From Planctomycetota bacterium (GTDB lineage Bacteria > Planctomycetota > UBA8108 > SXIK01), in contig OZ244999.1 of NCBI GenBank assembly GCA_965223265.1, positions 2,752,001-2,816,000 of the forward strand: 64,000 bases of DNA. Reading direction: 5' to 3'. The notes beneath the pieces are model-generated. The model did no database searches. It worked only from the letters and a program-made list of their open reading frames with translations, and was not told the DNA's origin. Below are positions 1 through 64,000 of this stretch, piece after piece (within the stretch, counting starts at the first letter, position 1; every line of letters begins with the position of its first letter). A program made the translations under genes and the position numbers.

Positions 1-842
1 TCGAGAACTTGCGGCGGATGGGCGTTGAGTTCAAAACTGATTCCGTGATCGGCGAAGACGTCACCATTGACGAACTCCTCACAGAGGGACACTTCGATGC
101 GGTATTTGTCGCAACTGGTGCCGAGGTGCCTCGGCGCCTGGAGATTCCCGGTGAAGATCTTCATGGCGTCTACTCGGCGCACGAATTCCTCGCGCGCGTG
201 AATCTTTCCGGGGCCTACCTGGGCGCGTCTTCTGATCAAAAAGACTACGACTTTCTTGGTGAGCGAGTCGTCGTCGTCGGCGGCGGTAACACGGCGTTTG
301 ATGCCGTGCGCTGCGCAGTTCGCTTGGGTGCGACGGAGCCGCAGATCATTTACCGGCGCACGGAGAAAGAGATGCCGGTATGTCAGGAGGAGTTTGAGCA
401 AGCCGAAGACGAGGGGGTCCACGTGATGAGTCTGGTGACTCCTCTTGAGTTTCTCGGTGACAAGACGGGGAGTTTGCATCAAATCCGATGCGTCAGGACA
501 CGGCTTGCCGAGCCGGACGATTCCGGACGCCCGCGTCCGTTGCCGATCGAGGGATCTGAATTCCTCGTCGACGCGGATGTTGCCATCACCGCGGTTGGCA
601 CGCGTGCCGACCCGCTCGTTCGCAGCGGGACTCCCGATCTCGAGACGGATGTCACTGGATATCTACGAGTTGATCCGGAAACGCATCAGACTTCGAAAAA
701 GGGGGTATTTGCGGGTGGCGACGTCGTCACTGGGACGGCGACCGTCGTATTGGCCATGGCGGCGGGGCGCAGAGCCGCGAAAGCGATCCACCGTTACTTG
801 CGCAGTGGTGAGTGGTCCGGGCCGCGCGCATCGGATCCGTAG
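1..842 (+). CDS. gltD: NADPH-dependent glutamate synthase small-subunit-like oxidoreductase (GltD/SudA/NfnB family), 5' part outside window
   Basis: Frame is open from the window edge. Motifs FDAVFVATGA, VVVVGGGNTAFDAVRCAVRLGA, IIYRR and GVFAGGDVVTG..TVVLAMAAGRRAA. Confidence 0.88.
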   Translation, partial: ENLRRMGVEFKTDSVIGEDVTIDELLTEGHFDAVFVATGAEVPRRLEIPGEDLHGVYSAHEFLARVNLSGAYLGASSDQKDYDFLGERVVVVGGGNTAFDAVRCAVRLGATEPQIIYRRTEKEMPVCQEEFEQAEDEGVHVMSLVTPLEFLGDKTGSLHQIRCVRTRLAEPDDSGRPRPLPIEGSEFLVDADVAITAVGTRADPLVRSGTPDLETDVTGYLRVDPETHQTSKKGVFAGGDVVTGTATVVLAMAAGRRAAKAIHRYLRSGEWSGPRASDP

Positions 843-945
843 CATTGAACGTGGTCAACGATTGCAGTTGCTGTGGATGATTTCTCTGGATGACAGTCGC
901 TGCGCTTGAGTTGTGCAGTCGGAGCCGGTAGGAGGAGGCATCATC

Positions 946-2334
946 ATGTGTCGACCGAAACGAGCGATGGCGTCGAAGGCCGAGTCGTCCGGAGCGGATC
1001 ACGAGCGTCTCGCGCGCGCGGAACAACCTGCCCAGGATGCGATGCGGCTGCACCCGTTCTATCGAGGCAAGGTGCAGACGATGCTGAAGTGCCCCGTTCG
1101 CGACTACAGTGATTTTGCCGTCTGGTATACGCCCGGCGTGGCCGCCCCTTGTAAAGCGATTCAGCGAGACGGGAGCTTAGTTTATGAGCATACGAACAAG
1201 GGCAACACGATCGCGGTTGTCTCTGACGGCTCGCGTGTCCTCGGCCTGGGCGACATAGGACCGGAAGCTGGGCTTCCCGTCATGGAGGGGAAGGCGCTCC
1301 TGTTCAAGTTCCTTGGCGGCGTTGACGCCGTACCGATCTGTATAGGAACGCGTGATCCCGACGAAATCATTCGCACCACGAAGCTCCTGGAGCCATCGTT
1401 CGGTGGGATCAACCTTGAGGATCTCTCCCAGCCGAAGTGCTTTGATGTACTCGACAAGCTGCAGGAGGAGATGAACATCCCAGTCTGGCACGATGACCAG
1501 CAAGGGTCAGCGACTGTGCTCGTCGCCGGACTCTTGAATGCGCTCAAGCTGACTGGCAGAACGATCCGCGATGTGAAAGTCGCTATGGTCGGCATGGGGG
1601 CGGCGAACGTCGCGACGTATCGTTTGATCACGCGCCTTGGAGTTGATCCGGCCGGCGTCGTCGCCTGTGATAGCAAAGGGGTGCTCCACCAAGGTCGAGA
1701 CGACATCGAAGCGGCTCAGGACCGTTACCGTGACAAGTGGAATGTCTGTCGGGAAACCAATGCCGAGGGAGTGGTCGGTGGCATTTTGGAAGCGCTCCGT
1801 GGCGCGGATGTTTGCATCGCTTTCTCCAGTCCGGGACCGCGGACCATCGAGCCGGAGTGGATTGAAGGGATGGCGAAGGACGCGATCGTGTTCGCGTGCG
1901 CCAACCCCATCCCGGAGATTTGGCCGTGGGAGGCGAGCCAGGCGGGTGCCAGGATCGTCGCCACGGGACGAAGCGATTTCCCGAACCAGGTGAACAACTC
2001 ACTGTGCTTTCCGGCGATCTTCCGCGGAGCTCTGGACGTTCGGGCGCGCACCATCACCGACGAGATGGCCCTCGCGGCTGCCGAGCGCCTGGCGCAGTGC
2101 TCAGCAGCAGGTGATCTGAACGAGGAGAGTCTCCTGCCACGCATGGATCAGTGGGAAGTGTTTCCCCGGGTCGCGGTGGCGACTGCGATGAAGGCTCAGG
2201 CCCAGGGTGTGGCTCGCTTGGAGAAGACGGAGGAGCAGCTCAGCCTCGAGGCGCTGGAGATCATCGGTGAGGCTCAGAGGGCGGTGCGACTGCTCATGGA
2301 CCAAGGGCTGATCAAGGATGCACCGTCGACTTAA
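946..2334 (+). CDS. mae: NAD(P)-dependent malic enzyme (short form, no PTA domain)
   Basis: Motifs YTPGVA, VLGLGDIGPEAGLPVMEGKALLFK, GGINLED, HDDQQG, ANPIPEI and ATGRSDFPNQVNN. RBS GGAGGAGG at 931-938 precedes ATG 946. Confidence 0.95.
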   Translation: MCRPKRAMASKAESSGADHERLARAEQPAQDAMRLHPFYRGKVQTMLKCPVRDYSDFAVWYTPGVAAPCKAIQRDGSLVYEHTNKGNTIAVVSDGSRVLGLGDIGPEAGLPVMEGKALLFKFLGGVDAVPICIGTRDPDEIIRTTKLLEPSFGGINLEDLSQPKCFDVLDKLQEEMNIPVWHDDQQGSATVLVAGLLNALKLTGRTIRDVKVAMVGMGAANVATYRLITRLGVDPAGVVACDSKGVLHQGRDDIEAAQDRYRDKWNVCRETNAEGVVGGILEALRGADVCIAFSSPGPRTIEPEWIEGMAKDAIVFACANPIPEIWPWEASQAGARIVATGRSDFPNQVNNSLCFPAIFRGALDVRARTITDEMALAAAERLAQCSAAGDLNEESLLPRMDQWEVFPRVAVATAMKAQAQGVARLEKTEEQLSLEALEIIGEAQRAVRLLMDQGLIKDAPST

Positions 2335-2561
2335 CGTTAAAGGTAGCCGCGAGGAAAGAACCGTTCAGCTAAGCTCGAGGCCTAGCCTAGCAGGCCGTTG
2401 AGAAGGGAATTTGCGCAACGAGCGCCGAGACGTCCCCCTCCGTTGCCTCTGTTCCACGAGCCTCAACGTGGCGGGCATCCTGACTTGGCACCGCGATTCG
2501 GCTTGGCGTTTTGGCATTATGGGCGTTCACCAGAGGGCGGTTCACGGTCAGTGAATCGGCG

Positions 2562-3227
2562 TTACTTGCACCCGTATTCAATCCTCAACCTCAGCGACGC
2601 AGGCGGGGGAATATCATTCGGGTTCGGAACGACAACACCTGTCGGGCAGGTCTCATCGCTGCGCAGGCGCGTCGAGATACTCCAGGTTCCTGTGGGTGAT
2701 TGACCGTTGAATACCGAGGTTGAAGAATTCGCGGCGATTGGCGATGTAAATGCATGGCTCACAGTAACGTTTCGACTGTTGGGATTGTGGACGTTCTGGA
2801 TCACCTCGTTCTTCGCGAATTTTCTCGGCGCACCATCTTTGACCTCGGTCTCATAGGTCGCGTGAGTGCTCGAGCAGCTTTTTTGCAGGAGCACCAGATT
2901 GAGTACTTGTCCGGATCGACCCACTTCGACAGTTGCAGAGTCTTGCTTCAATCCCACCGACGAATGTCCCGTGATGACGAATTTGGTCGTACCGTCTACT
3001 GTGATCTTTCTAGATCCGGACGCTCCATTCACCGGAGTGATGAATTGCCCGATTTCCGGGGCGACTTCGTAGTTACCGACGCGAGACACTTTCCAAGAGA
3101 CGGTGACCTCACCTTTGTCGCAGATCAAGCTTGGATTTACGGAGATTTCGACGGAGGGTTTCGGACATCCCAAGAGGAATGACGACGAGACGAGCGCAGC
3201 CAGCTTCAGAAGAGTGTAGGTATGCAT
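2562..3227 (-). CDS. Putative lipoprotein, beta-rich (Ig/P-domain-like)
   Basis: ATG 3227 with GAGG upstream. Signal peptide with lipobox LLGC. Ser/Thr/Val-rich mature part containing FNGQSPTGTWSI. Confidence 0.65.
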   Translation of the reverse strand: MHTYTLLKLAALVSSSFLLGCPKPSVEISVNPSLICDKGEVTVSWKVSRVGNYEVAPEIGQFITPVNGASGSRKITVDGTTKFVITGHSSVGLKQDSATVEVGRSGQVLNLVLLQKSCSSTHATYETEVKDGAPRKFAKNEVIQNVHNPNSRNVTVSHAFTSPIAANSSTSVFNGQSPTGTWSISTRLRSDETCPTGVVVPNPNDIPPPASLRLRIEYGCK

Positions 3228-3846
3228 GTGACGACCTCGGCTTATCAAACTACCTGGCCCAGTGTGTCGAGTTCGAAATCGTCGAAAGAATCGACGTCGC
3301 ACGCTCTCGTGGGAAGAGCGCTGCGCGGCGACAATTCGCGAAATGGAAGAAACGAGCGTTCCGGCTTTGTTACCTGAATTTCAGACTCGGCACACCTGGA
3401 GACGAGCTGCGTTGATCACGCAACTGACCATCCACGACGCGAATGAAGCAAAAACGAAACCGGGCTCGTCCATCACGCACCCCTTCAGGCTTTCCTCTGT
3501 AGGTTTGCGGGACCAAGCTGCAAACGTTGTTCCATTTGCACGCGTGACGTGGTGCTCAGGGGAATGCTGGTCTATGTCCTCGGTGTGTGACCGACGGACG
3601 ATAGACGAGCGGAGGAGAAGGCGAGGAATTCAGCCCGATATGGGAAATTTCCGACAGCCGATGAGCTCGATTGTTGGAGGGTGTCGACCCTCGCGCACGA
3701 GAACGGTGGGAGGACCCTGGATTGCCGCTGCGTGGGACGATGACTTTCGCGAGACAGTGCAGAGCTCGGACCTCTCCGTTGTCAAAGAGGTGAGCGGAGA
3801 GTTCGTTCAATGAGACCGTCGGGTCGACCCGGTGTTGGCGATCCCC

Positions 3847-6108
3847 TCAGAAGACATGCGGGCGCCGTGGACCCCGATACGGCTCGGCGCCGTGCTGCGC
3901 TTCGCGCTCTTCGACGGTGAGAAGACTTGGGTCAGTTGTGGTGGGCGCCTTGATCAAGCCGTAGTAGCGGCCCATCCAGTAGGCATCCAGATAGCTGGAT
4001 GGATCGAGGATGTTGCGGCTGCCACCGCCGTCGAGTTCGAGCGGATTGCGATCCCAGCGGCGGATGCCTTGCTCGCGCGGCCCCATGGCCTTGGTGTCCG
4101 TCACGTAGTTGGTGTAGCCCGCTGGGACGTCGAGATCGTGGCGGTGTGAGTTGGTGAAACGATAGTCGGTGCAGTCGAGCGGGTAGTCGCGCAGGTGCTG
4201 GACGGCCTCCTCGTTCTGACAGGCGTTTCCCGTGAGTGCGCCGTAGATATAGTTGAACCAAGTCTGGTTCTCGAAGCGTTTGATCTCCCAGCTGCGCTGC
4301 AGGCTGCGCATGTACGTGCCGCGCAGCTTTCGATCCTTCTCGTAGCGCAGCAGCGGATAGTAGGCCAGGAACGCCAAGCGATCGTCGAAGTGCGTGTAGC
4401 CGGGGAAAACGATCTTCGTCCGCAGCACGTTCTCAGGGTATTGCCATCCGAGCAGCTGCTCCTTGGCTCGCGCGTACTTGTCACTGCCGACGATGTGCTG
4501 CGCGGTGGCGATCATGCTCAGCGCTTGGCATGAGTTCAGGCCGCGCTCGTCCGTGTGGTACGGGCTGAAGATGAACTCCGGCTCCCAGCGCGCCCACACG
4601 GTCGGCTTGCCATCGAGGTCGCGCAGCACCCAACCACTATCGATGATGTGATCCATGATCCGCTGGATGTGCTCGACGACAGCGCGCTTGATCTCACCTT
4701 CTGCGACCAGTTCGTAGAAGATTGAAGCTGTGTAGTAGTGGGCGATGACCTCGTCGCTCGACGTATCTCCCTTCCACTCCCACTTGCCGTCCTCTGTCGG
4801 ATTCCACTCGGCGGCGCGGCCTGCCGAGCCGCCGGTCGCCTTGATGGCTTCCTCGCCGACGGCGTAGATCGCGCGAGCGGGAAAGCCGCGCATGGGGGTG
4901 ATCTCTTCCAGCCATTTGATCGTCTTAAAGACGTCGATGGCTTCGTCCCGCACCGTGGGGTCGCCGGTAACGGCCCACTCAAAGCAAAGTGCGTCGAGGT
5001 AGTGGCACGCCCAGCCGCCGTCGTTGTCACCGAGGAATCGAATGTACGTGCCATCGGGGCGAGGGAGTAGAGTGTTGACGAAACCCAAACGCTTCATACC
5101 CCATTCCTTCATCCAGCGTTTGTACCAAGCCGCCTTCTTCTGCAAGGTGTAGGGCTCGTAGCGGACGATGCCTAGACCGCCGTCGGTCGCGATGTAGGCG
5201 ACGTTGTCACCGCACGCGATGGCGTTGACGCTCTCATGCGGGATCCAGCGCTCGTGGCCGAAATAGTGAAACTCGCCTCCGACGACACGAACGGCGCCGC
5301 GCCGCGTGCCCACCCAGTAATCGCGATCGAAGCCTGCTGCCGTGCAGGTCGTCTCTTCATAGCACAGACCGTCAGCGCCAGTGATCGTGTTCCACGACAT
5401 CCCTCGCAGCACGGCGAGTCCCTTGTCGGTGGCGACGAAGAGTTCGCTGTCGCGAGCAAGCAGGTCTTGGGTCACTACGCTGCGAGGCAGGTGCCCCCAG
5501 TCTTCGACGTCGTCGTATTCGTAGCGGTCGCCATCGAAAAAGCCAACGCGGTCAGCGTGGCGCACGTACAAAGTCTCGCTGTAGGAAGCTACCCCCTCGA
5601 TGGGCCAGCGGCTCGGACGATCGTGAAGTGGCTTGAGTCCGTCGTCCGTGACGCGATTAAGGCGGTCGCGGGCTGCGACGACGATAGCGCCAACGTGTGA
5701 ACAGACGTCGACGAAGCCATTGCGCGCAGCGTCGTCTCCGACCTTCGCCACTTGCGACCAGCCGTTGTTGGCGGTGTAGCGCCACAACTCACGTTCGGTG
5801 ACTGCCCACAGACTATTATCTAACGTGCGCAGTCGACGGACCTCAGCTCGAGGTCCGTCGGCACCGACGAGTCGGTCTCCTTCGACCCTCTGCACTCCCT
5901 CGGGCGAGCCGACGTACGCAACACCGTTGAGCACAGCGACGCTGAGGAGTGGGCGTTCGGTCGCAATCTGAGAACCGATCTCTTGCAGGTACACCTCGTC
6001 GACGAGAGGTTTCCACCGCGGATTCGGGGGAATCGGAAGCTCCGCGAAGGCCGAGCTCGAAACGCCGGCCAGGGTGAAGGCCGCTATCAATGTGAAGATC
6101 CGTGACAT
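3847..6108 (-). CDS. Secreted protein with N-terminal beta-propeller (two-component-regulator propeller-like) and C-terminal helical barrel-like domain
   Basis: Signal peptide MSRIFTLIAAFTLAG..AFA. Propeller-type repeats LFVATDKGL, YWVGTRRG and YIATDGGL. C-terminal WKGDTSSDE-type motif. Confidence 0.75.
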   Translation of the reverse strand: MSRIFTLIAAFTLAGVSSSAFAELPIPPNPRWKPLVDEVYLQEIGSQIATERPLLSVAVLNGVAYVGSPEGVQRVEGDRLVGADGPRAEVRRLRTLDNSLWAVTERELWRYTANNGWSQVAKVGDDAARNGFVDVCSHVGAIVVAARDRLNRVTDDGLKPLHDRPSRWPIEGVASYSETLYVRHADRVGFFDGDRYEYDDVEDWGHLPRSVVTQDLLARDSELFVATDKGLAVLRGMSWNTITGADGLCYEETTCTAAGFDRDYWVGTRRGAVRVVGGEFHYFGHERWIPHESVNAIACGDNVAYIATDGGLGIVRYEPYTLQKKAAWYKRWMKEWGMKRLGFVNTLLPRPDGTYIRFLGDNDGGWACHYLDALCFEWAVTGDPTVRDEAIDVFKTIKWLEEITPMRGFPARAIYAVGEEAIKATGGSAGRAAEWNPTEDGKWEWKGDTSSDEVIAHYYTASIFYELVAEGEIKRAVVEHIQRIMDHIIDSGWVLRDLDGKPTVWARWEPEFIFSPYHTDERGLNSCQALSMIATAQHIVGSDKYARAKEQLLGWQYPENVLRTKIVFPGYTHFDDRLAFLAYYPLLRYEKDRKLRGTYMRSLQRSWEIKRFENQTWFNYIYGALTGNACQNEEAVQHLRDYPLDCTDYRFTNSHRHDLDVPAGYTNYVTDTKAMGPREQGIRRWDRNPLELDGGGSRNILDPSSYLDAYWMGRYYGLIKAPTTTDPSLLTVEEREAQHGAEPYRGPRRPHVF

Positions 6109-6443
6109 AGACGTTGCACCTCTCCTGGCTCGCTGCGAGGTTGTTCGACCGGCGTGCGACACGCGCGGCTGTTTCTCTGATCGTTGGTTGATTTGCGGAG
6201 CGTGTATCGTACCCTCTAGCCGTGGTGAAGCGAACGCTTCGTCGCCGAGAGAGCGCTCAGCGAACCAGTGAGCTGACGTTCTCGTGCACTCGAGTGCTCT
6301 AGCGTCAGCATTTCGTATCGGTGCCGGCGCACAACGACTAGCGCGCAAGCGGGAACGCGACTGGGCATGGTCCCAGGCTACGTTCCCGCCTGCACGTGGT
6401 CACGAGTGTGCTCGGAGTCGATGCCGTCGACGCTGCGCTCGCG

Positions 6444-9400
6444 TTAGTCGCATGCGAACCGCTCGCATGCTAGCTCGCTCTCTGCGTCTTCAACACTACC
6501 GCACTCTGGGTACGGTGCGGCAGGCGCGTCGCCGCTGACGAAGAGAAAGTTGATGACGAGGATCGGGTCCGAGATGTCTTCGCCCAGGTCGCCGTTGGCG
6601 TCGCAGGCCGCTGGGCAATCGGAAGCCGCGCCGCTGGCAAAGAGCGCGTTGAGATGGTTGATCGCGTCGGAGATGTCGACGAAGCGGTCGCCGTTACAGT
6701 CGCCGCGAAGGAACTGCGGCACCTCCTCGCTGGGCGGCTCGACCTCGCGACCGCGGATGGCGCCGACCTGCTCGTCTGCAAACAGGCGCTCGTTCATCGA
6801 TAGGTCGATGTCCGTCTCCGTGATTGTGTGTTCGGTGAAACCGTACGCCTTGGTACCTTCACTGACGGCGGTCCAGTTGTAGCCGAGATCGGGATCGTCG
6901 AGCTTGGGGCCGGAGCGCGGCTGTGCGTAACGCGTCAGCATGTTTCGGCTCGCGTCGTATTCGAGTCGCCCTTCCAGCGGCAGCTTTTGATAGAGGACTG
7001 CCGCTTGACCGGCAGGTAGATCCAGTCCGAAAAAGGAGCTCGAGACGCCAGCCACCAAGATGCCGTCCTCGATGACGTCGACGCCGGTGAAGGATTCGTT
7101 GAAGATCCCAGAGAACGTCGTCATCCACTGGACGCCGAAGTTAGAGTCGATCTGAACCGCGATTGCGTCGGTCGCGTTTCCAAGGCCCGTACTACCGACG
7201 ATCACAGCGCCGCCCGGGACCGGGGCCACCGCATAGCCCGTGTCGTAGGCCGTTGCGTCGCTCGGGTTGCCGACGTACGTGTCTTGATCACGGTCGTTGA
7301 TGCTGTCGAGGTGAAGTTCCCATTGCTCGTCGACGCTGATGATGACGTTGTCGCCGTCGCCAGTCTCAAGGTCCAGCTGGGCGACCCAAATCGCGGCGTG
7401 CCCTTCGGAGACTGTGGGCTGGACGTTGCCACACGCCCACACCTTGCCTTCTGGACTCGATGTGACGGAGTAGAACGCGCCGCCGCGGTAGTTCTGCATG
7501 AGCGAGCGCCAGATCGCGCTGCCGTCCGGAGCGATGCGAAAGACCAGGCCCTGCTCCTCCCACGGATCTTCGCTGGCGAGTCTAAACTTCCTCCAGCCGC
7601 ACACGAGCAAGCTGCCGTCCGCGAGCGCCGTGGCGTCTGTGGGAACGTCTGCGTTCGGGGCACCATACTGTTTCGCCCACAGAAGTTCGCCGACCTCGTC
7701 GAAGCGGAGGATGAACGGCTCGCGGTCGAAGATCGATTCATGCGTGACGAAACCGATGATCGAGAGAGCTACACCGCCTTGTCCGTCGGGGCCCGCCGCA
7801 AAGTCAACGGGAGTCCAGAACGAACCGATTTCGAATGCGCGGTGCCACAGCAAATTGCCGTCGCCATCGTACTCGGCGACCCAGACGGTCTTGCCGGCGT
7901 AGCCGCCTGCGAAGATGCGGCCGCCCGGAAGCTCGATGGCGTCGAGAAGCGTCGAATAGCCGGTGCGTCGTTGCCAGATCACACCTCCTTCGCGTTCGAC
8001 GCGCGCAAGTTGACCGATTCCGCTGCCGCGCACGACGATGAGAGCGTCGCCGTTCTCCAGAGAATGGATGCGAGGTTCGCCTGAGACAGGCCGATCGCCA
8101 TCGCGCAGAGTTGATGCCCAGCGAGCATTCGCGTCATGGACGGACGGTGCTTCCTCGTCGAGCGCGTTTGGATCCAGCGCGAGCCCGCCTCCGCTGCCGC
8201 CGCCAGACGCCGGCCCATGTGATTCCATCGGGAAGTTCCAATCGACCGATTGCGTGCGGTCGAAGTTGATCTTGATGCCGAGGAAGTTCATCTTGAAGCC
8301 AGCTTTTACGCCGGTGACGAGGTCCAGACCGCGCTCCATCTTCCAGGAGCGATCTTTGAGCGGTGTCACGTCAATGCTGCCGTAGCCGGTAGCACGGACG
8401 AACGGCCCCGCCACGCCGTTGATACGGAGCGTCGACTCAACGCCAGCCCACGCCTTCAAGTGGAGCCCGCTGGACTCTTCGACGTGCGGCGCTGTGAACT
8501 CGAAGGGCACATGAGATTCGTAAGGCTCGAAGACGGCTTCTCCGTCAGCGAAACCGATGTAAACACCGATCTTGGCGTTCTGGTTGATACTCGTGGTGCC
8601 GGTTGCGAGGAGCTCCGCTTTGGCCCCAGCCAGAAAGACGATGTCCATCGAGATGGTCACCGGCACGCCACCGACGTAGACGGTGAAGATCGGCAGATTG
8701 ACTGAGTAGAGGTTTTTCTCTGTGCGGGCAGCGGGCGGCCCGATGCGCGACTTGAGCTCCAAACTCGCGGAGTACGACAGTTCGAGGTCAACGACGACAC
8801 GCGTTGGCAGGAGCTTTCGAAAACGGATCTGCACCGACGCGATGCTGGCGCCGAAGCGAATCTCGCCGCTGAGCTTCACGTTGTCGCCGAGATCCAGTTC
8901 GTTGAAGCGGATAGGAAGGCCGCGTGCCTCGCACTCGGTGTACTCCTGGTCCAGAGGGTCCAGAGGATCTTCTTCGGTGTGGGTCTCATCGACGCAGCCG
9001 TCCATCAGTTTCTGAAAATCCTCCAGGGTGAAGGTCTCCCCGAGTTTGGTGCCATAGCCGAGGCCGACTTTCATCGAGCCGGTCTCATAGTCGTCTTCGG
9101 AGAGAGCTTCGCAGACAAGTGTGAGCGGTCCCGACTCGTCCGCAGATTCGTCCTTGCGAACAACTTTCAACGGCAAGATGCTAGCTAAGTGGCCTTCGGC
9201 CTGGAAGCCAGAGGGGTGCGGATCTTCAGCGAAGATGTTTCCCTTGTCGAGCGCGTCGAGGAGGTCTGTCGGGTAGGAAAACCGCAGATGAAAGTAACCA
9301 TCCGAGACTGGTATCTGTCGGTCATAAGCGACTTGCGTAGCAGAGTCGAGATAGCGAGTCGTGCCGGCGTAGACGTTGATTTCTTCTCCAATCACACGAT

Positions 9401-9803
9401 AGGGGATGCGCCCCTCTTCGAGAGCGAACGGCAGCTCGGCGACTTCGTCGGTCGGTGCGTTCACGGTCCAGACGGTGTCCGGGCTCACCGACCCGGTGCT
9501 CGGCACCGACGAGAACGACATTTCATTGTGGATCACCTCGACGCCGCGGCCCGCGCTGCGCAGCTTCGCTTTCGCGCTTGCCCAGACCGCGGGGCCGACA
9601 TTGCTCAGGTCGGCCGCGATGTCGACTTCACTGCGCCGCTGGTTGATTTCCCGCACGGCGACGATGCGGAAGCCGTGCAGGTTGAGCTCGTCGCTGTCGT
9701 CAAGTTGCGGGTTGGTTTGGGCGCGTGCGGGAACGGTTCCCGAAAGTAGAAAAGCTACGAGCGTGAGAAGATAGATGGGCAGAGAGCTCTGGCGCGAGGT
9801 CAT
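6444..9803 (-). CDS. Large secreted protein with beta-propeller repeats and C-terminal planctomycete dockerin-like domain
   Basis: Signal peptide ending ARAQ. Repeats such as YDGDGNLLW, FDEVGELLW and IAPDGSAIW. C-terminal FLRGDCNGDRFVDISDAI...CDANGDLGEDISDPI. Confidence 0.8.
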   Translation of the reverse strand: MTSRQSSLPIYLLTLVAFLLSGTVPARAQTNPQLDDSDELNLHGFRIVAVREINQRRSEVDIAADLSNVGPAVWASAKAKLRSAGRGVEVIHNEMSFSSVPSTGSVSPDTVWTVNAPTDEVAELPFALEEGRIPYRVIGEEINVYAGTTRYLDSATQVAYDRQIPVSDGYFHLRFSYPTDLLDALDKGNIFAEDPHPSGFQAEGHLASILPLKVVRKDESADESGPLTLVCEALSEDDYETGSMKVGLGYGTKLGETFTLEDFQKLMDGCVDETHTEEDPLDPLDQEYTECEARGLPIRFNELDLGDNVKLSGEIRFGASIASVQIRFRKLLPTRVVVDLELSYSASLELKSRIGPPAARTEKNLYSVNLPIFTVYVGGVPVTISMDIVFLAGAKAELLATGTTSINQNAKIGVYIGFADGEAVFEPYESHVPFEFTAPHVEESSGLHLKAWAGVESTLRINGVAGPFVRATGYGSIDVTPLKDRSWKMERGLDLVTGVKAGFKMNFLGIKINFDRTQSVDWNFPMESHGPASGGGSGGGLALDPNALDEEAPSVHDANARWASTLRDGDRPVSGEPRIHSLENGDALIVVRGSGIGQLARVEREGGVIWQRRTGYSTLLDAIELPGGRIFAGGYAGKTVWVAEYDGDGNLLWHRAFEIGSFWTPVDFAAGPDGQGGVALSIIGFVTHESIFDREPFILRFDEVGELLWAKQYGAPNADVPTDATALADGSLLVCGWRKFRLASEDPWEEQGLVFRIAPDGSAIWRSLMQNYRGGAFYSVTSSPEGKVWACGNVQPTVSEGHAAIWVAQLDLETGDGDNVIISVDEQWELHLDSINDRDQDTYVGNPSDATAYDTGYAVAPVPGGAVIVGSTGLGNATDAIAVQIDSNFGVQWMTTFSGIFNESFTGVDVIEDGILVAGVSSSFFGLDLPAGQAAVLYQKLPLEGRLEYDASRNMLTRYAQPRSGPKLDDPDLGYNWTAVSEGTKAYGFTEHTITETDIDLSMNERLFADEQVGAIRGREVEPPSEEVPQFLRGDCNGDRFVDISDAINHLNALFASGAASDCPAACDANGDLGEDISDPILVINFLFVSGDAPAAPYPECGSVEDAESELACERFACD

Positions 9804-9996
9804 GACTCTTCCTTTCGCCGGCAACCGGCGTGGGGGCTGGTGGGGCCTTTCGCCCCTTTGGGTGGGTTATTCAGCCAAGGAAGAAGTCGGTGCTCGGTTC
9901 AGACCTCCGAATTTTGGAAAAAGGAGTCGCCCAGCGGCTGAGCCTGGCTGCGGTCATCACGGATTCCCTGGCGGCACACGACGTTGGGGCGCGGCG

Positions 9997-10677
9997 TCAC
10001 TCGGGCAGCGTCGCCGACCGGATTCCGGGAGGCAGCGGCGGTGCGCTCTCAGGGACGCCGATCATGACTCGGAGTTCTTGCACGTACTTGCTGTGGCACG
10101 GGAGGCCCAGTTCAGAGCGCCGGCGTAAGAGATTCGCAGGGTCTGAGATCGGAGTCCGTGGTCCGAAGTGGACCACCCCGTCGACGGAGACGGCAATGTA
10201 CTGCGTGCCGTAAAGTTGTGGTTTCCCCGCAGCCACAAGAGTGCGATCTGTGAGCATGGCGAAGCGGTCCGCTGAGACATCTCCCGTGCGGACGAGAGGG
10301 GTGATCAACTCGAGAACGTGACGCTGGAAATCTGGAGCCGCGTCGCCGTGTTGAACGAGCAACCATGCGGCCTCAGAAGCTGTGGGACCCACAAGGCGGT
10401 GCGTCGGCCACCCGTGCTCCGCGACGATCTCTTTCATGCGGGCGAGGTTGCGCGAATCGATTTTGTGGAGACGCTGCTGCAATTGCGACGGCACTTCGAC
10501 AGCGCCACTTTCTTGAAGATGCCGGGCCAGCTCTTTCCTGACCTGTTGGTCGTCTGCCGCCATCTCGATCAGCTCGCGCGCCAGCGCACTCGAGACTGAA
10601 CGATCGACATCTTCTGGTTGGCTGCAGCCGGCGCCAACCAGAGCGAGAATCAGGAATGCGAGGCGTCGCCGGTTCAT
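9997..10677 (-). CDS. DUF6624-like lipoprotein
   Basis: Lipobox GAGC. Motifs DDQQVR, HGWP..VG...AAWLLVQH, A.L.DR...GKPQLYGTQ and RR.ELGL. Confidence 0.82.
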   Translation of the reverse strand: MNRRRLAFLILALVGAGCSQPEDVDRSVSSALARELIEMAADDQQVRKELARHLQESGAVEVPSQLQQRLHKIDSRNLARMKEIVAEHGWPTHRLVGPTASEAAWLLVQHGDAAPDFQRHVLELITPLVRTGDVSADRFAMLTDRTLVAAGKPQLYGTQYIAVSVDGVVHFGPRTPISDPANLLRRRSELGLPCHSKYVQELRVMIGVPESAPPLPPGIRSATLPE

Positions 10678-10810
10678 GTTGGCTTCGAAGGCGATGAAAG
10701 AAGATAGAGAATCAGAAGGAATCAGAGGGAACGAAGATGGAACGACGATTCTGAGAATCGCTCATTGCTTGAGTCGTCTCCGATCTTGATCAGCTCTTGT
10801 CAGCCTTACG

Positions 10811-13702
10811 CTATCTCGGTTCATTCTGTGGCTCGAGTTTTACGTTCAAATCGGTCACATCTCGACCGCGTTGAACTCGGATCTCCCCGGGGCCGGACGG
10901 TTGCCAGGTTGCCGAGAGCTCTGGTTCTTTGAAGGAAAATGGGGAGTCAGGGTCTTCACGCTCTGACTCTAGAATTTCCATTCGATACACACCGTGATGC
11001 AGCGACTGCGAGAAAGTTCCGTTCGAGCCGAGCTCAGCCGTGACGGCCTCCAGGTCCGACTCACCCGCAGGCTCGAAGTGTAGCCATGCGGTTTTCTGTG
11101 GATTCCATGTCACCGGCAAGAAGACTCGACCACTCACTACAGGGAATGGCTCGAAAGCAACTTTTACCGTGCGCTCTCGGCCTTGTTGGAGGTTGGTGAC
11201 GCGTCGACGAAAAGCGTAGTACCCATCAGGCGCCTCGATCTCGAGCCAGCCGGCTCCGCTCGGAAGTCCGCGAATTCGTTCTCCCGTGGGTGCTAAAGCA
11301 ACGAATACTACCTCTGGTCCTCCGCCGGATTCGCATGTGAAAGCGAATTCGAACCAAGAGTCCTTACCGTTCTGTGGACGATTCGTGAATGTGACGACCA
11401 GCGTTGCCCCCTCGACGAGCTTGCCGACTCGAACCTCCGTGGTCCGGTGGGGGGCCACGACGACACGGTCAATCGAAATGGGTAGGAAGGGGCCCAGTCG
11501 TTCTATCCGAAGCTTGTACTCACCCGGGAGCACTCGATCCAAGAGGATCAAGTCGTCGACCGGTCGTTCGCGAAAGCTTGGTGAGTCATAGCGTCCGTCG
11601 CGTTCGACAGAAATCGTTCGGTCGTCGGATGGCGTCAGAGCACCGAGTGATCCCGGGGGAAGTTGAACACGAACCGATCCGGTCCGGGGGACGACGAACG
11701 TGTTCCTCCCAGGTACTAACCGGTACTTTGAGGTGTCAATGAACTCAGTCGAGAAGTATGAGTTTTCCTTCTCCACAGTCATGTCGAGGTGCCCTGGAGT
11801 ATCGATTTCGACACGGTCCCACTCGGCGACGAACAGCTCTCCTTCGTGGTTTGATACCTGTCCGTTGTTGACGGCGCCGACGACGGGGTTGCCTTCGTCG
11901 TCGACTAAGCGCACTTGATACTTGGTATCGCGACTCAGAGTCACATCGAGGTTGTGTCCCGTCAGCTGCGGTGAGATCTCCAAATCTGTGGACAACAATC
12001 CTTGGGAGTAGATCCATGCGCTGTCTCTCGCAACGACATTGGGAATAACAAAGACACCGTCTGAGTCGCTGAAGAACGTAGTTCCGAGAACAGCGATGCT
12101 TGCCCCGACGATCGGACTTCCCGCCTCATCGAGCACTCGTCCTGTGACCTGATCGGGTCTTATCTCGAAGATCACAGCCTCGTCACTGATGCCGTCGGGC
12201 ATAGTGCGCCATCCATACCCCATGCTGCCAGCGAACAGCGAGACGCCACGGAGAATGTGTTTTCGCGAGGCTTCGCCTAATCGCACTCGGCCGTTGGTGT
12301 CCGTGATGCCTCTTGAATAGGCATGGGAAATATCAGTCGTGCCCACGAACACTGACACAGGTACGTTCGCCACCGCATCCCCGTCTGTCGACTGTACGAT
12401 GATGTCGACCGTGTCGATTGCCTCGAGACGGTAGCTTTTTCGAAAGGGAGTCGACGTGAGCACGACGTCGTCGAATACCGGTTCGTAGCCGAACGCTCGG
12501 ACGGTGAGGAGATACTCAGACCCTGGCCAGAGATTGGCGACCTCGAAGGCGCCCGTCTTTCCGGTTGCGCTACCGATCTCCGAGTGTTTACTGTGTCCCG
12601 GAGGCCACAGCTCGATTTGAGCTCCCTTGATGGGACGTTCTGTCTTTGCGTCGAAGACTTGACCAACGAATCGTGCCGAGAATTGGTTTCGATCCACCTC
12701 CTCGCGTGCCTTCAGCGACTCCCATGAGACGACGACAGTGTGTTGACCTTCCGGTGCAGCCCTGCCGGGCTCGCTGTGGGATGGCCAAAGAAAGCCACGA
12801 ACGGCAAAATCTGCCAGAATCCGGTAGGAAGACGTGGGAGAAAGACCGGTCAAGACAAAGCGACCGTTAGTCGCCGATCGCGCCCGCGGGAGAGCGGCAG
12901 CCAAATTCGGTCCAGACGATACAAACGCGTAGACGCTGACCCCACGGACTGGATCTCCGTCAGGGTCTACGACTCGCCCTTCTACCGACACGCCGGCCTC
13001 GAGCTGTACGGTCAGCGGCTCGGCGTTCCTGCGAAGCACTACGGTCTTCCGGGCGAACCCGCGACCCGAGACCTCGAGGAGCCCCTCTGCCTCAGTCACC
13101 GGTCGCCACACCGAGAACCGCCCTTTGTTATCGGTGGCGCAGTGCGATATAGGAATCGGCCGACCAGAACCCTGAAACCCGAAGAGGGCGTCTGGGTGCG
13201 AGAGCTGCCTCACAGCAAAGAGTTCCGCGATGACACCGACGACAGGCTTTCCAGCCGAGTCGACAACGAAGCCCTCGTGACAGACGCCTCTTGGAACACT
13301 GAGTGGGCGAAGCTCCCGGGCCTCGAGACCAGTAGCGATGAGTTCAAGCGGCTGAAAACGAGGAAGAGACGGGCCGCTTGCGCTAAGAAGAAAAGTGCGG
13401 CGGGCAGGTAGGGCCGGGAACATGAACTGGCCGAAGTCGTCAGTCCTAGCGCGCCATGAAATCTGCTCTTCACCAGGAAAGATCCCTTTCAGAAACAAAC
13501 TCACCTCGGCGGCCGCAACGGGACTTTGATCGTCAGAGTAGCGAAGCGACCCGAGCAAGCCTACAGTTTCCTGACCTGCCAGTGGCGCGCTGGTGTTCAC
13601 GATCAGAGCGACAATCGTCAATCGGAAGATCAATCGTCTGATTGGTGTCCTGTGGCGTGTAGTCCGACGTGCAGGCTGCTGACCAACGGCCGAGAGAATC
13701 AT
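10811..13702 (-). CDS. Secreted carboxypeptidase-regulatory-like repeat protein
   Basis: Repeated GRVVDPDGDPV / GRVLDEAGSPI / TDxxGxF beta-sandwich motifs and an N-terminal signal peptide. Confidence 0.8.
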   Translation of the reverse strand: MILSAVGQQPARRTTRHRTPIRRLIFRLTIVALIVNTSAPLAGQETVGLLGSLRYSDDQSPVAAAEVSLFLKGIFPGEEQISWRARTDDFGQFMFPALPARRTFLLSASGPSLPRFQPLELIATGLEARELRPLSVPRGVCHEGFVVDSAGKPVVGVIAELFAVRQLSHPDALFGFQGSGRPIPISHCATDNKGRFSVWRPVTEAEGLLEVSGRGFARKTVVLRRNAEPLTVQLEAGVSVEGRVVDPDGDPVRGVSVYAFVSSGPNLAAALPRARSATNGRFVLTGLSPTSSYRILADFAVRGFLWPSHSEPGRAAPEGQHTVVVSWESLKAREEVDRNQFSARFVGQVFDAKTERPIKGAQIELWPPGHSKHSEIGSATGKTGAFEVANLWPGSEYLLTVRAFGYEPVFDDVVLTSTPFRKSYRLEAIDTVDIIVQSTDGDAVANVPVSVFVGTTDISHAYSRGITDTNGRVRLGEASRKHILRGVSLFAGSMGYGWRTMPDGISDEAVIFEIRPDQVTGRVLDEAGSPIVGASIAVLGTTFFSDSDGVFVIPNVVARDSAWIYSQGLLSTDLEISPQLTGHNLDVTLSRDTKYQVRLVDDEGNPVVGAVNNGQVSNHEGELFVAEWDRVEIDTPGHLDMTVEKENSYFSTEFIDTSKYRLVPGRNTFVVPRTGSVRVQLPPGSLGALTPSDDRTISVERDGRYDSPSFRERPVDDLILLDRVLPGEYKLRIERLGPFLPISIDRVVVAPHRTTEVRVGKLVEGATLVVTFTNRPQNGKDSWFEFAFTCESGGGPEVVFVALAPTGERIRGLPSGAGWLEIEAPDGYYAFRRRVTNLQQGRERTVKVAFEPFPVVSGRVFLPVTWNPQKTAWLHFEPAGESDLEAVTAELGSNGTFSQSLHHGVYRMEILESEREDPDSPFSFKEPELSATWQPSGPGEIRVQRGRDVTDLNVKLEPQNEPR

Positions 13703-13790
13703 GAGTCGTCTGTTCCAGGTTCTGGGTTGAGCTCACTTGCGGAATTGACGCATGCCTCGAATGCGCGTTCTTGCTGGTGCGCGAAAGGAC

Positions 13791-14039
13791 TCACTCGCGC
13801 CCGACGTGAGACGTGGCGTCGTACCGCTCGATTCGCTCGGAGCTGATCCACGGCTCTTCCTCGAGAACCCACGTCTCGAGTGGTGTATCGAAGGCGCCAG
13901 ACCGGACGAGATAGATCCCTACCGCTGGTCCTCGGTAGAGGGCGATCGAGACGGCGATCGCGATCGCGACCGCCACGCAGGCGCAGAGAATAGCGATGAG
14001 TTTTTGTCTTGATCGCACGGAGAACGACTCCGCCGCCAA
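13791..14039 (-). CDS. Small hypothetical protein with one TM/signal segment (possibly truncated)
   Basis: Starts right after the permease stop on the same strand. Hydrophobic stretch LIAILCACVAVAIAIAVSIALY. Confidence 0.35.
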   Translation of the reverse strand: MAAESFSVRSRQKLIAILCACVAVAIAIAVSIALYRGPAVGIYLVRSGAFDTPLETWVLEEEPWISSERIERYDATSHVGRE

Positions 14040-14042
14040 AGC

Positions 14043-15548
14043 TTACGACCCCTGACCGAGCTCACGCTCTGCCTCGGAAATCAGTGCGACTTCTTCCTCG
14101 GGAGCCTGAGCAACGAGGTACCTGCGACTGTGGAGAAGGTAATAAACGAGGCCGACAACAAGGAAGATCATAACGCCGTAGATTCCCGGGCGCATGTCCT
14201 TGTTCGCGAGCGTCGCACCAAGCGCTACGAGCGACAACGCCGCACCGAGCGCGGCTCCGGGAATCCCGAGCGGGCTTCGGTACGGCCGCGGGAGCTCCGG
14301 CCGCGTCAGCCGCAGCCGAATGAAGCTGAACATCACCATGGCGTACGAGATCACCGCTCCAAAGACTGCCATGTTGAGGAGCACCGCACCGACCTTGCTC
14401 TTCTCGCCGCCGGCGAGGTGAATCGCCAGCGCGCAACCGATTCCCACCACGGCACCGAGAATCAGGGCGACGTGAGGTGTGTGGTGTCGTGAGGTCGGCG
14501 AGATCCAGCGTGGAAAGTAGCCAGCGCGCGACAGAGCGAAGAGGACGCGGCCGTATGCATAGATAATCGTATGGAAGCTCGCGATGAGGCCGGTGAGCGT
14601 CAGCAGCGTGATCAGAACGGCGAATTCGGTGTGGTCGCTCAGCACCGATTGGAAGCCGTCGGCCAGAGGTGCGCCTGAGGCTCCGAGAGCCGCCGCACCG
14701 CCGCCCACCCCTGTATTGAGCACGAGCGTCAGAGCGGAAAGAAGGAGAAGCGTCCCCATGCCGAAGATCAGCGCTTTCGGCATGTCGCGGACGACGTCGT
14801 GCGTCTCCTCGGCAGCAAGGGGGAGTTGCTCGATCGCCAAGTAGAACCAGATCGCGAAGGGAAGCGCTGCGAACACGCCCATCCAGCCCATCGGCAGCCA
14901 GCGGGAGCCGCCCGATTGTGGTTCGATGTTCACCAGCTTTTCGGCGTCGAACGAACCGGTCAGCAGAACGCTCGCATAGAAGATAGCGAGGACTGCGATC
15001 GCCACCACCGTGACGACGAGACCTACCTTGAGCGTCAGTTCAACACCGCGCACGTTGATCCAGAGAAAAATGCCGTACGCGACCAACCACCAGAGCGGCG
15101 CCCAGCGCGCAAGCTGGCTCGAGTCCATCCCGAAGATGCTCGCGAGCAGCTCGTTGAAGTATCCCGCGATGCCGACGACCACGACCGCGGGTGTGACGAC
15201 GTATTCGATGGTGTCGGTGAGACCGCACACGTACCCGGCGGTCGGCCCCATGGCTTGTCGAACGAACGAGTAGAAGCCACCGGCGTGCGGCAGCGCCGCG
15301 GAGAGCTCGGCGATAGTGAAGACCATGCAGATGTACATGACGGCCATCAGCAGCGTCGCGATGCCGAGTCCGCCGAACCCGCCCTCAGCGAGGCCAAAGT
15401 TCCAGCCAAAGAAATCACCGGAGATCACCGCGCCAACGCCGAGTGCCCAGAGCAGCTTCCACCCGGCGCTCTTGCGGAGCTTCCGCTTCTCGAGATAGCC
15501 ATCCGAGACGTTTTCGTAGCGTGCGAGGCCCGACTTCTTTTCCGTCAT
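14043..15548 (-). CDS. eat: Ethanolamine permease (APC amino-acid transporter)
   Basis: Motifs LWALGVGAVISGDFFGWNFGL, ELSAALPHAGG, PFAIWFYLAIE..PLAAEE, GLIASFH and RPYRSP. About 12 TM helices. Confidence 0.9.
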   Translation of the reverse strand: MTEKKSGLARYENVSDGYLEKRKLRKSAGWKLLWALGVGAVISGDFFGWNFGLAEGGFGGLGIATLLMAVMYICMVFTIAELSAALPHAGGFYSFVRQAMGPTAGYVCGLTDTIEYVVTPAVVVVGIAGYFNELLASIFGMDSSQLARWAPLWWLVAYGIFLWINVRGVELTLKVGLVVTVVAIAVLAIFYASVLLTGSFDAEKLVNIEPQSGGSRWLPMGWMGVFAALPFAIWFYLAIEQLPLAAEETHDVVRDMPKALIFGMGTLLLLSALTLVLNTGVGGGAAALGASGAPLADGFQSVLSDHTEFAVLITLLTLTGLIASFHTIIYAYGRVLFALSRAGYFPRWISPTSRHHTPHVALILGAVVGIGCALAIHLAGGEKSKVGAVLLNMAVFGAVISYAMVMFSFIRLRLTRPELPRPYRSPLGIPGAALGAALSLVALGATLANKDMRPGIYGVMIFLVVGLVYYLLHSRRYLVAQAPEEEVALISEAERELGQGS

Positions 15549-15938
15549 GAACTCCTCGTAGGATGGAAAGTGTGCTGTGTGAAACGCCCCATCATAGGTA
15601 GGGGACAGCGGCTGACAACCCTGGCAGACGGAAAAGTGACCCTGCTGCAGAGCACTTGCGTAGATCTACGTTGTGTTCGTACGCGAGAAACTATCTTTCA
15701 GGTCGACGTGAAATATTACGTCGAGTGCGAAGGAGTTCGCCTTCGCAGCTTAGTTTTTTTCGACCCCTCCGGGCCGGCCGATCGACTGCGGCGATGTCTC
15801 TTCCTGGAAGAGCGAGGGCGGCTCCGCGTGAGGCTGCCGCCGAATCATCTCAGGAGAAGTCTTCGAGGCTGGCACCGGATTTGCTCCACTCTTCAGTATC
15901 ATTTGATTCCGTGTTCGATTGAGGCGAAGGAGACGGCC

Positions 15939-16859
15939 ATGGCTCAGTCTAAGATCGCCGTGACGACCGACTTTTCCGAAGAGTCGATCCGTAGCTTTCC
16001 GATCGCAGCGTCGTTAGCTCGAACCTTTCATCGTGATCTGATGGTCGTGCACCAGGCTCGGTTTCCCGACGTCGGACAGATCATGAAACTGCAGGGTGAA
16101 ACGCACCGTGTGGACGAAATCGCTGAGAAACACTGCGCGGCCCTTGAAAGTCGTCTTTCAGAGCTCACCGGCGAAGCTGTGTTTCACGATGTCACGGTGA
16201 CAGGTCGACTGATCCGTGACTGGGGGGTCGATTTTCTCAGGAAGTGCTTGCACGACGAACAGGTCTCGCTGCTCGTCACATCCACCCATGGCTACACGGG
16301 CACGAAGCGTCTCTTCCTGGGCAGCTTTGCCGCCAATGTGGTGCGTGTAGCCCCTTGCCCGGTCCTTGTTTTCAGATCGGATGGATCGCAGGGTTCGAAG
16401 GCCGCGGAGGAATACCGTCCGCGCTGCATCTTGAGTCCGACAGACCTCTCGGAGAACAGCGTGTCCGCTCTCGACCTCGCCACGTCGTGGGCCAGGACCT
16501 TCGCTGCACGTTTGGTGCTACAAAGTGTCATCGAGAAGCCGACGGGCTTCTTGGGGTATGCGAAAAACATGTTCGAAGGGTGGTGGGCTCACGAGCAAGA
16601 AGCCCGTGTAGAGACCACAGCCCGATTAGACCAGATCATCACAGAAAAATGCAGCGACATCGACGCTCGCTATATGATCGGCGTGGGCGACCCGTCGAGC
16701 GAGCTCTTCTCAACTCTCGAAGAGACGGACGCCGACCTTGTGGTTATGGGGACCCACGGGAGGTCTGGATTTCAGGAGTTCTTTTTGGGCAGCGTGGCGC
16801 ACAAGCTTGTCGCCGGCGCGCAGTGTCCCGTCCTTCTTGTTCCTCCGTCAGCGAAGTGA
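15939..16859 (+). CDS. Universal stress protein, tandem USP domains
   Basis: RBS AAGGAG before ATG 15939. Two USP repeats (IAVTTDFS...THGYTG...LGSFA...CPVLV and ILSPTDLS...MGTHGRSG...LGSVA...CPVLLV). Confidence 0.92.
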   Translation: MAQSKIAVTTDFSEESIRSFPIAASLARTFHRDLMVVHQARFPDVGQIMKLQGETHRVDEIAEKHCAALESRLSELTGEAVFHDVTVTGRLIRDWGVDFLRKCLHDEQVSLLVTSTHGYTGTKRLFLGSFAANVVRVAPCPVLVFRSDGSQGSKAAEEYRPRCILSPTDLSENSVSALDLATSWARTFAARLVLQSVIEKPTGFLGYAKNMFEGWWAHEQEARVETTARLDQIITEKCSDIDARYMIGVGDPSSELFSTLEETDADLVVMGTHGRSGFQEFFLGSVAHKLVAGAQCPVLLVPPSAK

Positions 16860-16980
16860 CGGCGCACCGAGGTCCCAACAATCTGACGAGAAGAGCGCGT
16901 CCTATAATCCTTCCCCGAAGAGAATGATCTTGGAGAACACTCGGCGTTTACGGATCGCACCAGCGCTCCGCGAAAGAATT

Positions 16981-17259
16981 CTAATTGGGGCTCCTTGCTG
17001 GAAGTTTGACGGACTCAACTCCCGAGGACTCGCTGGTTCTGACCAGCGAATGATTCATGATCCAGCAATACTCGATGGCGAAAGCAGCGATGACACTTGA
17101 ATCGGTCCTGCGCGCGTCCGACACGTACGATCCCGCGATCCACCTGGCGGTAGTAGCGCCAGGCGCTGATCTTTCCCACGAGGCCCAGACGCTAGCTGCA
17201 GCAACGAACAGCGTCGACACCGCGGCGACAGCCGCTATCTTCACTTGGACGTTCCGCAT
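16981..17259 (-). CDS. Small hypothetical secreted protein or fragment
   Basis: Signal-peptide-like MRNVQVKIAAVAAVSTLFVAAASVWA. No other support. Confidence 0.3.
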   Translation of the reverse strand: MRNVQVKIAAVAAVSTLFVAAASVWASWERSAPGATTARWIAGSYVSDARRTDSSVIAAFAIEYCWIMNHSLVRTSESSGVESVKLPARSPN

Positions 17260-17424
17260 GGCGTGATCGTACCGCGGTCGGGGCATGCGGGCAACGCCGA
17301 GGGGAACGTCGTGGGGGCAATTCCTGTTCATCCGACTTCGCGATCGTGGACCTACAACTCTACTCACACCGACATCTATGAGACACCTTCTTTGTCGTGT
17401 CGGCTTGACCCTAGTGAAAAGAGA

Positions 17425-17811
17425 TCAAAAGGCCGCGAGCCACCTGCACACATGAAACGCCAGGTACGAGAACGGCACGAGCCCATAGGAAAGGAGCGCC
17501 CACTCCCGCCCTGTGACAGCCGTGACGACCAACCCGGTGCAGAACAGAAAGCAGCCCGTTTGCAGGAGCAAAAGCTGGGGTAGGAAACGGATGCCGTACG
17601 GAATGAATTGTTTTGCCTCTGGATAGAAAATCGGAACCAGAATCCACTCTGTCCAGGCGATCAATCCCCAGATTGTCGAAAGGACGCCGACCGCGTGAAC
17701 TGACCTGTGCACCTGTTTTCCGGCTTGCATGTGTGGCTCAAATCCGGAGGTACATCCACTCTTCGTTCCTCTTGCCACCATGGACGAATGTAAAGTATGC
17801 AGTCCGCGCAA
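17425..17811 (-). CDS. Hypothetical membrane protein (start uncertain)
   Basis: About three hydrophobic segments in the C-terminal two thirds. Confidence 0.45.
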   Translation of the reverse strand: MRGLHTLHSSMVARGTKSGCTSGFEPHMQAGKQVHRSVHAVGVLSTIWGLIAWTEWILVPIFYPEAKQFIPYGIRFLPQLLLLQTGCFLFCTGLVVTAVTGREWALLSYGLVPFSYLAFHVCRWLAAF

Positions 17812-18245
17812 ACGCCGTCAACCACTTGGTCTCTGACGTAGACTCTCCCGGCTCAATCGGTCGTTGTACAATGGAGAGTTAGAACAAGTGGAACGAATCG
17901 ATGCTCGGCGCAGACGCGTGGATTCCTTCATACTCACCTTTCTCGCCTCATCATCCGCGTCGCGATCACGAGGAACTGCCGGCGTCAGAGTGGCCTCGTT
18001 GAGAGCCTCAAAAGCAAGTTGGGCATGATCGTCTGACGCGCCTTCAGTTTTCAAAGCGCTTCGCTTTGATCGCGACTCTTTCTCAACAGCGGCGGTATCC
18101 AGCTTGCCCGTCCGCTGCTCGGAATCTACCGACTCGGACTGAGGAGATTTCTTGCGGTCTCCGGGGGCGGTTTGCGCAGGAGAGGACGTCTGGACGCCAT
18201 CCGTCGTCCGGTGAAAACGTCACCCTGTTGGAAAGGAGTCGCCGC

Positions 18246-19901
18246 ATGTGTAGCCCGATGACTCTCGTTCGTTCCTTCCGTATCCGTGCCTTGGTCGCTC
18301 TGGCCGTCTCATTGGTCAATTGCGGTCAAATCACGGCGGCGGACGACGGCTTTGACTGGAATCTCCTGAGCGAGCATCACCTGCCGCGGAGCCGCGCCGT
18401 CGACGTCCTTGCGAAATTTTGGGAGGCAAAGGTTATTCAGGCCATCGTCGACGGTCTCGACTCGCGCAGGGACAGCATGACGCTCCAATTCGAGCTCGAC
18501 GTCTTCGCTGGCGTCTTCGACTTTGGCGACGCGAACGGAGATTTCGTCATGGAACTCAACGTTTCCTACCTCGATGGCGGCGGTTACGAGGTGATTCTCG
18601 GATACGACTTGTCGGGCGGTGTGGCGGTCGGAGTTCCAGCCATCGTCGACGCTGGAGTCGGGGCCGGGCACGACTTTCGCACCGTTTTCCAGTTTCCCTC
18701 CGTGGAGCAAGCGGTTGACGGGATTCAGGCACTTGTGCTCAACGAAGCTCTGGGACCAATCAGTATGGAGCTTCTCGCTCAAGCGGAGGATCTCGCAGCC
18801 GAAGCGGAAGACCTCGTCGACGCCCTGTCCCGGGCTTTGGAAAACACCCGCGGTGTTGTTCGCGAAATTTCGGCTCGCGTGAGCAGCACGGAGCGGCGCT
18901 TCCACCGGTCGAGTCGGTGGGGGCGGCGGATTCTCCACGGGGCGTTGTGGGCACTTCGCAGCGCCCGCGCGGCTGCCATCAACGCGCTGAACGGTGTCGA
19001 ACTCCTGCTGTCGGCGGCTCAGACCCGTGCTGCTGAGGCTGCCGCCGGTGTGAGCGGAACGCGAGCGCTCTTGAGCGAACTCTCAGCAGCGCAGATGCTC
19101 CTTGAAAAGACAGCTGTCGGCATCCAGTTTCGCGTGAAGACTTTCGGCGAGTTGGAGCTTCTTGAGGTCTTCGGTGTCCGCCTCGAGTACTTGCAGCTCC
19201 TTCCGTGGCCGCACTTCGAAGTGAAGGCAAGCCCAGAAGTCGATCTCCGCGCCATCCTCGGCGGCGACGGCACCGTGGAGATTTCGGCGGAAGCCGCGTA
19301 CGATCTGAGCGGCGCGGCGTACTTTCCTCCGGGCGATCTACCCAGCTCTTTCGAAGCCCAGGGCACCATCAAGATCGGCTACCGTGCCGACCTCACCGTC
19401 GACTTGACGACCGGCGAGCTATCCGAGCACTTGTCTCTCGCACTCGAATTCAATGGGGAGACCCTCGATGCGTACGGCGATTTCATTGCGGAAAAGTTCG
19501 GGGACGGTCGCCGGATGAGAATCGAGCTCCTCGGTGGCTGGAGTCTCTCGCTGCCGGATCTCGAACTACCCCAGAACCTGGACGAGGCCTTCGCTGCGCT
19601 GCTGAATCAGCTTCTCGAGCTCGTCCCGGACGAAGGTGGGCTCCGCGTCTCGAGTCAAGATCGATGGGTCACGGAGATCGCCGCTTCCATGGCTGTGGAT
19701 GTCATCGTCGCAGGGATCGGCGTCGGCCTCTCCGGCACATGGGTCGACCAGGGCGCAGACGTCGTTCAAATCTGGACTCCCGCGGGCGGCTGGAGAGTCG
19801 AAGGTCTCCCCGACGACGGCTTCGTCGACAAACGTGCGCGGGCCGTCGTCGTCCAAGAGGCGAAGCACGCGGTGTTCGACTGGCTACGCGCGACGCGCTA
19901 G
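18246..19901 (+). CDS. Hypothetical secreted protein, beta-rich with central coiled-coil insertion
   Basis: RBS AAAGGAG before ATG 18246, signal-like N-terminus, 550-codon ORF with coding-like composition. Confidence 0.7.
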   Translation: MCSPMTLVRSFRIRALVALAVSLVNCGQITAADDGFDWNLLSEHHLPRSRAVDVLAKFWEAKVIQAIVDGLDSRRDSMTLQFELDVFAGVFDFGDANGDFVMELNVSYLDGGGYEVILGYDLSGGVAVGVPAIVDAGVGAGHDFRTVFQFPSVEQAVDGIQALVLNEALGPISMELLAQAEDLAAEAEDLVDALSRALENTRGVVREISARVSSTERRFHRSSRWGRRILHGALWALRSARAAAINALNGVELLLSAAQTRAAEAAAGVSGTRALLSELSAAQMLLEKTAVGIQFRVKTFGELELLEVFGVRLEYLQLLPWPHFEVKASPEVDLRAILGGDGTVEISAEAAYDLSGAAYFPPGDLPSSFEAQGTIKIGYRADLTVDLTTGELSEHLSLALEFNGETLDAYGDFIAEKFGDGRRMRIELLGGWSLSLPDLELPQNLDEAFAALLNQLLELVPDEGGLRVSSQDRWVTEIAASMAVDVIVAGIGVGLSGTWVDQGADVVQIWTPAGGWRVEGLPDDGFVDKRARAVVVQEAKHAVFDWLRATR

Positions 19902-19948
19902 CTTCGTGGGAGACTGTCGGCAAGGAACGCAGACGAGGAAGATAGGCC

Positions 19949-20167
19949 GTGGACCTCATCATGGGCATCATCGAGGTTGTTCTCATCATCTGCGAACTCA
20001 TTGTGGCCTTTCGCAGTCGTGCCAACCGAAAAGCAAGGCGCGACGCGAAGAGTGCTGGACAACCCATACCGAAACGAGACGTCTGGGCCATTCTCTACCT
20101 TGTTCTCTTTTTTCTCATTTTCACCATTGGCGCTGCAATGTTGGCATTTTGGCTATCTCTGACCTGA
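19949..20167 (+). CDS. Small two-TM membrane protein
   Basis: GTG start with GAGGA upstream. Two hydrophobic helices separated by a basic loop. Confidence 0.6.
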   Translation: MDLIMGIIEVVLIICELIVAFRSRANRKARRDAKSAGQPIPKRDVWAILYLVLFFLIFTIGAAMLAFWLSLT

Positions 20168-20505
20168 CCGACGCAGGTGTCATTCGTACGGCGTGATCAC
20201 GCGACCTGCGGAGTTCCCTGGGGAGCGCGCTGCAGCTGCCGCTAAACGGCTTCCCTTCAGGTGCGCTGCGATCTTCCAAGAACTCGGCTGTAAGAACGAA
20301 TCAGCCTCAACGCTCTAACCACCGGGCGCAGTGAATGAAGAGCACAACGAGAACCATGCGAAAGGAGACGAAACGGCCTCGTTTGGATTGGCGTTTCGCC
20401 TTTCCCCACGACAGAATCGTAGAGTAGAGTCGCGCAGAGGCCTGCGGCCGCCGTTCGCAGCGATCTTCACATTCCCAAATGTGGGTCCTCAAAAAAGGAG
20501 GGAAT

Positions 20506-23500
20506 ATGTCGGTTCGACGTTGTGTGCTCTCATCTTTGGCGAGACGGATGGTCACCGTCTCACTTGCCTCCGTCTTCGCCGTCGCCTCCCTGTTCGTCCT
20601 AACCGATTGCGTCGTTGCGCAAGAGCGCGAAAACACACGCAGCAAGACGGATGGTCGTGCAGACGACGCGAGCGCGTCCGCTCGTGCGAACGAGAAGGCT
20701 CTGAGGTACTTTCAGGTCTTGCAGCGAAGGCCTCGCCCCGGGTATCTGTTCGACCGCTTCTACAACGCGTGGCTCGACACCGATTCGATCGCGGGACTTG
20801 AGCGTTTTCTGAGCGCCACCGTCGAGAAAGACGAGACGACACCGAACCGTCTCCTTCTCGCGTTCTTCTACGCCAAACAGGGCCAGAATGTCCGTGCTTT
20901 GGAACAGTTTCGCGCCGCTTTGAACAAAGATCCGGGCAGCGCTGAGGCGTGGTATCACAAGGCTCTCGTGGAGCAGCGCACGCTCGACTTTGACACCGCG
21001 ATCGAGGATCTTAGGCGCGCGCTCGATGCGGAGCCGAGCGCGGACCTCGAGCGTGACATCCTGCAGCTGCAAGGACGCCTCTATGCCCGAAGTGGTGACG
21101 CGTCAGCCGCCGCGCGCGTCTGGAGTCTCCTCCTCGAGAAGAATCCCCGCGACGAGGAGCTGCAGGAGGACTTAATCGAGCTGCAGATCTCCGAAGGGCT
21201 CTTTGATGTGGCGCTGGCGACTGCCGAGTCTCTCGTTGAGATGACGAAAGACCCATACCTCAGCGTCGTCCGGCGCCTTCGGATCGGTGACATTCATCAG
21301 TTGGCGGGCGCGCGCGACAAGGCTCTCGCCGCCTACGCCAGTAGTCTCGAGAGAGTCGGGAGCGACACGTGGCTCGAACGCGAGATTCTTCGGCAGATCG
21401 CCCAAGTTTTTCGCCGCGAAGATGACATCATAGGCTTGAAAGCGTACTTCGGGAAACTGCTCGAAGTCCACACGAAGCGGATCGGCCTCAGACGTCAGTA
21501 CTCCGAGACGCTCGCCGAGCTCGGGGAGAAGAAGGCTGCGAACAAGGCGTTCCTCGAGGTCTTACAGTTGACTCCCGGTGACCGCTCTATCCGGGAAGAT
21601 TACGTCGACATGCTCTCTCGCCTTGAGCTGCGCAGTGAGGCGATCGAGCAGCTGCAGCTGCTCGTTAACCAGTATCCCGACGACGGCGAACTTCTGATCA
21701 AGCTGGCCAAACTGCAGCATGAAAATGACGACAGTGGTGCCGCGAAGACGACGCTCGAGCGCTACCTTGAGACGTCGGACGGCTCTGAGTATTCGTACCT
21801 TCGTGCAGCACAGCTCATGGAGCAGTTTCAGCGCCAAGAGGCCGCCGACGCTGTCTTTCGGGAGTTGCTTGCGAAGTTTCCGGAGAGCGAAGGAGCACGC
21901 GATGCTCACGCGGCGTATCTTCACCGCCAGGGCCGGAAAGACGAAGCGATCGACGTCTGGCGAGGGCTCGCCCACGGAGCCGACCGAGAACGACTCGTCC
22001 GGGTGGCTCGCGCGCTGTCGTCGCGCAGTGAGCTCGTAGCTGCGTTTGAAATCCTCTCCGCGCGGTTCGGCGATTTCGGCAACGATCCGATCTACCTCAG
22101 TCAACTCTGCACGGTGGCGATTGGGCTCAAGAAGTTTGACGCGGCGCTACCGTGGGCGCGTCAGCTTGTCGTCCTTGCGCAGAAACCGCTGGACGTCGAG
22201 AACGCCGTCGACCGCGCTGCGCGCATCGTCCAGCGTACGGAAAAAGAGGTGGAGCTCACGCAGGCTCTCGCTCCATCCGAGCTGCCGCAGGAGATCTGTC
22301 TGCTTGCAGAACTTCACGAGCGCGCCGGCGACTCTCGAAGCGCTGAAGCCGCACTCGCTCGACTTGATCTTTCCGCTCCGGTGCTGGCGACCACGCAGAG
22401 AATTCGACTCTTCCGCCAGCGCGGCGAGTTCGAGAAGGCGGCGCGAGAAGCCGCAAGACTCGTCCGGCTTCCGGGCGGGCGACGCGCCGCGAACGTGCAG
22501 AAAGTCGTCGACCTTTTTGGCCGTGCTCACAATCTAAACGAGGCGCTGGAGTGGATCCCAGAATGGAAGAAACTCATCCCTGGGAGCACGGTACCGTGGC
22601 TCACTGAAGCGCGGTTACACCTCGCCGAGGGCCGAAACCATGCGGCAGTTGATGTGCTGCGCCGCGCGGTGCAAGCCTTCTCCGGCGACGCGCAGCTCCG
22701 TGCTACGCTCGCGGCGGCCTACGCGGACGACGGCAAGCTTGCAGATGCTGAACGCCTCTACGTGCAGCTCTACGAGGAAGCACCCAACGCCAGCGAAAAG
22801 ATTCGCTGGGTGCAGGAGCTTGCGCGTGCTGCCGAGCTGCGCGGTGCGACAGAGAGTCTTGTTGAGCAGTTCGAAGAGCGTCGGCGGAGCAACCGCACAT
22901 CCATCGTGCCACTCCTGGCGCTGGCGGAGATCCATCGCGTCGGCGACGACTACGAAGGGCGCCGCCGCGCACTCTTGGAAGCGGCGCGCATTCGTCCACA
23001 GGATCTGGACCTGCTCCTCGAGATCGCGCGCGTTGAGGAAGCGGAGCAGGAGTTCGATCGTGCGCTCGCCACCCTCGCGACGGCCGCTAAGCTAGCCAAG
23101 GGAAAAGAGCGAGACCGCATCCGCGAGCGTGTCGCGAGACTTCACTTCGCAGCCGGCGACGAGGACGAGGGCTTTCAGGTACTCCAGGAGATTGCTCGTG
23201 GCGATGACATCGACGCGCAGGCGGTCGAGAATCTCGCGCAGGCCATTTTTGAAACTGGTGACTGGAGTCGAGCTGCCGACTTCCTGCGGCCGTTTGTCGA
23301 CAAGTTCTCCAAGCACTACGGGATCGGCTATCTCTATGCTGTTGCGCTTGCGGAGAATGAAAGAGAGCTCGATGCTGCTCGCGTCTTCTCAAGCCTTCTC
23401 CGGGTTGACGAGGAGCCACCGAGACTCAGCACAACGGTCCAGAGTCACCATGCCTTGCAGGAGATCGAGAGCCAGCTGCGCGTTCTGCCGCCAGCTGCGC

Positions 23501-26500
23501 TTGAGCTTGTCAGCCTCCAAACAGCCAGTCGTTTTGCGCTGCGTCACAGGCAAATGAGCCGGCAGTACTTCGGGCCTCTGGGATTTTCCCAGACCGCCGT
23601 AGAAGTGCCACGAGACTTGAGGTCACTGCGCAGCTACTGCTTGGCATACCTCTCAGCCATCGGCCAGGAGCTTGAGGGCGATGATCTCGCCGAGGTCAAA
23701 GCGGATCTCGTCAGCGCTGGCGTCTCCTACGCGGACTACTTCTTTGACCTCGACTTCAATTCACTGCAGGACGGCGGCGGCATCGCGGCGCTTTTGGAGA
23801 AGCACCCGCGAAGCGAAGCTCTACTGTCCGTCGCTCTCATCTTCCAGGCAACCGGACAGGGAGTGATGGCGATTGATCAGCTTCGAGTAGCCGTTGAGAC
23901 GTTTGAGCGAGAGTGGCCGGAGCTGGCGTACTTAGGCGCGCTTGGGGCGAGTTTCTCTTTGGACGAAAATGTCCCCGAGGAGCTCAGCGAAAAGGCTTTA
24001 AAGCTTGTCGATTCCATCGACAAACCAGGCGTAGTTACGTGGGTTTCGACCCTCATGGCGGTTGGTGGTGCAACTTTCGGGCGTGACGTCGTCGGCGCGC
24101 TCGACGACAACGACAAGAAGATCCTCACCAGGAAGCTGGTCGAATGGTACCCGAAGGTCAACATTCAAAGTCTTCCGATCCAGTGGGTTTTTTTGAGCGT
24201 CGCCTCGGCGGTCGCCAGCTCTGAGGGCACTGAGGCGTTCCTTCACTTTCTCGACCGGGAAGTGCGCGAACGGATTTCCACACGCTCGAGAAAACCGTCA
24301 CAAGTTGCCATGTTCTTCGGTGGCCAGACTGGAAGTGAGCTTCTCGCTCCTTTGGAGTTTCCACCGCAAGTCCTCACCGACTTTCCGACCGTTGTGTTGA
24401 CGGCGCTCTCGAGCGACCGCAGCGGTTTCGCAGTGCAGCTGTTCGGCGATGGGCTCGAACTTGATGACGACGAGGTGAGAAAGTACATCGCCGAGCTGAA
24501 GTCTCCCATCTTGCGAGTTCTTCTCTTTCATCGCGTCGACGAGATCGACAAGGCAAAGGCTGAGATTGCGGCGCTCATCAGCGCCGAAGAACCGCGCGTC
24601 GACTCGTTTCTTCTGGCCGCAGCGCATTCTGCTCGGGTCGAAGACGACATGCTGAGCGCGATCGAGTATCTCGAGCGAGCTCGGTTCTTGCCCATGACGC
24701 GGGAGACGCGCCGGCGAATCGACGGGTCAATCGTTGCTTGGAGCGTCGACCGGTTGACTGGCGAGCCAGCGAAGGACGAAGAGATCAAGACTGCCGGACG
24801 AGAGGCCGTCCTGCGTCTCCGGCGTGCCTCGCTGACGGCGGAGCAGCGCGACGAGCTGGTCGCTGCGATGGAGCAGCTCGAGTTGACCAAGGAGGCGGAG
24901 AAGCTTCAGGATCGTATCGCATCTGCAGTCAATCAGCTCTTCTCCTTCCCCTCGGGGGGAGGCGCTAACCCGCAAAGCCCAGAGCGACTACAAAAGCTGC
25001 TCGTTTCCGGCGACAGGGATCGGGCCCTGAAGTTACTGGGTGCAGACCTCAAACGCTTCGCCAGCAAAGGCCTTCACGTTCAGACAGCGTTTGACGAGTC
25101 CTACGAGCTTGAGGAGTGGCTTCGCCCGATCGCCGTATACAACTTGGGAGAGGACCTCCTGAGTCTCGTCGATCCGGGGACCGCCGAGAATCCGCGGCGC
25201 TGGGCTCAGTACGGGTTCGCGTGCGAGGTGCTCGGCAAGAGGGAAAGAGCGATCGAAATGTACAAGCAGGTTGCCAGGGAGCGCCCGAAGGAGATGGGCG
25301 TTCGCGTCCGCTTGGTCGCGCTACTCCTTGAGACCCACCCGGAAGCGGCGGTCGGCCCTTTGCGTGAGCTGGACGCCATGGGGCTGGCGGCGGTCGGGCA
25401 GCACGCGACGGGCATGGTCGACGAGGAACAGATTCCTTATGCTGATCGCCTCCGTCTCGTCGAGACCATCGTCGACGCGGTCGCACAGCTGGAGGATACC
25501 TCGAACGTACCGCTATTTTGGGTGCCGCATCTTCTCGACCGACTTGTCAGGTCGAGCGACGCGGACGGTGTCGAGATCGGCTCGCTATATGCTGCGTCGC
25601 GGGCGAGCGCTCCGTCGGAAGCTGCAACGCCTCTTCGTGACCAGATTGCGTCTTTTCAAAAGCAGCGTCGAGAGATCCACGACAAAGTTTGCAACGTCAT
25701 GCTCGGCGTGCCGTCGCTGGCGTCTGACGGATTTCGACGCCTCTCTGGTTTCCTCTCCCTGGAGGGCAGGGAGGAAGAAGCTTTTCAGCTCGCCAAGACG
25801 GCGATTCTGGCGCAAGCAGAATCATCGCCGGGGCCGGTCAACCCCATAACGTTTCTATCGTTCGGCCTCTTCGAGTCAAACTCGGAGTCCATTCAGATGT
25901 GGGGGCCCGAACAATTCGTCGCCCGCTATGCATGGAAGAAGCAGGACCGCTCGCTCATTGAGCGTGACATTGTGCAAGTGGTCGAGAAGCAAAAGGGCCG
26001 CGCCAGGAAAGCGCTTGTCGTGGATCTCCGCGACCGTACCGAGCTTTTTTTCACAGCGCCGGAGGAGTTCCTGGAGCGTGCGAGAAAACACTGCAAGAAG
26101 CGCAGGAGTGGACCGTTTGGACCCATGCTGAGCGCTGGCGCGCTACAGCAGGTCCTGGACGTTTGGGAGCTCAGAGAGCTCGACGTCGAGATCGCTCCGC
26201 TCATCGTGGGGGAGCTCACGAAGACGCAAGACAGAGGTTTCACCGATTCGTTCAGTTTCCTCCACCGGTTCGTTTTGGCGCAATACCGGCGAGGCGGAGC
26301 GAAAGCCACTACGGCGGTGCTCGAAAGGATTGCAGAGGGCTATCTCGGTCCGAAGGAACAGCGCGCGGCGCGCATTGAGAAGCACTACGATCCGAACGAC
26401 TACTCGATTGGAACACCGAACGCGTCGATCCAGGCATACCTTCAGATCCTCGAGAGGCTCGGTCAGGACCACCGGCTCTTCGCTTCGGTCTACAGGCACT

Positions 26501-29500
26501 CTGAAGAACAGATCGAACCGTTTCTAGGTGGACGGCTCGTGGAGATCACGCCCGAAGCTCATCCCCTACTTGAACCCGAGACGTTCAAAGATTTTGACCG
26601 GACGACGCGGCTACTGACAGACTCGTTTTTCTTGGGCGGTAGCGACGACGTTCGCTTCTATCGAATTCACGGCGACGATTTCATCGACAGCATGTTTTTC
26701 CAGATTGGCTACCAGATGCGGCGGAGTGGGGGTGATTTGAAAGAAAAGTACCTCGCATTCCTCGACACAGAGAAGACGCTAGGCCGTGCCCTTCTGGGAG
26801 CGATCGCTGGTGACGAGCCGGAGAGGTGGAGTGGATTCCTCACAGAATTTCGCGATGAACTTAGAGCGCTCGCGCCGACACCTCGAGCGATGTTTGCCAA
26901 GCACGCCCGCGAAGATTTCGCTCGCTTCGTAGACGTCTCGAAGCTCACGGCTGAAGCGAGGGCGATCCTCGAGTGGGCGGAGACGCTCGACGACACCTCA
27001 CGGCAAGGGAAGATTGACGCATTGCTTGCGGCTAAAAGCGTCCGCGAGCTGAAGATCGAGCCCCACGAATTCGAAGATCATTTCGTCGAGTATCTCAGCG
27101 ATCTCCTACCGCAGGAGAGCGAGCGAGCGCTCAAGGTCTTTTGGAAGATCGCGGAGCTTGTGGAAAAGTCTGGACGGGACCGACGTAGTCGATTCTATAG
27201 CGCCGACTGGTCGATTTCCAGCCAACTGCTGCAGAGTCTCCTCTCGTCCGAAGGCAGTCCAGCGACGCTGAGTTTCGTCTACGACGTTTTGACGACGCCC
27301 GAGCCGCCCACGAAAGTGGAAGCGCCGAGCAATCGTGTCTTCGAATTCAGTTTGCAACAGCTCGTAAGCGATGCTCGCGGCGACCAGCAGCCCCGCTTGG
27401 ACGACCGCGCCGCCCTGAAACGCGCCATGGAGCGGTTGGCAGGGGCGCTTGCAGCGAAACACTATCGCTTGGCCGCCGCACCGTTTTTTGGGTTTCTGAC
27501 TGCCCTAGTCGGATCGGACCAGGGGCGCATTCAGGCGCTCCTGCCGCTTTTGCGCGAAGAGATGCAGCGCGATGCATATCCATCGCTCGCGAAGGAACTG
27601 TATGTTGTCGCGGCGCTGCGGGGGCGGAACAGTTCTTCGGATGAAGCTGCGTCTCAAGGCGCTCATCTAGGCGACGAGAACCGTCACGTCTTGGCGCTAC
27701 TCGATGACCAAGAAGTTCCGACCAATCTGCGCCTACGCGTTGCTGCGGCATTCTTGGCCTACAGTGGTGACGTTTTGCCGCTTGCAGTCACCGCCCGCGC
27801 AATCGATTTGCTGGTCGCCGCGTGGGATCAAAAGATGTCCGTCTCCGCCGATGATGTACGGCGCGCGGCGCGAGGCCTGATCCACCATGCCCGTCAACGG
27901 GATGGAGCCTGGGATGCAGCAGCAGCAAATCTTGTGCAGGCTTGGAAGAAGAACGTGCTGCGAGGCGAGGCTTCGCGCCGGCATTCGTCGTTCGATGTCG
28001 GCTACCAGTCGAGGTCGGTGGTTTTGCAACTCTGCATCCTGCTCGGGGACGACGCCAGCATGAATCAGATCCTGGAGAAGTCGGATGGGGAGCCGGGTGC
28101 TGAGTGGATGTTGCTTCTCATTCGTTCGGGCTCCGCTGAGCAAGTGACGCGGGTGCTCATGCGTCGCTGGAAACAATTCGACTGGCGCGGCTTCAATAGA
28201 GATCGGGAGCTCTACCTCTACGACGAAGAGATCGAGCGGAAGGTGCCGGCGATCCTCGAGCGACTCGAAAACCCTGACATGAAGCTCTTCTTCGAGGCCT
28301 TTGTCGCATCGCTTCCGGACCCAAGTGCGCCAGGAGCCGATGTCACGCCGCGCGAAGTGGGTAGCACCAAGCCGAGTCACACGCAGAGTCGCGACGCGGA
28401 AAGCTCGCGTTTGACCCCACGCGACGAGCGCCTTCTTCGGCTCGGTGAGCGGATCCGTCAGCACCAATTCCAGAACATCTCGCTTCGCGACGCGGTGCTT
28501 AGTTTCGTGACGGAGTCACGACCAGCGGCGGCGAAGCTGTACGACGAAATCAAAACTGCGGCGGCTGGAGTGACGCCGCTGATGTTCGCACAGGATCAAT
28601 TCGAGAATCAAAGCGGGTTCGACTCAACCCAAACGAAGACACTCTTCGAGACCTATTTTCGGTTGTCTCTGCAGCGTGGACCGCAGGTTGCGAGCGAGAC
28701 GCTCGCGGCGATTTCGAAGATCCAAATGCGACAACCATATCTCCGTCAGATGGCGTTAGCTCAGTTTCTCGGGATGTTTCATGACGCGTTCAGAGAGGAC
28801 GTCGCAACCTGGACACCGCAAGTACGAAGTGAAAACGTTGGGTTTTGGAGTGAGTTCATCTCAATAGAAAAACCCTACCAAGCGCTGGAGGAAGAGTTGT
28901 TCTCACTCGCGGGGATTGGATTTCTTTACTCCTATTTCGAAGGCGACGGCACCGCGAAGGTGTATGAGGCGGCTTTTTCTCAGCTCGATGCGCCGACGCT
29001 GAGTCGATTCGAACAGAACGTTGAGTTCTTCGAAGCCGCTCTCCGAGAGGTGCCCCATGCTATGCGGAACCGGTCGATCCCACGGGAGCGTCGCGTCGCC
29101 ACGGCGGTCGCGCTGCTTTCCCATCCGGTCGTCGTGGCGTCGATCGAACGGCACGAGGAGTATCGTGTACGTGCCTTTCAGCGGCTGCTGAAGTCACAAC
29201 TACTTTCCACGAGCGAACTCCTGGAGATCGGGCCTGAGCTGATACAGGCAAGCCCACGTGGTGGATTTGCTGCCGGGGAGCTTGCTAGTTACCAAGAGAG
29301 CGCGAAGCAGTTCGAGGCTGCGATCGGATCGTACGACGAGGGGATTCGCCAAGTTCCACCGGCGAGTAGGGGACGCTACTCGCAGTTCCACATTGCCAAG
29401 GCGAAGCTGCTGAAGCAGCTGCAGCGACCGAAGGAGGCGCTTTCGGCTCTCGAAGAAATGGACATTGAGCGCCTCAGCGATTCGCTCGCGAGCGAGTTTA

Positions 29501-30546
29501 AGAATCTTCACCTCGAGCTGGAGCTCGCTACGAAGGTGGTGACGAGCGACGAGCTCGACATCGTTCAAATGCTCGCCAGCGGTTTTGCAGCCGGGGAACA
29601 ATCGGATGGAGGCCGAATCGCTGCGATCGGGGTCGCGTTCCAAGCGCTCGGGGAGCATTGCGCTACCCAACAAAAGCACGAAAAGGCGGCAGCCTATCTC
29701 TACCTCGCTGCGAAAACGTTTCAAAAAGTCGATGCGGAGAAGAAAGGCAGCGTGGGCGAACGCTTGGGGGCCATAGCGCGCGACCTTGCGATCTCCCAGG
29801 CCGCTTTGGCGCGCATCAAGAAGCCGATGGAGATCGTCACGCCAGGTGCTGCCTGGAGATATTTCGACACAGGAGCTGATTTAGGTTCAGCGTGGCGAAC
29901 CCTCGAGTTTGACGACAGTGGCTGGCGCCAGGGGTTTGGAAAGTTCGGCTATGGCGACGGCAACGAGGCGACCACGATTGACTTTGGCGGCGACCCCAGA
30001 AGGAAATACATCACGACTTACTTTCGTAAAGAGATTGGAGTGGACGACCCGGAGGAGATCGAGACAGTCACCGTCGATGTCCTGCGCGACGATGGCGTCG
30101 TTGTCTATATCAATGGCAGGGAGCTCTTTCGCGACAACATTGCAGAAGGCGCGGTGACGGCTCGAACTCTTGCGGTGGAGACGATAGATCGTCGCGATGA
30201 GAACAGGTTCTACAAGCACGAGAACCTCGAGGTGAGTGAGATGATACTGGCCGGCAGAAACGTCATTGCCGTAGAGCTGCACCAGCGGCATCCAGCCAGC
30301 TCGGATTGTGGCTTCGACATGTTCGTGCGCGCTAACGTCGTCAGCCTCGAGGAGCTTCTGAAAGGCGTGCCGGTCGATTCTCTCCCCGCGACCCTCGGCG
30401 ACGACGTCTGGAATGCCATTCCGACGGCGATTCGCCCTGCCGTGCGGAAGGCTCCGCAGGCCGGGCTGCCTGCAGCGTCGGACGGCGCGAAAAAGACATC
30501 CAATGAGGAGCGCGGTGCGCCTGCAGAGAAAGCGGGCGGGCGGTGA
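20506..30546 (+). CDS. Giant secreted TPR-repeat protein (~3,346 aa) with C-terminal jelly-roll/galactose-binding-like domain
   Basis: RBS AAGGAGG before ATG 20506 and a signal peptide. Many TPR-like helical repeats in the first ~1,000 aa. C-terminal WRYFDTG...FDDSGW..G..GYGDG...TTYFRK...DDGVVVYING..NVIAVELHQ. Confidence 0.88.
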   Translation: MSVRRCVLSSLARRMVTVSLASVFAVASLFVLTDCVVAQERENTRSKTDGRADDASASARANEKALRYFQVLQRRPRPGYLFDRFYNAWLDTDSIAGLERFLSATVEKDETTPNRLLLAFFYAKQGQNVRALEQFRAALNKDPGSAEAWYHKALVEQRTLDFDTAIEDLRRALDAEPSADLERDILQLQGRLYARSGDASAAARVWSLLLEKNPRDEELQEDLIELQISEGLFDVALATAESLVEMTKDPYLSVVRRLRIGDIHQLAGARDKALAAYASSLERVGSDTWLEREILRQIAQVFRREDDIIGLKAYFGKLLEVHTKRIGLRRQYSETLAELGEKKAANKAFLEVLQLTPGDRSIREDYVDMLSRLELRSEAIEQLQLLVNQYPDDGELLIKLAKLQHENDDSGAAKTTLERYLETSDGSEYSYLRAAQLMEQFQRQEAADAVFRELLAKFPESEGARDAHAAYLHRQGRKDEAIDVWRGLAHGADRERLVRVARALSSRSELVAAFEILSARFGDFGNDPIYLSQLCTVAIGLKKFDAALPWARQLVVLAQKPLDVENAVDRAARIVQRTEKEVELTQALAPSELPQEICLLAELHERAGDSRSAEAALARLDLSAPVLATTQRIRLFRQRGEFEKAAREAARLVRLPGGRRAANVQKVVDLFGRAHNLNEALEWIPEWKKLIPGSTVPWLTEARLHLAEGRNHAAVDVLRRAVQAFSGDAQLRATLAAAYADDGKLADAERLYVQLYEEAPNASEKIRWVQELARAAELRGATESLVEQFEERRRSNRTSIVPLLALAEIHRVGDDYEGRRRALLEAARIRPQDLDLLLEIARVEEAEQEFDRALATLATAAKLAKGKERDRIRERVARLHFAAGDEDEGFQVLQEIARGDDIDAQAVENLAQAIFETGDWSRAADFLRPFVDKFSKHYGIGYLYAVALAENERELDAARVFSSLLRVDEEPPRLSTTVQSHHALQEIESQLRVLPPAALELVSLQTASRFALRHRQMSRQYFGPLGFSQTAVEVPRDLRSLRSYCLAYLSAIGQELEGDDLAEVKADLVSAGVSYADYFFDLDFNSLQDGGGIAALLEKHPRSEALLSVALIFQATGQGVMAIDQLRVAVETFEREWPELAYLGALGASFSLDENVPEELSEKALKLVDSIDKPGVVTWVSTLMAVGGATFGRDVVGALDDNDKKILTRKLVEWYPKVNIQSLPIQWVFLSVASAVASSEGTEAFLHFLDREVRERISTRSRKPSQVAMFFGGQTGSELLAPLEFPPQVLTDFPTVVLTALSSDRSGFAVQLFGDGLELDDDEVRKYIAELKSPILRVLLFHRVDEIDKAKAEIAALISAEEPRVDSFLLAAAHSARVEDDMLSAIEYLERARFLPMTRETRRRIDGSIVAWSVDRLTGEPAKDEEIKTAGREAVLRLRRASLTAEQRDELVAAMEQLELTKEAEKLQDRIASAVNQLFSFPSGGGANPQSPERLQKLLVSGDRDRALKLLGADLKRFASKGLHVQTAFDESYELEEWLRPIAVYNLGEDLLSLVDPGTAENPRRWAQYGFACEVLGKRERAIEMYKQVARERPKEMGVRVRLVALLLETHPEAAVGPLRELDAMGLAAVGQHATGMVDEEQIPYADRLRLVETIVDAVAQLEDTSNVPLFWVPHLLDRLVRSSDADGVEIGSLYAASRASAPSEAATPLRDQIASFQKQRREIHDKVCNVMLGVPSLASDGFRRLSGFLSLEGREEEAFQLAKTAILAQAESSPGPVNPITFLSFGLFESNSESIQMWGPEQFVARYAWKKQDRSLIERDIVQVVEKQKGRARKALVVDLRDRTELFFTAPEEFLERARKHCKKRRSGPFGPMLSAGALQQVLDVWELRELDVEIAPLIVGELTKTQDRGFTDSFSFLHRFVLAQYRRGGAKATTAVLERIAEGYLGPKEQRAARIEKHYDPNDYSIGTPNASIQAYLQILERLGQDHRLFASVYRHSEEQIEPFLGGRLVEITPEAHPLLEPETFKDFDRTTRLLTDSFFLGGSDDVRFYRIHGDDFIDSMFFQIGYQMRRSGGDLKEKYLAFLDTEKTLGRALLGAIAGDEPERWSGFLTEFRDELRALAPTPRAMFAKHAREDFARFVDVSKLTAEARAILEWAETLDDTSRQGKIDALLAAKSVRELKIEPHEFEDHFVEYLSDLLPQESERALKVFWKIAELVEKSGRDRRSRFYSADWSISSQLLQSLLSSEGSPATLSFVYDVLTTPEPPTKVEAPSNRVFEFSLQQLVSDARGDQQPRLDDRAALKRAMERLAGALAAKHYRLAAAPFFGFLTALVGSDQGRIQALLPLLREEMQRDAYPSLAKELYVVAALRGRNSSSDEAASQGAHLGDENRHVLALLDDQEVPTNLRLRVAAAFLAYSGDVLPLAVTARAIDLLVAAWDQKMSVSADDVRRAARGLIHHARQRDGAWDAAAANLVQAWKKNVLRGEASRRHSSFDVGYQSRSVVLQLCILLGDDASMNQILEKSDGEPGAEWMLLLIRSGSAEQVTRVLMRRWKQFDWRGFNRDRELYLYDEEIERKVPAILERLENPDMKLFFEAFVASLPDPSAPGADVTPREVGSTKPSHTQSRDAESSRLTPRDERLLRLGERIRQHQFQNISLRDAVLSFVTESRPAAAKLYDEIKTAAAGVTPLMFAQDQFENQSGFDSTQTKTLFETYFRLSLQRGPQVASETLAAISKIQMRQPYLRQMALAQFLGMFHDAFREDVATWTPQVRSENVGFWSEFISIEKPYQALEEELFSLAGIGFLYSYFEGDGTAKVYEAAFSQLDAPTLSRFEQNVEFFEAALREVPHAMRNRSIPRERRVATAVALLSHPVVVASIERHEEYRVRAFQRLLKSQLLSTSELLEIGPELIQASPRGGFAAGELASYQESAKQFEAAIGSYDEGIRQVPPASRGRYSQFHIAKAKLLKQLQRPKEALSALEEMDIERLSDSLASEFKNLHLELELATKVVTSDELDIVQMLASGFAAGEQSDGGRIAAIGVAFQALGEHCATQQKHEKAAAYLYLAAKTFQKVDAEKKGSVGERLGAIARDLAISQAALARIKKPMEIVTPGAAWRYFDTGADLGSAWRTLEFDDSGWRQGFGKFGYGDGNEATTIDFGGDPRRKYITTYFRKEIGVDDPEEIETVTVDVLRDDGVVVYINGRELFRDNIAEGAVTARTLAVETIDRRDENRFYKHENLEVSEMILAGRNVIAVELHQRHPASSDCGFDMFVRANVVSLEELLKGVPVDSLPATLGDDVWNAIPTAIRPAVRKAPQAGLPAASDGAKKTSNEERGAPAEKAGGR

Positions 30547-30649
30547 AAGTGAGCGCCGCGCGAAGAGTCGATGAATGCGAGTGAGTGGGCACTCTCGCTC
30601 TGACGTACTCGAGGTGATTTTCGGCGCGGGCGGTCGCGGAGCTTGAATC

Positions 30650-31078
30650 GTGAAACGATCCAAACAGGTGATTTCCGTTCTTGTCGCGTTTGGCGTAGGA
30701 CTGATCGGCCTGCGCTTGAGGCTATTGGCGGTCGGTGCTGCGGGATACTTCGCCTCAACGCACGAGTGGCAATTGGCTAGCGAGCTGTTGTCGACGTTGC
30801 TGGTCTACACGGCAGCAGGCTTTCTTGTCGGCCGGCGTTGCGCGCGGGTCTGGCTTCTTTGCTGCTGTGTAGCAATCCTGCCCTACGCAAGCTGGCTGCT
30901 GTTGAAGTTCGCCGACTCGGTTGTCGTCGAATCAGTCCATTGGATGGGGTTTTACGTCGCGATCATGGGGACGCTGGCCGGAGCGAAGCTCGCGGTAACG
31001 CTGATTCTCACGCGCGTTCCGCTCACACCGCGGCGCGCCCACCGCCAGATCGTCGACGTATGGATCTTTCGTCCGTGA
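30650..31078 (+). CDS. Hypothetical four-TM membrane protein whose C-terminus runs into the island remnant
   Basis: Four hydrophobic segments. The last ~20 codons are antisense to the DUF1580-like gene. Confidence 0.55.
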   Translation: MKRSKQVISVLVAFGVGLIGLRLRLLAVGAAGYFASTHEWQLASELLSTLLVYTAAGFLVGRRCARVWLLCCCVAILPYASWLLLKFADSVVVESVHWMGFYVAIMGTLAGAKLAVTLILTRVPLTPRRAHRQIVDVWIFRP

Positions 31079-31140
31079 ACTCGCGGCAACGCAGCCGCTG
31101 CCTCAGAAAGTGTAAGAACTTTCTCGTCGAGAATAGCCAT
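31015..31140 (-). pseudogene. Truncated DUF1580-like (planctomycete excisionase-like HTH) gene
   Basis: RBS GGAGG. MAILDEKVLTLSEAAAALPRVHGRKIHTSTIWRWARRGVSG fits the N-terminus of this family, then similarity stops abruptly. Confidence 0.7.
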
Positions 31141-31210
31141 GTAATAAAACCTCCAAGAGCGTCATTGCAATCACTGCGAATTGAGTGGAGGATTTACCAT
31201 AGGTGGTTGC

Positions 31211-31248
31211 GCTTTCCGGCAGTTTCCGTCGCTTTCCGGTGGTGTCAA
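31211..31248. promoter_or_regulatory. Three phased 10-bp direct repeats next to a minus-strand TTGACA
   Basis: GCTTTCCGGC AGTTTCCGTC GCTTTCCGGT at 31211-31240 and TGTCAA at 31243-31248, between divergent genes. Confidence 0.55.
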
Positions 31249-31262
31249 GGAGGTTGAAACAA

Positions 31263-31808
31263 GTGAAATCGGCACAAACAGCAGAAGCGATTGCGGGGGT
31301 GGCTGGCGCCATTGCCAATCCATGCTCCGCTAGCCTTGGTGAATTGATATTCGAGCACGGTCGGCGAATCCTTGCCGTGATCAAACACGAGTCCGGCGAG
31401 CAAGACACTGTGGATCTCTCCGCAAGAGAGGAGTTCGAACGGCTGGCTTTCGCACTCGGTATAGCGCGATGGGATCTCGAAAGACTCTCACCACAAGACG
31501 TGGAGCGACTGGCTAAAGGTAGATTCGAACTGAAGCTGTTTCAGAACGCGCGGGACGTTCTTCAAGAAAGCGAAACAGAGCCGTATGAGTGCTACGTCAG
31601 ACTGAGTGACATGGCGGCGGTGGTAAGAGCGAGCAAGAGTACGTTGGAGAAACGTCGAAAGAAAAACCCGCTGCCAGATCCTGTCGTAAAAGGAGGGAGG
31701 GGGCGGGCTGCTCTGTGGAAATGGAGCGACGCGAGGGGGTGGTTGGAGAAAGAATTTGATCAGATAATACCGAATCGATTTCCCGGAGATCCATTTTATC
31801 CAAGCTGA
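31263..31808 (+). CDS. Hypothetical regulator with C-terminal AlpA/Xis-like winged HTH
   Basis: RBS AGGAGG at 31248-31253 and GTG 31263. C-terminal VRLSDMAAVVRASKSTLEKRR...LPDPV...LWKWSDARGWL. Confidence 0.65.
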   Translation: MKSAQTAEAIAGVAGAIANPCSASLGELIFEHGRRILAVIKHESGEQDTVDLSAREEFERLAFALGIARWDLERLSPQDVERLAKGRFELKLFQNARDVLQESETEPYECYVRLSDMAAVVRASKSTLEKRRKKNPLPDPVVKGGRGRAALWKWSDARGWLEKEFDQIIPNRFPGDPFYPS

Positions 31809-31930
31809 GACTCGGCGTGCGTTCGTGTGGGTGCGCGGCATCAAGACTGAAGCTCTTCCTGGGCTGGTTACGACGATCGCGTTGGCATTTGAGTTCACGT
31901 GAGTGTTACTCGCCAAACGTATGCAGCATC

Positions 31931-32390
31931 TCAACCGATCTGGCTCATCACTTCGATGGCTCTCCGCTCGTCGAGTTCGGCGTACGTCTCGGTCACCATG
32001 GGTGAGCGGTGCCCAAGGAGGATGCGTGCCACCTCGAGTCCGAACTCCTTACGCAGATTCGTCGCCGCGCTGTGACGGAGCTGATGCGGTGTCCACTTGG
32101 GAATTCCTGCGCGCTTGCACGCACGAGCGATCGCTCTGGCATAGGAGCGCGTGTCGTAGTGGCCCCTCGGTGGTCGGTCACGGTGGGGGACTCGGTTTGT
32201 ACCGGGCCGATTTCCGTACGGTAGTGGCGTCTTTCGCAGGGAATGTCGCTGCGCCAGTCGCCTCTTCTCTGCCTCTTTTGGCGAGAAAAGGTAACTGTTG
32301 AGTGGACGCGTCTCGATGAACCGCTTCAAGATCAGCTGGGCCTTCGGACCAAAGTAGATCGATCGTCTATGGCCGTGGTGCACGGTTTTG
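31931..32390 (-). pseudogene. Tyrosine integrase of element A, C-terminal part (interrupted by transposon)
   Basis: HKTVHHGHRRSIYFGPKAQ...WTPHQLRHSAAT...LLGH...TETYA carries the catalytic K, HxxR, H and Y. Confidence 0.92.
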
Positions 32391-32446
32391 TGCTGAGTCC
32401 CACAAACTCTGGCTCGTGAGCAGCGACGAGTCTCAGATTCACTGAC
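32391..32446 (+). repeat. Left transposon end with two transposase-binding-like repeats
   Basis: AGTCCCACAAACTCTGGC (32396-32413) and AGTCTCAGATTCACTGAC (32429-32446). Confidence 0.8.
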
Positions 32447-32631
32447 CCGGAAACGCCCCGGCATACCCCGCCGAACCGACCGTCCGATCATACCCCGCCT
32501 ACCCCGCGCCCCCCGTTCGACGCTGCGCCCTGGACCTTCGCTCGACTCCTCGCCTCACCTCGAGTAAAGAGGGGAGCGGAGAGACCGGTGTTGGTGCACT
32601 TCTCTCCGCAAGTCCCCGTACGGAGAGAGCG

Positions 32632-33300
32632 ATGCTACCCCATTTGGTCAACGCGATACAGAGCTATGGCGAAGCTGTTCGCCGCCGTGAGATCCAGCCG
32701 ACCTGTAACCGCTGCCCGAATTGCAGCGGGGAGCCAGATCGGTTCCGCTACCGCGGTCACCGAGAGCGCGTGTTCCTCGTTATCGTCAGGCGTCTGGTCG
32801 AACCTGTCCTGTCGCTTCTGAGTCGCTGGAAGTGTCCTCTGTGTAAGCGCTCCTTCACGCTCTACCCGCCCTTCGCGCTGCCGGGGAAACGCTACGTTCG
32901 CGACTGCGTTTTCGATCACGCTCGGCGCTACCTCCAGATCGACGAGCTTTCGTATCGCGAAGCCGTCAAGGTCGAACACATGCCCGTCTTCCACGAGGGT
33001 GACGACAGGGGAGCGATCGACGAGCGCAGCCTCGCGCACTCAACACTTCATCGTTGGCTTTCGTTCTTTCGCTCTCTCAACGCCACGCTCCTGGAGGCTC
33101 TCCGCCTCATCCGAGAGCGCTCGGCGAGGTCCGACATCTTCCGCAAGGTCTTCGCCGTCCGTCCAGCCAAGTACCGAAGCGAATCACGGCGGGACACTCT
33201 CGTCGCGGCACTTCGAGCTCTCTCGATCGACCAGGTGTTCCGTTCCCTCTTCGGCCGATCGATCTTCCCCGACTTGGCAACCTCCGCAGCCTGGGCGTGA
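32632..33300 (+). CDS. Zn-ribbon plus HTH accessory protein (DUF6431-like)
   Basis: CPNC...RWKCPLCKRSFTLYPPFALPGKRY followed by HSTLHRW. First gene of the transposon. Confidence 0.8.
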   Translation: MLPHLVNAIQSYGEAVRRREIQPTCNRCPNCSGEPDRFRYRGHRERVFLVIVRRLVEPVLSLLSRWKCPLCKRSFTLYPPFALPGKRYVRDCVFDHARRYLQIDELSYREAVKVEHMPVFHEGDDRGAIDERSLAHSTLHRWLSFFRSLNATLLEALRLIRERSARSDIFRKVFAVRPAKYRSESRRDTLVAALRALSIDQVFRSLFGRSIFPDLATSAAWA

Positions 33301-33340
33301 GCGAGAATCACGCCTCGCTCGCCCCATGCGAGGTGTGATC

Positions 33341-34903
33341 ATGAAAGCGAAAGATCTCGATTGGGCTATCTTCTGGGCGGCTCTTCTCCAGCCCGTCGTC
33401 ATCGGCGAGGTGCCGGAGGAGGAAGCCGCGCGATTTCTCCGCGAGCTCGCCAAAGAAGAGCGCATCTTTCCCGACGGATCGCGACGCAAGCCGGCTCTTT
33501 CGACCCTGAGGCGGAAGCTTCGCATCTATCGCGAGGAGGGCTTCGAGGGTCTTGCCCGCAGGCCGCGAAGCGATCGCGGGAAACCGCGTGCCCACGGCAA
33601 AGAGCTCGTCGAGAAAGCCGTCGAGCTGAAGCGTGATCAGCCACTGCGCTCCCACTTCGCCATCAACAAGTTCCTCCAGGCTCAGCACGGAAAGACCATT
33701 CCGCGTTCGACCCTCTTCCGCTACCTCAAGATCGCCGGCGCGACGCGGCTGAAGCTCGGTGTCGAGAGGAGGAAAGTCCGGAAACGCTGGACTCGTGACT
33801 CCACCCATGCCCTCTGGGTCGGCGACTTCGCCGATGGACCCTACGTGCTGCACGACGGCGAAGTCGTCCCCACCTTCCTCTGTGTTCTCATCGACTGCTA
33901 CAGCCGCTCGCTCGTCGAGGGGCGCTACTACCTTCGGCAAAATCTCGAGGTCTTGATCGACTGCTTGCTGCGGGCGTGGGCCAAGCACGGTGCTTCGGAC
34001 GAGCTCTATGTCGATCAGGCGAAGGTCTATATCTCCAAAGCGCTCAAGGCGGCATGCCTTGCCGTTGTCACCCGGCTCATCCATCGCGGCAAGGGCGATC
34101 CGCCACCGGGTGGTCTCGTCGAACGACTCATCGAGACGATACAGGGCCAGTTCGAGGCCGAGGTCAGAGCCGGCGAGATCCTCACTCTCGACTCGCTCAA
34201 CGGAAGCTTCGATTCCTGGAAGACCGTGGCCTACCACCGCCAGGTCAACACCGAGACCGGCGAAACACCCGAGGCACGAGCCGAGGCCGGCCTCAAACGG
34301 CCTATCCGACACGTCGACATTCAGCGCGTCACCGAGTTCTTCATGTGCCGCGAGACGCGGCGCGTTCACCCGGACTTCTCCGACGTCCAGCTCGATCGCC
34401 GCTTCTATCGCGTCGACAAGAGTCTGCGCGGTGACAAGGTCGAAGTCCGCTACGATCCCTTCTCCGCGCCCGACACGGTTCTCATCTACTCCAGCAACGA
34501 AGAGTACCTCGGAAAGGGCGTCCTTCACGAGCGCGAAGAGGGCGAGGACGCCGGTGCTCCCGCCCCTCCCGCCAAAGCGAAGCACAACTATCTGGAGCTT
34601 CTTCGCCGTGAGCACGACGAGGAGCTCAAGAAGCGCGCCCAGGGGATCGACTACCGTCGTGTCATCGCCTCTCGCCAGTGGCCCTTCACCGACTTCGCAT
34701 GCCTTCTCGGCCGGCTCATGGGGCGCAAGGGCGCCCTCTCGAGCTTCACCGCCGAGGAGCTCGAGGAACTCAAGAAGTTCTACAACCGTACTCCCAGCCT
34801 CACCGAAGTCCTCTTGCTGAGGGCCTTCGAGAAGGCTCCGGAGAAATCCATTCCCTACATCGCCTACGAGCTTCAACGACTCGCAGGCAGAAAGGAGGAC
34901 TGA
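33341..34903 (+). CDS. DDE transposase/integrase (rve core, Mu-transposase C-terminal-like domain)
   Basis: N-terminal HTH with GLARRPRSDRG. Catalytic motifs WVGDFADG, LYVDQAKVY and GLVERLIETIQ. C-terminal LRGDKVEVRYDPF. Confidence 0.93.
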   Translation: MKAKDLDWAIFWAALLQPVVIGEVPEEEAARFLRELAKEERIFPDGSRRKPALSTLRRKLRIYREEGFEGLARRPRSDRGKPRAHGKELVEKAVELKRDQPLRSHFAINKFLQAQHGKTIPRSTLFRYLKIAGATRLKLGVERRKVRKRWTRDSTHALWVGDFADGPYVLHDGEVVPTFLCVLIDCYSRSLVEGRYYLRQNLEVLIDCLLRAWAKHGASDELYVDQAKVYISKALKAACLAVVTRLIHRGKGDPPPGGLVERLIETIQGQFEAEVRAGEILTLDSLNGSFDSWKTVAYHRQVNTETGETPEARAEAGLKRPIRHVDIQRVTEFFMCRETRRVHPDFSDVQLDRRFYRVDKSLRGDKVEVRYDPFSAPDTVLIYSSNEEYLGKGVLHEREEGEDAGAPAPPAKAKHNYLELLRREHDEELKKRAQGIDYRRVIASRQWPFTDFACLLGRLMGRKGALSSFTAEELEELKKFYNRTPSLTEVLLLRAFEKAPEKSIPYIAYELQRLAGRKED

Positions 34904-35694
34904 TGTTCACCACCCATTTCAAGATGACGACGCAGCCCTTTCTCGAGCGCGCGCCCGTCGAGCAGATTCTTTCCGACGAGCGCATCACCCAGGGACTCGC
35001 TCGACTGGAGTACCTCGCCAAGTCGGGCTCGATCGGCCTGGTGACCGGACTCACCGGGGTGGGGAAGTCGTCTCTGGTGAAGCTCTTCGTGCGCTCGCTG
35101 AGCCGCAACCTCTACGACCCGATCTATCTCTCGCTGACCTACGTCGGGGCAAACGGCATTCTGAAGCTCCTGGTTTCCAGCCTCGGCGAGCAGCCCCGCC
35201 GTGGCAAGGAGCGGCTCTTCCTCCAGATCCTGGATCGCGTCGGGGCGAACGAGCACACGACAATCCTCGTCATCGATGAAGCGCACCTGCTTCCTTCGGA
35301 GTCGCTCACCGATCTGAGACTTCTGGTCAGCTCCGGACTCGAGGACGGCCCGCCATTGAAGATCCTCCTCAGCGGACAAGAGACCCTGAGAAAGGAGCTT
35401 ACCCGAGCGCGCCACGCCGATCTCACGCATCGGCTCAGCGTGCGCTACCACGTGCCGCCGCTCAGCAAGGAGCAGACGGTCGAGTACATCGACTTTCAGA
35501 TGCGCGCAGCCGGCGCCTCGCAGAAAGTCTTCGAGCCTGAAGCGAAGTCGCTCATCCACGACTACTCAAGCGGCGTGCCGCGGCGCATCAACAACATCGC
35601 CACCGCCTGCCTCATTCAGGCCGCGAGCAAGAACGTCCAGAAGATCTCCGAGGCGCTCGTCAACGACACCGCCCCCGAGTTCCATCTGCCCTGA
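34903..35694 (+). CDS. ExeA-like AAA+ ATPase (transposition helper, TnsC/MuB/IstB-like role)
   Basis: TGATG coupling to the transposase. Walker A GLTGVGKS, Walker B LVIDEAH, LSGQ and SSGVPRRIN. Confidence 0.93.
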   Translation: MFTTHFKMTTQPFLERAPVEQILSDERITQGLARLEYLAKSGSIGLVTGLTGVGKSSLVKLFVRSLSRNLYDPIYLSLTYVGANGILKLLVSSLGEQPRRGKERLFLQILDRVGANEHTTILVIDEAHLLPSESLTDLRLLVSSGLEDGPPLKILLSGQETLRKELTRARHADLTHRLSVRYHVPPLSKEQTVEYIDFQMRAAGASQKVFEPEAKSLIHDYSSGVPRRINNIATACLIQAASKNVQKISEALVNDTAPEFHLP

Positions 35695-35713
35695 GAACGG
35701 AGACTGACGCGCC

Positions 35714-36007
35714 ATGTTCCACAAGACCCTGATGCCTCGAGTCAACGACTTCGCCGAGTATCCTGAGCTCGCCGTTTTGATGACCCTCGCGACGAACCTC
35801 GAGATCGCCCTGTTCGCTCTGAACGCCGCGTACCCCGATCTCGACTTCGACTACACGCAACGCTCCTCCTACACCGAGCAAGACGCCTATCTCGCCGCCT
35901 TGGGCGCTCAGCTGCGAGCGCTCCAGATCGTCCTCGAAGAGTATCTCGAGAGCCTGCAACGAATCCGATATTTGAAGGCGCCGAGCGGTGGAGGTGGCGT
36001 CGCATGA
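35714..36007 (+). CDS. Small helical hypothetical protein inside the transposon
   Basis: GGAG RBS. ATGA overlap with the next gene. Confidence 0.7.
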   Translation: MFHKTLMPRVNDFAEYPELAVLMTLATNLEIALFALNAAYPDLDFDYTQRSSYTEQDAYLAALGAQLRALQIVLEEYLESLQRIRYLKAPSGGGGVA

Positions 36008-36321
36008 CAGGACGATTCTCCGGCAAGCTCCTGCGGTCGTTGAGAAACGATATACCGATCGCGTGGCTCCTCGATCTGCTCGGCGTCCCCGCGAAAATCT
36101 CCGAGGGCTACGTGCGCTTCCTCTGTCCGCGGTGTCGCGAATTCAACACCGCGACGAAGGCGTCCACCAACCTCGCGCGTTGCTTTCGCTGCGAGACGAA
36201 CTTCAACCCGATCGACCTGGTCATGATCGTCAAGCGGCTGAATTTCGTCGACGCCGTCGAGTTCCTCGCCGAGCTCCGCGATCGTCGCGGTGACGCTCGC
36301 GCCACGCCTCGCCCTTCGTGA
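36004..36321 (+). CDS. Stand-alone primase-type (CHC2-like) zinc-finger protein
   Basis: FLCPRC...NLARCFRCETNFNPIDLVM...FVDAVEFL matches the DnaG zinc-binding-domain pattern. Confidence 0.85.
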   Translation: MTGRFSGKLLRSLRNDIPIAWLLDLLGVPAKISEGYVRFLCPRCREFNTATKASTNLARCFRCETNFNPIDLVMIVKRLNFVDAVEFLAELRDRRGDARATPRPS

Positions 36322-36409
36322 TTCCCCGGGTCGTCGTGCCGTCCGGGACACGACGACCCGCGCCTTCTCGCCTCGCAAATCGCATCTCGCACCCGCGAAT
36401 CAGCACCAT

Positions 36410-36455
36410 GCCATTTAATCTGGGATTTCCGCGCCAGATACTGTGGGACTTAGCA
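36410..36455 (-). repeat. Right transposon end with two transposase-binding-like repeats
   Basis: Minus strand AGTCCCACAGTATCTGGC (36450-36433) and AATCCCAGATTAAATGGC (36427-36410). Confidence 0.8.
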
Positions 36456-37183
36456 GTTTTGTGCTGCTCTGGGGTGTATGTCCAAACTCCACCGCTGGTG
36501 TCGAGGTCGACGGCTCGTAGGGGAAGGAGCTCTCCGGATCGCGCGCCGCTGAGACTTTGGAGCTCAACCAGTGCCCAAACTTCGCTTGAGACATGCGGCC
36601 GAATCGCCGCGACGTCTCTCTCGGCAACAGCCTTCACGGGATCTGGCTCGCGCGCACCGGAGCGTCCACGCTGCAGTCCTCTTACCGTCTGGAGCGCATG
36701 ATATACCTTCGCGTCGACTAACTCTTCTTCGCCCGCCCACTTGAAGACGCGCCGCAAGCGATTCATTGCTTGATTGATCGATGAGCGGGCTAGCCCCCTT
36801 TGAATCAAGCGTGCCCGTACGGTCTTCATCTTCCGTGGGCCGAACTCAGCGGCGGGTGACTCACCGTAAAGCTCGGCGAGCGGACGAAGCACCACCTTGA
36901 AGTTCTCCGTCTCTCCCGTGGGGGACCCGTCTGCCCTTCTGTAATGGAGCTTGGCGTGTCTGAGAAAGCGAGCGGCAAGCTCTACGATCGTCAGATCGCT
37001 TTGGGCCACCGTAACCTCGCCGTTCGCCTCCCACTCGGCAAGGACCTGATGGTACTCCTGGCGGCTCTTTTGCGTTCCGTAGAGCCCGAGGTAGTGACGG
37101 ACTCCGTTCAGCTCGACGAATGCGAGATCGGAGCCGTTGCTGCGCTTCTGCCTGCGGTACGAAGGTGAGCTTCGCCGAATCAT
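36456..37183 (-). pseudogene. Tyrosine integrase of element A, N-terminal part
   Basis: PSYRRQK..AFVELNG..HYLG.YG, FGPRKMK, SGARSGEL (catalytic R) and YTPEQHKT. RBS GGGAGG. Confidence 0.92.
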
Positions 37184-37193
37184 GTGGGCCTCC

Positions 37194-37229
37194 CAGAGTC
37201 GACGAATCGTATACAGGTATACGACTCTG
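37194..37229. promoter_or_regulatory. Palindrome immediately upstream of the integrase A RBS
   Basis: TCGTATAC-AG-GTATACGA nested in CAGAGTCG...CGACTCTG. Confidence 0.55.
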
Positions 37230-37297
37230 ACAGTGGGTTACAGCCGCTCCCCCATTGAGGGGGGTATCCTAACACAAGGATTCAGCGAGGTTTAAAA

Positions 37298-37342
37298 TGG
37301 TGGGCGTTACTGGACTTGAACCAGTGACCCCCAGCTTGTCGA
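37298..37342 (-). tRNA. 3' fragment of tRNA-Val(GAC) acting as att core (not a complete tRNA)
   Basis: Minus strand TCGACAA GCTGG GGGTC ACTGG TTCAAGT CCAGT AACGCCC A CCA gives anticodon loop, T arm, acceptor 3' strand and CCA. The 5' half is absent. Confidence 0.88.
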
Positions 37343-37472
37343 CGAGGAAAAACCGATGTATAAGAACTCGTGTTAACCCTTGAGAATGCTTTGTAATATA
37401 TTATTATATCAATATTTATGAGATCGTCCTCTACGGCTCTCCAGTGCTCGCTCTCACTCGGAAACGCTCATT

Positions 37473-37496
37473 TGTAGGTACTCATACAGGTACTCA
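37473..37496 (+). promoter_or_regulatory. Tandem 12-bp direct repeat, candidate integrase arm-type sites
   Basis: TGTAGGTACTCA TACAGGTACTCA, ~130 bp from the att core and 2 bp before the integrase start. An AT-rich tract lies at 37393-37420. Confidence 0.6.
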
Positions 37497-37498
37497 TC

Positions 37499-38707
37499 GT
37501 GATTTCCTTTGGCAAGATCCGGCGGCGCAAATTGCACGGTCGGTTGACGTCCACTTACTGGGTGCGTTGCTGGGATCCGCAGCGAAAGAGGCAGTCCTGG
37601 CGGAGTACCCGATGTAAGACGATCCAGGCGGCAAGAGAGTGGGTGCGGACGCAGGAGGTCCGACAGGCTCTCGGCAAGGATCGCCAGGAAGCGGTGGAGC
37701 AGGCGGAAAAGACTTTCGCGGCTGCCTACGCCTCCTGGATCGGGCAGAAGCGGGAAAAAGTCTCCGTGAAATGCTTTCAGACGCTGAAGTATCAGGGCGA
37801 TCACTTCTGGCTTGGATTCTTTGGAGAGAGAGCTCTCTCTGAGATCGATACGGAGCTTGTTCAGGAGTATCAGAGGAAACGCAAATCTGGAACGATTTCA
37901 CATCCAGATGAGACACGACGAAGACGAATACGACGAATCGGTGAGGTCACGCTCAACAACGATCTAAGACACTTCGGAAACCTGCTGAAATACTGTCGTC
38001 TCAGGGGATGGATGGATACGAACCCGCTCGAAGGGATCTACCGTCACTCGGAACAGATACGCAAAAGGACTCGGTACATCTCTCGTGAGGAAGAGGAGCG
38101 ACTGTTGAAGGCATGTCGTGAACCAGTCGTCACGCAAGTCTCCGCGAAACGCAACAAAGGCGGGCGACGTGGTGGGGTGGTCTCCAACGATCCCGTCACG
38201 TTTCAGCAAAAGGTTCCGATCCCTGATTATCTCTACCCACTCGTGCTCACCGGGCTTCGAACTGGTTTGCGCAGACGGACACTCCTCTCGCTGTGCTGGA
38301 GGCATGTCGACTTTCAGGGGCGACGCTGGCGAATTCCGGCTGAGCTGATGAAATCGCGAGAAGATTACTGTGCTCCCATCGCACAATCCGTCGTTGACGA
38401 ACTGAGGAGGTATCGAAAGCACCTGAGTTTGAGCCCGAAACGTGTTCATCCGAGTGCAACGATCTTCGGGCTGACGCCGGATTCTGAGTTCAAGCGTAGC
38501 TTCCGCAACGCGGTGAAGAGAGCCAAGCTTACGCTACGGTTTCATGACTTGCGCAGAATCTTTCTTAATCGCTGTCGGGAAAAAGGAATCAGCATCGAAA
38601 CGGCGATGGCGCTCACGCAGCATCGTAGCCTTGCAACCGTGCTCAAGCACTATCGTGAGGTTCCCCAGAGGGATCTTGAGCACGCGGTAGACGCCCTTGA
38701 CGGTTAG
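37499..38707 (+). CDS. Tyrosine recombinase/integrase of element B
   Basis: Catalytic set TGLRR, MKSR, FHDLRR, TQH and KHY. SAM-like TLNNDLRHFGNLLKY...NPL. Basic arm-binding N-terminus. Confidence 0.93.
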   Translation: MISFGKIRRRKLHGRLTSTYWVRCWDPQRKRQSWRSTRCKTIQAAREWVRTQEVRQALGKDRQEAVEQAEKTFAAAYASWIGQKREKVSVKCFQTLKYQGDHFWLGFFGERALSEIDTELVQEYQRKRKSGTISHPDETRRRRIRRIGEVTLNNDLRHFGNLLKYCRLRGWMDTNPLEGIYRHSEQIRKRTRYISREEEERLLKACREPVVTQVSAKRNKGGRRGGVVSNDPVTFQQKVPIPDYLYPLVLTGLRTGLRRRTLLSLCWRHVDFQGRRWRIPAELMKSREDYCAPIAQSVVDELRRYRKHLSLSPKRVHPSATIFGLTPDSEFKRSFRNAVKRAKLTLRFHDLRRIFLNRCREKGISIETAMALTQHRSLATVLKHYREVPQRDLEHAVDALDG

Positions 38708-38720
38708 GCTCGACTGTTCT

Positions 38721-38972
38721 TCATCGTCGCCGTCGTGGATGTCGTCGTTCGTCGGGCGCTGTGCACGGATTCTCATCGAGGAACCGTTCAAGCGACGACT
38801 GCGAGACACGGATCAGCACGCCAACTCGGATTGCGGTGAGCTTCCCTTCAAAAATGAAGCGTCGAACCGCAGATTCGTGGATCTGAAGAAGGTGCGCGAC
38901 CTGCTGCACCGAGAAAAGACGAAGGGAGCCTGGAAGATCGGCCGTTGAGCTCTGTTGGGGAGTGGTGCTCAT
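38721..38972 (-). CDS. Excisionase-like HTH_17 DNA-binding protein
   Basis: LFSVQQVAHLLQIHESAVRRFIFEGKLTAIRVGVLIRVSQSSLERFL. Convergent with the integrase. Confidence 0.88.
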   Translation of the reverse strand: MSTTPQQSSTADLPGSLRLFSVQQVAHLLQIHESAVRRFIFEGKLTAIRVGVLIRVSQSSLERFLDENPCTAPDERRHPRRRR

Positions 38973-39442
38973 GGTGGATCCCCCGCAAGTGATGTGGTCT
39001 CTGAGTGGTCTGTAGGTGCGCGACACGCTTCCCGCAATAGCGGCAACACCTCAAAAAGAAACTCCCGGTACAGCTCCTCGCTGAGAACTCCCTGCGCCCA
39101 AGCAGCACACAGGCGGAACTCGAGGGCTTCGACAGCCTGCAGGTTGTGGACGTCCGAACGGATGCGAACGAGCGTCTCTTCGATCTCAAGCTGCGCTTCG
39201 AGGACTTCGATGACGTCGGGAATCTTGGCGTCGACTCGGGCTCTGACGGCGCTAGGCACGACCTCGGCCGGCGGTTCATAGCAGACGACGGTGGTGCCGT
39301 CGGGTCGATGGAGCTGGTGGGGGCTCCTGGCCGCGGGCCGGAAAAGCGAGATGCACGAGGCAGAGATGGCGACGAAAAGCAGCGCCGTGAGCGTCACGGC
39401 GAAGGTTATGAGTGAGCGGGTTGGAAACCGTACGCTGAGCAA
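38969..39442 (-). CDS. Putative lipoprotein, translationally coupled to the excisionase
   Basis: AGGAGG 5 nt before TTG 39442. Hydrophobic stretch ending ISASC. Stop overlaps the excisionase ATG (ATGA). Confidence 0.65.
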   Translation of the reverse strand: MLSVRFPTRSLITFAVTLTALLFVAISASCISLFRPAARSPHQLHRPDGTTVVCYEPPAEVVPSAVRARVDAKIPDVIEVLEAQLEIEETLVRIRSDVHNLQAVEALEFRLCAAWAQGVLSEELYREFLFEVLPLLREACRAPTDHSETTSLAGDPP

Positions 39443-39504
39443 AGAAACCTCCTGAAGAGTCTGAGAGAGTATCAAAGACTGACGCGGGCGTGCGCGATGC
39501 ACGC

Positions 39505-39524
39505 TTCCACCTCTTAGTTGCCGC
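39505..39524 (-). promoter_or_regulatory. Element-specific promoter-like motif, copy 1
   Basis: GCGGCAACTAAGAGGTGGAA, shared with 56105-56146, 56358-56390 and 59805-59843. Confidence 0.6.
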
Positions 39525-39637
39525 AAACGGCGGATGTGCGAAACGGAATCTGGGAAGTTTTTCGACGTGACGATTGGCAGCTGAGGAGTCAGAGCGAAAC
39601 CCAGTTGATCAAACGAGATGGGTTGAACGACGAACGA

Positions 39638-39830
39638 GCGCCCTCTCCCCCGGCGCTGCGCGCCGCTGGCGGCTCGGGCCGTCCTCGGTCTTCGCTCCGC
39701 GGCGAGACGCGAACGCCGCGAGGCGTCGTTCGCTCAGACGCCGCTGCGCTACGCCCTCGGATGCGGCCTCGCCACCAGCGGCGCGCAGCGCCGGGGGAGA
39801 GGGCGCGTGGTGCTCCGGCTCACCACGCGC
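39638..39830. repeat. Large inverted repeat / branched hairpin (32-bp perfect arms)
   Basis: GCGCCCTCTCCCCCGGCGCTGCGCGCCGCTGG (39638-39669) is the exact reverse complement of 39775-39806. Internal hairpins are present, plus an overlapping 10-bp IR at 39803-39830. Confidence 0.9.
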
Positions 39831-39865
39831 AGCTCTCAGTTCATGTGCCCGTCGCCAAGGGCGTG

Positions 39866-40867
39866 TCAGTCGCCTTGCTCCAGTTTGATGCGGCTGGCAA
39901 GCTGCCCCACGGGGATCTCGCGCCAGTCGTGCTCGGCGCGCTCGAGGGTTTCTTGCAGCCAGGCGTCGTCAAGATCGTTGATCCGCTCGGCGTACTGGCT
40001 GTTGCCATCGGCGCCGCGGCGGCGTGAGTAGTGGCGTAAGGATTCATCGAAGCGCACCTGCTGGTGGGTGCCGAGCTCAAGGAGGATGTTATAGAGGCGC
40101 CGTCGGGCTGGGTCGAGCCGACGTGGCTGTCGTTTCGTGACAGCGCCGGCCGGTGGGCGTGCCGAGGGTGTCTCCTGTTCGCCGCGGCGGCCAAAGTCGA
40201 CGGCGGCGACGCCATCCTTCGTGACGCCGGCGGCGCGCACTTCCTCCCAGGTGATGCCGCCAAGCCCGAGGATGCATTTGACGGCGCGGATCTGGGCGTT
40301 CGTGACGGCCTTCTTGCGCACCGCGCTCAGATCGATCTCCGAGAGCGGCAATCTCTTGCCGCGGCGGCGTGAGAAGAAGCTCTCGCTCGAGCTGGCCACT
40401 CCTTCAACTTCAACTCGGCGGCCGAGGAAGCGAGCGGTCGTGCGGGCCACGTAGCGGATGACGTCGCTTCCGCCAGCGTCATCGCGTACAGCCTTGACGC
40501 GTGTGCCAGTGAGGCTGACGCCGAAAATCGCGGCGATTTTCATGCAGCCGGCTGTGCCAAGGTAGGGTTGGCCGCCAACGTTCGTCCAGTCGCCTCGCGT
40601 TGTGGCGCTCAGCGCGACGCGGCGGAGCCGAACCACGTTGGGAAGGGCGGCTTCGAAAGCGGCAAGGTCGGCGTCGGTGACGGAAGCCGTTCTGTATGCG
40701 CCGGTTTGGTGGGCGTTGCGGCGATCATCGTCGCGGCCGACGATCGCTTCCGTGCGAGCTGTCGCTTCTGCGTCCGGTAGGGACGGAGCGTCTGAAGCGC
40801 CTCCCACATCGAATAGTTCCGATGCAAGAGTTGCGGAACGGGTAGAAACGACGGTAGAGTTTGGCAT
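39866..40867 (-). CDS. Putative phage-type single-strand annealing protein (Rad52/ERF-like fold)
   Basis: RBS AGGAGG. DW..VGGQPYL...GCMKIA..FG, then strands RYVARTTARF..RVEVEGVASS, then helix VRKKAVTNAQIRAVKCILGL. Flexible linker and small C-terminal helical domain. Confidence 0.6.
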   Translation of the reverse strand: MPNSTVVSTRSATLASELFDVGGASDAPSLPDAEATARTEAIVGRDDDRRNAHQTGAYRTASVTDADLAAFEAALPNVVRLRRVALSATTRGDWTNVGGQPYLGTAGCMKIAAIFGVSLTGTRVKAVRDDAGGSDVIRYVARTTARFLGRRVEVEGVASSSESFFSRRRGKRLPLSEIDLSAVRKKAVTNAQIRAVKCILGLGGITWEEVRAAGVTKDGVAAVDFGRRGEQETPSARPPAGAVTKRQPRRLDPARRRLYNILLELGTHQQVRFDESLRHYSRRRGADGNSQYAERINDLDDAWLQETLERAEHDWREIPVGQLASRIKLEQGD

Positions 40868-40924
40868 AGCTGCCTCCTGAAAAGGTGGTGGTGAATGGAG
40901 CTCTGCTTGTCAGCGAAGACACAT

Positions 40925-41153
40925 GGCGGAGCTCCGCCTTCTTGTTCTCCCGGACCGTCCAAGGAGAACGCCGTTGTGGTCGCAGTTGAGCACGCGCAGC
41001 ACTGCGTGATGCTGACTTCATCGAAGAGAACGAACATCGTCTGCTTTCTTTCGAAGAAGCATCCCACGGTGCCGCTGACGCTCACACGTCAGTGTGCGAA
41101 GAAGAGAAAGCGCGGATCAATCACCGCGAGCATCTCTTCAGCGCACGATCAAC
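40925..41153 (-). ncRNA. Candidate structured leader/ncRNA of seven consecutive hairpins
   Basis: Stems at 40925-40938, 40944-40969, 40981-41006, 41008-41038, 41042-41061, 41075-41092 and 41094-41146, downstream of a minus-strand TATAGT (41165-41160). Confidence 0.45.
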
Positions 41154-41236
41154 TGCACTACTATAACTTTAAAGTCTCACAAACAAGTTTCAACAAAATA
41201 TTCTGTACATCGGAAAATTTCTCATAGAATCTAATC

Positions 41237-41416
41237 ATGACAAAGAAAAAGAAGAAAAGAGGACGACCCAAGGTCGCGAGATCAAAGTTCAAAGGCAAGA
41301 TTGTCAACCTCCGCGTCACCGACGCGGAACATCGATTGATCACCCGCGTCGCCAGGCGCGAGGGACTCACCGTGGCGGAGTGGATGCGGCGGTTGATTCT
41401 GGCGGCGGCGGAATAG
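41237..41416 (+). CDS. 59-aa ribbon-helix-helix protein (MobC/CopG-like) with AT-hook-like N-terminus; below the ORF-track cutoff
   Basis: MTKKKKKRGRPKVARSKFKGKIVNLRVTDAEHRLITRVARREGLTVAEWMRRLILAAAE. TAGAAT at 41225-41230 lies 6 nt before the ATG, suggesting a leaderless mRNA. Confidence 0.85.
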   Translation: MTKKKKKRGRPKVARSKFKGKIVNLRVTDAEHRLITRVARREGLTVAEWMRRLILAAAE

Positions 41417-41479
41417 CTGCGTAGAGTGCATGGGTCCGGCGAACCGCGTCGGTACAGCGCACTTCTGTTCGGCTCGCCG

Positions 41480-41790
41480 ACGGGAACACCCCCTGCTACC
41501 TCACCGCGTCAACTTTTTTCACCGTTTCATCTACGTGCGCGACGCCACGCCTTCGAGCAAGAATTCAATCCGAGGACGTCGTTCAAGAAGCTTTGCTCAA
41601 GGTGTTCGAACGCGCTCGTGTTTTTCGTGGATCTGATGAGAGAAGCCACTGGAGCTGGCTGACGAGCATCTCTGGGCACCTGATCTCGAACGCTTCACGC
41701 GAAGATCCTTTCCGGGGAAATCGCTCACGTTGGAGGATTCTCGTTGGGGGCGTCCTGCGCCGCTTCCAGGCGATCAGATCGACGGCGTAA
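41480..41790 (+). pseudogene. Degraded planctomycete-type ECF sigma factor (region 2 remnant)
   Basis: HRFIYVR, then a frameshift, then TPRLRARIQSEDVVQEALLKVFERARVFRGSDERSHWSWLTSISGHLISNASR. No intact region 4. Confidence 0.6.
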
Positions 41791-42370
41791 GGTGCAAGCG
41801 CGTGGCGGCCAACCGAGCCTCTCCTTAGTACTTCGCCGGTCCCCCGGCGCTGACTGAAGTTTCGATCTGCAACGCAGAAGAACTCTGCGAGGAGGATTCT
41901 CACCTTTAACGTCAACGCTTTCTTTGCCGCTGCAATCGAAACGCCGGAGGCGCTGTTTCCTGCCGTTGAGAGGAGCCCGATCTGGCGGCGAGCCTGTGAC
42001 CGAAGCCAAGATCAGAAGAAGTCCCCATTCCCGAAAGTCGTGCGGACGTCCAAGCACCATCACTCGAGCCTTCCGTCCTGGGAAGGACTCTTTCGCTGAG
42101 GTGTCGGACCACTGGTACGCCGGTGAGTCGGACGGAAATTCATGATTGATTCTTCCTCAATCCATGACAACCTTTGTTCAGTCGATTCCTGATACGCGGA
42201 TTGCTTCATGAACCAAGAATCATCTTCAGTCATCCGTCTTGTGCATCTCTGTTCGTGCACTCAGCTTGGAAAGGATTGCGACTGGTGCCAGATACGGTCA
42301 CAGTGGCTGCATTCGCAGTGGCGCTGCCGCTGCGTGCGGCTGAAAGTTCAAGCTTAGTTCAGGAAGAACA

Positions 42371-42904
42371 GTGGTGATTCCAGACGTTACACTCCATGTC
42401 GAGGAAACGGACGATCCCGCGTTCGCACGGTTTGTGCTCGCCGCCTTGCACCGGCTTGGTGAGCTCTACGAACCAGTGGCGAGTTACGTCGTGAGAATCG
42501 ACAACTGGTTCAGCCAGCGGTGGCTGCGGTTTTCTCACAAGTGTCTCGGGTCGTTCGGAGTCGCTTCTTCAGAACTTGTGATTCCTCCGTTCGTTCCGAA
42601 TCGTGTCGTCTCAGAAGATTTCTTCGGCCGACTCACCGACGAGCCAATCGCGCTGCACCGCCACCAAACCAGCAGCTCCAACGCGTCAAGAAGACTGAAG
42701 AGTCTGGTGCCCCAAGCAGCCTTGTTCTGGTGGAGCGGTGGCTCCAAGGCGAACGGTCGCGGCTCGCTAATGGCCTATCTGCCGACGATTGAGGGGCACG
42801 TACCAACGTACGTCGAGCTGAAACGCGGTGAGGTGTGGTCTGTCGTCACATGCGTTGGCGTCGATAGCCGCGTTCTCCGCGAGATACTCAACACCGAATG
42901 TTGA
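42371..42904 (+). CDS. Hypothetical protein
   Basis: AGGA RBS. 177-aa ORF with a globular pattern (VVRIDNWF..WLRFS...PPFVPNRV). Confidence 0.65.
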   Translation: MVIPDVTLHVEETDDPAFARFVLAALHRLGELYEPVASYVVRIDNWFSQRWLRFSHKCLGSFGVASSELVIPPFVPNRVVSEDFFGRLTDEPIALHRHQTSSSNASRRLKSLVPQAALFWWSGGSKANGRGSLMAYLPTIEGHVPTYVELKRGEVWSVVTCVGVDSRVLREILNTEC

Positions 42905-42918
42905 GCCGATCGCGCAAA

Positions 42919-45900
42919 CTACCACCCCAACCCCACCGACGCCAACTCCTCCCGGATCGCCGCGATGTCCCACAGGCGCACCTGTCTTTCGCGCAAGACG
43001 AGGACTCCCAGATTGTTGCCGTCTGGGGTGAACTGGATGCGGGCGACCGGTGCTTGGAACGTGCGCTGAAAGAGCGGTTCCCACTCGTTGCCTTTCCGCC
43101 GGAGCAGCCGGACTGTTCGATCTCGTCCGGCCGTTGCGATCAGGTTCGCCGCGGGGGAGATGGCGACGGAATTGACACGCACGGAGTGCGACGGGAGTCG
43201 TACCCCTTCCGTGAGTCTCAGACTTTCGTCGACCTGTACGGTGAAGACTTTCCCGGAGTCTGTTCCGACTACGAGCTCGGCTCCGTCCGCGCTTGCCGAC
43301 ATTGCGGTGATTGGATTGGAGCGCGACGTCGAGAGTATGTGGCTGACTTGGCCGTCGGAATCGAGTGTCTTAAGGAGTCCGTTGTCTCCTCCGATGGCCG
43401 CATAGCGCTCAAGCACAACGGCTGCACCTATGCCGGGGACTCCTGCCTCGTCGGTGTTGGTAAAGACCGTAGTGGTCTCTGACTCGCCCGGTAGCCAGCG
43501 AACGAGCTTGTGGCCGTGTCCTTCCCCGCAGGCTGCCCACAGCACTCCGCGGGCGAAAGTCAGCGACTTCGTTCTTCTCTCCATCGTTGGGCGCAAGACG
43601 GCCGTGTGTCCAGGGCGCCAAATAGCTAGCGGACTCACACGATGGTCGTCATCTTGCTCCATGTAGAACGCGACGAAATCTTCATCTGCACTTAGCGCGA
43701 CGAAGGCCGGTTTGTCCAGAAGACTAGCTGTCGTTGTTTTCGACGCAACCGGGCCGACATGTGGCGCGTTACGAGTACTCCAAAGAGCGACGACGTTTTC
43801 CGACTCGTCACTGCTGACCGTCGCCATGGAGTCGCCCGACTTCGAGAAGGCAAACGACCGGACAGGACGCTCCTGGACGGCGACTGATCGAAACGGAACT
43901 CGCGAGCTTCCTACGCGTGAGATTTCTGGTTTTCCTACTTTGTAGACTATGCTCTCGAGATTCTCGGTCACAGCAAGTCGGTGGCCGTCGGGACTGAAGG
44001 CTATGAAGACGTTTCCCATCCCGGCCACGGGAATTCGCGCCAGCAACTCACCCGTTCCTCGATGCCATAGCTTCGCGGAACCGTCATTGGAACCTGAGAC
44101 GAGCAGCACTTCGTCAGTGCTCAGGTCGAGGCTGCGAATGTCTTCCGTCCTCGCGTGCGCGTACCCAAGATGAGGATCACGAAAAGTCTGGAATTCGACC
44201 ATGTCTGTGTCGACACAGACCAAATCACCGTTCGAGCCGAGGACGAGATTCCCAGTTGACGGGATGAAGAGAAACTTGTTGATCCCTACCTTGAAGCGAT
44301 TGAATGGTCGACGGGTATGCTTTCCGATGCTGGGATCTTGAAACTGTACGAGCCCGTCATTCCCGGCCCAAAACACGATTCCAGTGGTCGGCGCTGCTCG
44401 AACTTCTCCGGCCATCCCTGGATAGGCGTACGAGAAACTCCAAATAACCTCACCAGATTGATCGTCGATGGCTCTGATGAAGTGACCATCTGAGATCAGG
44501 AGAACGTTTGGCGTCGGCGTGAGTTTGATGTCCCGCACCCAACCGGTCATGTGGGTTAGCTGGGTAAACTCCTCAGGGACGTCAACATCCCTCCACGAAA
44601 GGATAGCCCTCGACCGTACGCCCACGAACAATCCGCGGCTGTCCCGCGCGAACTGAAGCGCGCGCACGCCGCGAGCCGAGAGAGGAAGAGTAAGCTCCTT
44701 ATGTTCCTTCCCGGTGACAGGATCGTACAGCTTCACAGAGCACGGCCCCTCTCGCACGTTCTGACCGATCGCGAGGCGTCGACCGTCTGGACTGAACGCA
44801 AGGGTGTAGGCATCGATTCCTACTGCTAAGGTGTGTTCCTTCTCGAGGTCGTACATGGACGAGACGCTCAAGTAGAGACTCCGCAGTTCGTAGTCGTCGC
44901 GAGCGTCGATGTCTGCTGCCGTGAGATCGTGAAACGATGCGAGGGTCTGGCTGCGGAACCCCAGACGCGGGTCGTGAAGGAGCGTACGGATGTCGCTAAT
45001 CGCCGCGTAGTAGTCTCCGATTCGCTTGTCTCTGGCCAGCAAGAAGCTCCATATGGCGAACGCCGAGAGCGCCGCGAGCAGCGCAAGGGTGACGACGGTC
45101 ATCGGACGACGTTTGCAGAACTTACGCGCTCGGTAGCCGAGAGAGGGCGGCGTCGCTTCGACGGGGAGACCGTGCAAGAATCGTTCGACGTCCGCCTTGA
45201 GCGCCAGCGCCGAATCGTATCGTCGCCCGCGTTCAAGCGCTGTGGAGGTCATAACGATGTTGTCGAGATCCGCCTTGATGCCTCTTGCCGTGGACGCCTT
45301 TGAAGCGACCTTGCTTGGGAGCGTCAGGTTGCCCTCCAAGATTTGCGCTCGCATCGACTTCTCACTCCGCGTCCATGGCAGTCGATCGGTAAGGATTTCA
45401 TAGAGAACGATCCCGAGTGAATAGACGTCATCTATGACATCCTCTGAGTGATCGGGCTCATCGATGCGCTCAGGGCTCATATAGACGAGCGTTCCGATCG
45501 GCTGCCCTTCGCGGGTCAGGTGATCCGTCGAGTCCATCGTCTTAGCGATCCCAAAATCGAGGATGCGCGGGATCGGTGGCTTTGGTTCGCGCTGGATCAG
45601 TATGTTCCCTGGTTTCAGGTCGCGGTGGATGACGCCCTTTTGGTGGATGCTGTGGACGCCTTCGCACACCTGGCAGAAAAGACGCAGGCGTGCGTCGAGC
45701 GCGATGTTTTCCTCACGGCAGTAGTCCGTGATCGTCGGGCCGTCGATGAGGTCCATGACCAAGTAAGGGCGTTTGTCCGGGAGTCTCCCGGAGTCGTGTA
45801 CCGTGGCGACGTAGGGCGACGAGAGCCCAGCAAGGATTTCCCCCTCGAGGAGAAATCTCTGCGTCATACGATCGGAGGGACTCGCGATCACTTTGATCGC

Positions 45901-46209
45901 GACTGGGCGTTTGAGATTTGCCTGTTTGGCGCGATAGACGACTCCCATACCGCCACGCCCAATTTGCTCCACTATGTGGTACTGGTCGATCTCCGATCCG
46001 ACGAGGTCCGCCGGTGCGGCGGCCGCGCTCGCAAATGCATCGGTCTTCAAGATCGATGGCATTCTATGATAAGCGCGAATCAACTGTCGGGCATCCTCGA
46101 CCTCGGCGCTCTTGCCGTAGGTTGTTTCGAGCTGGCGGATCGCTTCGTCTTCCGGCAGATGAAGGAGTGAACCGACGATGCGGTCGACGGCGCTGCGATC
46201 AATCGGCAT
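42919..46209 (-). CDS. Ser/Thr protein kinase with TM helix and WD40 repeats
   Basis: IGRGGMGVVY, VAIK, IHRDLKPGNI, LDFGIAK and GTLVYMSPE. WD40-type AFSPDG and DRTVRL repeats. Confidence 0.95.
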   Translation of the reverse strand: MPIDRSAVDRIVGSLLHLPEDEAIRQLETTYGKSAEVEDARQLIRAYHRMPSILKTDAFASAAAAPADLVGSEIDQYHIVEQIGRGGMGVVYRAKQANLKRPVAIKVIASPSDRMTQRFLLEGEILAGLSSPYVATVHDSGRLPDKRPYLVMDLIDGPTITDYCREENIALDARLRLFCQVCEGVHSIHQKGVIHRDLKPGNILIQREPKPPIPRILDFGIAKTMDSTDHLTREGQPIGTLVYMSPERIDEPDHSEDVIDDVYSLGIVLYEILTDRLPWTRSEKSMRAQILEGNLTLPSKVASKASTARGIKADLDNIVMTSTALERGRRYDSALALKADVERFLHGLPVEATPPSLGYRARKFCKRRPMTVVTLALLAALSAFAIWSFLLARDKRIGDYYAAISDIRTLLHDPRLGFRSQTLASFHDLTAADIDARDDYELRSLYLSVSSMYDLEKEHTLAVGIDAYTLAFSPDGRRLAIGQNVREGPCSVKLYDPVTGKEHKELTLPLSARGVRALQFARDSRGLFVGVRSRAILSWRDVDVPEEFTQLTHMTGWVRDIKLTPTPNVLLISDGHFIRAIDDQSGEVIWSFSYAYPGMAGEVRAAPTTGIVFWAGNDGLVQFQDPSIGKHTRRPFNRFKVGINKFLFIPSTGNLVLGSNGDLVCVDTDMVEFQTFRDPHLGYAHARTEDIRSLDLSTDEVLLVSGSNDGSAKLWHRGTGELLARIPVAGMGNVFIAFSPDGHRLAVTENLESIVYKVGKPEISRVGSSRVPFRSVAVQERPVRSFAFSKSGDSMATVSSDESENVVALWSTRNAPHVGPVASKTTTASLLDKPAFVALSADEDFVAFYMEQDDDHRVSPLAIWRPGHTAVLRPTMERRTKSLTFARGVLWAACGEGHGHKLVRWLPGESETTTVFTNTDEAGVPGIGAAVVLERYAAIGGDNGLLKTLDSDGQVSHILSTSRSNPITAMSASADGAELVVGTDSGKVFTVQVDESLRLTEGVRLPSHSVRVNSVAISPAANLIATAGRDRTVRLLRRKGNEWEPLFQRTFQAPVARIQFTPDGNNLGVLVLRERQVRLWDIAAIREELASVGLGW

Positions 46210-46780
46210 CGTATGAGGCCAGGAGACGCGAGAGTTTCGCTTTGGCGAGGCGGTTATCGCGCTCGATAGTTCCGAGTGAGACGTCGAGGCACTTTGCGAT
46301 TTCTTCCATGGTCAGTCCCGCGAAGAAGCGAAGTTCGACGACCGAGAGCTGGCGTTCGTTCTCGTCTCCCAGCGTGGTGAGCGCAGCATCCAGGTCGATG
46401 AGCTCGTCAGCGGAGTAGCCGCGGCGCTCGCCGATTCCGGAGAGTGCCGTTCGCTCTTCGATGTGCTCACGCTTTTGCGCCTTGCGGTATCGTGCGCGGT
46501 CGACGAGAAAGTGCCGCATGGCCCGCGCCACGTAACGTAGAAGTTCCTCTGGGCCGCGTCCAGAGGATTTCCCTTTGACGCGCAGGAACACTTCGTGCAC
46601 GAGCTCGCAGGAGTCGATCGTTGGGCGAAACTCTGCCGCAAGCATCGAACGCGCGAGTTGCCGCAGGTCGCTATAGAGCGCTTCGAAGACGGCGTTCGTC
46701 GGTGTAGATCCCTCAGCCCAAGCGAGTTGGGCCAGCGAACGTCGTATGCGTGTGACCAGATCATGGTCGTCGACGGCCAT
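46199..46780 (-). CDS. ECF-type sigma factor (kinase-associated, TIGR02999-like)
   Basis: LYSDLRQLAR...ELVHEVFLR...AMRHFLVDRAR..KAQKR...VVELRFFAGLTMEEIA..L.VS..TIERD. Overlaps the kinase start. Confidence 0.93.
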   Translation of the reverse strand: MAVDDHDLVTRIRRSLAQLAWAEGSTPTNAVFEALYSDLRQLARSMLAAEFRPTIDSCELVHEVFLRVKGKSSGRGPEELLRYVARAMRHFLVDRARYRKAQKREHIEERTALSGIGERRGYSADELIDLDAALTTLGDENERQLSVVELRFFAGLTMEEIAKCLDVSLGTIERDNRLAKAKLSRLLASYDAD

Positions 46781-46930
46781 TGATCAACCTTGCCCCGCCG
46801 ATCTCTCGATTTTTTGTTAAGGGTGAGGAGCGGTTCTTACGCCTTATTCGGTAGTGGAGCATCTTACTCCACTGCGGGGCATGTGTGGGAGCGCGTTCTA
46901 CGCGGGTTCTTTTCGTTCGGTTTGGGTGGG

Positions 46931-49900
46931 ATGAAATCGATGGAATGTACGCGATGGTCGGCGGCGAGTTACGTCGCCTTGTGGATCTCTCTTGGGTCGT
47001 TTGTCGCTTGTTTGCAGCCGGTTTGGGCACAGTCGAACTTTAGGCGGGGCGACTCGAACGTCGACGCCGATTTCGACATCAGTGACCCGATCTTCACGTT
47101 GAGTTTTCTGTTTGTGGCTGGCTCGGCCGCGCCGGAGTGCCGGGACGCAGCGGACTCGAACGACGACGGCGAGCTCGACATCTCCGACCCGATTCATTCA
47201 CTTTCGTATCTGTTCGCCAGTGGTGGAGCTCCTCCGGCGCCGTTTCAGGTGTGCGGAACTGATCCGACCGCGGACGAGCTGGAGTGTGTACGCTTTGTCG
47301 TGTGCCCATCCGTCCCGCCGCCGTCGCCGACGATTCTGCCGCTCGAGCGAGTGACGCGGGACGACGCCGTCGAGGTCTCAGGCACGGCAGAGCCGGGGAC
47401 GTCGATCGAAGTGGTGACGGGAGACCAGATCGTTCGCGGTGACGCTGCGGATGGATCGTACTCTCTGACTGTTCCACTTCACGAGAACCGACTGAATCGA
47501 CTGTTCGTGACGGCGGTGACGTTCGACGGCGTGAGAAGCGCCCCGGCGACGGCGCAGGTCACGCAGGATGGGCAGCGTCCGTCCGTTTTCATCGATTTTC
47601 CCGCACAGAGCTCGCAGCTTCCGCTTTCGGAGGTGACGGTGGTCGGTCGCGTCAGCGACATGCTGAGTGGATTCATGGGGCTCGACGTGACCGTCAACGG
47701 CCAGGCTGCCAACGTAGACATCGGTATAGGGACCAACGGGACGTTCGAGCGGGCGGACGTGCCTCTGGTGCTCGGCGCGAACCTGATCACGGTGGTTGCC
47801 ACGGACGGCGTCGGGAACCAGGCGATGAAGAGTATCAGCGTTACGCGAATTGAAGCGACCGGGCCAAGGCTCGAGATCGTTTCGGGAAACAATCAGAGCG
47901 GGGAGGTGCAAAGCACTCTCGCCGATCCTCTGGTGGTTCGGTTTGTCGAGGAAGATGGGACGCCGGTGTCCGACACATCCCTGGTGTTTCGAGTCAAGCG
48001 TAGTGACGGTGTTCTCTCGCTGGCCGAGAACGGTGAGACAACACGTCGCCTTGAGATGACAACCGACGCAGCGGGCGAAGCCAGCGTGTTCTACAAACTC
48101 GGAACCGATGCGGGCTGCGGGAACAATCGGGTCGAGGTCTCAGCAGGCCAGTCCAGTCTCTTCTTTTGTGCGACCGCCACTCCGTCGGCACCTAAGCAGA
48201 TCAACATTGGTTCGGGAAACAATCAGAGGGGCGAGGCTGGCGGACCGGCTGTTGAACCTCTCCGAGTCTGGGTCAGCGACGGGTGCAACGGGATTGTTGA
48301 TCAAGATGTAACGTTCACCGTGACAAGGGGAAGCGGCACGGTCAATGGAGCGGAGAGCGTGACTGTGCGTACGGTAGACACAGGCCATGCCGAAGTGTCC
48401 TTCGTGCTGGGCTCAGAACCAGGAAACAATGTGGTTGAGGTGAACTTTCCTGGCAATACGACCTCGCCAGCGTCCTTCGTCATCTTTGGTGTTGAAAGAG
48501 ACCAAACGCATCCTACGTCCTTCTCAGGGCTCGTACTCGACAATAGCAGCCAGCCGCTCGAAGGGGCTTCTTGTTCGCTGGTTTTTCCAGGCCAAGAGCC
48601 TTTGACCGAGATTTCCGACGTCAACGGGCAGTTCCGCTTTCCCGACGTGCCAGGTGCAGGTGCCGCTCATCTACACGTGAACGGACTCTCTGTGAATCAC
48701 CTTGGAGGGGAAAACGGAAGGTCGGTCGATCCCGGCAGCTTCCCTGCTCTTTCGTATGAAGTCTGCTTAGTTCCGAACGCAGAGAACTCGCTACCGACTC
48801 CAGTTCTCCTCCCGCCACTGGATCCACGGAATGCTCGCACCTATGACGGAACACGCACGGTTGAACTGACTGTCGAGGGCATCGAGGGCCTGAAAATGAT
48901 TGTCCGGGAAGGAACAAAGGTCACGCTCCTCGACGGCTCAATCGTGGATGGAACGGACGGCAACTCAACAACTCTCGCTCTCAATCAGGTCCACCATGAT
49001 AAGGTTCCCATGCCAATGCCGGACGGAGCGGCTCCGCCGTATGCCGGGACCCTTCAACCGGCGGGCGCTACTTTCGATCCGCCCGTGCAAATCATCTATC
49101 CGAACATGAGCGGGTTGGCTCCTGGTTCGCTTACAAATTTCATGAGCTTCAATCACGATACCGAGCGATTCGAGATCATAGCGACTGGACAGGTAGATGA
49201 GGGTGGCGAAAGCATTATCAGCGATCCCGGGACAGGGATCAGCGTGGCGGGATGGCATTGTAATTGTCCGCCGTATTCGGTTACGGGGCAGTGCCACTCC
49301 TGCGTGAATGACCCACAGATTCTCAACCAGATCGCACAGTTGAAAGCTCAACAGCTTCAGAAACTCGCCGAGGCTGCTCAGCACCTTCAGGACGGGAGTA
49401 ACGCTCTGTCTCTCGCAGGCTTGCCAATTGCCCAGGCTGCTGCCCACATCTCATTCGTCGCAGCGGGGATCGCCGCATGCGGAGCACGTGGATGCCCAGT
49501 CACAGTCATCTCATGCTTGGCGTGTGCGCCGTTGATCGCACCCCTCCTTGTCGACCTCCAAACGCTAGGGCCGGGGCATGCGTTCCAGGCGGTCAGTAGA
49601 CTTGTCGAGGCTGCGTCTCACTTAGCTGACGCCGCTTCGTCGCTGGGGCTCGCCTTGGCACGTGCGATTGAAGCGATTCAATTAGCGGCCCAAATTGCGG
49701 TCTTATGCCCTCCATTGGCGGTTCAGAATACCGGGGAAGCCTTACGCAGAGCAATCGAGGCCGTCAGAAACGGAACTTTGGCAGGTCTTCAGGCAAAGAT
49801 CAACCGCCTGCAGCCGATTGCGAGTCGGCTGTTACGAGCAGTGCAAGCTATACAGGCATGCCTTGATTCGGGTTTGGTTTCTTGTGTCTTTTCGCCGTTT

Positions 49901-51370
49901 ATCGGCGGAGGTGGTGGAGCTGGGGATCAAGAGATCGATGATATCGAAGAGTTGGTTGAGTATACGGAAAGTGTAATCGCTGAACTCCAAGAGGAGTTTT
50001 CTTCTACCGACGAAGAACTCGCTTTAGTAGAAACAGGTTTGCAGTCGATTGGACATGAGTTCGACCAACTGGAACGGGACCTAGATCACAGAAACTGGCT
50101 TGTGTCGCTGGCCGGGCAGAGCATCGTTCCGAACGACGATGGAACCTTTGCTTTCCGAAACACCTCCGCTCCCGACCTCTTTGGCCCCGGCGGCCCCGGT
50201 TCCCCCCCCGACTTCCTCAGCGACGATTTCATCCGAGTTCGTGCCACCAGCACTCAGGATGGCGTCACCCGTTGGGCCTTCAGCGAGCCCTTGCAGATCC
50301 GTCAGGGAGAGATCTATATCATCGGCGATCTTACCTTCACGGATTCGCCGCCCCTCACGAACCACTCGCTGACTGCGAGGGCTCTCAGCCCAGTCCTGAC
50401 CGCCATCGATCAGATCGGTCAGCTCGAAGTCACGGCCCTCCTCTCAGACGACACCACCAAGGACGTGACCTCCCGAACCGAATGGACCGTCTACCGCACG
50501 AGCAATCCGGCAATCGTGAGCGTAGGGCCGGATGGCCTGGCAACTGCTAACGGACCTGGCCGGGCCATAGTCACGGCGGTAAATGAGGGAGCAACGGCAG
50601 TTACCCGTCTTCTCGTCGCTCCGGGCGCTGCGACGACTATCGACGGGATGGTTCAGTTGGGAGACGGGACGGTCGTGTCTGGGGCTATGGTCTCCGTGGT
50701 TGGTCAGCCAATCAGCGGAACGACGAGCCTCGATGGCTCCTTCGAGATTGGTGGCGTTGCCGCCTTTCTCGATCGTTCCCTGACTCTCGTGGCTCGCCTC
50801 AATCAGGGCGACTCAGTGCTGACGGGTTCCGTCGCAGGCATCGAATCGGTACCGGGCGGTCTGACCCATGCTGGGCTGATCACGTTGCGAGAGGCCCAGA
50901 CCGATTCAGATGGCGACGGACTTCCGGACGAAGTAGAGACATCCGTCGGCCTGAATCCGAACAGCCAGGACTCGGACGGGGACGGTGTGCTCGACGCAGA
51001 AGACGATCTGGACGAGGATCTCTTAACGAACTTCGAGGAGTTTGTGATTGGCACTGCTCTGAATGACGAGGACACAGATAGTGACGGCCTCGTAGACGGT
51101 GCGGAGTTCGAAGGGGATACCGATCCAGTCAACTATGACACCGATGGCGACAAGTTCAGTGATGGCGACGAGGTGGCGGACGGTTCGAGTCCAACTGACC
51201 CCCTTAGTCTCCCGCCGAGTCTGAACGTCGGAGTTTCAGTTGGGCAAAACTTCACCATCTTCAATAAGACCGACCCGTCCAAGAAGGTAGGAATAGCAGT
51301 CGGACCAAACTTTACAGTGGAAAACCTGGCGAGTCCTCCTGAAGGGGCCGTCGCCGAGGAGAACAAGTAG
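46931..51370 (+). CDS. Large secreted multidomain protein: dockerin-like, Ig-like repeats, helical Cys-rich core, BIG2-like and TSP3-type Ca-binding repeats
   Basis: Signal peptide ending VWAQ. FRRGDSNVDADFDISDPI dockerin-like motif, SGNNQ Ig repeats and DSDGDGLPD/DTDSDGL repeats. Confidence 0.85.
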   Translation: MKSMECTRWSAASYVALWISLGSFVACLQPVWAQSNFRRGDSNVDADFDISDPIFTLSFLFVAGSAAPECRDAADSNDDGELDISDPIHSLSYLFASGGAPPAPFQVCGTDPTADELECVRFVVCPSVPPPSPTILPLERVTRDDAVEVSGTAEPGTSIEVVTGDQIVRGDAADGSYSLTVPLHENRLNRLFVTAVTFDGVRSAPATAQVTQDGQRPSVFIDFPAQSSQLPLSEVTVVGRVSDMLSGFMGLDVTVNGQAANVDIGIGTNGTFERADVPLVLGANLITVVATDGVGNQAMKSISVTRIEATGPRLEIVSGNNQSGEVQSTLADPLVVRFVEEDGTPVSDTSLVFRVKRSDGVLSLAENGETTRRLEMTTDAAGEASVFYKLGTDAGCGNNRVEVSAGQSSLFFCATATPSAPKQINIGSGNNQRGEAGGPAVEPLRVWVSDGCNGIVDQDVTFTVTRGSGTVNGAESVTVRTVDTGHAEVSFVLGSEPGNNVVEVNFPGNTTSPASFVIFGVERDQTHPTSFSGLVLDNSSQPLEGASCSLVFPGQEPLTEISDVNGQFRFPDVPGAGAAHLHVNGLSVNHLGGENGRSVDPGSFPALSYEVCLVPNAENSLPTPVLLPPLDPRNARTYDGTRTVELTVEGIEGLKMIVREGTKVTLLDGSIVDGTDGNSTTLALNQVHHDKVPMPMPDGAAPPYAGTLQPAGATFDPPVQIIYPNMSGLAPGSLTNFMSFNHDTERFEIIATGQVDEGGESIISDPGTGISVAGWHCNCPPYSVTGQCHSCVNDPQILNQIAQLKAQQLQKLAEAAQHLQDGSNALSLAGLPIAQAAAHISFVAAGIAACGARGCPVTVISCLACAPLIAPLLVDLQTLGPGHAFQAVSRLVEAASHLADAASSLGLALARAIEAIQLAAQIAVLCPPLAVQNTGEALRRAIEAVRNGTLAGLQAKINRLQPIASRLLRAVQAIQACLDSGLVSCVFSPFIGGGGGAGDQEIDDIEELVEYTESVIAELQEEFSSTDEELALVETGLQSIGHEFDQLERDLDHRNWLVSLAGQSIVPNDDGTFAFRNTSAPDLFGPGGPGSPPDFLSDDFIRVRATSTQDGVTRWAFSEPLQIRQGEIYIIGDLTFTDSPPLTNHSLTARALSPVLTAIDQIGQLEVTALLSDDTTKDVTSRTEWTVYRTSNPAIVSVGPDGLATANGPGRAIVTAVNEGATAVTRLLVAPGAATTIDGMVQLGDGTVVSGAMVSVVGQPISGTTSLDGSFEIGGVAAFLDRSLTLVARLNQGDSVLTGSVAGIESVPGGLTHAGLITLREAQTDSDGDGLPDEVETSVGLNPNSQDSDGDGVLDAEDDLDEDLLTNFEEFVIGTALNDEDTDSDGLVDGAEFEGDTDPVNYDTDGDKFSDGDEVADGSSPTDPLSLPPSLNVGVSVGQNFTIFNKTDPSKKVGIAVGPNFTVENLASPPEGAVAEENK

Positions 51371-51380
51371 GGGGCCTCTG

Positions 51381-52715
51381 ATGAAAAGCTTAGTAAAGCA
51401 TCTGACTCTATTTGTTGGGCTTTTACTTATTCCAATCGGCTATCTAATCCACTCCGAGGTTGTTGGCAATGGACAGACCGTCCCCAACTTCGACAGCGAG
51501 TCCGATGGATCAGATGGGCCTCTGGTCATCTCGACGCCGAGTGTCGACCCGGAAGGCTACCTGTTCGACCCGAGAGACCCGAGTACGTTCGATCCCGACG
51601 GGAACAACGGTCGAGCCATGCTTGACCCTGACAGGGATGGAGTTTACCACTTTACGGAGATTTTGATCGGGGTGGGGGTGACCGTGAGGCTCTCGGCAGT
51701 TCCGTTAGGGACGACGCCGGTGATTTGGCTCTCGGAGGGGCCAATCGTCATTGACGGGACGCTTGATCTGAATGGAGAGGACGGACATCTATTCGATGCT
51801 GCGATTCGTGTGCCGTCGATTGCGGGGGCTGGTGGGAGTTCGGGAGGCGTAGGAGGAGACAATGCTGATACCCAGCGAGGTTTTCCGTCCCAACCTGGAG
51901 CGGGGCCAGGAGGTGGCGGCGTAAATCCGACCCCCGGAGGCTGTGGGACGTCAGCGGGACATGCATTCAACGTTCAATCAAATGCTTGCGGCGTCGGTCC
52001 CCGTCTCGGTTTTGCCTACGGCAATGAGTTTCTATTGCCGCTTATAGGTGGATCTGGCGGTGGAGGGATGTGGGGTAACTCGACGAGTTCTGGAGCCGGA
52101 GCTGGTGGAGGGGCTTTGTTGCTTGCGAGCTCCGAATCCGTGAGCATCGACGGTGTTGTCAGCGCCGATGGAGGAATCGGCGGAACGCTAAGCTCTGGAG
52201 GGGGCAGCGGCGGAGCGATACGGCTTGTTGGGCCAGTGGTAGCCGGCAACGGCTCGCTTTTGGCAAGGGGGGGCGACGCAGGCCACGGTGGATCGGGCTC
52301 GGTCGGACGAATACGAGTAGAAACCTACGACTCTCAGTTCGAGGGAGTGACAGACCCGCCGGCAAGAACCTCCAATCCAGGCCTCCTGTTTTCTCCGAAT
52401 CCTCTGCCGATCGTGAGGGTGGTGAGTGTAGACGGAACGGGGCTTCCATCAAATCCGATCGGTGATCCGCAGGTCCCAGACGCACAAATCGACGAAGACG
52501 GTGACACCGTGATCGCTATCGAAGGCAACAACATCCCTGTCGGCACAATCGTTCGTCTGAACATGCAATCGGACAATGGTCCGCCTATGATCGTCGAGTC
52601 CAGTCCGCTTGCTGGGACATTTGGCTCGTCAACAGCAACCGCCTCTGTTCAACTTCCTCCCGGTCTCTCCCGCTTTTCTGTGATGGCGACGTGGGACCCG
52701 GACGGAGGTGGATAA
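51381..52715 (+). CDS. Secreted glycine-rich protein, cotranscribed with the preceding gene
   Basis: 10-bp gap. Signal peptide, FDSESDGSDG motif and GGSGGGG/GGGSGGAIRL repeats. Confidence 0.8.
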   Translation: MKSLVKHLTLFVGLLLIPIGYLIHSEVVGNGQTVPNFDSESDGSDGPLVISTPSVDPEGYLFDPRDPSTFDPDGNNGRAMLDPDRDGVYHFTEILIGVGVTVRLSAVPLGTTPVIWLSEGPIVIDGTLDLNGEDGHLFDAAIRVPSIAGAGGSSGGVGGDNADTQRGFPSQPGAGPGGGGVNPTPGGCGTSAGHAFNVQSNACGVGPRLGFAYGNEFLLPLIGGSGGGGMWGNSTSSGAGAGGGALLLASSESVSIDGVVSADGGIGGTLSSGGGSGGAIRLVGPVVAGNGSLLARGGDAGHGGSGSVGRIRVETYDSQFEGVTDPPARTSNPGLLFSPNPLPIVRVVSVDGTGLPSNPIGDPQVPDAQIDEDGDTVIAIEGNNIPVGTIVRLNMQSDNGPPMIVESSPLAGTFGSSTATASVQLPPGLSRFSVMATWDPDGGG

Positions 52716-52782
52716 GGGCAGATTGGACGGAACGCTTGCCACGACGTTTGGCGACGACGATCTCAGGTTTTGATCCGCACAA

Positions 52783-53334
52783 TCAATGATGGTAGACGTG
52801 AAGATTCTGCGTCTTCGGCAGCATCTCCGGCGGTGGGGGAACCGAGAGGAGTGCCTCTCGAAGTCGCGATTGGCGCAGTTGGCGCCGAGTGCTGCGGAGC
52901 TCGGACCTGATTTGCTTCTCTTCCGATGACAGTCGGGCGCTTTGCAGGTGCCGCTCGTTCTCCATTCGCTTGCGCTCGAGGGCCAGCTGTTGCCGCTGGA
53001 GGAGCCATTGCATCTTCTGCTCGGGGCCGAGCTGTTCGAGGAGGTGCTCAACCGCTAGAAGATCTTCAAGCTCTGCCTTGTAGGCTTCGAGCTCAGCCCT
53101 TACCTCGGCGAGCTCTTCTCGGGTCTCTTCGTGCGCGTCGATTTCTTGATCCAACGCAGACGGGGAGTGAGGAAGATTGTGCTCATCCTCGAGGTCCCAA
53201 ATGATCCTGCCAACACGACGAGCGTTTTCCTCGTGTGCGGCCTGAAGGTTTCGGAGCGCAGGCAAATGCGCTGGACCGTACTCACAGCCGAGAGCGCACA
53301 AGAAGCCAAAGATCAGCGTGAAACGAACACCCAT
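52783..53334 (-). CDS. Putative coiled-coil lipoprotein
   Basis: RBS GGGAGG, lipobox ALGC and long E/L/R/Q heptads. Confidence 0.65.
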   Translation of the reverse strand: MGVRFTLIFGFLCALGCEYGPAHLPALRNLQAAHEENARRVGRIIWDLEDEHNLPHSPSALDQEIDAHEETREELAEVRAELEAYKAELEDLLAVEHLLEQLGPEQKMQWLLQRQQLALERKRMENERHLQSARLSSEEKQIRSELRSTRRQLRQSRLREALLSVPPPPEMLPKTQNLHVYHH

Positions 53335-53486
53335 GGACTGCCCTCCCTTCTCGGAAGAAGCGTACGATGGGAACTGTCGCGTGACCAGGGGGCCTGTAAG
53401 TCGTCACACGATTGGGGGTTGTGTTGTCTGGCTATGTCGACTTAACGCTCGCGGTCGGACGCAACTGGCGATGACTCGACAAACGG

Positions 53487-56075
53487 TTAGGTCTCTTCGA
53501 TTGATGTCGCGGCAGTCACCGCTGCGCCTCCGCCACCCCCACGGCCCCCGCCCACCATCTCACACCCAACACAAAGCACCCGCCGCTTCACCCCCTGCAG
53601 CGTCACCCGCACCGTGGTGCGGCCGGCGTCGACCCTTCGGAGGAGCCCTCTCTCCTCCAGCCGGCGCTGGAGCGTTCGCAGGCCGACCCCGACCGCGCCG
53701 CCAACTGTTGTGGCGAGCTTTTGCACCATCGAGTACGCCGCCTCTGGGTGGAGCAGCAGGTCGCCCTCCGATCCCAGCCATCCGATGCGATCGCCTTGTG
53801 GTTGCCAGAGCGGTGCGCGCTGGTCGTCGCCGGACGCGCTTCGCCAGCCCCAGGCGAGCGGGTCGTCCGGTGGGGTGCCGTCGACCGACGCGACGTGCGC
53901 TTGGCCCGCCGCGATCGCCGCGCCGAGGAGTGCGAAGAAGCGCTCGGTCGCATCCTCTGCACGCTCGTGCTCGGTCTGCTCGCGGCCGAGCTCCAGGAAG
54001 ACGTTCTTCGCCTCGTCCCCGAGCTTCGTTGCGGCACTGCCGTCGATGGCATCGGCACCGACCGCGAACCAAAGAAAGATGTTCCAGCCGGCGAGGAGGC
54101 TCGCAAAGTTTCCGAGCGATCGCTTGTGCGCACGCGGGCTCTCCGCCAGTTCGGCGCGCAGCCGCACGACCTCTCGCTCGAGCACGCATCGCATCTCGTC
54201 TCGCTGCGGCGCGAGCCAGGAAATGAACGCAGCCATCGAACCAGCAAGCTCTCCGCTGCGCGCGGCGCCTTGGGCTTCTGTGAGCGCCCTCCAGTCAACA
54301 TCGCCTCGCCCGATCTCGACGATGACCATGCGTGCACGAAGACTCTCGCCACGCGGTATGTCCTCACCGGTTGAGACGATGAGCCCGCGCGGCGGCCTCG
54401 CCCGAACGACTTCACCATCGGCGCGCAGCCGCTGTCTGCCCGATCGATTCCCCTGCGCTCTGAAGAGCCGGTCCGCACTGCCGTGCAGCCGCGTGATGTC
54501 CTGATGACTGCCGATCGGACAAAAGTCATCGACGACGAGGAGCGCGTCCTTTGCCGTGAACGCGACGCGCTCGAGTGAGTTCGCCGTGCTCGACCAGCTC
54601 CCCGGCAGGCTCGACGCATCCATGGCGGCGCCGAAATGTTGCTGCGCTACTGCCGCCAGCTCCGTCTTGCCCGCGCCGCTCTGCCCGGCGAGGTGAAGGC
54701 TCACACGCACGTCGCCGAGAACGGCCCGGTACGTTGCCGCAAGGAGCGGCAGCGTGACGCGGCGCGGTGCGACGTCGAGGAATGAGATGCTCGCGCGCAC
54801 GAACGCGGTCAACTCCGCGCCGCACGGCGGCTCGGGGAGCGAGTAGTTTTCAAGTGCGCTTTCGAGCTCCACGCGGACGTCTGCGCACATGCCCGCTGCA
54901 CCGATCGCGCCGCCGGCGTGGAGAAAGAGCTGCTCTCCGCCGACCGCCCGCCAACCGGTGTGCGCAAAGACCTTCGCCGCTTCCACCTCCTCACTCAAGG
55001 TCTGCACGGCGCAGCGCGTGTGATCGCGCTTGCCTTCCCCAGGATAGATGATCGCCTTGGCGCCGAGGTGCTCGCTCGCCCAGTCGAGGCTGCGAAAGCG
55101 CGCCACTGGCACGGTGAACCTGCGCTCTTCGCTCCCGAGGCGCGCGCTCAGTTCGAACTCGCGCCGCGGCTGGGCACCATCATCGATTTCAATGTCGCGA
55201 ACGATCGTGGCGACAAAGTTCGCCAGCGGCACCGGCGAGATTTCATCGCGAAGCACGCGATTCCACACAAGCCCATCGTCGGTGGCGCTGTAGGTCTCGG
55301 CGGTGAATGCGCCGCCCCTCAGCTCCGTCTCGGCGAAGGTGAGGAGTTCGCTCGTCGTGCCGCCAGCTGCGAAGTAGTCATCGAGTCCAACCTTCTCGCC
55401 GGCGTCCCCCGGCGGTAGGTAGATCAGCCGGACGTTCGCCTGCCGCGACTCGAGAAATCCCTTCAGTCGCGCCAGCGCCGCATGAACTGCCTGCTTCTCC
55501 ATGACGTCGCTGTCGAACGCGACGTACACCTTGCGGGCTTTCAGCGCGATCGACTCCCAATCGGCCAGTGCGCACTTGCCACCCTGCTCGTTGGTGCCGC
55601 GAAAGTTCCACACGCCCAGAAGCGCGATCGTGCAGAGTCCCTGCGAGACTGCCGAGTCGGCCTTGCGTACACCTTCGGTGATGAAGAGAGGCCGCGCGGG
55701 ATCGCCGAGCCAGCGGCGTACGGGCCGCGGCACATCGAGGACCATGCGAGCGCCGGCGATCGTTTCGTACTTGACGCTCTTACCGTTTCGGTCGACCCGC
55801 GGCGTGTCGGGACGGATTTGGTAGGTGGCGACCTCGCCGTGAACGTCGTAGATGGGTACGAGAAGCGCTGGGGTGCGCGCTTGTCGCTCGCTGAAGCCGA
55901 GTCGTCTGAGCTCGGCGCGGACTTCGACCGAGCGGTAGCCACGCGCTGCGGCGACTTCGTCGGCGATGGCGGACTCGCGGATGCGTCTGGCGTGGTGCGC
56001 CAGTAGTTTTTCAGGGGAAGATTGAACCAAAGGGTCTCCTCCAGAGTCTGCTGAGGCGAGCTTTCTGCACGTCAT
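53487..56075 (-). CDS. Primase-helicase (DUF3854/TOPRIM-like N-terminus, DUF927-like P-loop ATPase); alternative start TTG 56030
   Basis: YQIRPD.PR...KYET, FITEGVRKA, LLGVWN, YVAFDSD and KVGLDDYF. Walker A GQSGAGKT and Walker B LVVDD. Confidence 0.88.
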   Translation of the reverse strand: MTCRKLASADSGGDPLVQSSPEKLLAHHARRIRESAIADEVAAARGYRSVEVRAELRRLGFSERQARTPALLVPIYDVHGEVATYQIRPDTPRVDRNGKSVKYETIAGARMVLDVPRPVRRWLGDPARPLFITEGVRKADSAVSQGLCTIALLGVWNFRGTNEQGGKCALADWESIALKARKVYVAFDSDVMEKQAVHAALARLKGFLESRQANVRLIYLPPGDAGEKVGLDDYFAAGGTTSELLTFAETELRGGAFTAETYSATDDGLVWNRVLRDEISPVPLANFVATIVRDIEIDDGAQPRREFELSARLGSEERRFTVPVARFRSLDWASEHLGAKAIIYPGEGKRDHTRCAVQTLSEEVEAAKVFAHTGWRAVGGEQLFLHAGGAIGAAGMCADVRVELESALENYSLPEPPCGAELTAFVRASISFLDVAPRRVTLPLLAATYRAVLGDVRVSLHLAGQSGAGKTELAAVAQQHFGAAMDASSLPGSWSSTANSLERVAFTAKDALLVVDDFCPIGSHQDITRLHGSADRLFRAQGNRSGRQRLRADGEVVRARPPRGLIVSTGEDIPRGESLRARMVIVEIGRGDVDWRALTEAQGAARSGELAGSMAAFISWLAPQRDEMRCVLEREVVRLRAELAESPRAHKRSLGNFASLLAGWNIFLWFAVGADAIDGSAATKLGDEAKNVFLELGREQTEHERAEDATERFFALLGAAIAAGQAHVASVDGTPPDDPLAWGWRSASGDDQRAPLWQPQGDRIGWLGSEGDLLLHPEAAYSMVQKLATTVGGAVGVGLRTLQRRLEERGLLRRVDAGRTTVRVTLQGVKRRVLCVGCEMVGGGRGGGGGAAVTAATSIEET

Positions 56076-56104
56076 GGGTTCACGAGCGTGCAGAGAAAAA
56101 GATT

Positions 56105-56146
56105 CTCCACCTCTTAGTTGCCGGAAGTAGCCCCTGAGGTGATGTG
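56105..56146 (-). promoter_or_regulatory. Element-specific promoter-like motif, copy 2 (upstream of primase-helicase)
   Basis: CACATCACC-N15-GGCAACTAAGAGGTGGAG. Confidence 0.65.
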
Positions 56147-56357
56147 AATTCTGGAGAAATTTTCGAATGCGCTGGTGAAGTCGACTTTTGAGTCCGCTCA
56201 AGGCCGCCAGAGTCCTGTTGAGTTCTCCCGAGCGCACTCGAGGTGTGTGGGCGAGCACAGCGAGCCGCGGCGAGTGCGAGGGCGGACCGCGCAGCGCGCG
56301 CTGAGGGCGAAGAATCGCAGGGTGGTTCAAAGAGGTTCACATTTTCTCGATTTTTCG

Positions 56358-56390
56358 CATCACCTAACGCCAGTTTGCGGCAACTGACAT
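56358..56390 (+). promoter_or_regulatory. Element-specific promoter-like motif, copy 3 (upstream of HTH gene)
   Basis: CATCACC-N14-GGCAACTGA. Confidence 0.6.
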
Positions 56391-56527
56391 GTAGGAGGCG
56401 CTGGCCGTGCTTTTTAAAGCTTCGACGTTGAAGCCGGCGCGGCGATCGGGAGTGCGCGAGCAGCGAATCGCAGGCGATCAAGCGCGCGTAGAACCGAAGG
56501 GCGCTGAGACCCGCAACTGGAGGACGT

Positions 56528-56776
56528 ATGGGAACGAACGACATGGAGAGGCGGACGCTGAAGTCGCTCGCTGGCAGTGCAGTAGCCGGAGAGAAGATCG
56601 AGCCGCTCCTACGCTCAACAGAGGTGTGCGAGATTCTGCGCGTCTCGAAGACGACGCTTTGGCGGCGCATTCGGCGCGGCGAGCTTGCGGTGATCCGCGC
56701 CGAGCGCAGACTCCTCTTCGAGCCGGAGGAGGTGAGGCGATACATCGCGCTGAGGCGATGTCGCGCGCGCAGTTGA
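56528..56776 (+). CDS. Excisionase-like HTH_17 DNA-binding protein
   Basis: RBS GGAGG. PLLRSTEVCEILRVSKTTLWRRIRRGELAVIRAERRLLFEPEEVRRYI. Confidence 0.88.
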   Translation: MGTNDMERRTLKSLAGSAVAGEKIEPLLRSTEVCEILRVSKTTLWRRIRRGELAVIRAERRLLFEPEEVRRYIALRRCRARS

Positions 56777-56809
56777 TCGAGGCCGCGTCACGTGATGTTC
56801 GGCAACAGA

Positions 56810-57240
56810 TGCGACCGCGCAAGAAAGTTGCGCGAGGTGCAATCGGCGGCGCACGGCTCGGTAGCGTCCCCGAGAGAGTGTGTGTCACATCGCCGCGGGT
56901 TTTCAGGGGTGTCTATGCGCGCGTAGCGGTCCCAGCGGTCCCAACGGGCCTGCGCCATCGCAAACTCGTTTGCATACGAACGTTATGAGCGCGCGATGGG
57001 GGACCGCTACGCCAGATGCGCGCTGTAGCGGTCCCCGCAGCGGGCCTGAGGTTCGCCCACGGGACCGCTACAGATCGCCAGAGGACCGCTGGGACCGCTA
57101 CGGATGTTGAATGGCCTTCATCTCAAGGTGTCATGCGCAAAGAACTTAGATGAGCCGCGGGACCGCTGGGACCGCTGGGACCGCTGGGACCGCTACGCGC
57201 GCATAGACACTCCGGTTCTGGGTGACGATGTGACAGACAC
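56810..57240. repeat. Palindromic GGGACCGCT iteron array, copy 1 (candidate origin)
   Basis: Imperfect ~65-bp terminal inverted repeats (56878.. / ..57240) and 11 copies of (G)GGACCGCT in both orientations. Confidence 0.88.
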
Positions 57241-57423
57241 ATCTTCGTGTGGGGATTGTTGGCTGGTCGCGGTCTGAGCGTGAGCGACCGTTCGGCGGTG
57301 AGCGGTGGTGGCTGTTGGTGAACAAGCAGCCGCGATGCTCACTCTGGGCGGCCGACCGGCAGACCGACATGTCGTGCGACTTGGTCGCTCGACGAGCACG
57401 GATGTATGGTCCCAGGCACCGGT

Positions 57424-57894
57424 CTACTTGAGACTATAGACAGGGCGGAACCCTATCTCAGCACCTCCGTAGTCGTCCGGTGGGCCATATCTGCGGAGAG
57501 CCGAATAGCAGTAAAACCAACCGTAGTTCCAGGTGCCGCCTCGGATGACCCGGAGGTCGTTGCTGCCGGCGGGACGAGAACTGCTGATGGGGTCCGTTGC
57601 CCCCTCCTGAAGTTTCTCGTACCGATTCGGGTCGTAAAAGTCCGCGCACCATTCGGAAACGTTGCCATGTGTGTTGTGGAGACCAAAGTCATTGGGTACT
57701 GCCTCGACCTCAACCGTCATGTAATTGTCGTAGTTGACCTGCGCCTTGCTGGGTCGCGTGTTGCCGAAAGCAAAAAGTGTGTTTGTCCCCGCCCGGCAGG
57801 CGTATTCCCATTGCGCTTCAGTCGGAAGCGAGAGTCCTGTTTTCTCACAGAAATCCACGCACTCCTGCCAGGATACTTGCTCCACAGGGGGCAC
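57424..57894 (-). pseudogene. 5'-truncated FGE-sulfatase (SUMF1-like) domain gene
   Basis: Begins mid-domain at PVEQVSW. Motifs LPTEAQWEYACRAG, PNDFGL...GNVSEW, RVIRGG and GFRP. Confidence 0.8.
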
Positions 57895-58276
57895 GCGTAC
57901 GTGGATTCTCAGTTCGACGCCTCACGACCAGCGATATGGCAAGCCAGATTCCGCTCACACCGATGATCGCGGTGGGTGCCAGCCACGTGAGCCAAGAGTC
58001 GTTCACTTGAACTGACGTCGGTCTGGAGGGTACGTACGTGACGGGAACTGAGTCGCCCTCACCTTGTTCCGTGGTGAATTCACACTTGTAGCGTCGCACA
58101 GAGCTCTCGCGACCGCGAGAGGCATGGGTGATCGTACCTTTGGTCTCGACTGAGATCATCGAAAACACAAGGGCATACCCGAGGAGGACGAAACCACATA
58201 CCACGCCGAGCGCGGCCAAGCCGTAGAAGTCCCAAGCGAATCGATGAAGCGTTGCGCGGAATCGTTGGCGGCTCAT
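57845..58276 (-). CDS. DUF3592-like membrane protein, apparently internally shortened
   Basis: TM, then ETKGTI...EFTTEQG GDSVPVTYVPSRP, then TM. The tail overlaps the FGE fragment. Confidence 0.55.
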   Translation of the reverse strand: MSRQRFRATLHRFAWDFYGLAALGVVCGFVLLGYALVFSMISVETKGTITHASRGRESSVRRYKCEFTTEQGEGDSVPVTYVPSRPTSVQVNDSWLTWLAPTAIIGVSGIWLAISLVVRRRTENPRTRAPCGASILAGVRGFL

Positions 58277-58365
58277 ACCATCGTCCAACTCTACTGGATC
58301 GCGCTGAAGGGGAGAGCAAGGATTTGATTGTCGTCGCGCGACGCGATCGCCCTCGCGACCGCGAC

Positions 58366-58737
58366 TGCGACCACGCAAGAAGTTTGCGTGAGGTGCAATC
58401 GGCGGCGCACGGCTCGGCAGCGTCTCCGAGCGAGAGTGTGTCACATCGCGGCGGATTTCAGGGGTGTCTATGCGCGCGTAGCGGTCCCAGCGGTCCGAGC
58501 GGGCCTGCGGCATCGCAAGTTCCTTTGTATGCGAATGTTATGAGCGCGCGATGAGGGGCCGATGAGCCAAACGCGCGCTGTAGCGGTCCCCGGCCCACGG
58601 GACCTCTACAGATCGTCAGGGACCGCTGGGACCGCCACGGATGTCGAATGACCTTCATCTCAAGGTGTCATGCGCAAAGAACTTAGATGACCCGCGGGAC
58701 CGCTCACGTCGGTTCGGGGTGACGATGTGTGACACAC
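58366..58737. repeat. Palindromic iteron array, copy 2 (degenerate)
   Basis: Colinear with copy 1, including CCTTCATCTCAAGGTGTCATGCGCAAAGAACTTAGATGA, with two internal deletions. Confidence 0.88.
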
Positions 58738-58889
58738 CTTGGCCGGGAACTGGCGAGGTGTCACCAACCCCATTTGCGACCGAAGTGAGCCGGGGAATTC
58801 TCGGTCGGTGCAGGTTTTCGAGTACAATCCGGGCGTACTGAGGGATTCCGGACTCTTACATAGCGGGCATTTGGAACAGGGGAGAGCGA

Positions 58890-59195
58890 GTGCCAGACAT
58901 CTTGACGAAGAACTTTGTCCTGACGGCTGTGTGCGTGCCTGTAATAGGTCTGTTTTCGTATCTGTGCAGCCTCTGCGTATGTCTCATCATCGACCCGACG
59001 GCCTTGTCGTGGAAGCTCGGACTCAACTCACCCGGTAGCATTGCGGGTGACAGGATAGAAATGGTAGAGCTCGTCCAGGCCATGATGGTCGCTGGGGGAA
59101 TGTTCATCGGAGTTCTGGTTGCCCAAATCGTGTTCGTTGTGGCTCACCGTGGGGGAACGCAACGTGAAGACACTGGAACCAGCGAGAGAGATTGA
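58890..59195 (+). CDS. Small two-TM membrane protein
   Basis: GGGGAG RBS, GTG start and two hydrophobic helices. Confidence 0.55.
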   Translation: MPDILTKNFVLTAVCVPVIGLFSYLCSLCVCLIIDPTALSWKLGLNSPGSIAGDRIEMVELVQAMMVAGGMFIGVLVAQIVFVVAHRGGTQREDTGTSERD

Positions 59196-59535
59196 GATGA
59201 CTCTTGCCAAAAGGCGTCTTCGTGTGCCCAGCGAAGGCTGGCGCGTTCAGTGGGATTGAAAAACCCACCGGGGCAAAAGTCAGAGCCCTCCATCCTGAGC
59301 GCGGATTTCACTCTCCCTTCCCGCACACCCTTCCGCCCATTGCAGCGTGAGCCGCGGCCGTTGCCGACTTCCTGACATCCTCCCTGGGAACGAAACGAAG
59401 CGCGCGGACTGCCTAGTCGCGACGGTTGCCGAGCTCCTCGTCACCGCGCGCCAAATAGATCACCACGGGCGACCACCCCGTGTGAAGCCTGCACCAGACG
59501 CATTCCGGCACACAGAGCCCATCCAACGCCTCGAA

Positions 59536-59720
59536 GAGTGTCTGTCACATCGCCACGGGATTTCAGGCGGTATATGCGCGTGTAGCGGTCCCAGCGGTCC
59601 CAGCGGGCCTGCGCCATCGCAAACCCCTTCGCATGCGAACTTTACGAGCCCGCCTGCCGGGACCGCTACGCGAAAAGCGTGTTTCGTAGCGGTCCCCTGA
59701 GCCCGCGTAGCGGTCCCGCG
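59536..59720. repeat. Iteron array, copy 3 (left half only)
   Basis: GTGTCTGTCACATCG...GTAGCGGTCCCAGCGGTCCCAGCGGGCCTGCGCCATCGCAAAC...GGGACCGCTAC. Confidence 0.82.
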
Positions 59721-59804
59721 GCCACTTTCTGCCCACTTCGCACGCCGTGAATCTGCCTCGGTGGCCTCGTGCAGAAAGTTTTTTCGCGTTTTTTCGATTT
59801 TCCA

Positions 59805-59843
59805 CATCACCTAACTCCTTCGAGCGGCAACTAAGAGGTGGAG
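59805..59843 (+). promoter_or_regulatory. Element-specific promoter-like motif, copy 4
   Basis: CATCACC-N14-GGCAACTAAGAGGTGGAG, preceded by T-tracts as in copy 3. Confidence 0.65.
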
Positions 59844-59882
59844 AATAATTCATCAGTTGGCCCTTTGAGAAGGAGTGAGAGA

Positions 59883-60305
59883 ATGCAGTCAAAAACGCGC
59901 ACCGCCCGCCGGCAGAGCCGCTCGAGAGTGCGCCCCGAGGTGCGAGTGTTTCGCCGCGCCCGTGCGCGTCGACCCGTCGCGCCCAACGAACTTTTGACCC
60001 TGGCGCGGAGCGTTGCCGCCGAACGTGCGCTCAGCCACTCGCTGAGGCTCTGCACCGTCGACGACGTCATCGCGGCGATGGAAGAGCACGGCGTTGACGG
60101 CTCGGCGCTCGGGCCGCTGCTCGGAAACGTCTTTCGCGGCCGCGAGTGGAGCGCGATGCCATGGCGAGTGAAACGCGCCGGGCGGCGCCGTCGCCTGCGG
60201 CCGATTCGCATCTGGCAGCTCACCGGCGAGCGATCTAGCGCGTGGATCCATGAAGCCGAGATTGGCTCGTTCGGGCTTGGCGGCATGCGCGGGCGGGGCG
60301 GATGA
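59883..60305 (+). CDS. Basic hypothetical phage-like protein
   Basis: RBS AAGGAG. Core TVDDVI...LG..LGNVFRGREW...RPIRIWQL, downstream of the motif. Confidence 0.65.
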   Translation: MQSKTRTARRQSRSRVRPEVRVFRRARARRPVAPNELLTLARSVAAERALSHSLRLCTVDDVIAAMEEHGVDGSALGPLLGNVFRGREWSAMPWRVKRAGRRRRLRPIRIWQLTGERSSAWIHEAEIGSFGLGGMRGRGG

Positions 60306-60635
60306 AACGGTGCAGTCCCACACCGGCGGCGACCGCTCGCCTCGGCACGGGACGGGGAGGAGGGCGGGAGCTTTTTCAGCCGCACGCAGGGCGCGAGGAG
60401 ATCACGGGTGTGATTGAAGCGATGTCTCCAGAGTCATTCGGGCGACCGGCTACAGGTGGGGCCGGTCGCCCGGAGAAAGGAGGTGAAGAAACACCAAAAA
60501 AACTTAACTGCGACCACTAAAGACAAGTAGACCTGCATGAAAGAGTTGGCACTGGGAGACGACCACAAGATAGCGCCCGGTGCCGGCTCTTCCTTTTGAA
60601 GTACATTGGAGAGACGGAGGTGAAAACTCAAGGGT

Positions 60636-60908
60636 ATGACGGGCAGCATGAACGGTCAGAGCGATGAAAGCGGCCTCGCGCTCGAGGTCTCGGCGCTGAA
60701 GACACGCGCGGCGAAAATCGAGACGCAGCTCGAGGCGATGCGAAAGCTCATCCACGGAAATGGCCAAAGCATCCCGAGCCAAGTGGTGACGAACCGCGAG
60801 CACATCCGCCTGGTCAGCAGCCAGGTGAGCTGGGCGTTCGTTGTCATTCTCGGCGTGCTCGGACTCATCATTCAGGCTTTGATTTTGTACTACACGCTTT
60901 TGAACTGA
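60636..60908 (+). CDS. Small coiled-coil protein with C-terminal TM (XhlA/holin-like architecture)
   Basis: GGAGG upstream. Heptad LEVSALKTRAAKIETQLEAM followed by WAFVVILGVLGLIIQALILYY. Confidence 0.65.
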   Translation: MTGSMNGQSDESGLALEVSALKTRAAKIETQLEAMRKLIHGNGQSIPSQVVTNREHIRLVSSQVSWAFVVILGVLGLIIQALILYYTLLN

Positions 60909-61029
60909 TCGATCGCGCCCTCTTTTCGACGGCGTGTACAGGGCGTGGAGCGATCGCCCCGAACCTCCAGCAAGCGCGCGAGTGGGCGAGCGAAGCCGAA
61001 TCGTAAGGCGGTGAAAACGAACGAACGAA

Positions 61030-63702
61030 ATGAAATCAAAAGACGTTCTCGCACTTTACCTTGAAGCACCGACGAGCCAGCGCTTTCGTAGCGTCGTTGA
61101 GGAGCTGCGCGATCACGTCTACGTGCTGGCGGCGCGGGTGCTGAAGGATGACGCGCTCGCCGAGGACGTCACGCAAGATGTGTTCCTGCTGCTCTGCGAC
61201 GCTAGCCGCTGGCAAGACCACAAGATCCGTAGCGGTCTCGGCTTCGTGACATCGCTGACGCTTTCGGTAGCGCGCACGAAAAAGCGGAGCGAGGCGAGAA
61301 GGCACTACGAGATTCTGGCGCCAGACGTGGTGGAGAATGCCTCCTCGCCCATGGGGCTCTCACCTCTCGATCTGGCAGTGATCTACGAAGCGATCGAGTC
61401 GCTCCCTCCCGCCCACCGCGAGTGCGTTGAGAGGCGCTACCTCGAGGGGCAATCGATCGATTCGATCGCTGAAGCGATCGACCGAAATCGGCGCACCGTA
61501 CTCTATCGCATAGCAGCCGGGACGAAGACACTACGTCAAAAACTCAGCCCGGCGCGCTTCGCTCTCATGGCGGCGGTGCTGCATCCGCTCTACGACCGGA
61601 TGAAGGTGAGCGCAGCGGAAGTCCCGAAGGCGCTTGCCGCGCGGCTCGACGAGATCGCCGAGAGCTGGAGCGGCGCTGCGCCTACGCGTGACTCGGTACC
61701 TCTCAGAAGCCGCCGGCGCGAGCGGCTGCCCGCGGGGGCATCGGTTCAGGCGGCGAAGCTGTTTTTGGTCTCTGCTCTGCTGGCTTCTCTCATCTTCACG
61801 GCGGTGTGGCGCATGGTGGAGCGCGACTTGAAGCAGCGCGCGGGCGTTGCAGGTGCTCCGGAGCCCACGGCGGTCGAGTCACAGGCCGCGAGTGAGCCAG
61901 TGGCGCAGGTAACACCAGCCGTCGCGCGCAGCGCTGAAGCACCGCCGGCGCCGAGGCCTGCTGCGGCCGCCGAGCCTGAAGCTGAAAGCGGTGAGACGGC
62001 CGCCCTCGAAGAGAAGAAGCCACCGAAGGTGCTCGCGTCGGTCGAGCTTCACGTCGTTGACGAAGAGGACGTCCCGGTCCGTCACGGAACTGTCACCCTC
62101 TACGGCCCGGGCATGGTGCCAGGTCCAGACCAAGGTCTTGTGCGCGGCGATGAGATCGCGCTTCGTCTCGACACCTACAATCTCGCAGAGAGGAACCCGC
62201 GGCGCTTGCGTTTTCTTTCGGAGCGTTTCATTGGCGTCGATCTCACCGCGCGGGTGTATGCCGATGAGTACCCGCGGCTGAGCCGTGCTCGCTTTCGCGC
62301 TGAACTTGGGGAGAACCGCAAGGTTGAGATCGTCTTGAGGTCGCGGCTGAGGGCGCAGATTGCAGTGAAGGACGCCGTCACGGGCGACGCTGTCGCGCGC
62401 GCGGCAGTCATGGCCAAGACCCGCATTGAAGAGAAGAACACCTACCAGCGCATCCGAAGTGTCTCGAGCGAAGAGGGTTTTTGCACGTTTCGCGGTCTTC
62501 GAGCAGGCAGCTACGATCTCGACATTACCGCGTACGGCTACGAGAGCACATCGCTTCGGAGTGTCGACCTTGAAGGACTCAACACGGTATGGATTCAGCC
62601 GTCGGCGCCGCCAAGCGGCGAGGCGACCGTTCGCGTCTACGATCCCGAGAGCAAACTGCAAGAGGGCGTCGAGGTCACCTGCAGGTTCGCAGGTGATGCC
62701 ATCTCCGAGACGACGAACGTCGAAGGCGTCTGCGTTTTCACGCATCTTCCTGCGGCGGAGTGCAGGTTCGAGATCGAGAGGCCAAAGGGCGCGGGAAATC
62801 CGTTCGTCCATCACGTGACCGCAGCGCTTGGGGAAGGTGAAGCGCTGAGCGTCGTTCTCGGCAAAGCGCCGACGGTCGTCGTCCCAACGCGCTTCGTCGA
62901 TCCCGCCGGCAAGCCAGTCGTGAAGCTCATTCAATTTGCTGGCTCTGCGTTCCTTCGCGGCAAGACCCGAGAGGATGGCGTTTTGATGTTCCGCCACGCG
63001 CCGGGGGACTACGTCGTCAGCATTCTCGGCCCAACGGTTTGGGAGTTTTTCGAGCGATTGAGCGTCACAGCGACATCGATGCCCGAAGTTCAGTTCGTGG
63101 TGGGGCTTAAGAGCCTGAGCGGGGAGATTGTAGGCGCCCCTATATATAACGTGTCGAAAGTGCGTCTCGAGGGGGCAGATCGAAGCGGCGAGACGAGAGT
63201 TTCGGAAGATGGCAGGTTCATGTTCGAAGGCCTGGTGCCGGGGCGCTACGAGCTCGTAGTGCCGGAGCTCGAGTACCCGCTCGCGCCGCCGATCGAGCTT
63301 GAGATCGATGGCGGCGAGGAGGATGCCTTGGGCGAGGGAAGAGTTGACGATGAAGTTGTCGATGACAAGGCTCGCGTCCCTAACGAATTGGCGAGAGCTA
63401 CGCAGTCGATCTCGATCGATCTCGAACGCCGCGGCGTTCTGCGTCTTTCCATTGCAGACGCCGAAGGACGTCCGCTACCCGACGCGGAGGTTGAGTGCTG
63501 GAGACGCGGAGAAGACGGAGTGCGCCTTGACTTGCCACCGCACGCAAGCGGCGAGCGCCGAAGCGTCTTCGCGGCGCTGGTCGAAAGCGGTAAGTACCGA
63601 GTCGTCGCGAGAAGCCGCGGTCACGACGTCTGGCGCGGCAGCGCCGAAGTCGCCGCAGGCGAGATGGCGAACGCCGAAGTTGAGCTTGAGGTGGGGGAGT
63701 GA
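61030..63702 (+). CDS. Membrane-anchored ECF sigma factor fused to extracytoplasmic carboxypeptidase-regulatory-like repeats
   Basis: Region 2 DALAEDVTQDVF and region 4 LPPAHRECVERRYLEGQSIDSIAEAI. TM LFLVSALLASLIFTAVW, Pro/Ala linker and beta-sandwich repeats. Confidence 0.85.
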   Translation: MKSKDVLALYLEAPTSQRFRSVVEELRDHVYVLAARVLKDDALAEDVTQDVFLLLCDASRWQDHKIRSGLGFVTSLTLSVARTKKRSEARRHYEILAPDVVENASSPMGLSPLDLAVIYEAIESLPPAHRECVERRYLEGQSIDSIAEAIDRNRRTVLYRIAAGTKTLRQKLSPARFALMAAVLHPLYDRMKVSAAEVPKALAARLDEIAESWSGAAPTRDSVPLRSRRRERLPAGASVQAAKLFLVSALLASLIFTAVWRMVERDLKQRAGVAGAPEPTAVESQAASEPVAQVTPAVARSAEAPPAPRPAAAAEPEAESGETAALEEKKPPKVLASVELHVVDEEDVPVRHGTVTLYGPGMVPGPDQGLVRGDEIALRLDTYNLAERNPRRLRFLSERFIGVDLTARVYADEYPRLSRARFRAELGENRKVEIVLRSRLRAQIAVKDAVTGDAVARAAVMAKTRIEEKNTYQRIRSVSSEEGFCTFRGLRAGSYDLDITAYGYESTSLRSVDLEGLNTVWIQPSAPPSGEATVRVYDPESKLQEGVEVTCRFAGDAISETTNVEGVCVFTHLPAAECRFEIERPKGAGNPFVHHVTAALGEGEALSVVLGKAPTVVVPTRFVDPAGKPVVKLIQFAGSAFLRGKTREDGVLMFRHAPGDYVVSILGPTVWEFFERLSVTATSMPEVQFVVGLKSLSGEIVGAPIYNVSKVRLEGADRSGETRVSEDGRFMFEGLVPGRYELVVPELEYPLAPPIELEIDGGEEDALGEGRVDDEVVDDKARVPNELARATQSISIDLERRGVLRLSIADAEGRPLPDAEVECWRRGEDGVRLDLPPHASGERRSVFAALVESGKYRVVARSRGHDVWRGSAEVAAGEMANAEVELEVGE

Positions 63703-63821
63703 TGGAGTCGTGTCGCGAGGAACGCGCAGCGTGTTGAAGAGCTAACAGTCGGCTCCGCGCGCAGTAGTGCGAGGCAGGAAGTAGAGAGCAAATCCTATGG
63801 TTACAAAGAAAGGAAAGTCAC

Positions 63822-64000
63822 ATGAGAGGTCGCACGTTCCTCATGGAGTTCGCGTTTTTCGCGTGCATCATCCTTGTCTACGTCCGCGGATGGATCTACT
63901 CCGTCGAGCGTCGCGAAGAGATTCACGCCGGGTATGTGGAGAGTCGTGCAGAGTTTGGCTGGGAGGAGGGCAGCTACGAGTGGGTCACGCTTGGGATCAA
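63822..64000 (+). CDS. Hypothetical protein, 3' end outside window
   Basis: AAGGA RBS, ATG 63822, N-terminal hydrophobic stretch, frame open to the end. Confidence 0.5.
   Translation, partial: MRGRTFLMEFAFFACIILVYVRGWIYSVERREEIHAGYVESRAEFGWEEGSYEWVTLGI

Follow-up and report, generated by a model that had tools for sequence, protein, structure and literature searches.

The question raised by this locus is what a long hairpin-rich stretch of DNA does immediately upstream of a putative annealase gene, whether it acts as RNA or as DNA, and on which of the two strands. The window, i.e. the whole stretch of DNA that was analysed (64,000 nt), belongs to a single 9.18-Mb contig; the presence of genes for an ECF sigma factor (PF07638) and a WD40 kinase fits a planctomycete host. 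Within the window, the hairpin-rich stretch occupies positions 40868-41165 between two divergent genes. The main features of its surroundings are as follows:

37499-38707: tyrosine integrase gene, which adjoins attL and is followed by the leftward operon
38721-39026, minus strand: excisionase-type gene (HTH_17 at 2.6e-9)
38969-39526, minus strand: 185-aa ORF with a hydrophobic segment in its translation, putative membrane protein
39638-39806: very strong 36-bp hairpin, which separates the annealase from the excisionase-like gene
39866-40867, minus strand: P0001 (333 aa), gene for a Rad52-fold single-strand annealing protein, as judged from AlphaFold and Foldseek
40874-40879, minus strand: Shine-Dalgarno sequence (SD) AGGAGG, separated by 6 nt from the annealase ATG at 40867
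41160-41193, minus strand: sigma-70-like promoter of the leftward operon (9/12 match in the promoter scan), start predicted near 41153
41193-41188, minus strand: -35 box TTGAAA of this promoter, with a 16-nt spacer to TAAAGT
41171-41166 or 41165-41160, minus strand: -10 box of this promoter, TAAAGT according to the scan tool or TATAGT according to the original prediction
41193-41206, no strand assigned: AT-rich palindrome between the divergent genes, candidate operator; it abuts the -35 box and shares base 41193 with it
41237-41416, plus strand: divergent gene for a 59-aa protein of the ribbon-helix-helix (RHH) type according to Pfam, a candidate transcriptional repressor of the module

Reading of the minus strand yielded TATAGT, AGGAGG (40879-40874), and the annealase start codon in the places given by the original prediction. 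TTGAAA-16-TAAAGT, overlapping TATAGT, was the sole promoter-like site detected in 40500-41600 by a consensus scan with a threshold of 9/12. Its boxes are unchanged in an alignment of the three copies of the module present in this genome, and TTGATA-16-TACAAT occupies the equivalent position in two related metagenome loci, L014 and L013. The leader of about 285 nt that would start here is non-coding and GC-richer than the AT-rich promoter stretch 41193-41160. The probability that the SD is unpaired is about 0.2 in all lineages, as obtained by fold prediction without a background control.

The sequence of P0001 had no match in Pfam or PHROG, and sequence comparison with PDB produced nothing meaningful. 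The AlphaFold model, built from 12 relatives and with pLDDT >80 in its core (residues 61-225), was matched by Foldseek to the N-domain of human RAD52 (probability 1.00; 8bjm, 1h2i, and 8rjw at E about 1e-4), to Sak of phage 80alpha (8qe9; probability 0.99, E 1.1e-3), and to yeast Mgm101 (9yi9; probability 1.00, E 4.6e-3). The label of a Rad52-like annealase, given earlier to this protein, is thus supported at the fold level, with annealing activity as a prediction from the model. Its relatives make up a small family of 15 clusters in the protein collection. A sample of 400 genomes of the phylum contained only four weak protein matches, and among phage records the match was a hypothetical protein from one uncultured phage. 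Longer fused forms of the annealase were not found, which is weak evidence.

The operon continues leftward from the annealase gene through the very strong hairpin to the 185-aa ORF and the excisionase-type HTH_17 gene; this giant hairpin is absent from the related loci L012, L013, and L014. A 45-nt exact repeat at 37298-37342 is identical to the 3' end of tRNA-Val(GAC) (genome positions 2827461-2827537), which places the module at the left end of an island of about 38 kb. The integrase, HTH_17, attL, tRNA-Val, and RHH gene together fit a region that controls excision or recombination. The whole module, from the xis-like gene to the RHH gene, occurs in three copies in this genome with about 90% identity. 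Since copy identity is mosaic and the leader is about as alike as the coding DNA, and no more so, the three copies add little evidence of their own.

The stretch folds better than expected by chance. For the sense RNA of 40868-41165, the minimum free energy (MFE) was -121.1 kcal/mol vs -104.0 +/- 5.3 for shuffled sequences (z -3.22); for the plus strand it was -134.2 (z -6.38), and in both cases 0 of 200 shuffles were as good. Use of DNA folding parameters resulted in z-scores of -5.67 (plus strand) and -2.89 (minus strand). The genome control comprised 600 GC-matched 298-nt windows (1,200 strands) from the same genome, of which 0.8% were as good at the level of the sense strand and 0.08% at that of the plus strand, so that the leader stands at the 0.8 and 0.08 percentile, respectively. 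The hairpin-rich stretch before the annealase gene, as first noticed from the sequence alone, is real, unusually structured, and non-coding. The structural elements of the sense leader in the MFE fold are:

40976-41161, minus strand: 5' domain, in which a long-range stem (40976-40989 with 41149-41161) surrounds three hairpins
41094-41146 (inner stem 41111-41128), 41076-41091, and 40999-41072, minus strand: the three enclosed hairpins
40943-40970, minus strand: hairpin Hd (GTTCTCC...GGAGAAC), just upstream of a conserved A-rich tract
40873-40888: small SD hairpin

The helices of the 5' domain, together with Hd, the small SD hairpin, and a further hairpin, He (see below), are common to the folds of both strands. 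The original prediction had envisaged seven back-to-back hairpins. Strong structure is indeed present, but it takes the form of a long-range stem that encloses three hairpins and is followed by further ones. Of the individual stems named earlier, four features were recovered by a repeat finder, whereas CGCAGT/ACTGCG is absent from the MFE fold. The recovered features are the interrupted stem 41094-41107/41133-41146 (14 nt, 86%), a 27-nt pair of arms at 40987-41013/41058-41084 (70%), GGAGCTCTGC/GCGGAGCTCC at 40897-40906/40926-40935, and the palindrome 40925-40938. A three-copy alifold contained 99 pairs, with four one-sided wobble changes, one compensatory pair, and one broken pair. As a guide to the strand, the three copies gave no decision (five changes kept and one broken on the sense strand; four kept and two broken on the antisense strand).

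Several simpler identities of the stretch were considered. A search of both strands of 38000-44000 against Rfam gave nothing at E<=1, in line with the initial impression that this is no known riboswitch. A coding leader or a leader-peptide attenuator was rejected: GC3-like periodicity was seen in 40940-41119 and two long ORFs cross the leader, but two indels within it, of 4 nt and 7 nt, distinguish the three genome copies, as does an ATG/GTG change. The candidate ORFs are broken by these differences and no reading frame is conserved, which agrees with the earlier statement that no convincing ORF covers the region. REP- or MITE-type dispersed repeats were also ruled out, since each of six pieces of the leader, five of them hairpins and one a stem arm, matched the three module copies alone in a genome search, all other matches being of no more than 16 nt. 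A guide-like leader resembling a bridge RNA was rejected as well; the longest matches between leader and att were 7-9 nt, no better than in shuffles.

The protein-based search for related loci revealed 14 metagenome loci (metagenome_contigs) and one viral locus (viral_contigs) but none in genome_contigs. An nhmmer DNA profile of the three copies was compared with 19 loci and had two matches with E<0.01, L014 and L013. A covariance model, R1, was made from the SD-proximal 110 nt and searched against 17 sources with a cut-off of E<0.001. Five matches were obtained: the three own copies, L014 (27.3 bits, E 5e-5), and L013 (24.0 bits); the next one, in L020, had E 0.07 and lay at a non-equivalent place. 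Thus, beyond this genome, conservation concerns only the end of the leader proximal to the ribosome-binding site (RBS), at about 50% protein identity. The 5' domain could not be aligned to L013 or L014, which have a multi-hairpin 5' domain of their own; their leaders are of about 230 nt, with z-scores of -3.4 (L014) and -2.2 (L013). The conserved module was absent from L012 and L021, whose leaders, about 87 nt and 200 nt long, respectively, are unrelated. A strict pattern of the He module had no match in viral_contigs, nor had a looser one. In genome_contigs the strict pattern matched twice, and both matches are taken as chance because they lie in GC-rich stretches without a nearby annealase gene.

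Pair-preserving changes in these relatives point to a sense-strand RNA. Between L013 and L014, 7 of 7 changes in paired columns preserve pairing by G.U wobble when the sense strand is folded. With the antisense strand folded, only two changes are accommodated, and a helix of 15 pairs is reduced to 5. Hairpin Hd has the same position in L014 and L013 but a different sequence, both partners having changed in 7 of 11 pairs; in L014 it contains two adjacent G.U pairs that are valid on the sense strand only. For the module as a whole, 94% of cells were paired, vs 86% for shuffled and 41-47% for slid controls; these figures come from alignment A10, which was fitted to the model and represents only two independent lineages. 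Judged by their substitutions, the upstream hairpins appear to belong to a real leader on the sense strand.

The conserved block next to the annealase gene has a different character when read on the plus strand:

40831-40860, plus strand: predicted antisense promoter within annealase codons 3-13, start predicted near 40866-40869
40831-40836 and 40855-40860, plus strand: its -35 box TTGCGG and, after an 18-nt spacer, its -10 box TAGAGT
40869-40892, plus strand: 5' hairpin of the predicted antisense RNA, with the anti-SD CCTCCT (40874-40879) in stem and loop
40893-40941, plus strand: hairpin He, the GGAGCTCC hairpin, read as the antisense terminator stem; it folds in the sense leader too
40939-40948, plus strand: T-rich tail that follows He, TTCTTGTTCT here and TTTTTGTG in both L014 and L013, which in the sense direction is a conserved ACAA(G/A)AA tract

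The block starts exactly at GTTGCGG (40830-40836) and proceeds, after the 18-nt spacer, through CGGTAGAGTT, which includes TAGAGT, to CAT (40865-40867) and CCTCCT; the 5' hairpin and He come next, and the block ends with the T-rich tail. By position, the predicted antisense RNA (40866-40948) covers both AGGAGG and the ATG (40865-40867). Taken together, the block reads as the anatomy of a complete antisense transcription unit of about 80 nt, as predicted from its sequence. Among recorded sequencing runs, four from one study contain 40600-41500 as DNA contigs, and none listed as RNA contains it.

GTTGCGG and CGGTAG(A/G)(G/C)TT recur unaltered in all five sequences (the three genome copies, L014, and L013), while the spacer and the upstream DNA differ between lineages. 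The combination TTGCGG-N18-TAG(A/G)(G/C)T was likewise present in all five; the density of the loose pattern TTGNNN-N16-18-TANNNT in this genome is 0.122 per kb per strand. Rare codons ending in A or T stand exactly at the -10 and -35 positions of the antisense promoter, in genes with a GC3 of 0.90. In L014, codon 4 is the sole TCT among 69 Ser codons and supplies the A in TAGA of the -10 box, and the first T of TTGCGG comes from codon 12, GCA, a triplet used for 6 of 74 Ala codons; codon 4 of L013 is the sole CCT among 39 Pro codons. The candidate promoter matches the E. coli consensus at about 7/12 positions and was left unflagged by the scan, which needs 9/12, the promoter rules of planctomycetes being poorly known. 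Since the block is partly coding, and S4-T5 and S11-A12-T13 are also shared as protein, some of its conservation may reflect the protein.

Folding of the 87-nt plus-strand segment in this genome resulted in -36.9 kcal/mol (z -3.87), vs -23.8 (z -0.49) for the sense strand. A stable two-hairpin antisense fold, with the T-rich tail after He, was obtained for each of the five sequences, with z-scores between -3.27 and -4.91 (copies 2 and 3, -3.27 and -3.68; L014, -3.47; L013, -4.91). The strand asymmetry is due to G.U pairs in the 5' hairpin and in He. The 5' hairpin consists of seven pairs, all of which are formed in 5 of 5 sequences, with two pairs double-changed and two single-changed; in the three genome copies, it includes three G.U/U.G pairs that would be A.C mismatches on the sense strand. 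He is conserved in sequence in all five, with arms GGAGCTC(T/C)GC at 40897-40906/40926-40935 and an apical GTC-N6-GAC at 40908-40921, and the window copy has three U.G pairs valid on the plus strand only. The L014 segment folds about equally well in the sense direction (z -4.27), and He of L014 is extended by an A-U and two G.U pairs in sense only. The inner palindrome of He and its tail were scored as terminator-like on the plus strand; the T-rich tail is interrupted in this genome (TTCTTGTTCT), and the terminator scan of L014 and L013 flagged none. Each arm of He is a palindrome in its own right, a feature that would fit DNA operators as well. The initial proposal of a structured non-coding RNA or cis-leader therefore stands in part: a sense leader fits the substitutions between L013 and L014, but the conserved RBS-proximal end reads better on the opposite strand.

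The divergent gene encodes a protein with a NikA-like RHH match in Pfam (PF21983 at 2.2e-8) and weaker matches to RHH_7, DUF6290, and TacA1. It is present at the three copies in this genome only; no homologue was detected near L012-L014 by tblastn within the flanks examined. The AT-rich palindrome between the genes reads ACAGAATATTTTGT on the minus strand and is a perfect ACAAAATATTTTGT in copies 2 and 3. It is a candidate operator for the RHH protein.

We therefore propose, with about even confidence, that the module combines a structured leader, a translation-blocking cis-antisense RNA of about 80 nt, and an RHH repressor, both RNAs being predicted from sequence. The sigma-70-like promoter on the minus strand near 41190-41160 would produce a folded leader of about 285 nt for the operon of annealase, membrane protein, and excisionase-like HTH protein. 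The weaker plus-strand promoter within annealase codons 3-13 would constitutively produce the antisense RNA, which would start at about the annealase start codon and end at the GGAGCTCC hairpin with its T-rich tail. This RNA would pair with the last 80 nt or so of the leader, and such pairing would keep ribosomes from binding, make the duplex accessible to RNase III, or do both. As long as the island is integrated, annealase and excision functions would thereby remain silent. The divergent RHH protein may add repression of the leftward promoter at the AT-rich palindrome 41193-41206. As for the three-hairpin 5' domain, it could be an antiterminator of the canT/put type that lets RNA polymerase pass the 36-bp hairpin and reach the excisionase gene; such a role would make sense of a hairpin of this size between the annealase and the excisionase-like genes. 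A more elaborate version, in which the annealase itself binds the GGAGCUCC stem or the sense/antisense duplex, for autoregulation or with the RNA as a recombination cofactor, and the 5' domain is canT/put-like, appears very improbable to us. The gp32 protein of phage T4, which reportedly regulates its own mRNA, would be the analogy for autoregulation by the annealase.

Other explanations account for parts of these data. All hairpins may act in the mRNA as a purely sense-strand cis-leader, with no antisense RNA; the GGAGCUCC stem by the SD would then be a site for RNase III or for an RNA-binding protein, possibly the annealase, and would set translation or stability, much like the lambda N leader. 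We regard this as unlikely, although the sense strand folds above chance (z -3.22; 0.8% of genome windows), its SD is mostly paired, Hd covaries and is sense-specific in L014, and both the wobble pattern of L013/L014 and the extended He of L014 favour the sense strand. It leaves unexplained why conservation reaches into codons 3-13, with rare codons at -10- and -35-like positions, and why the A-rich tract before He is conserved, and it conflicts with the near-random sense folding of the SD-proximal 87 nt in this genome (z -0.49, vs z -3.87 in antisense). A spacer without dedicated function, rich in hairpins and maintained by descent and gene conversion among three recent copies, is a poor candidate. 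Such an origin would suit the mosaic identity, similar in leader and coding DNA, the lack of conservation of the 5' domain outside this genome, and the abundance of inverted repeats in the GC-rich non-coding DNA upstream of the L014 promoter; it is contradicted by folding at the 0.8 and 0.08 percentiles of GC-matched genome windows, by conservation of the SD-proximal block at about 50% protein identity, and by helix changes that preserve pairs.

Two further explanations place the function in DNA. The pair of GGAGCTCC palindromes, together perhaps with further inverted repeats, may be double-stranded operators or recombinase sites, with RNA folding as a by-product. The self-complementary arms of He, conserved in sequence and not in pairing alone, suggest this, as does a third copy of GGCGGAGCTCCGC about 470 bp upstream in L014. 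Nevertheless, we give such sites little probability: the palindromes lie about 190-250 bp downstream of the sole promoter-like site; their centre-to-centre spacing is 31 bp in this genome vs 28 bp in L013/L014, so that helical phase is not kept; and CGGAGCTCCG shows no genome-wide enrichment (36 occurrences vs about 26 expected). Moreover, no DNA-binding gene was found in common with L013/L014, the RHH gene being absent by tblastn from the flanks examined, and the pairing of Hd is kept despite a different sequence and loop length. A folded single-stranded DNA element, as also suggested in the original prediction, could act during a single-stranded phase of the island, as ssDNA promoter, priming site, or origin of transfer. 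The plus strand, which is the annealase template strand, folds best with DNA parameters too (z -5.67), the neighbouring RHH protein scores as NikA-like, and a DUF3854/DUF927 primase-helicase-like gene is located on the island at 53487-56330. This suggestion found no support and is now highly improbable. The promoter-like boxes lie outside the hairpins and not within one, as they would in elements of the Frpo/oriT type. PF03432, the sole relaxase family searched for, was not found in the genome (91.65% complete), and among the scanned island ORFs Pfam identified no conjugation or phage structural genes. The wobble-preserving changes, too, point to RNA.

The leader of the lambda pL transcript carries nutL and, adjoining the ribosome-binding site of N, an RNase III hairpin. 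This leftward early operon by int/xis lies opposite a repressor gene, and the SD-near hairpin of its >200-nt leader modulates translation. The locus studied here similarly has a leftward operon by int/xis-like genes, opposite a putative repressor, and a long leader with an SD-near hairpin. Unlike in lambda, no N-like protein or boxA/boxB was recognised here.

Antisense control is a familiar way for mobile elements to silence recombination or excision genes, so that the kind of control proposed here is already known. According to the account in PMC4485353, the copy number of plasmid pMV158 is controlled by the RHH repressor CopG together with the antisense RNAII, which acts on the translation start of repB. 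The module described here would share with it a small RHH repressor, a short cis-antisense RNA over the translation initiation region, and an antisense RNA that is a hairpin with an intrinsic terminator, the latter being predicted here from sequence (PMC4485353). In contrast to the plasmid rep gene described there, the putative target is a Rad52-like annealase/excision operon on a chromosomal island, the RHH gene is divergent and not co-transcribed, and the leader is of about 285 nt with a large extra 5' domain. In IS10 (RNA-IN/RNA-OUT) and IS200 (tnpA/art200), a recombination gene is under antisense control, and for IS200 both mRNA secondary structure and a cis-encoded sRNA are described as suppressing translation (PMC5006887, PMC4513863). 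The predicted arrangement resembles that of these elements in having an antisense promoter at the 5' end of the recombination gene, directed outward across the SD and start codon (PMC5006887, PMC4513863). Unlike these insertion sequences as presented in those sources, the island integrates at a tRNA gene with a tyrosine integrase and encodes an annealase instead of a transposase; there is also no sequence similarity, and Rfam had no match.

The 5' domain invites a comparison with cis-acting processive antiterminator RNAs of mobile elements, such as canT of Tn916, which is reported to span 341-452 nt with at least six predicted stem-loops (PMC11658703), and put of HK022 (PMC9378689). Common to these and the present leader is a multi-hairpin RNA of a few hundred nucleotides located just downstream of an early promoter of the mobile element (PMC11658703, PMC9378689). 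In parallel with canT/put, the strong hairpin at 39638-39806 would need read-through before the excisionase-like gene. In distinction to those RNAs as reported, the 5' domain has no sequence or Rfam similarity to them and is not conserved outside this genome. An antiterminator of this type is possible for the 5' domain, with which its anatomy is compatible.

Little is known about the control of excision and recombination in planctomycete genomic islands, and, as far as Rfam shows by its lack of a match here, no regulatory RNA family has been described for Rad52-type annealase genes. The annealase itself belongs to a rare family outside the coverage of Pfam and PHROGs. Even if the antisense model fails, the leader is among the most structured non-coding stretches of this genome. 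If the model is true, the module would represent a compact control by an RHH protein plus an antisense RNA, moved from plasmids and insertion sequences to the annealase/excisionase operon of an island, and it would provide an example from a phylum with few characterised small RNAs.

The 64,000-nt window includes one border of a genomic island and an insertion element next to it, as well as a large hairpin beside the annealase gene. The corresponding features are:

Window 32391-36455: insertion element of 4,065 bp, carrying a Mu-transposase_C/rve gene and an AAA ATPase gene
Window 37298-37342: exact direct repeat of 45 nt, identical to the 3' end of tRNA-Val(GAC)
Genome 2827461-2827537 (5461-5537 of the genome stretch L029): tRNA-Val(GAC)
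Window 39638-39806: very large hairpin, directly 3' of the annealase stop codon

The 45-nt repeat delimits an island of ~38 kb with an integrase at its left end. An 81-nt stretch at window 37263-37342 matches genome positions 4174547-4174627 at 98.8%. The genome has 10 near-identical copies of the insertion element; the one in the window seems to have interrupted an older integrase gene, leaving the fragments 31931-32491 and 36230-37183.

The Rad52-fold family of the annealase P0001 (window 39866-40867, minus strand) is represented by neither a Pfam nor a PHROG model, and its relatives form only 15 clusters in a collection of 5.8 billion sequences. The N-terminal 60 residues of P0001 are disordered and the C-terminal domain is helical. 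In the related metagenome locus L013, AGG occupies the position of the annealase start codon (411-413), and gene callers carry the ORF across the leader to give P0012 of 429 aa. The two base changes at this codon also extend the antisense 5' hairpin, predicted in plus-strand RNA opposite the ribosome-binding site, from 9-10 to 12 pairs. In the related locus L014, the non-coding DNA upstream of the promoter (700-1100) is dense with long inverted repeats; a third copy of GGCGGAGCTCCGC lies within it, ~470 bp upstream of the leader's pair.

The hairpin 3' of the annealase gene has arms of 36 nt (97% complementary) and a self-folding spacer of 97 nt; the z-score of its 311-nt region is -7.4. It is not a classic terminator, since a T-rich tail is missing. 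This region is 97-100% identical among the three genome copies of the module, and no hairpin of this type follows the annealase gene in L012, L013, or L014.

The divergent ribbon-helix-helix gene may be leaderless, because it lacks a Shine-Dalgarno sequence and a TAGAAT box lies ~10 nt 5' of its ATG (window 41193-41236). An AT palindrome of 14 bp adjoins the leftward promoter at its -35 box, with which it shares base 41193; in copies 2 and 3 the palindrome is perfect.

Copy 2 and the window have ~9 kb in common at 91% identity (window 39019-48236 versus genome 6056147-6065866), including genes for a WD40 Ser/Thr kinase and an ECF sigma factor. Copy 3 shares only 38729-41442 with the window. 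Across the module, stretches of 100% identity adjoin others of ~80%, a mosaic that suggests gene conversion between the module copies.
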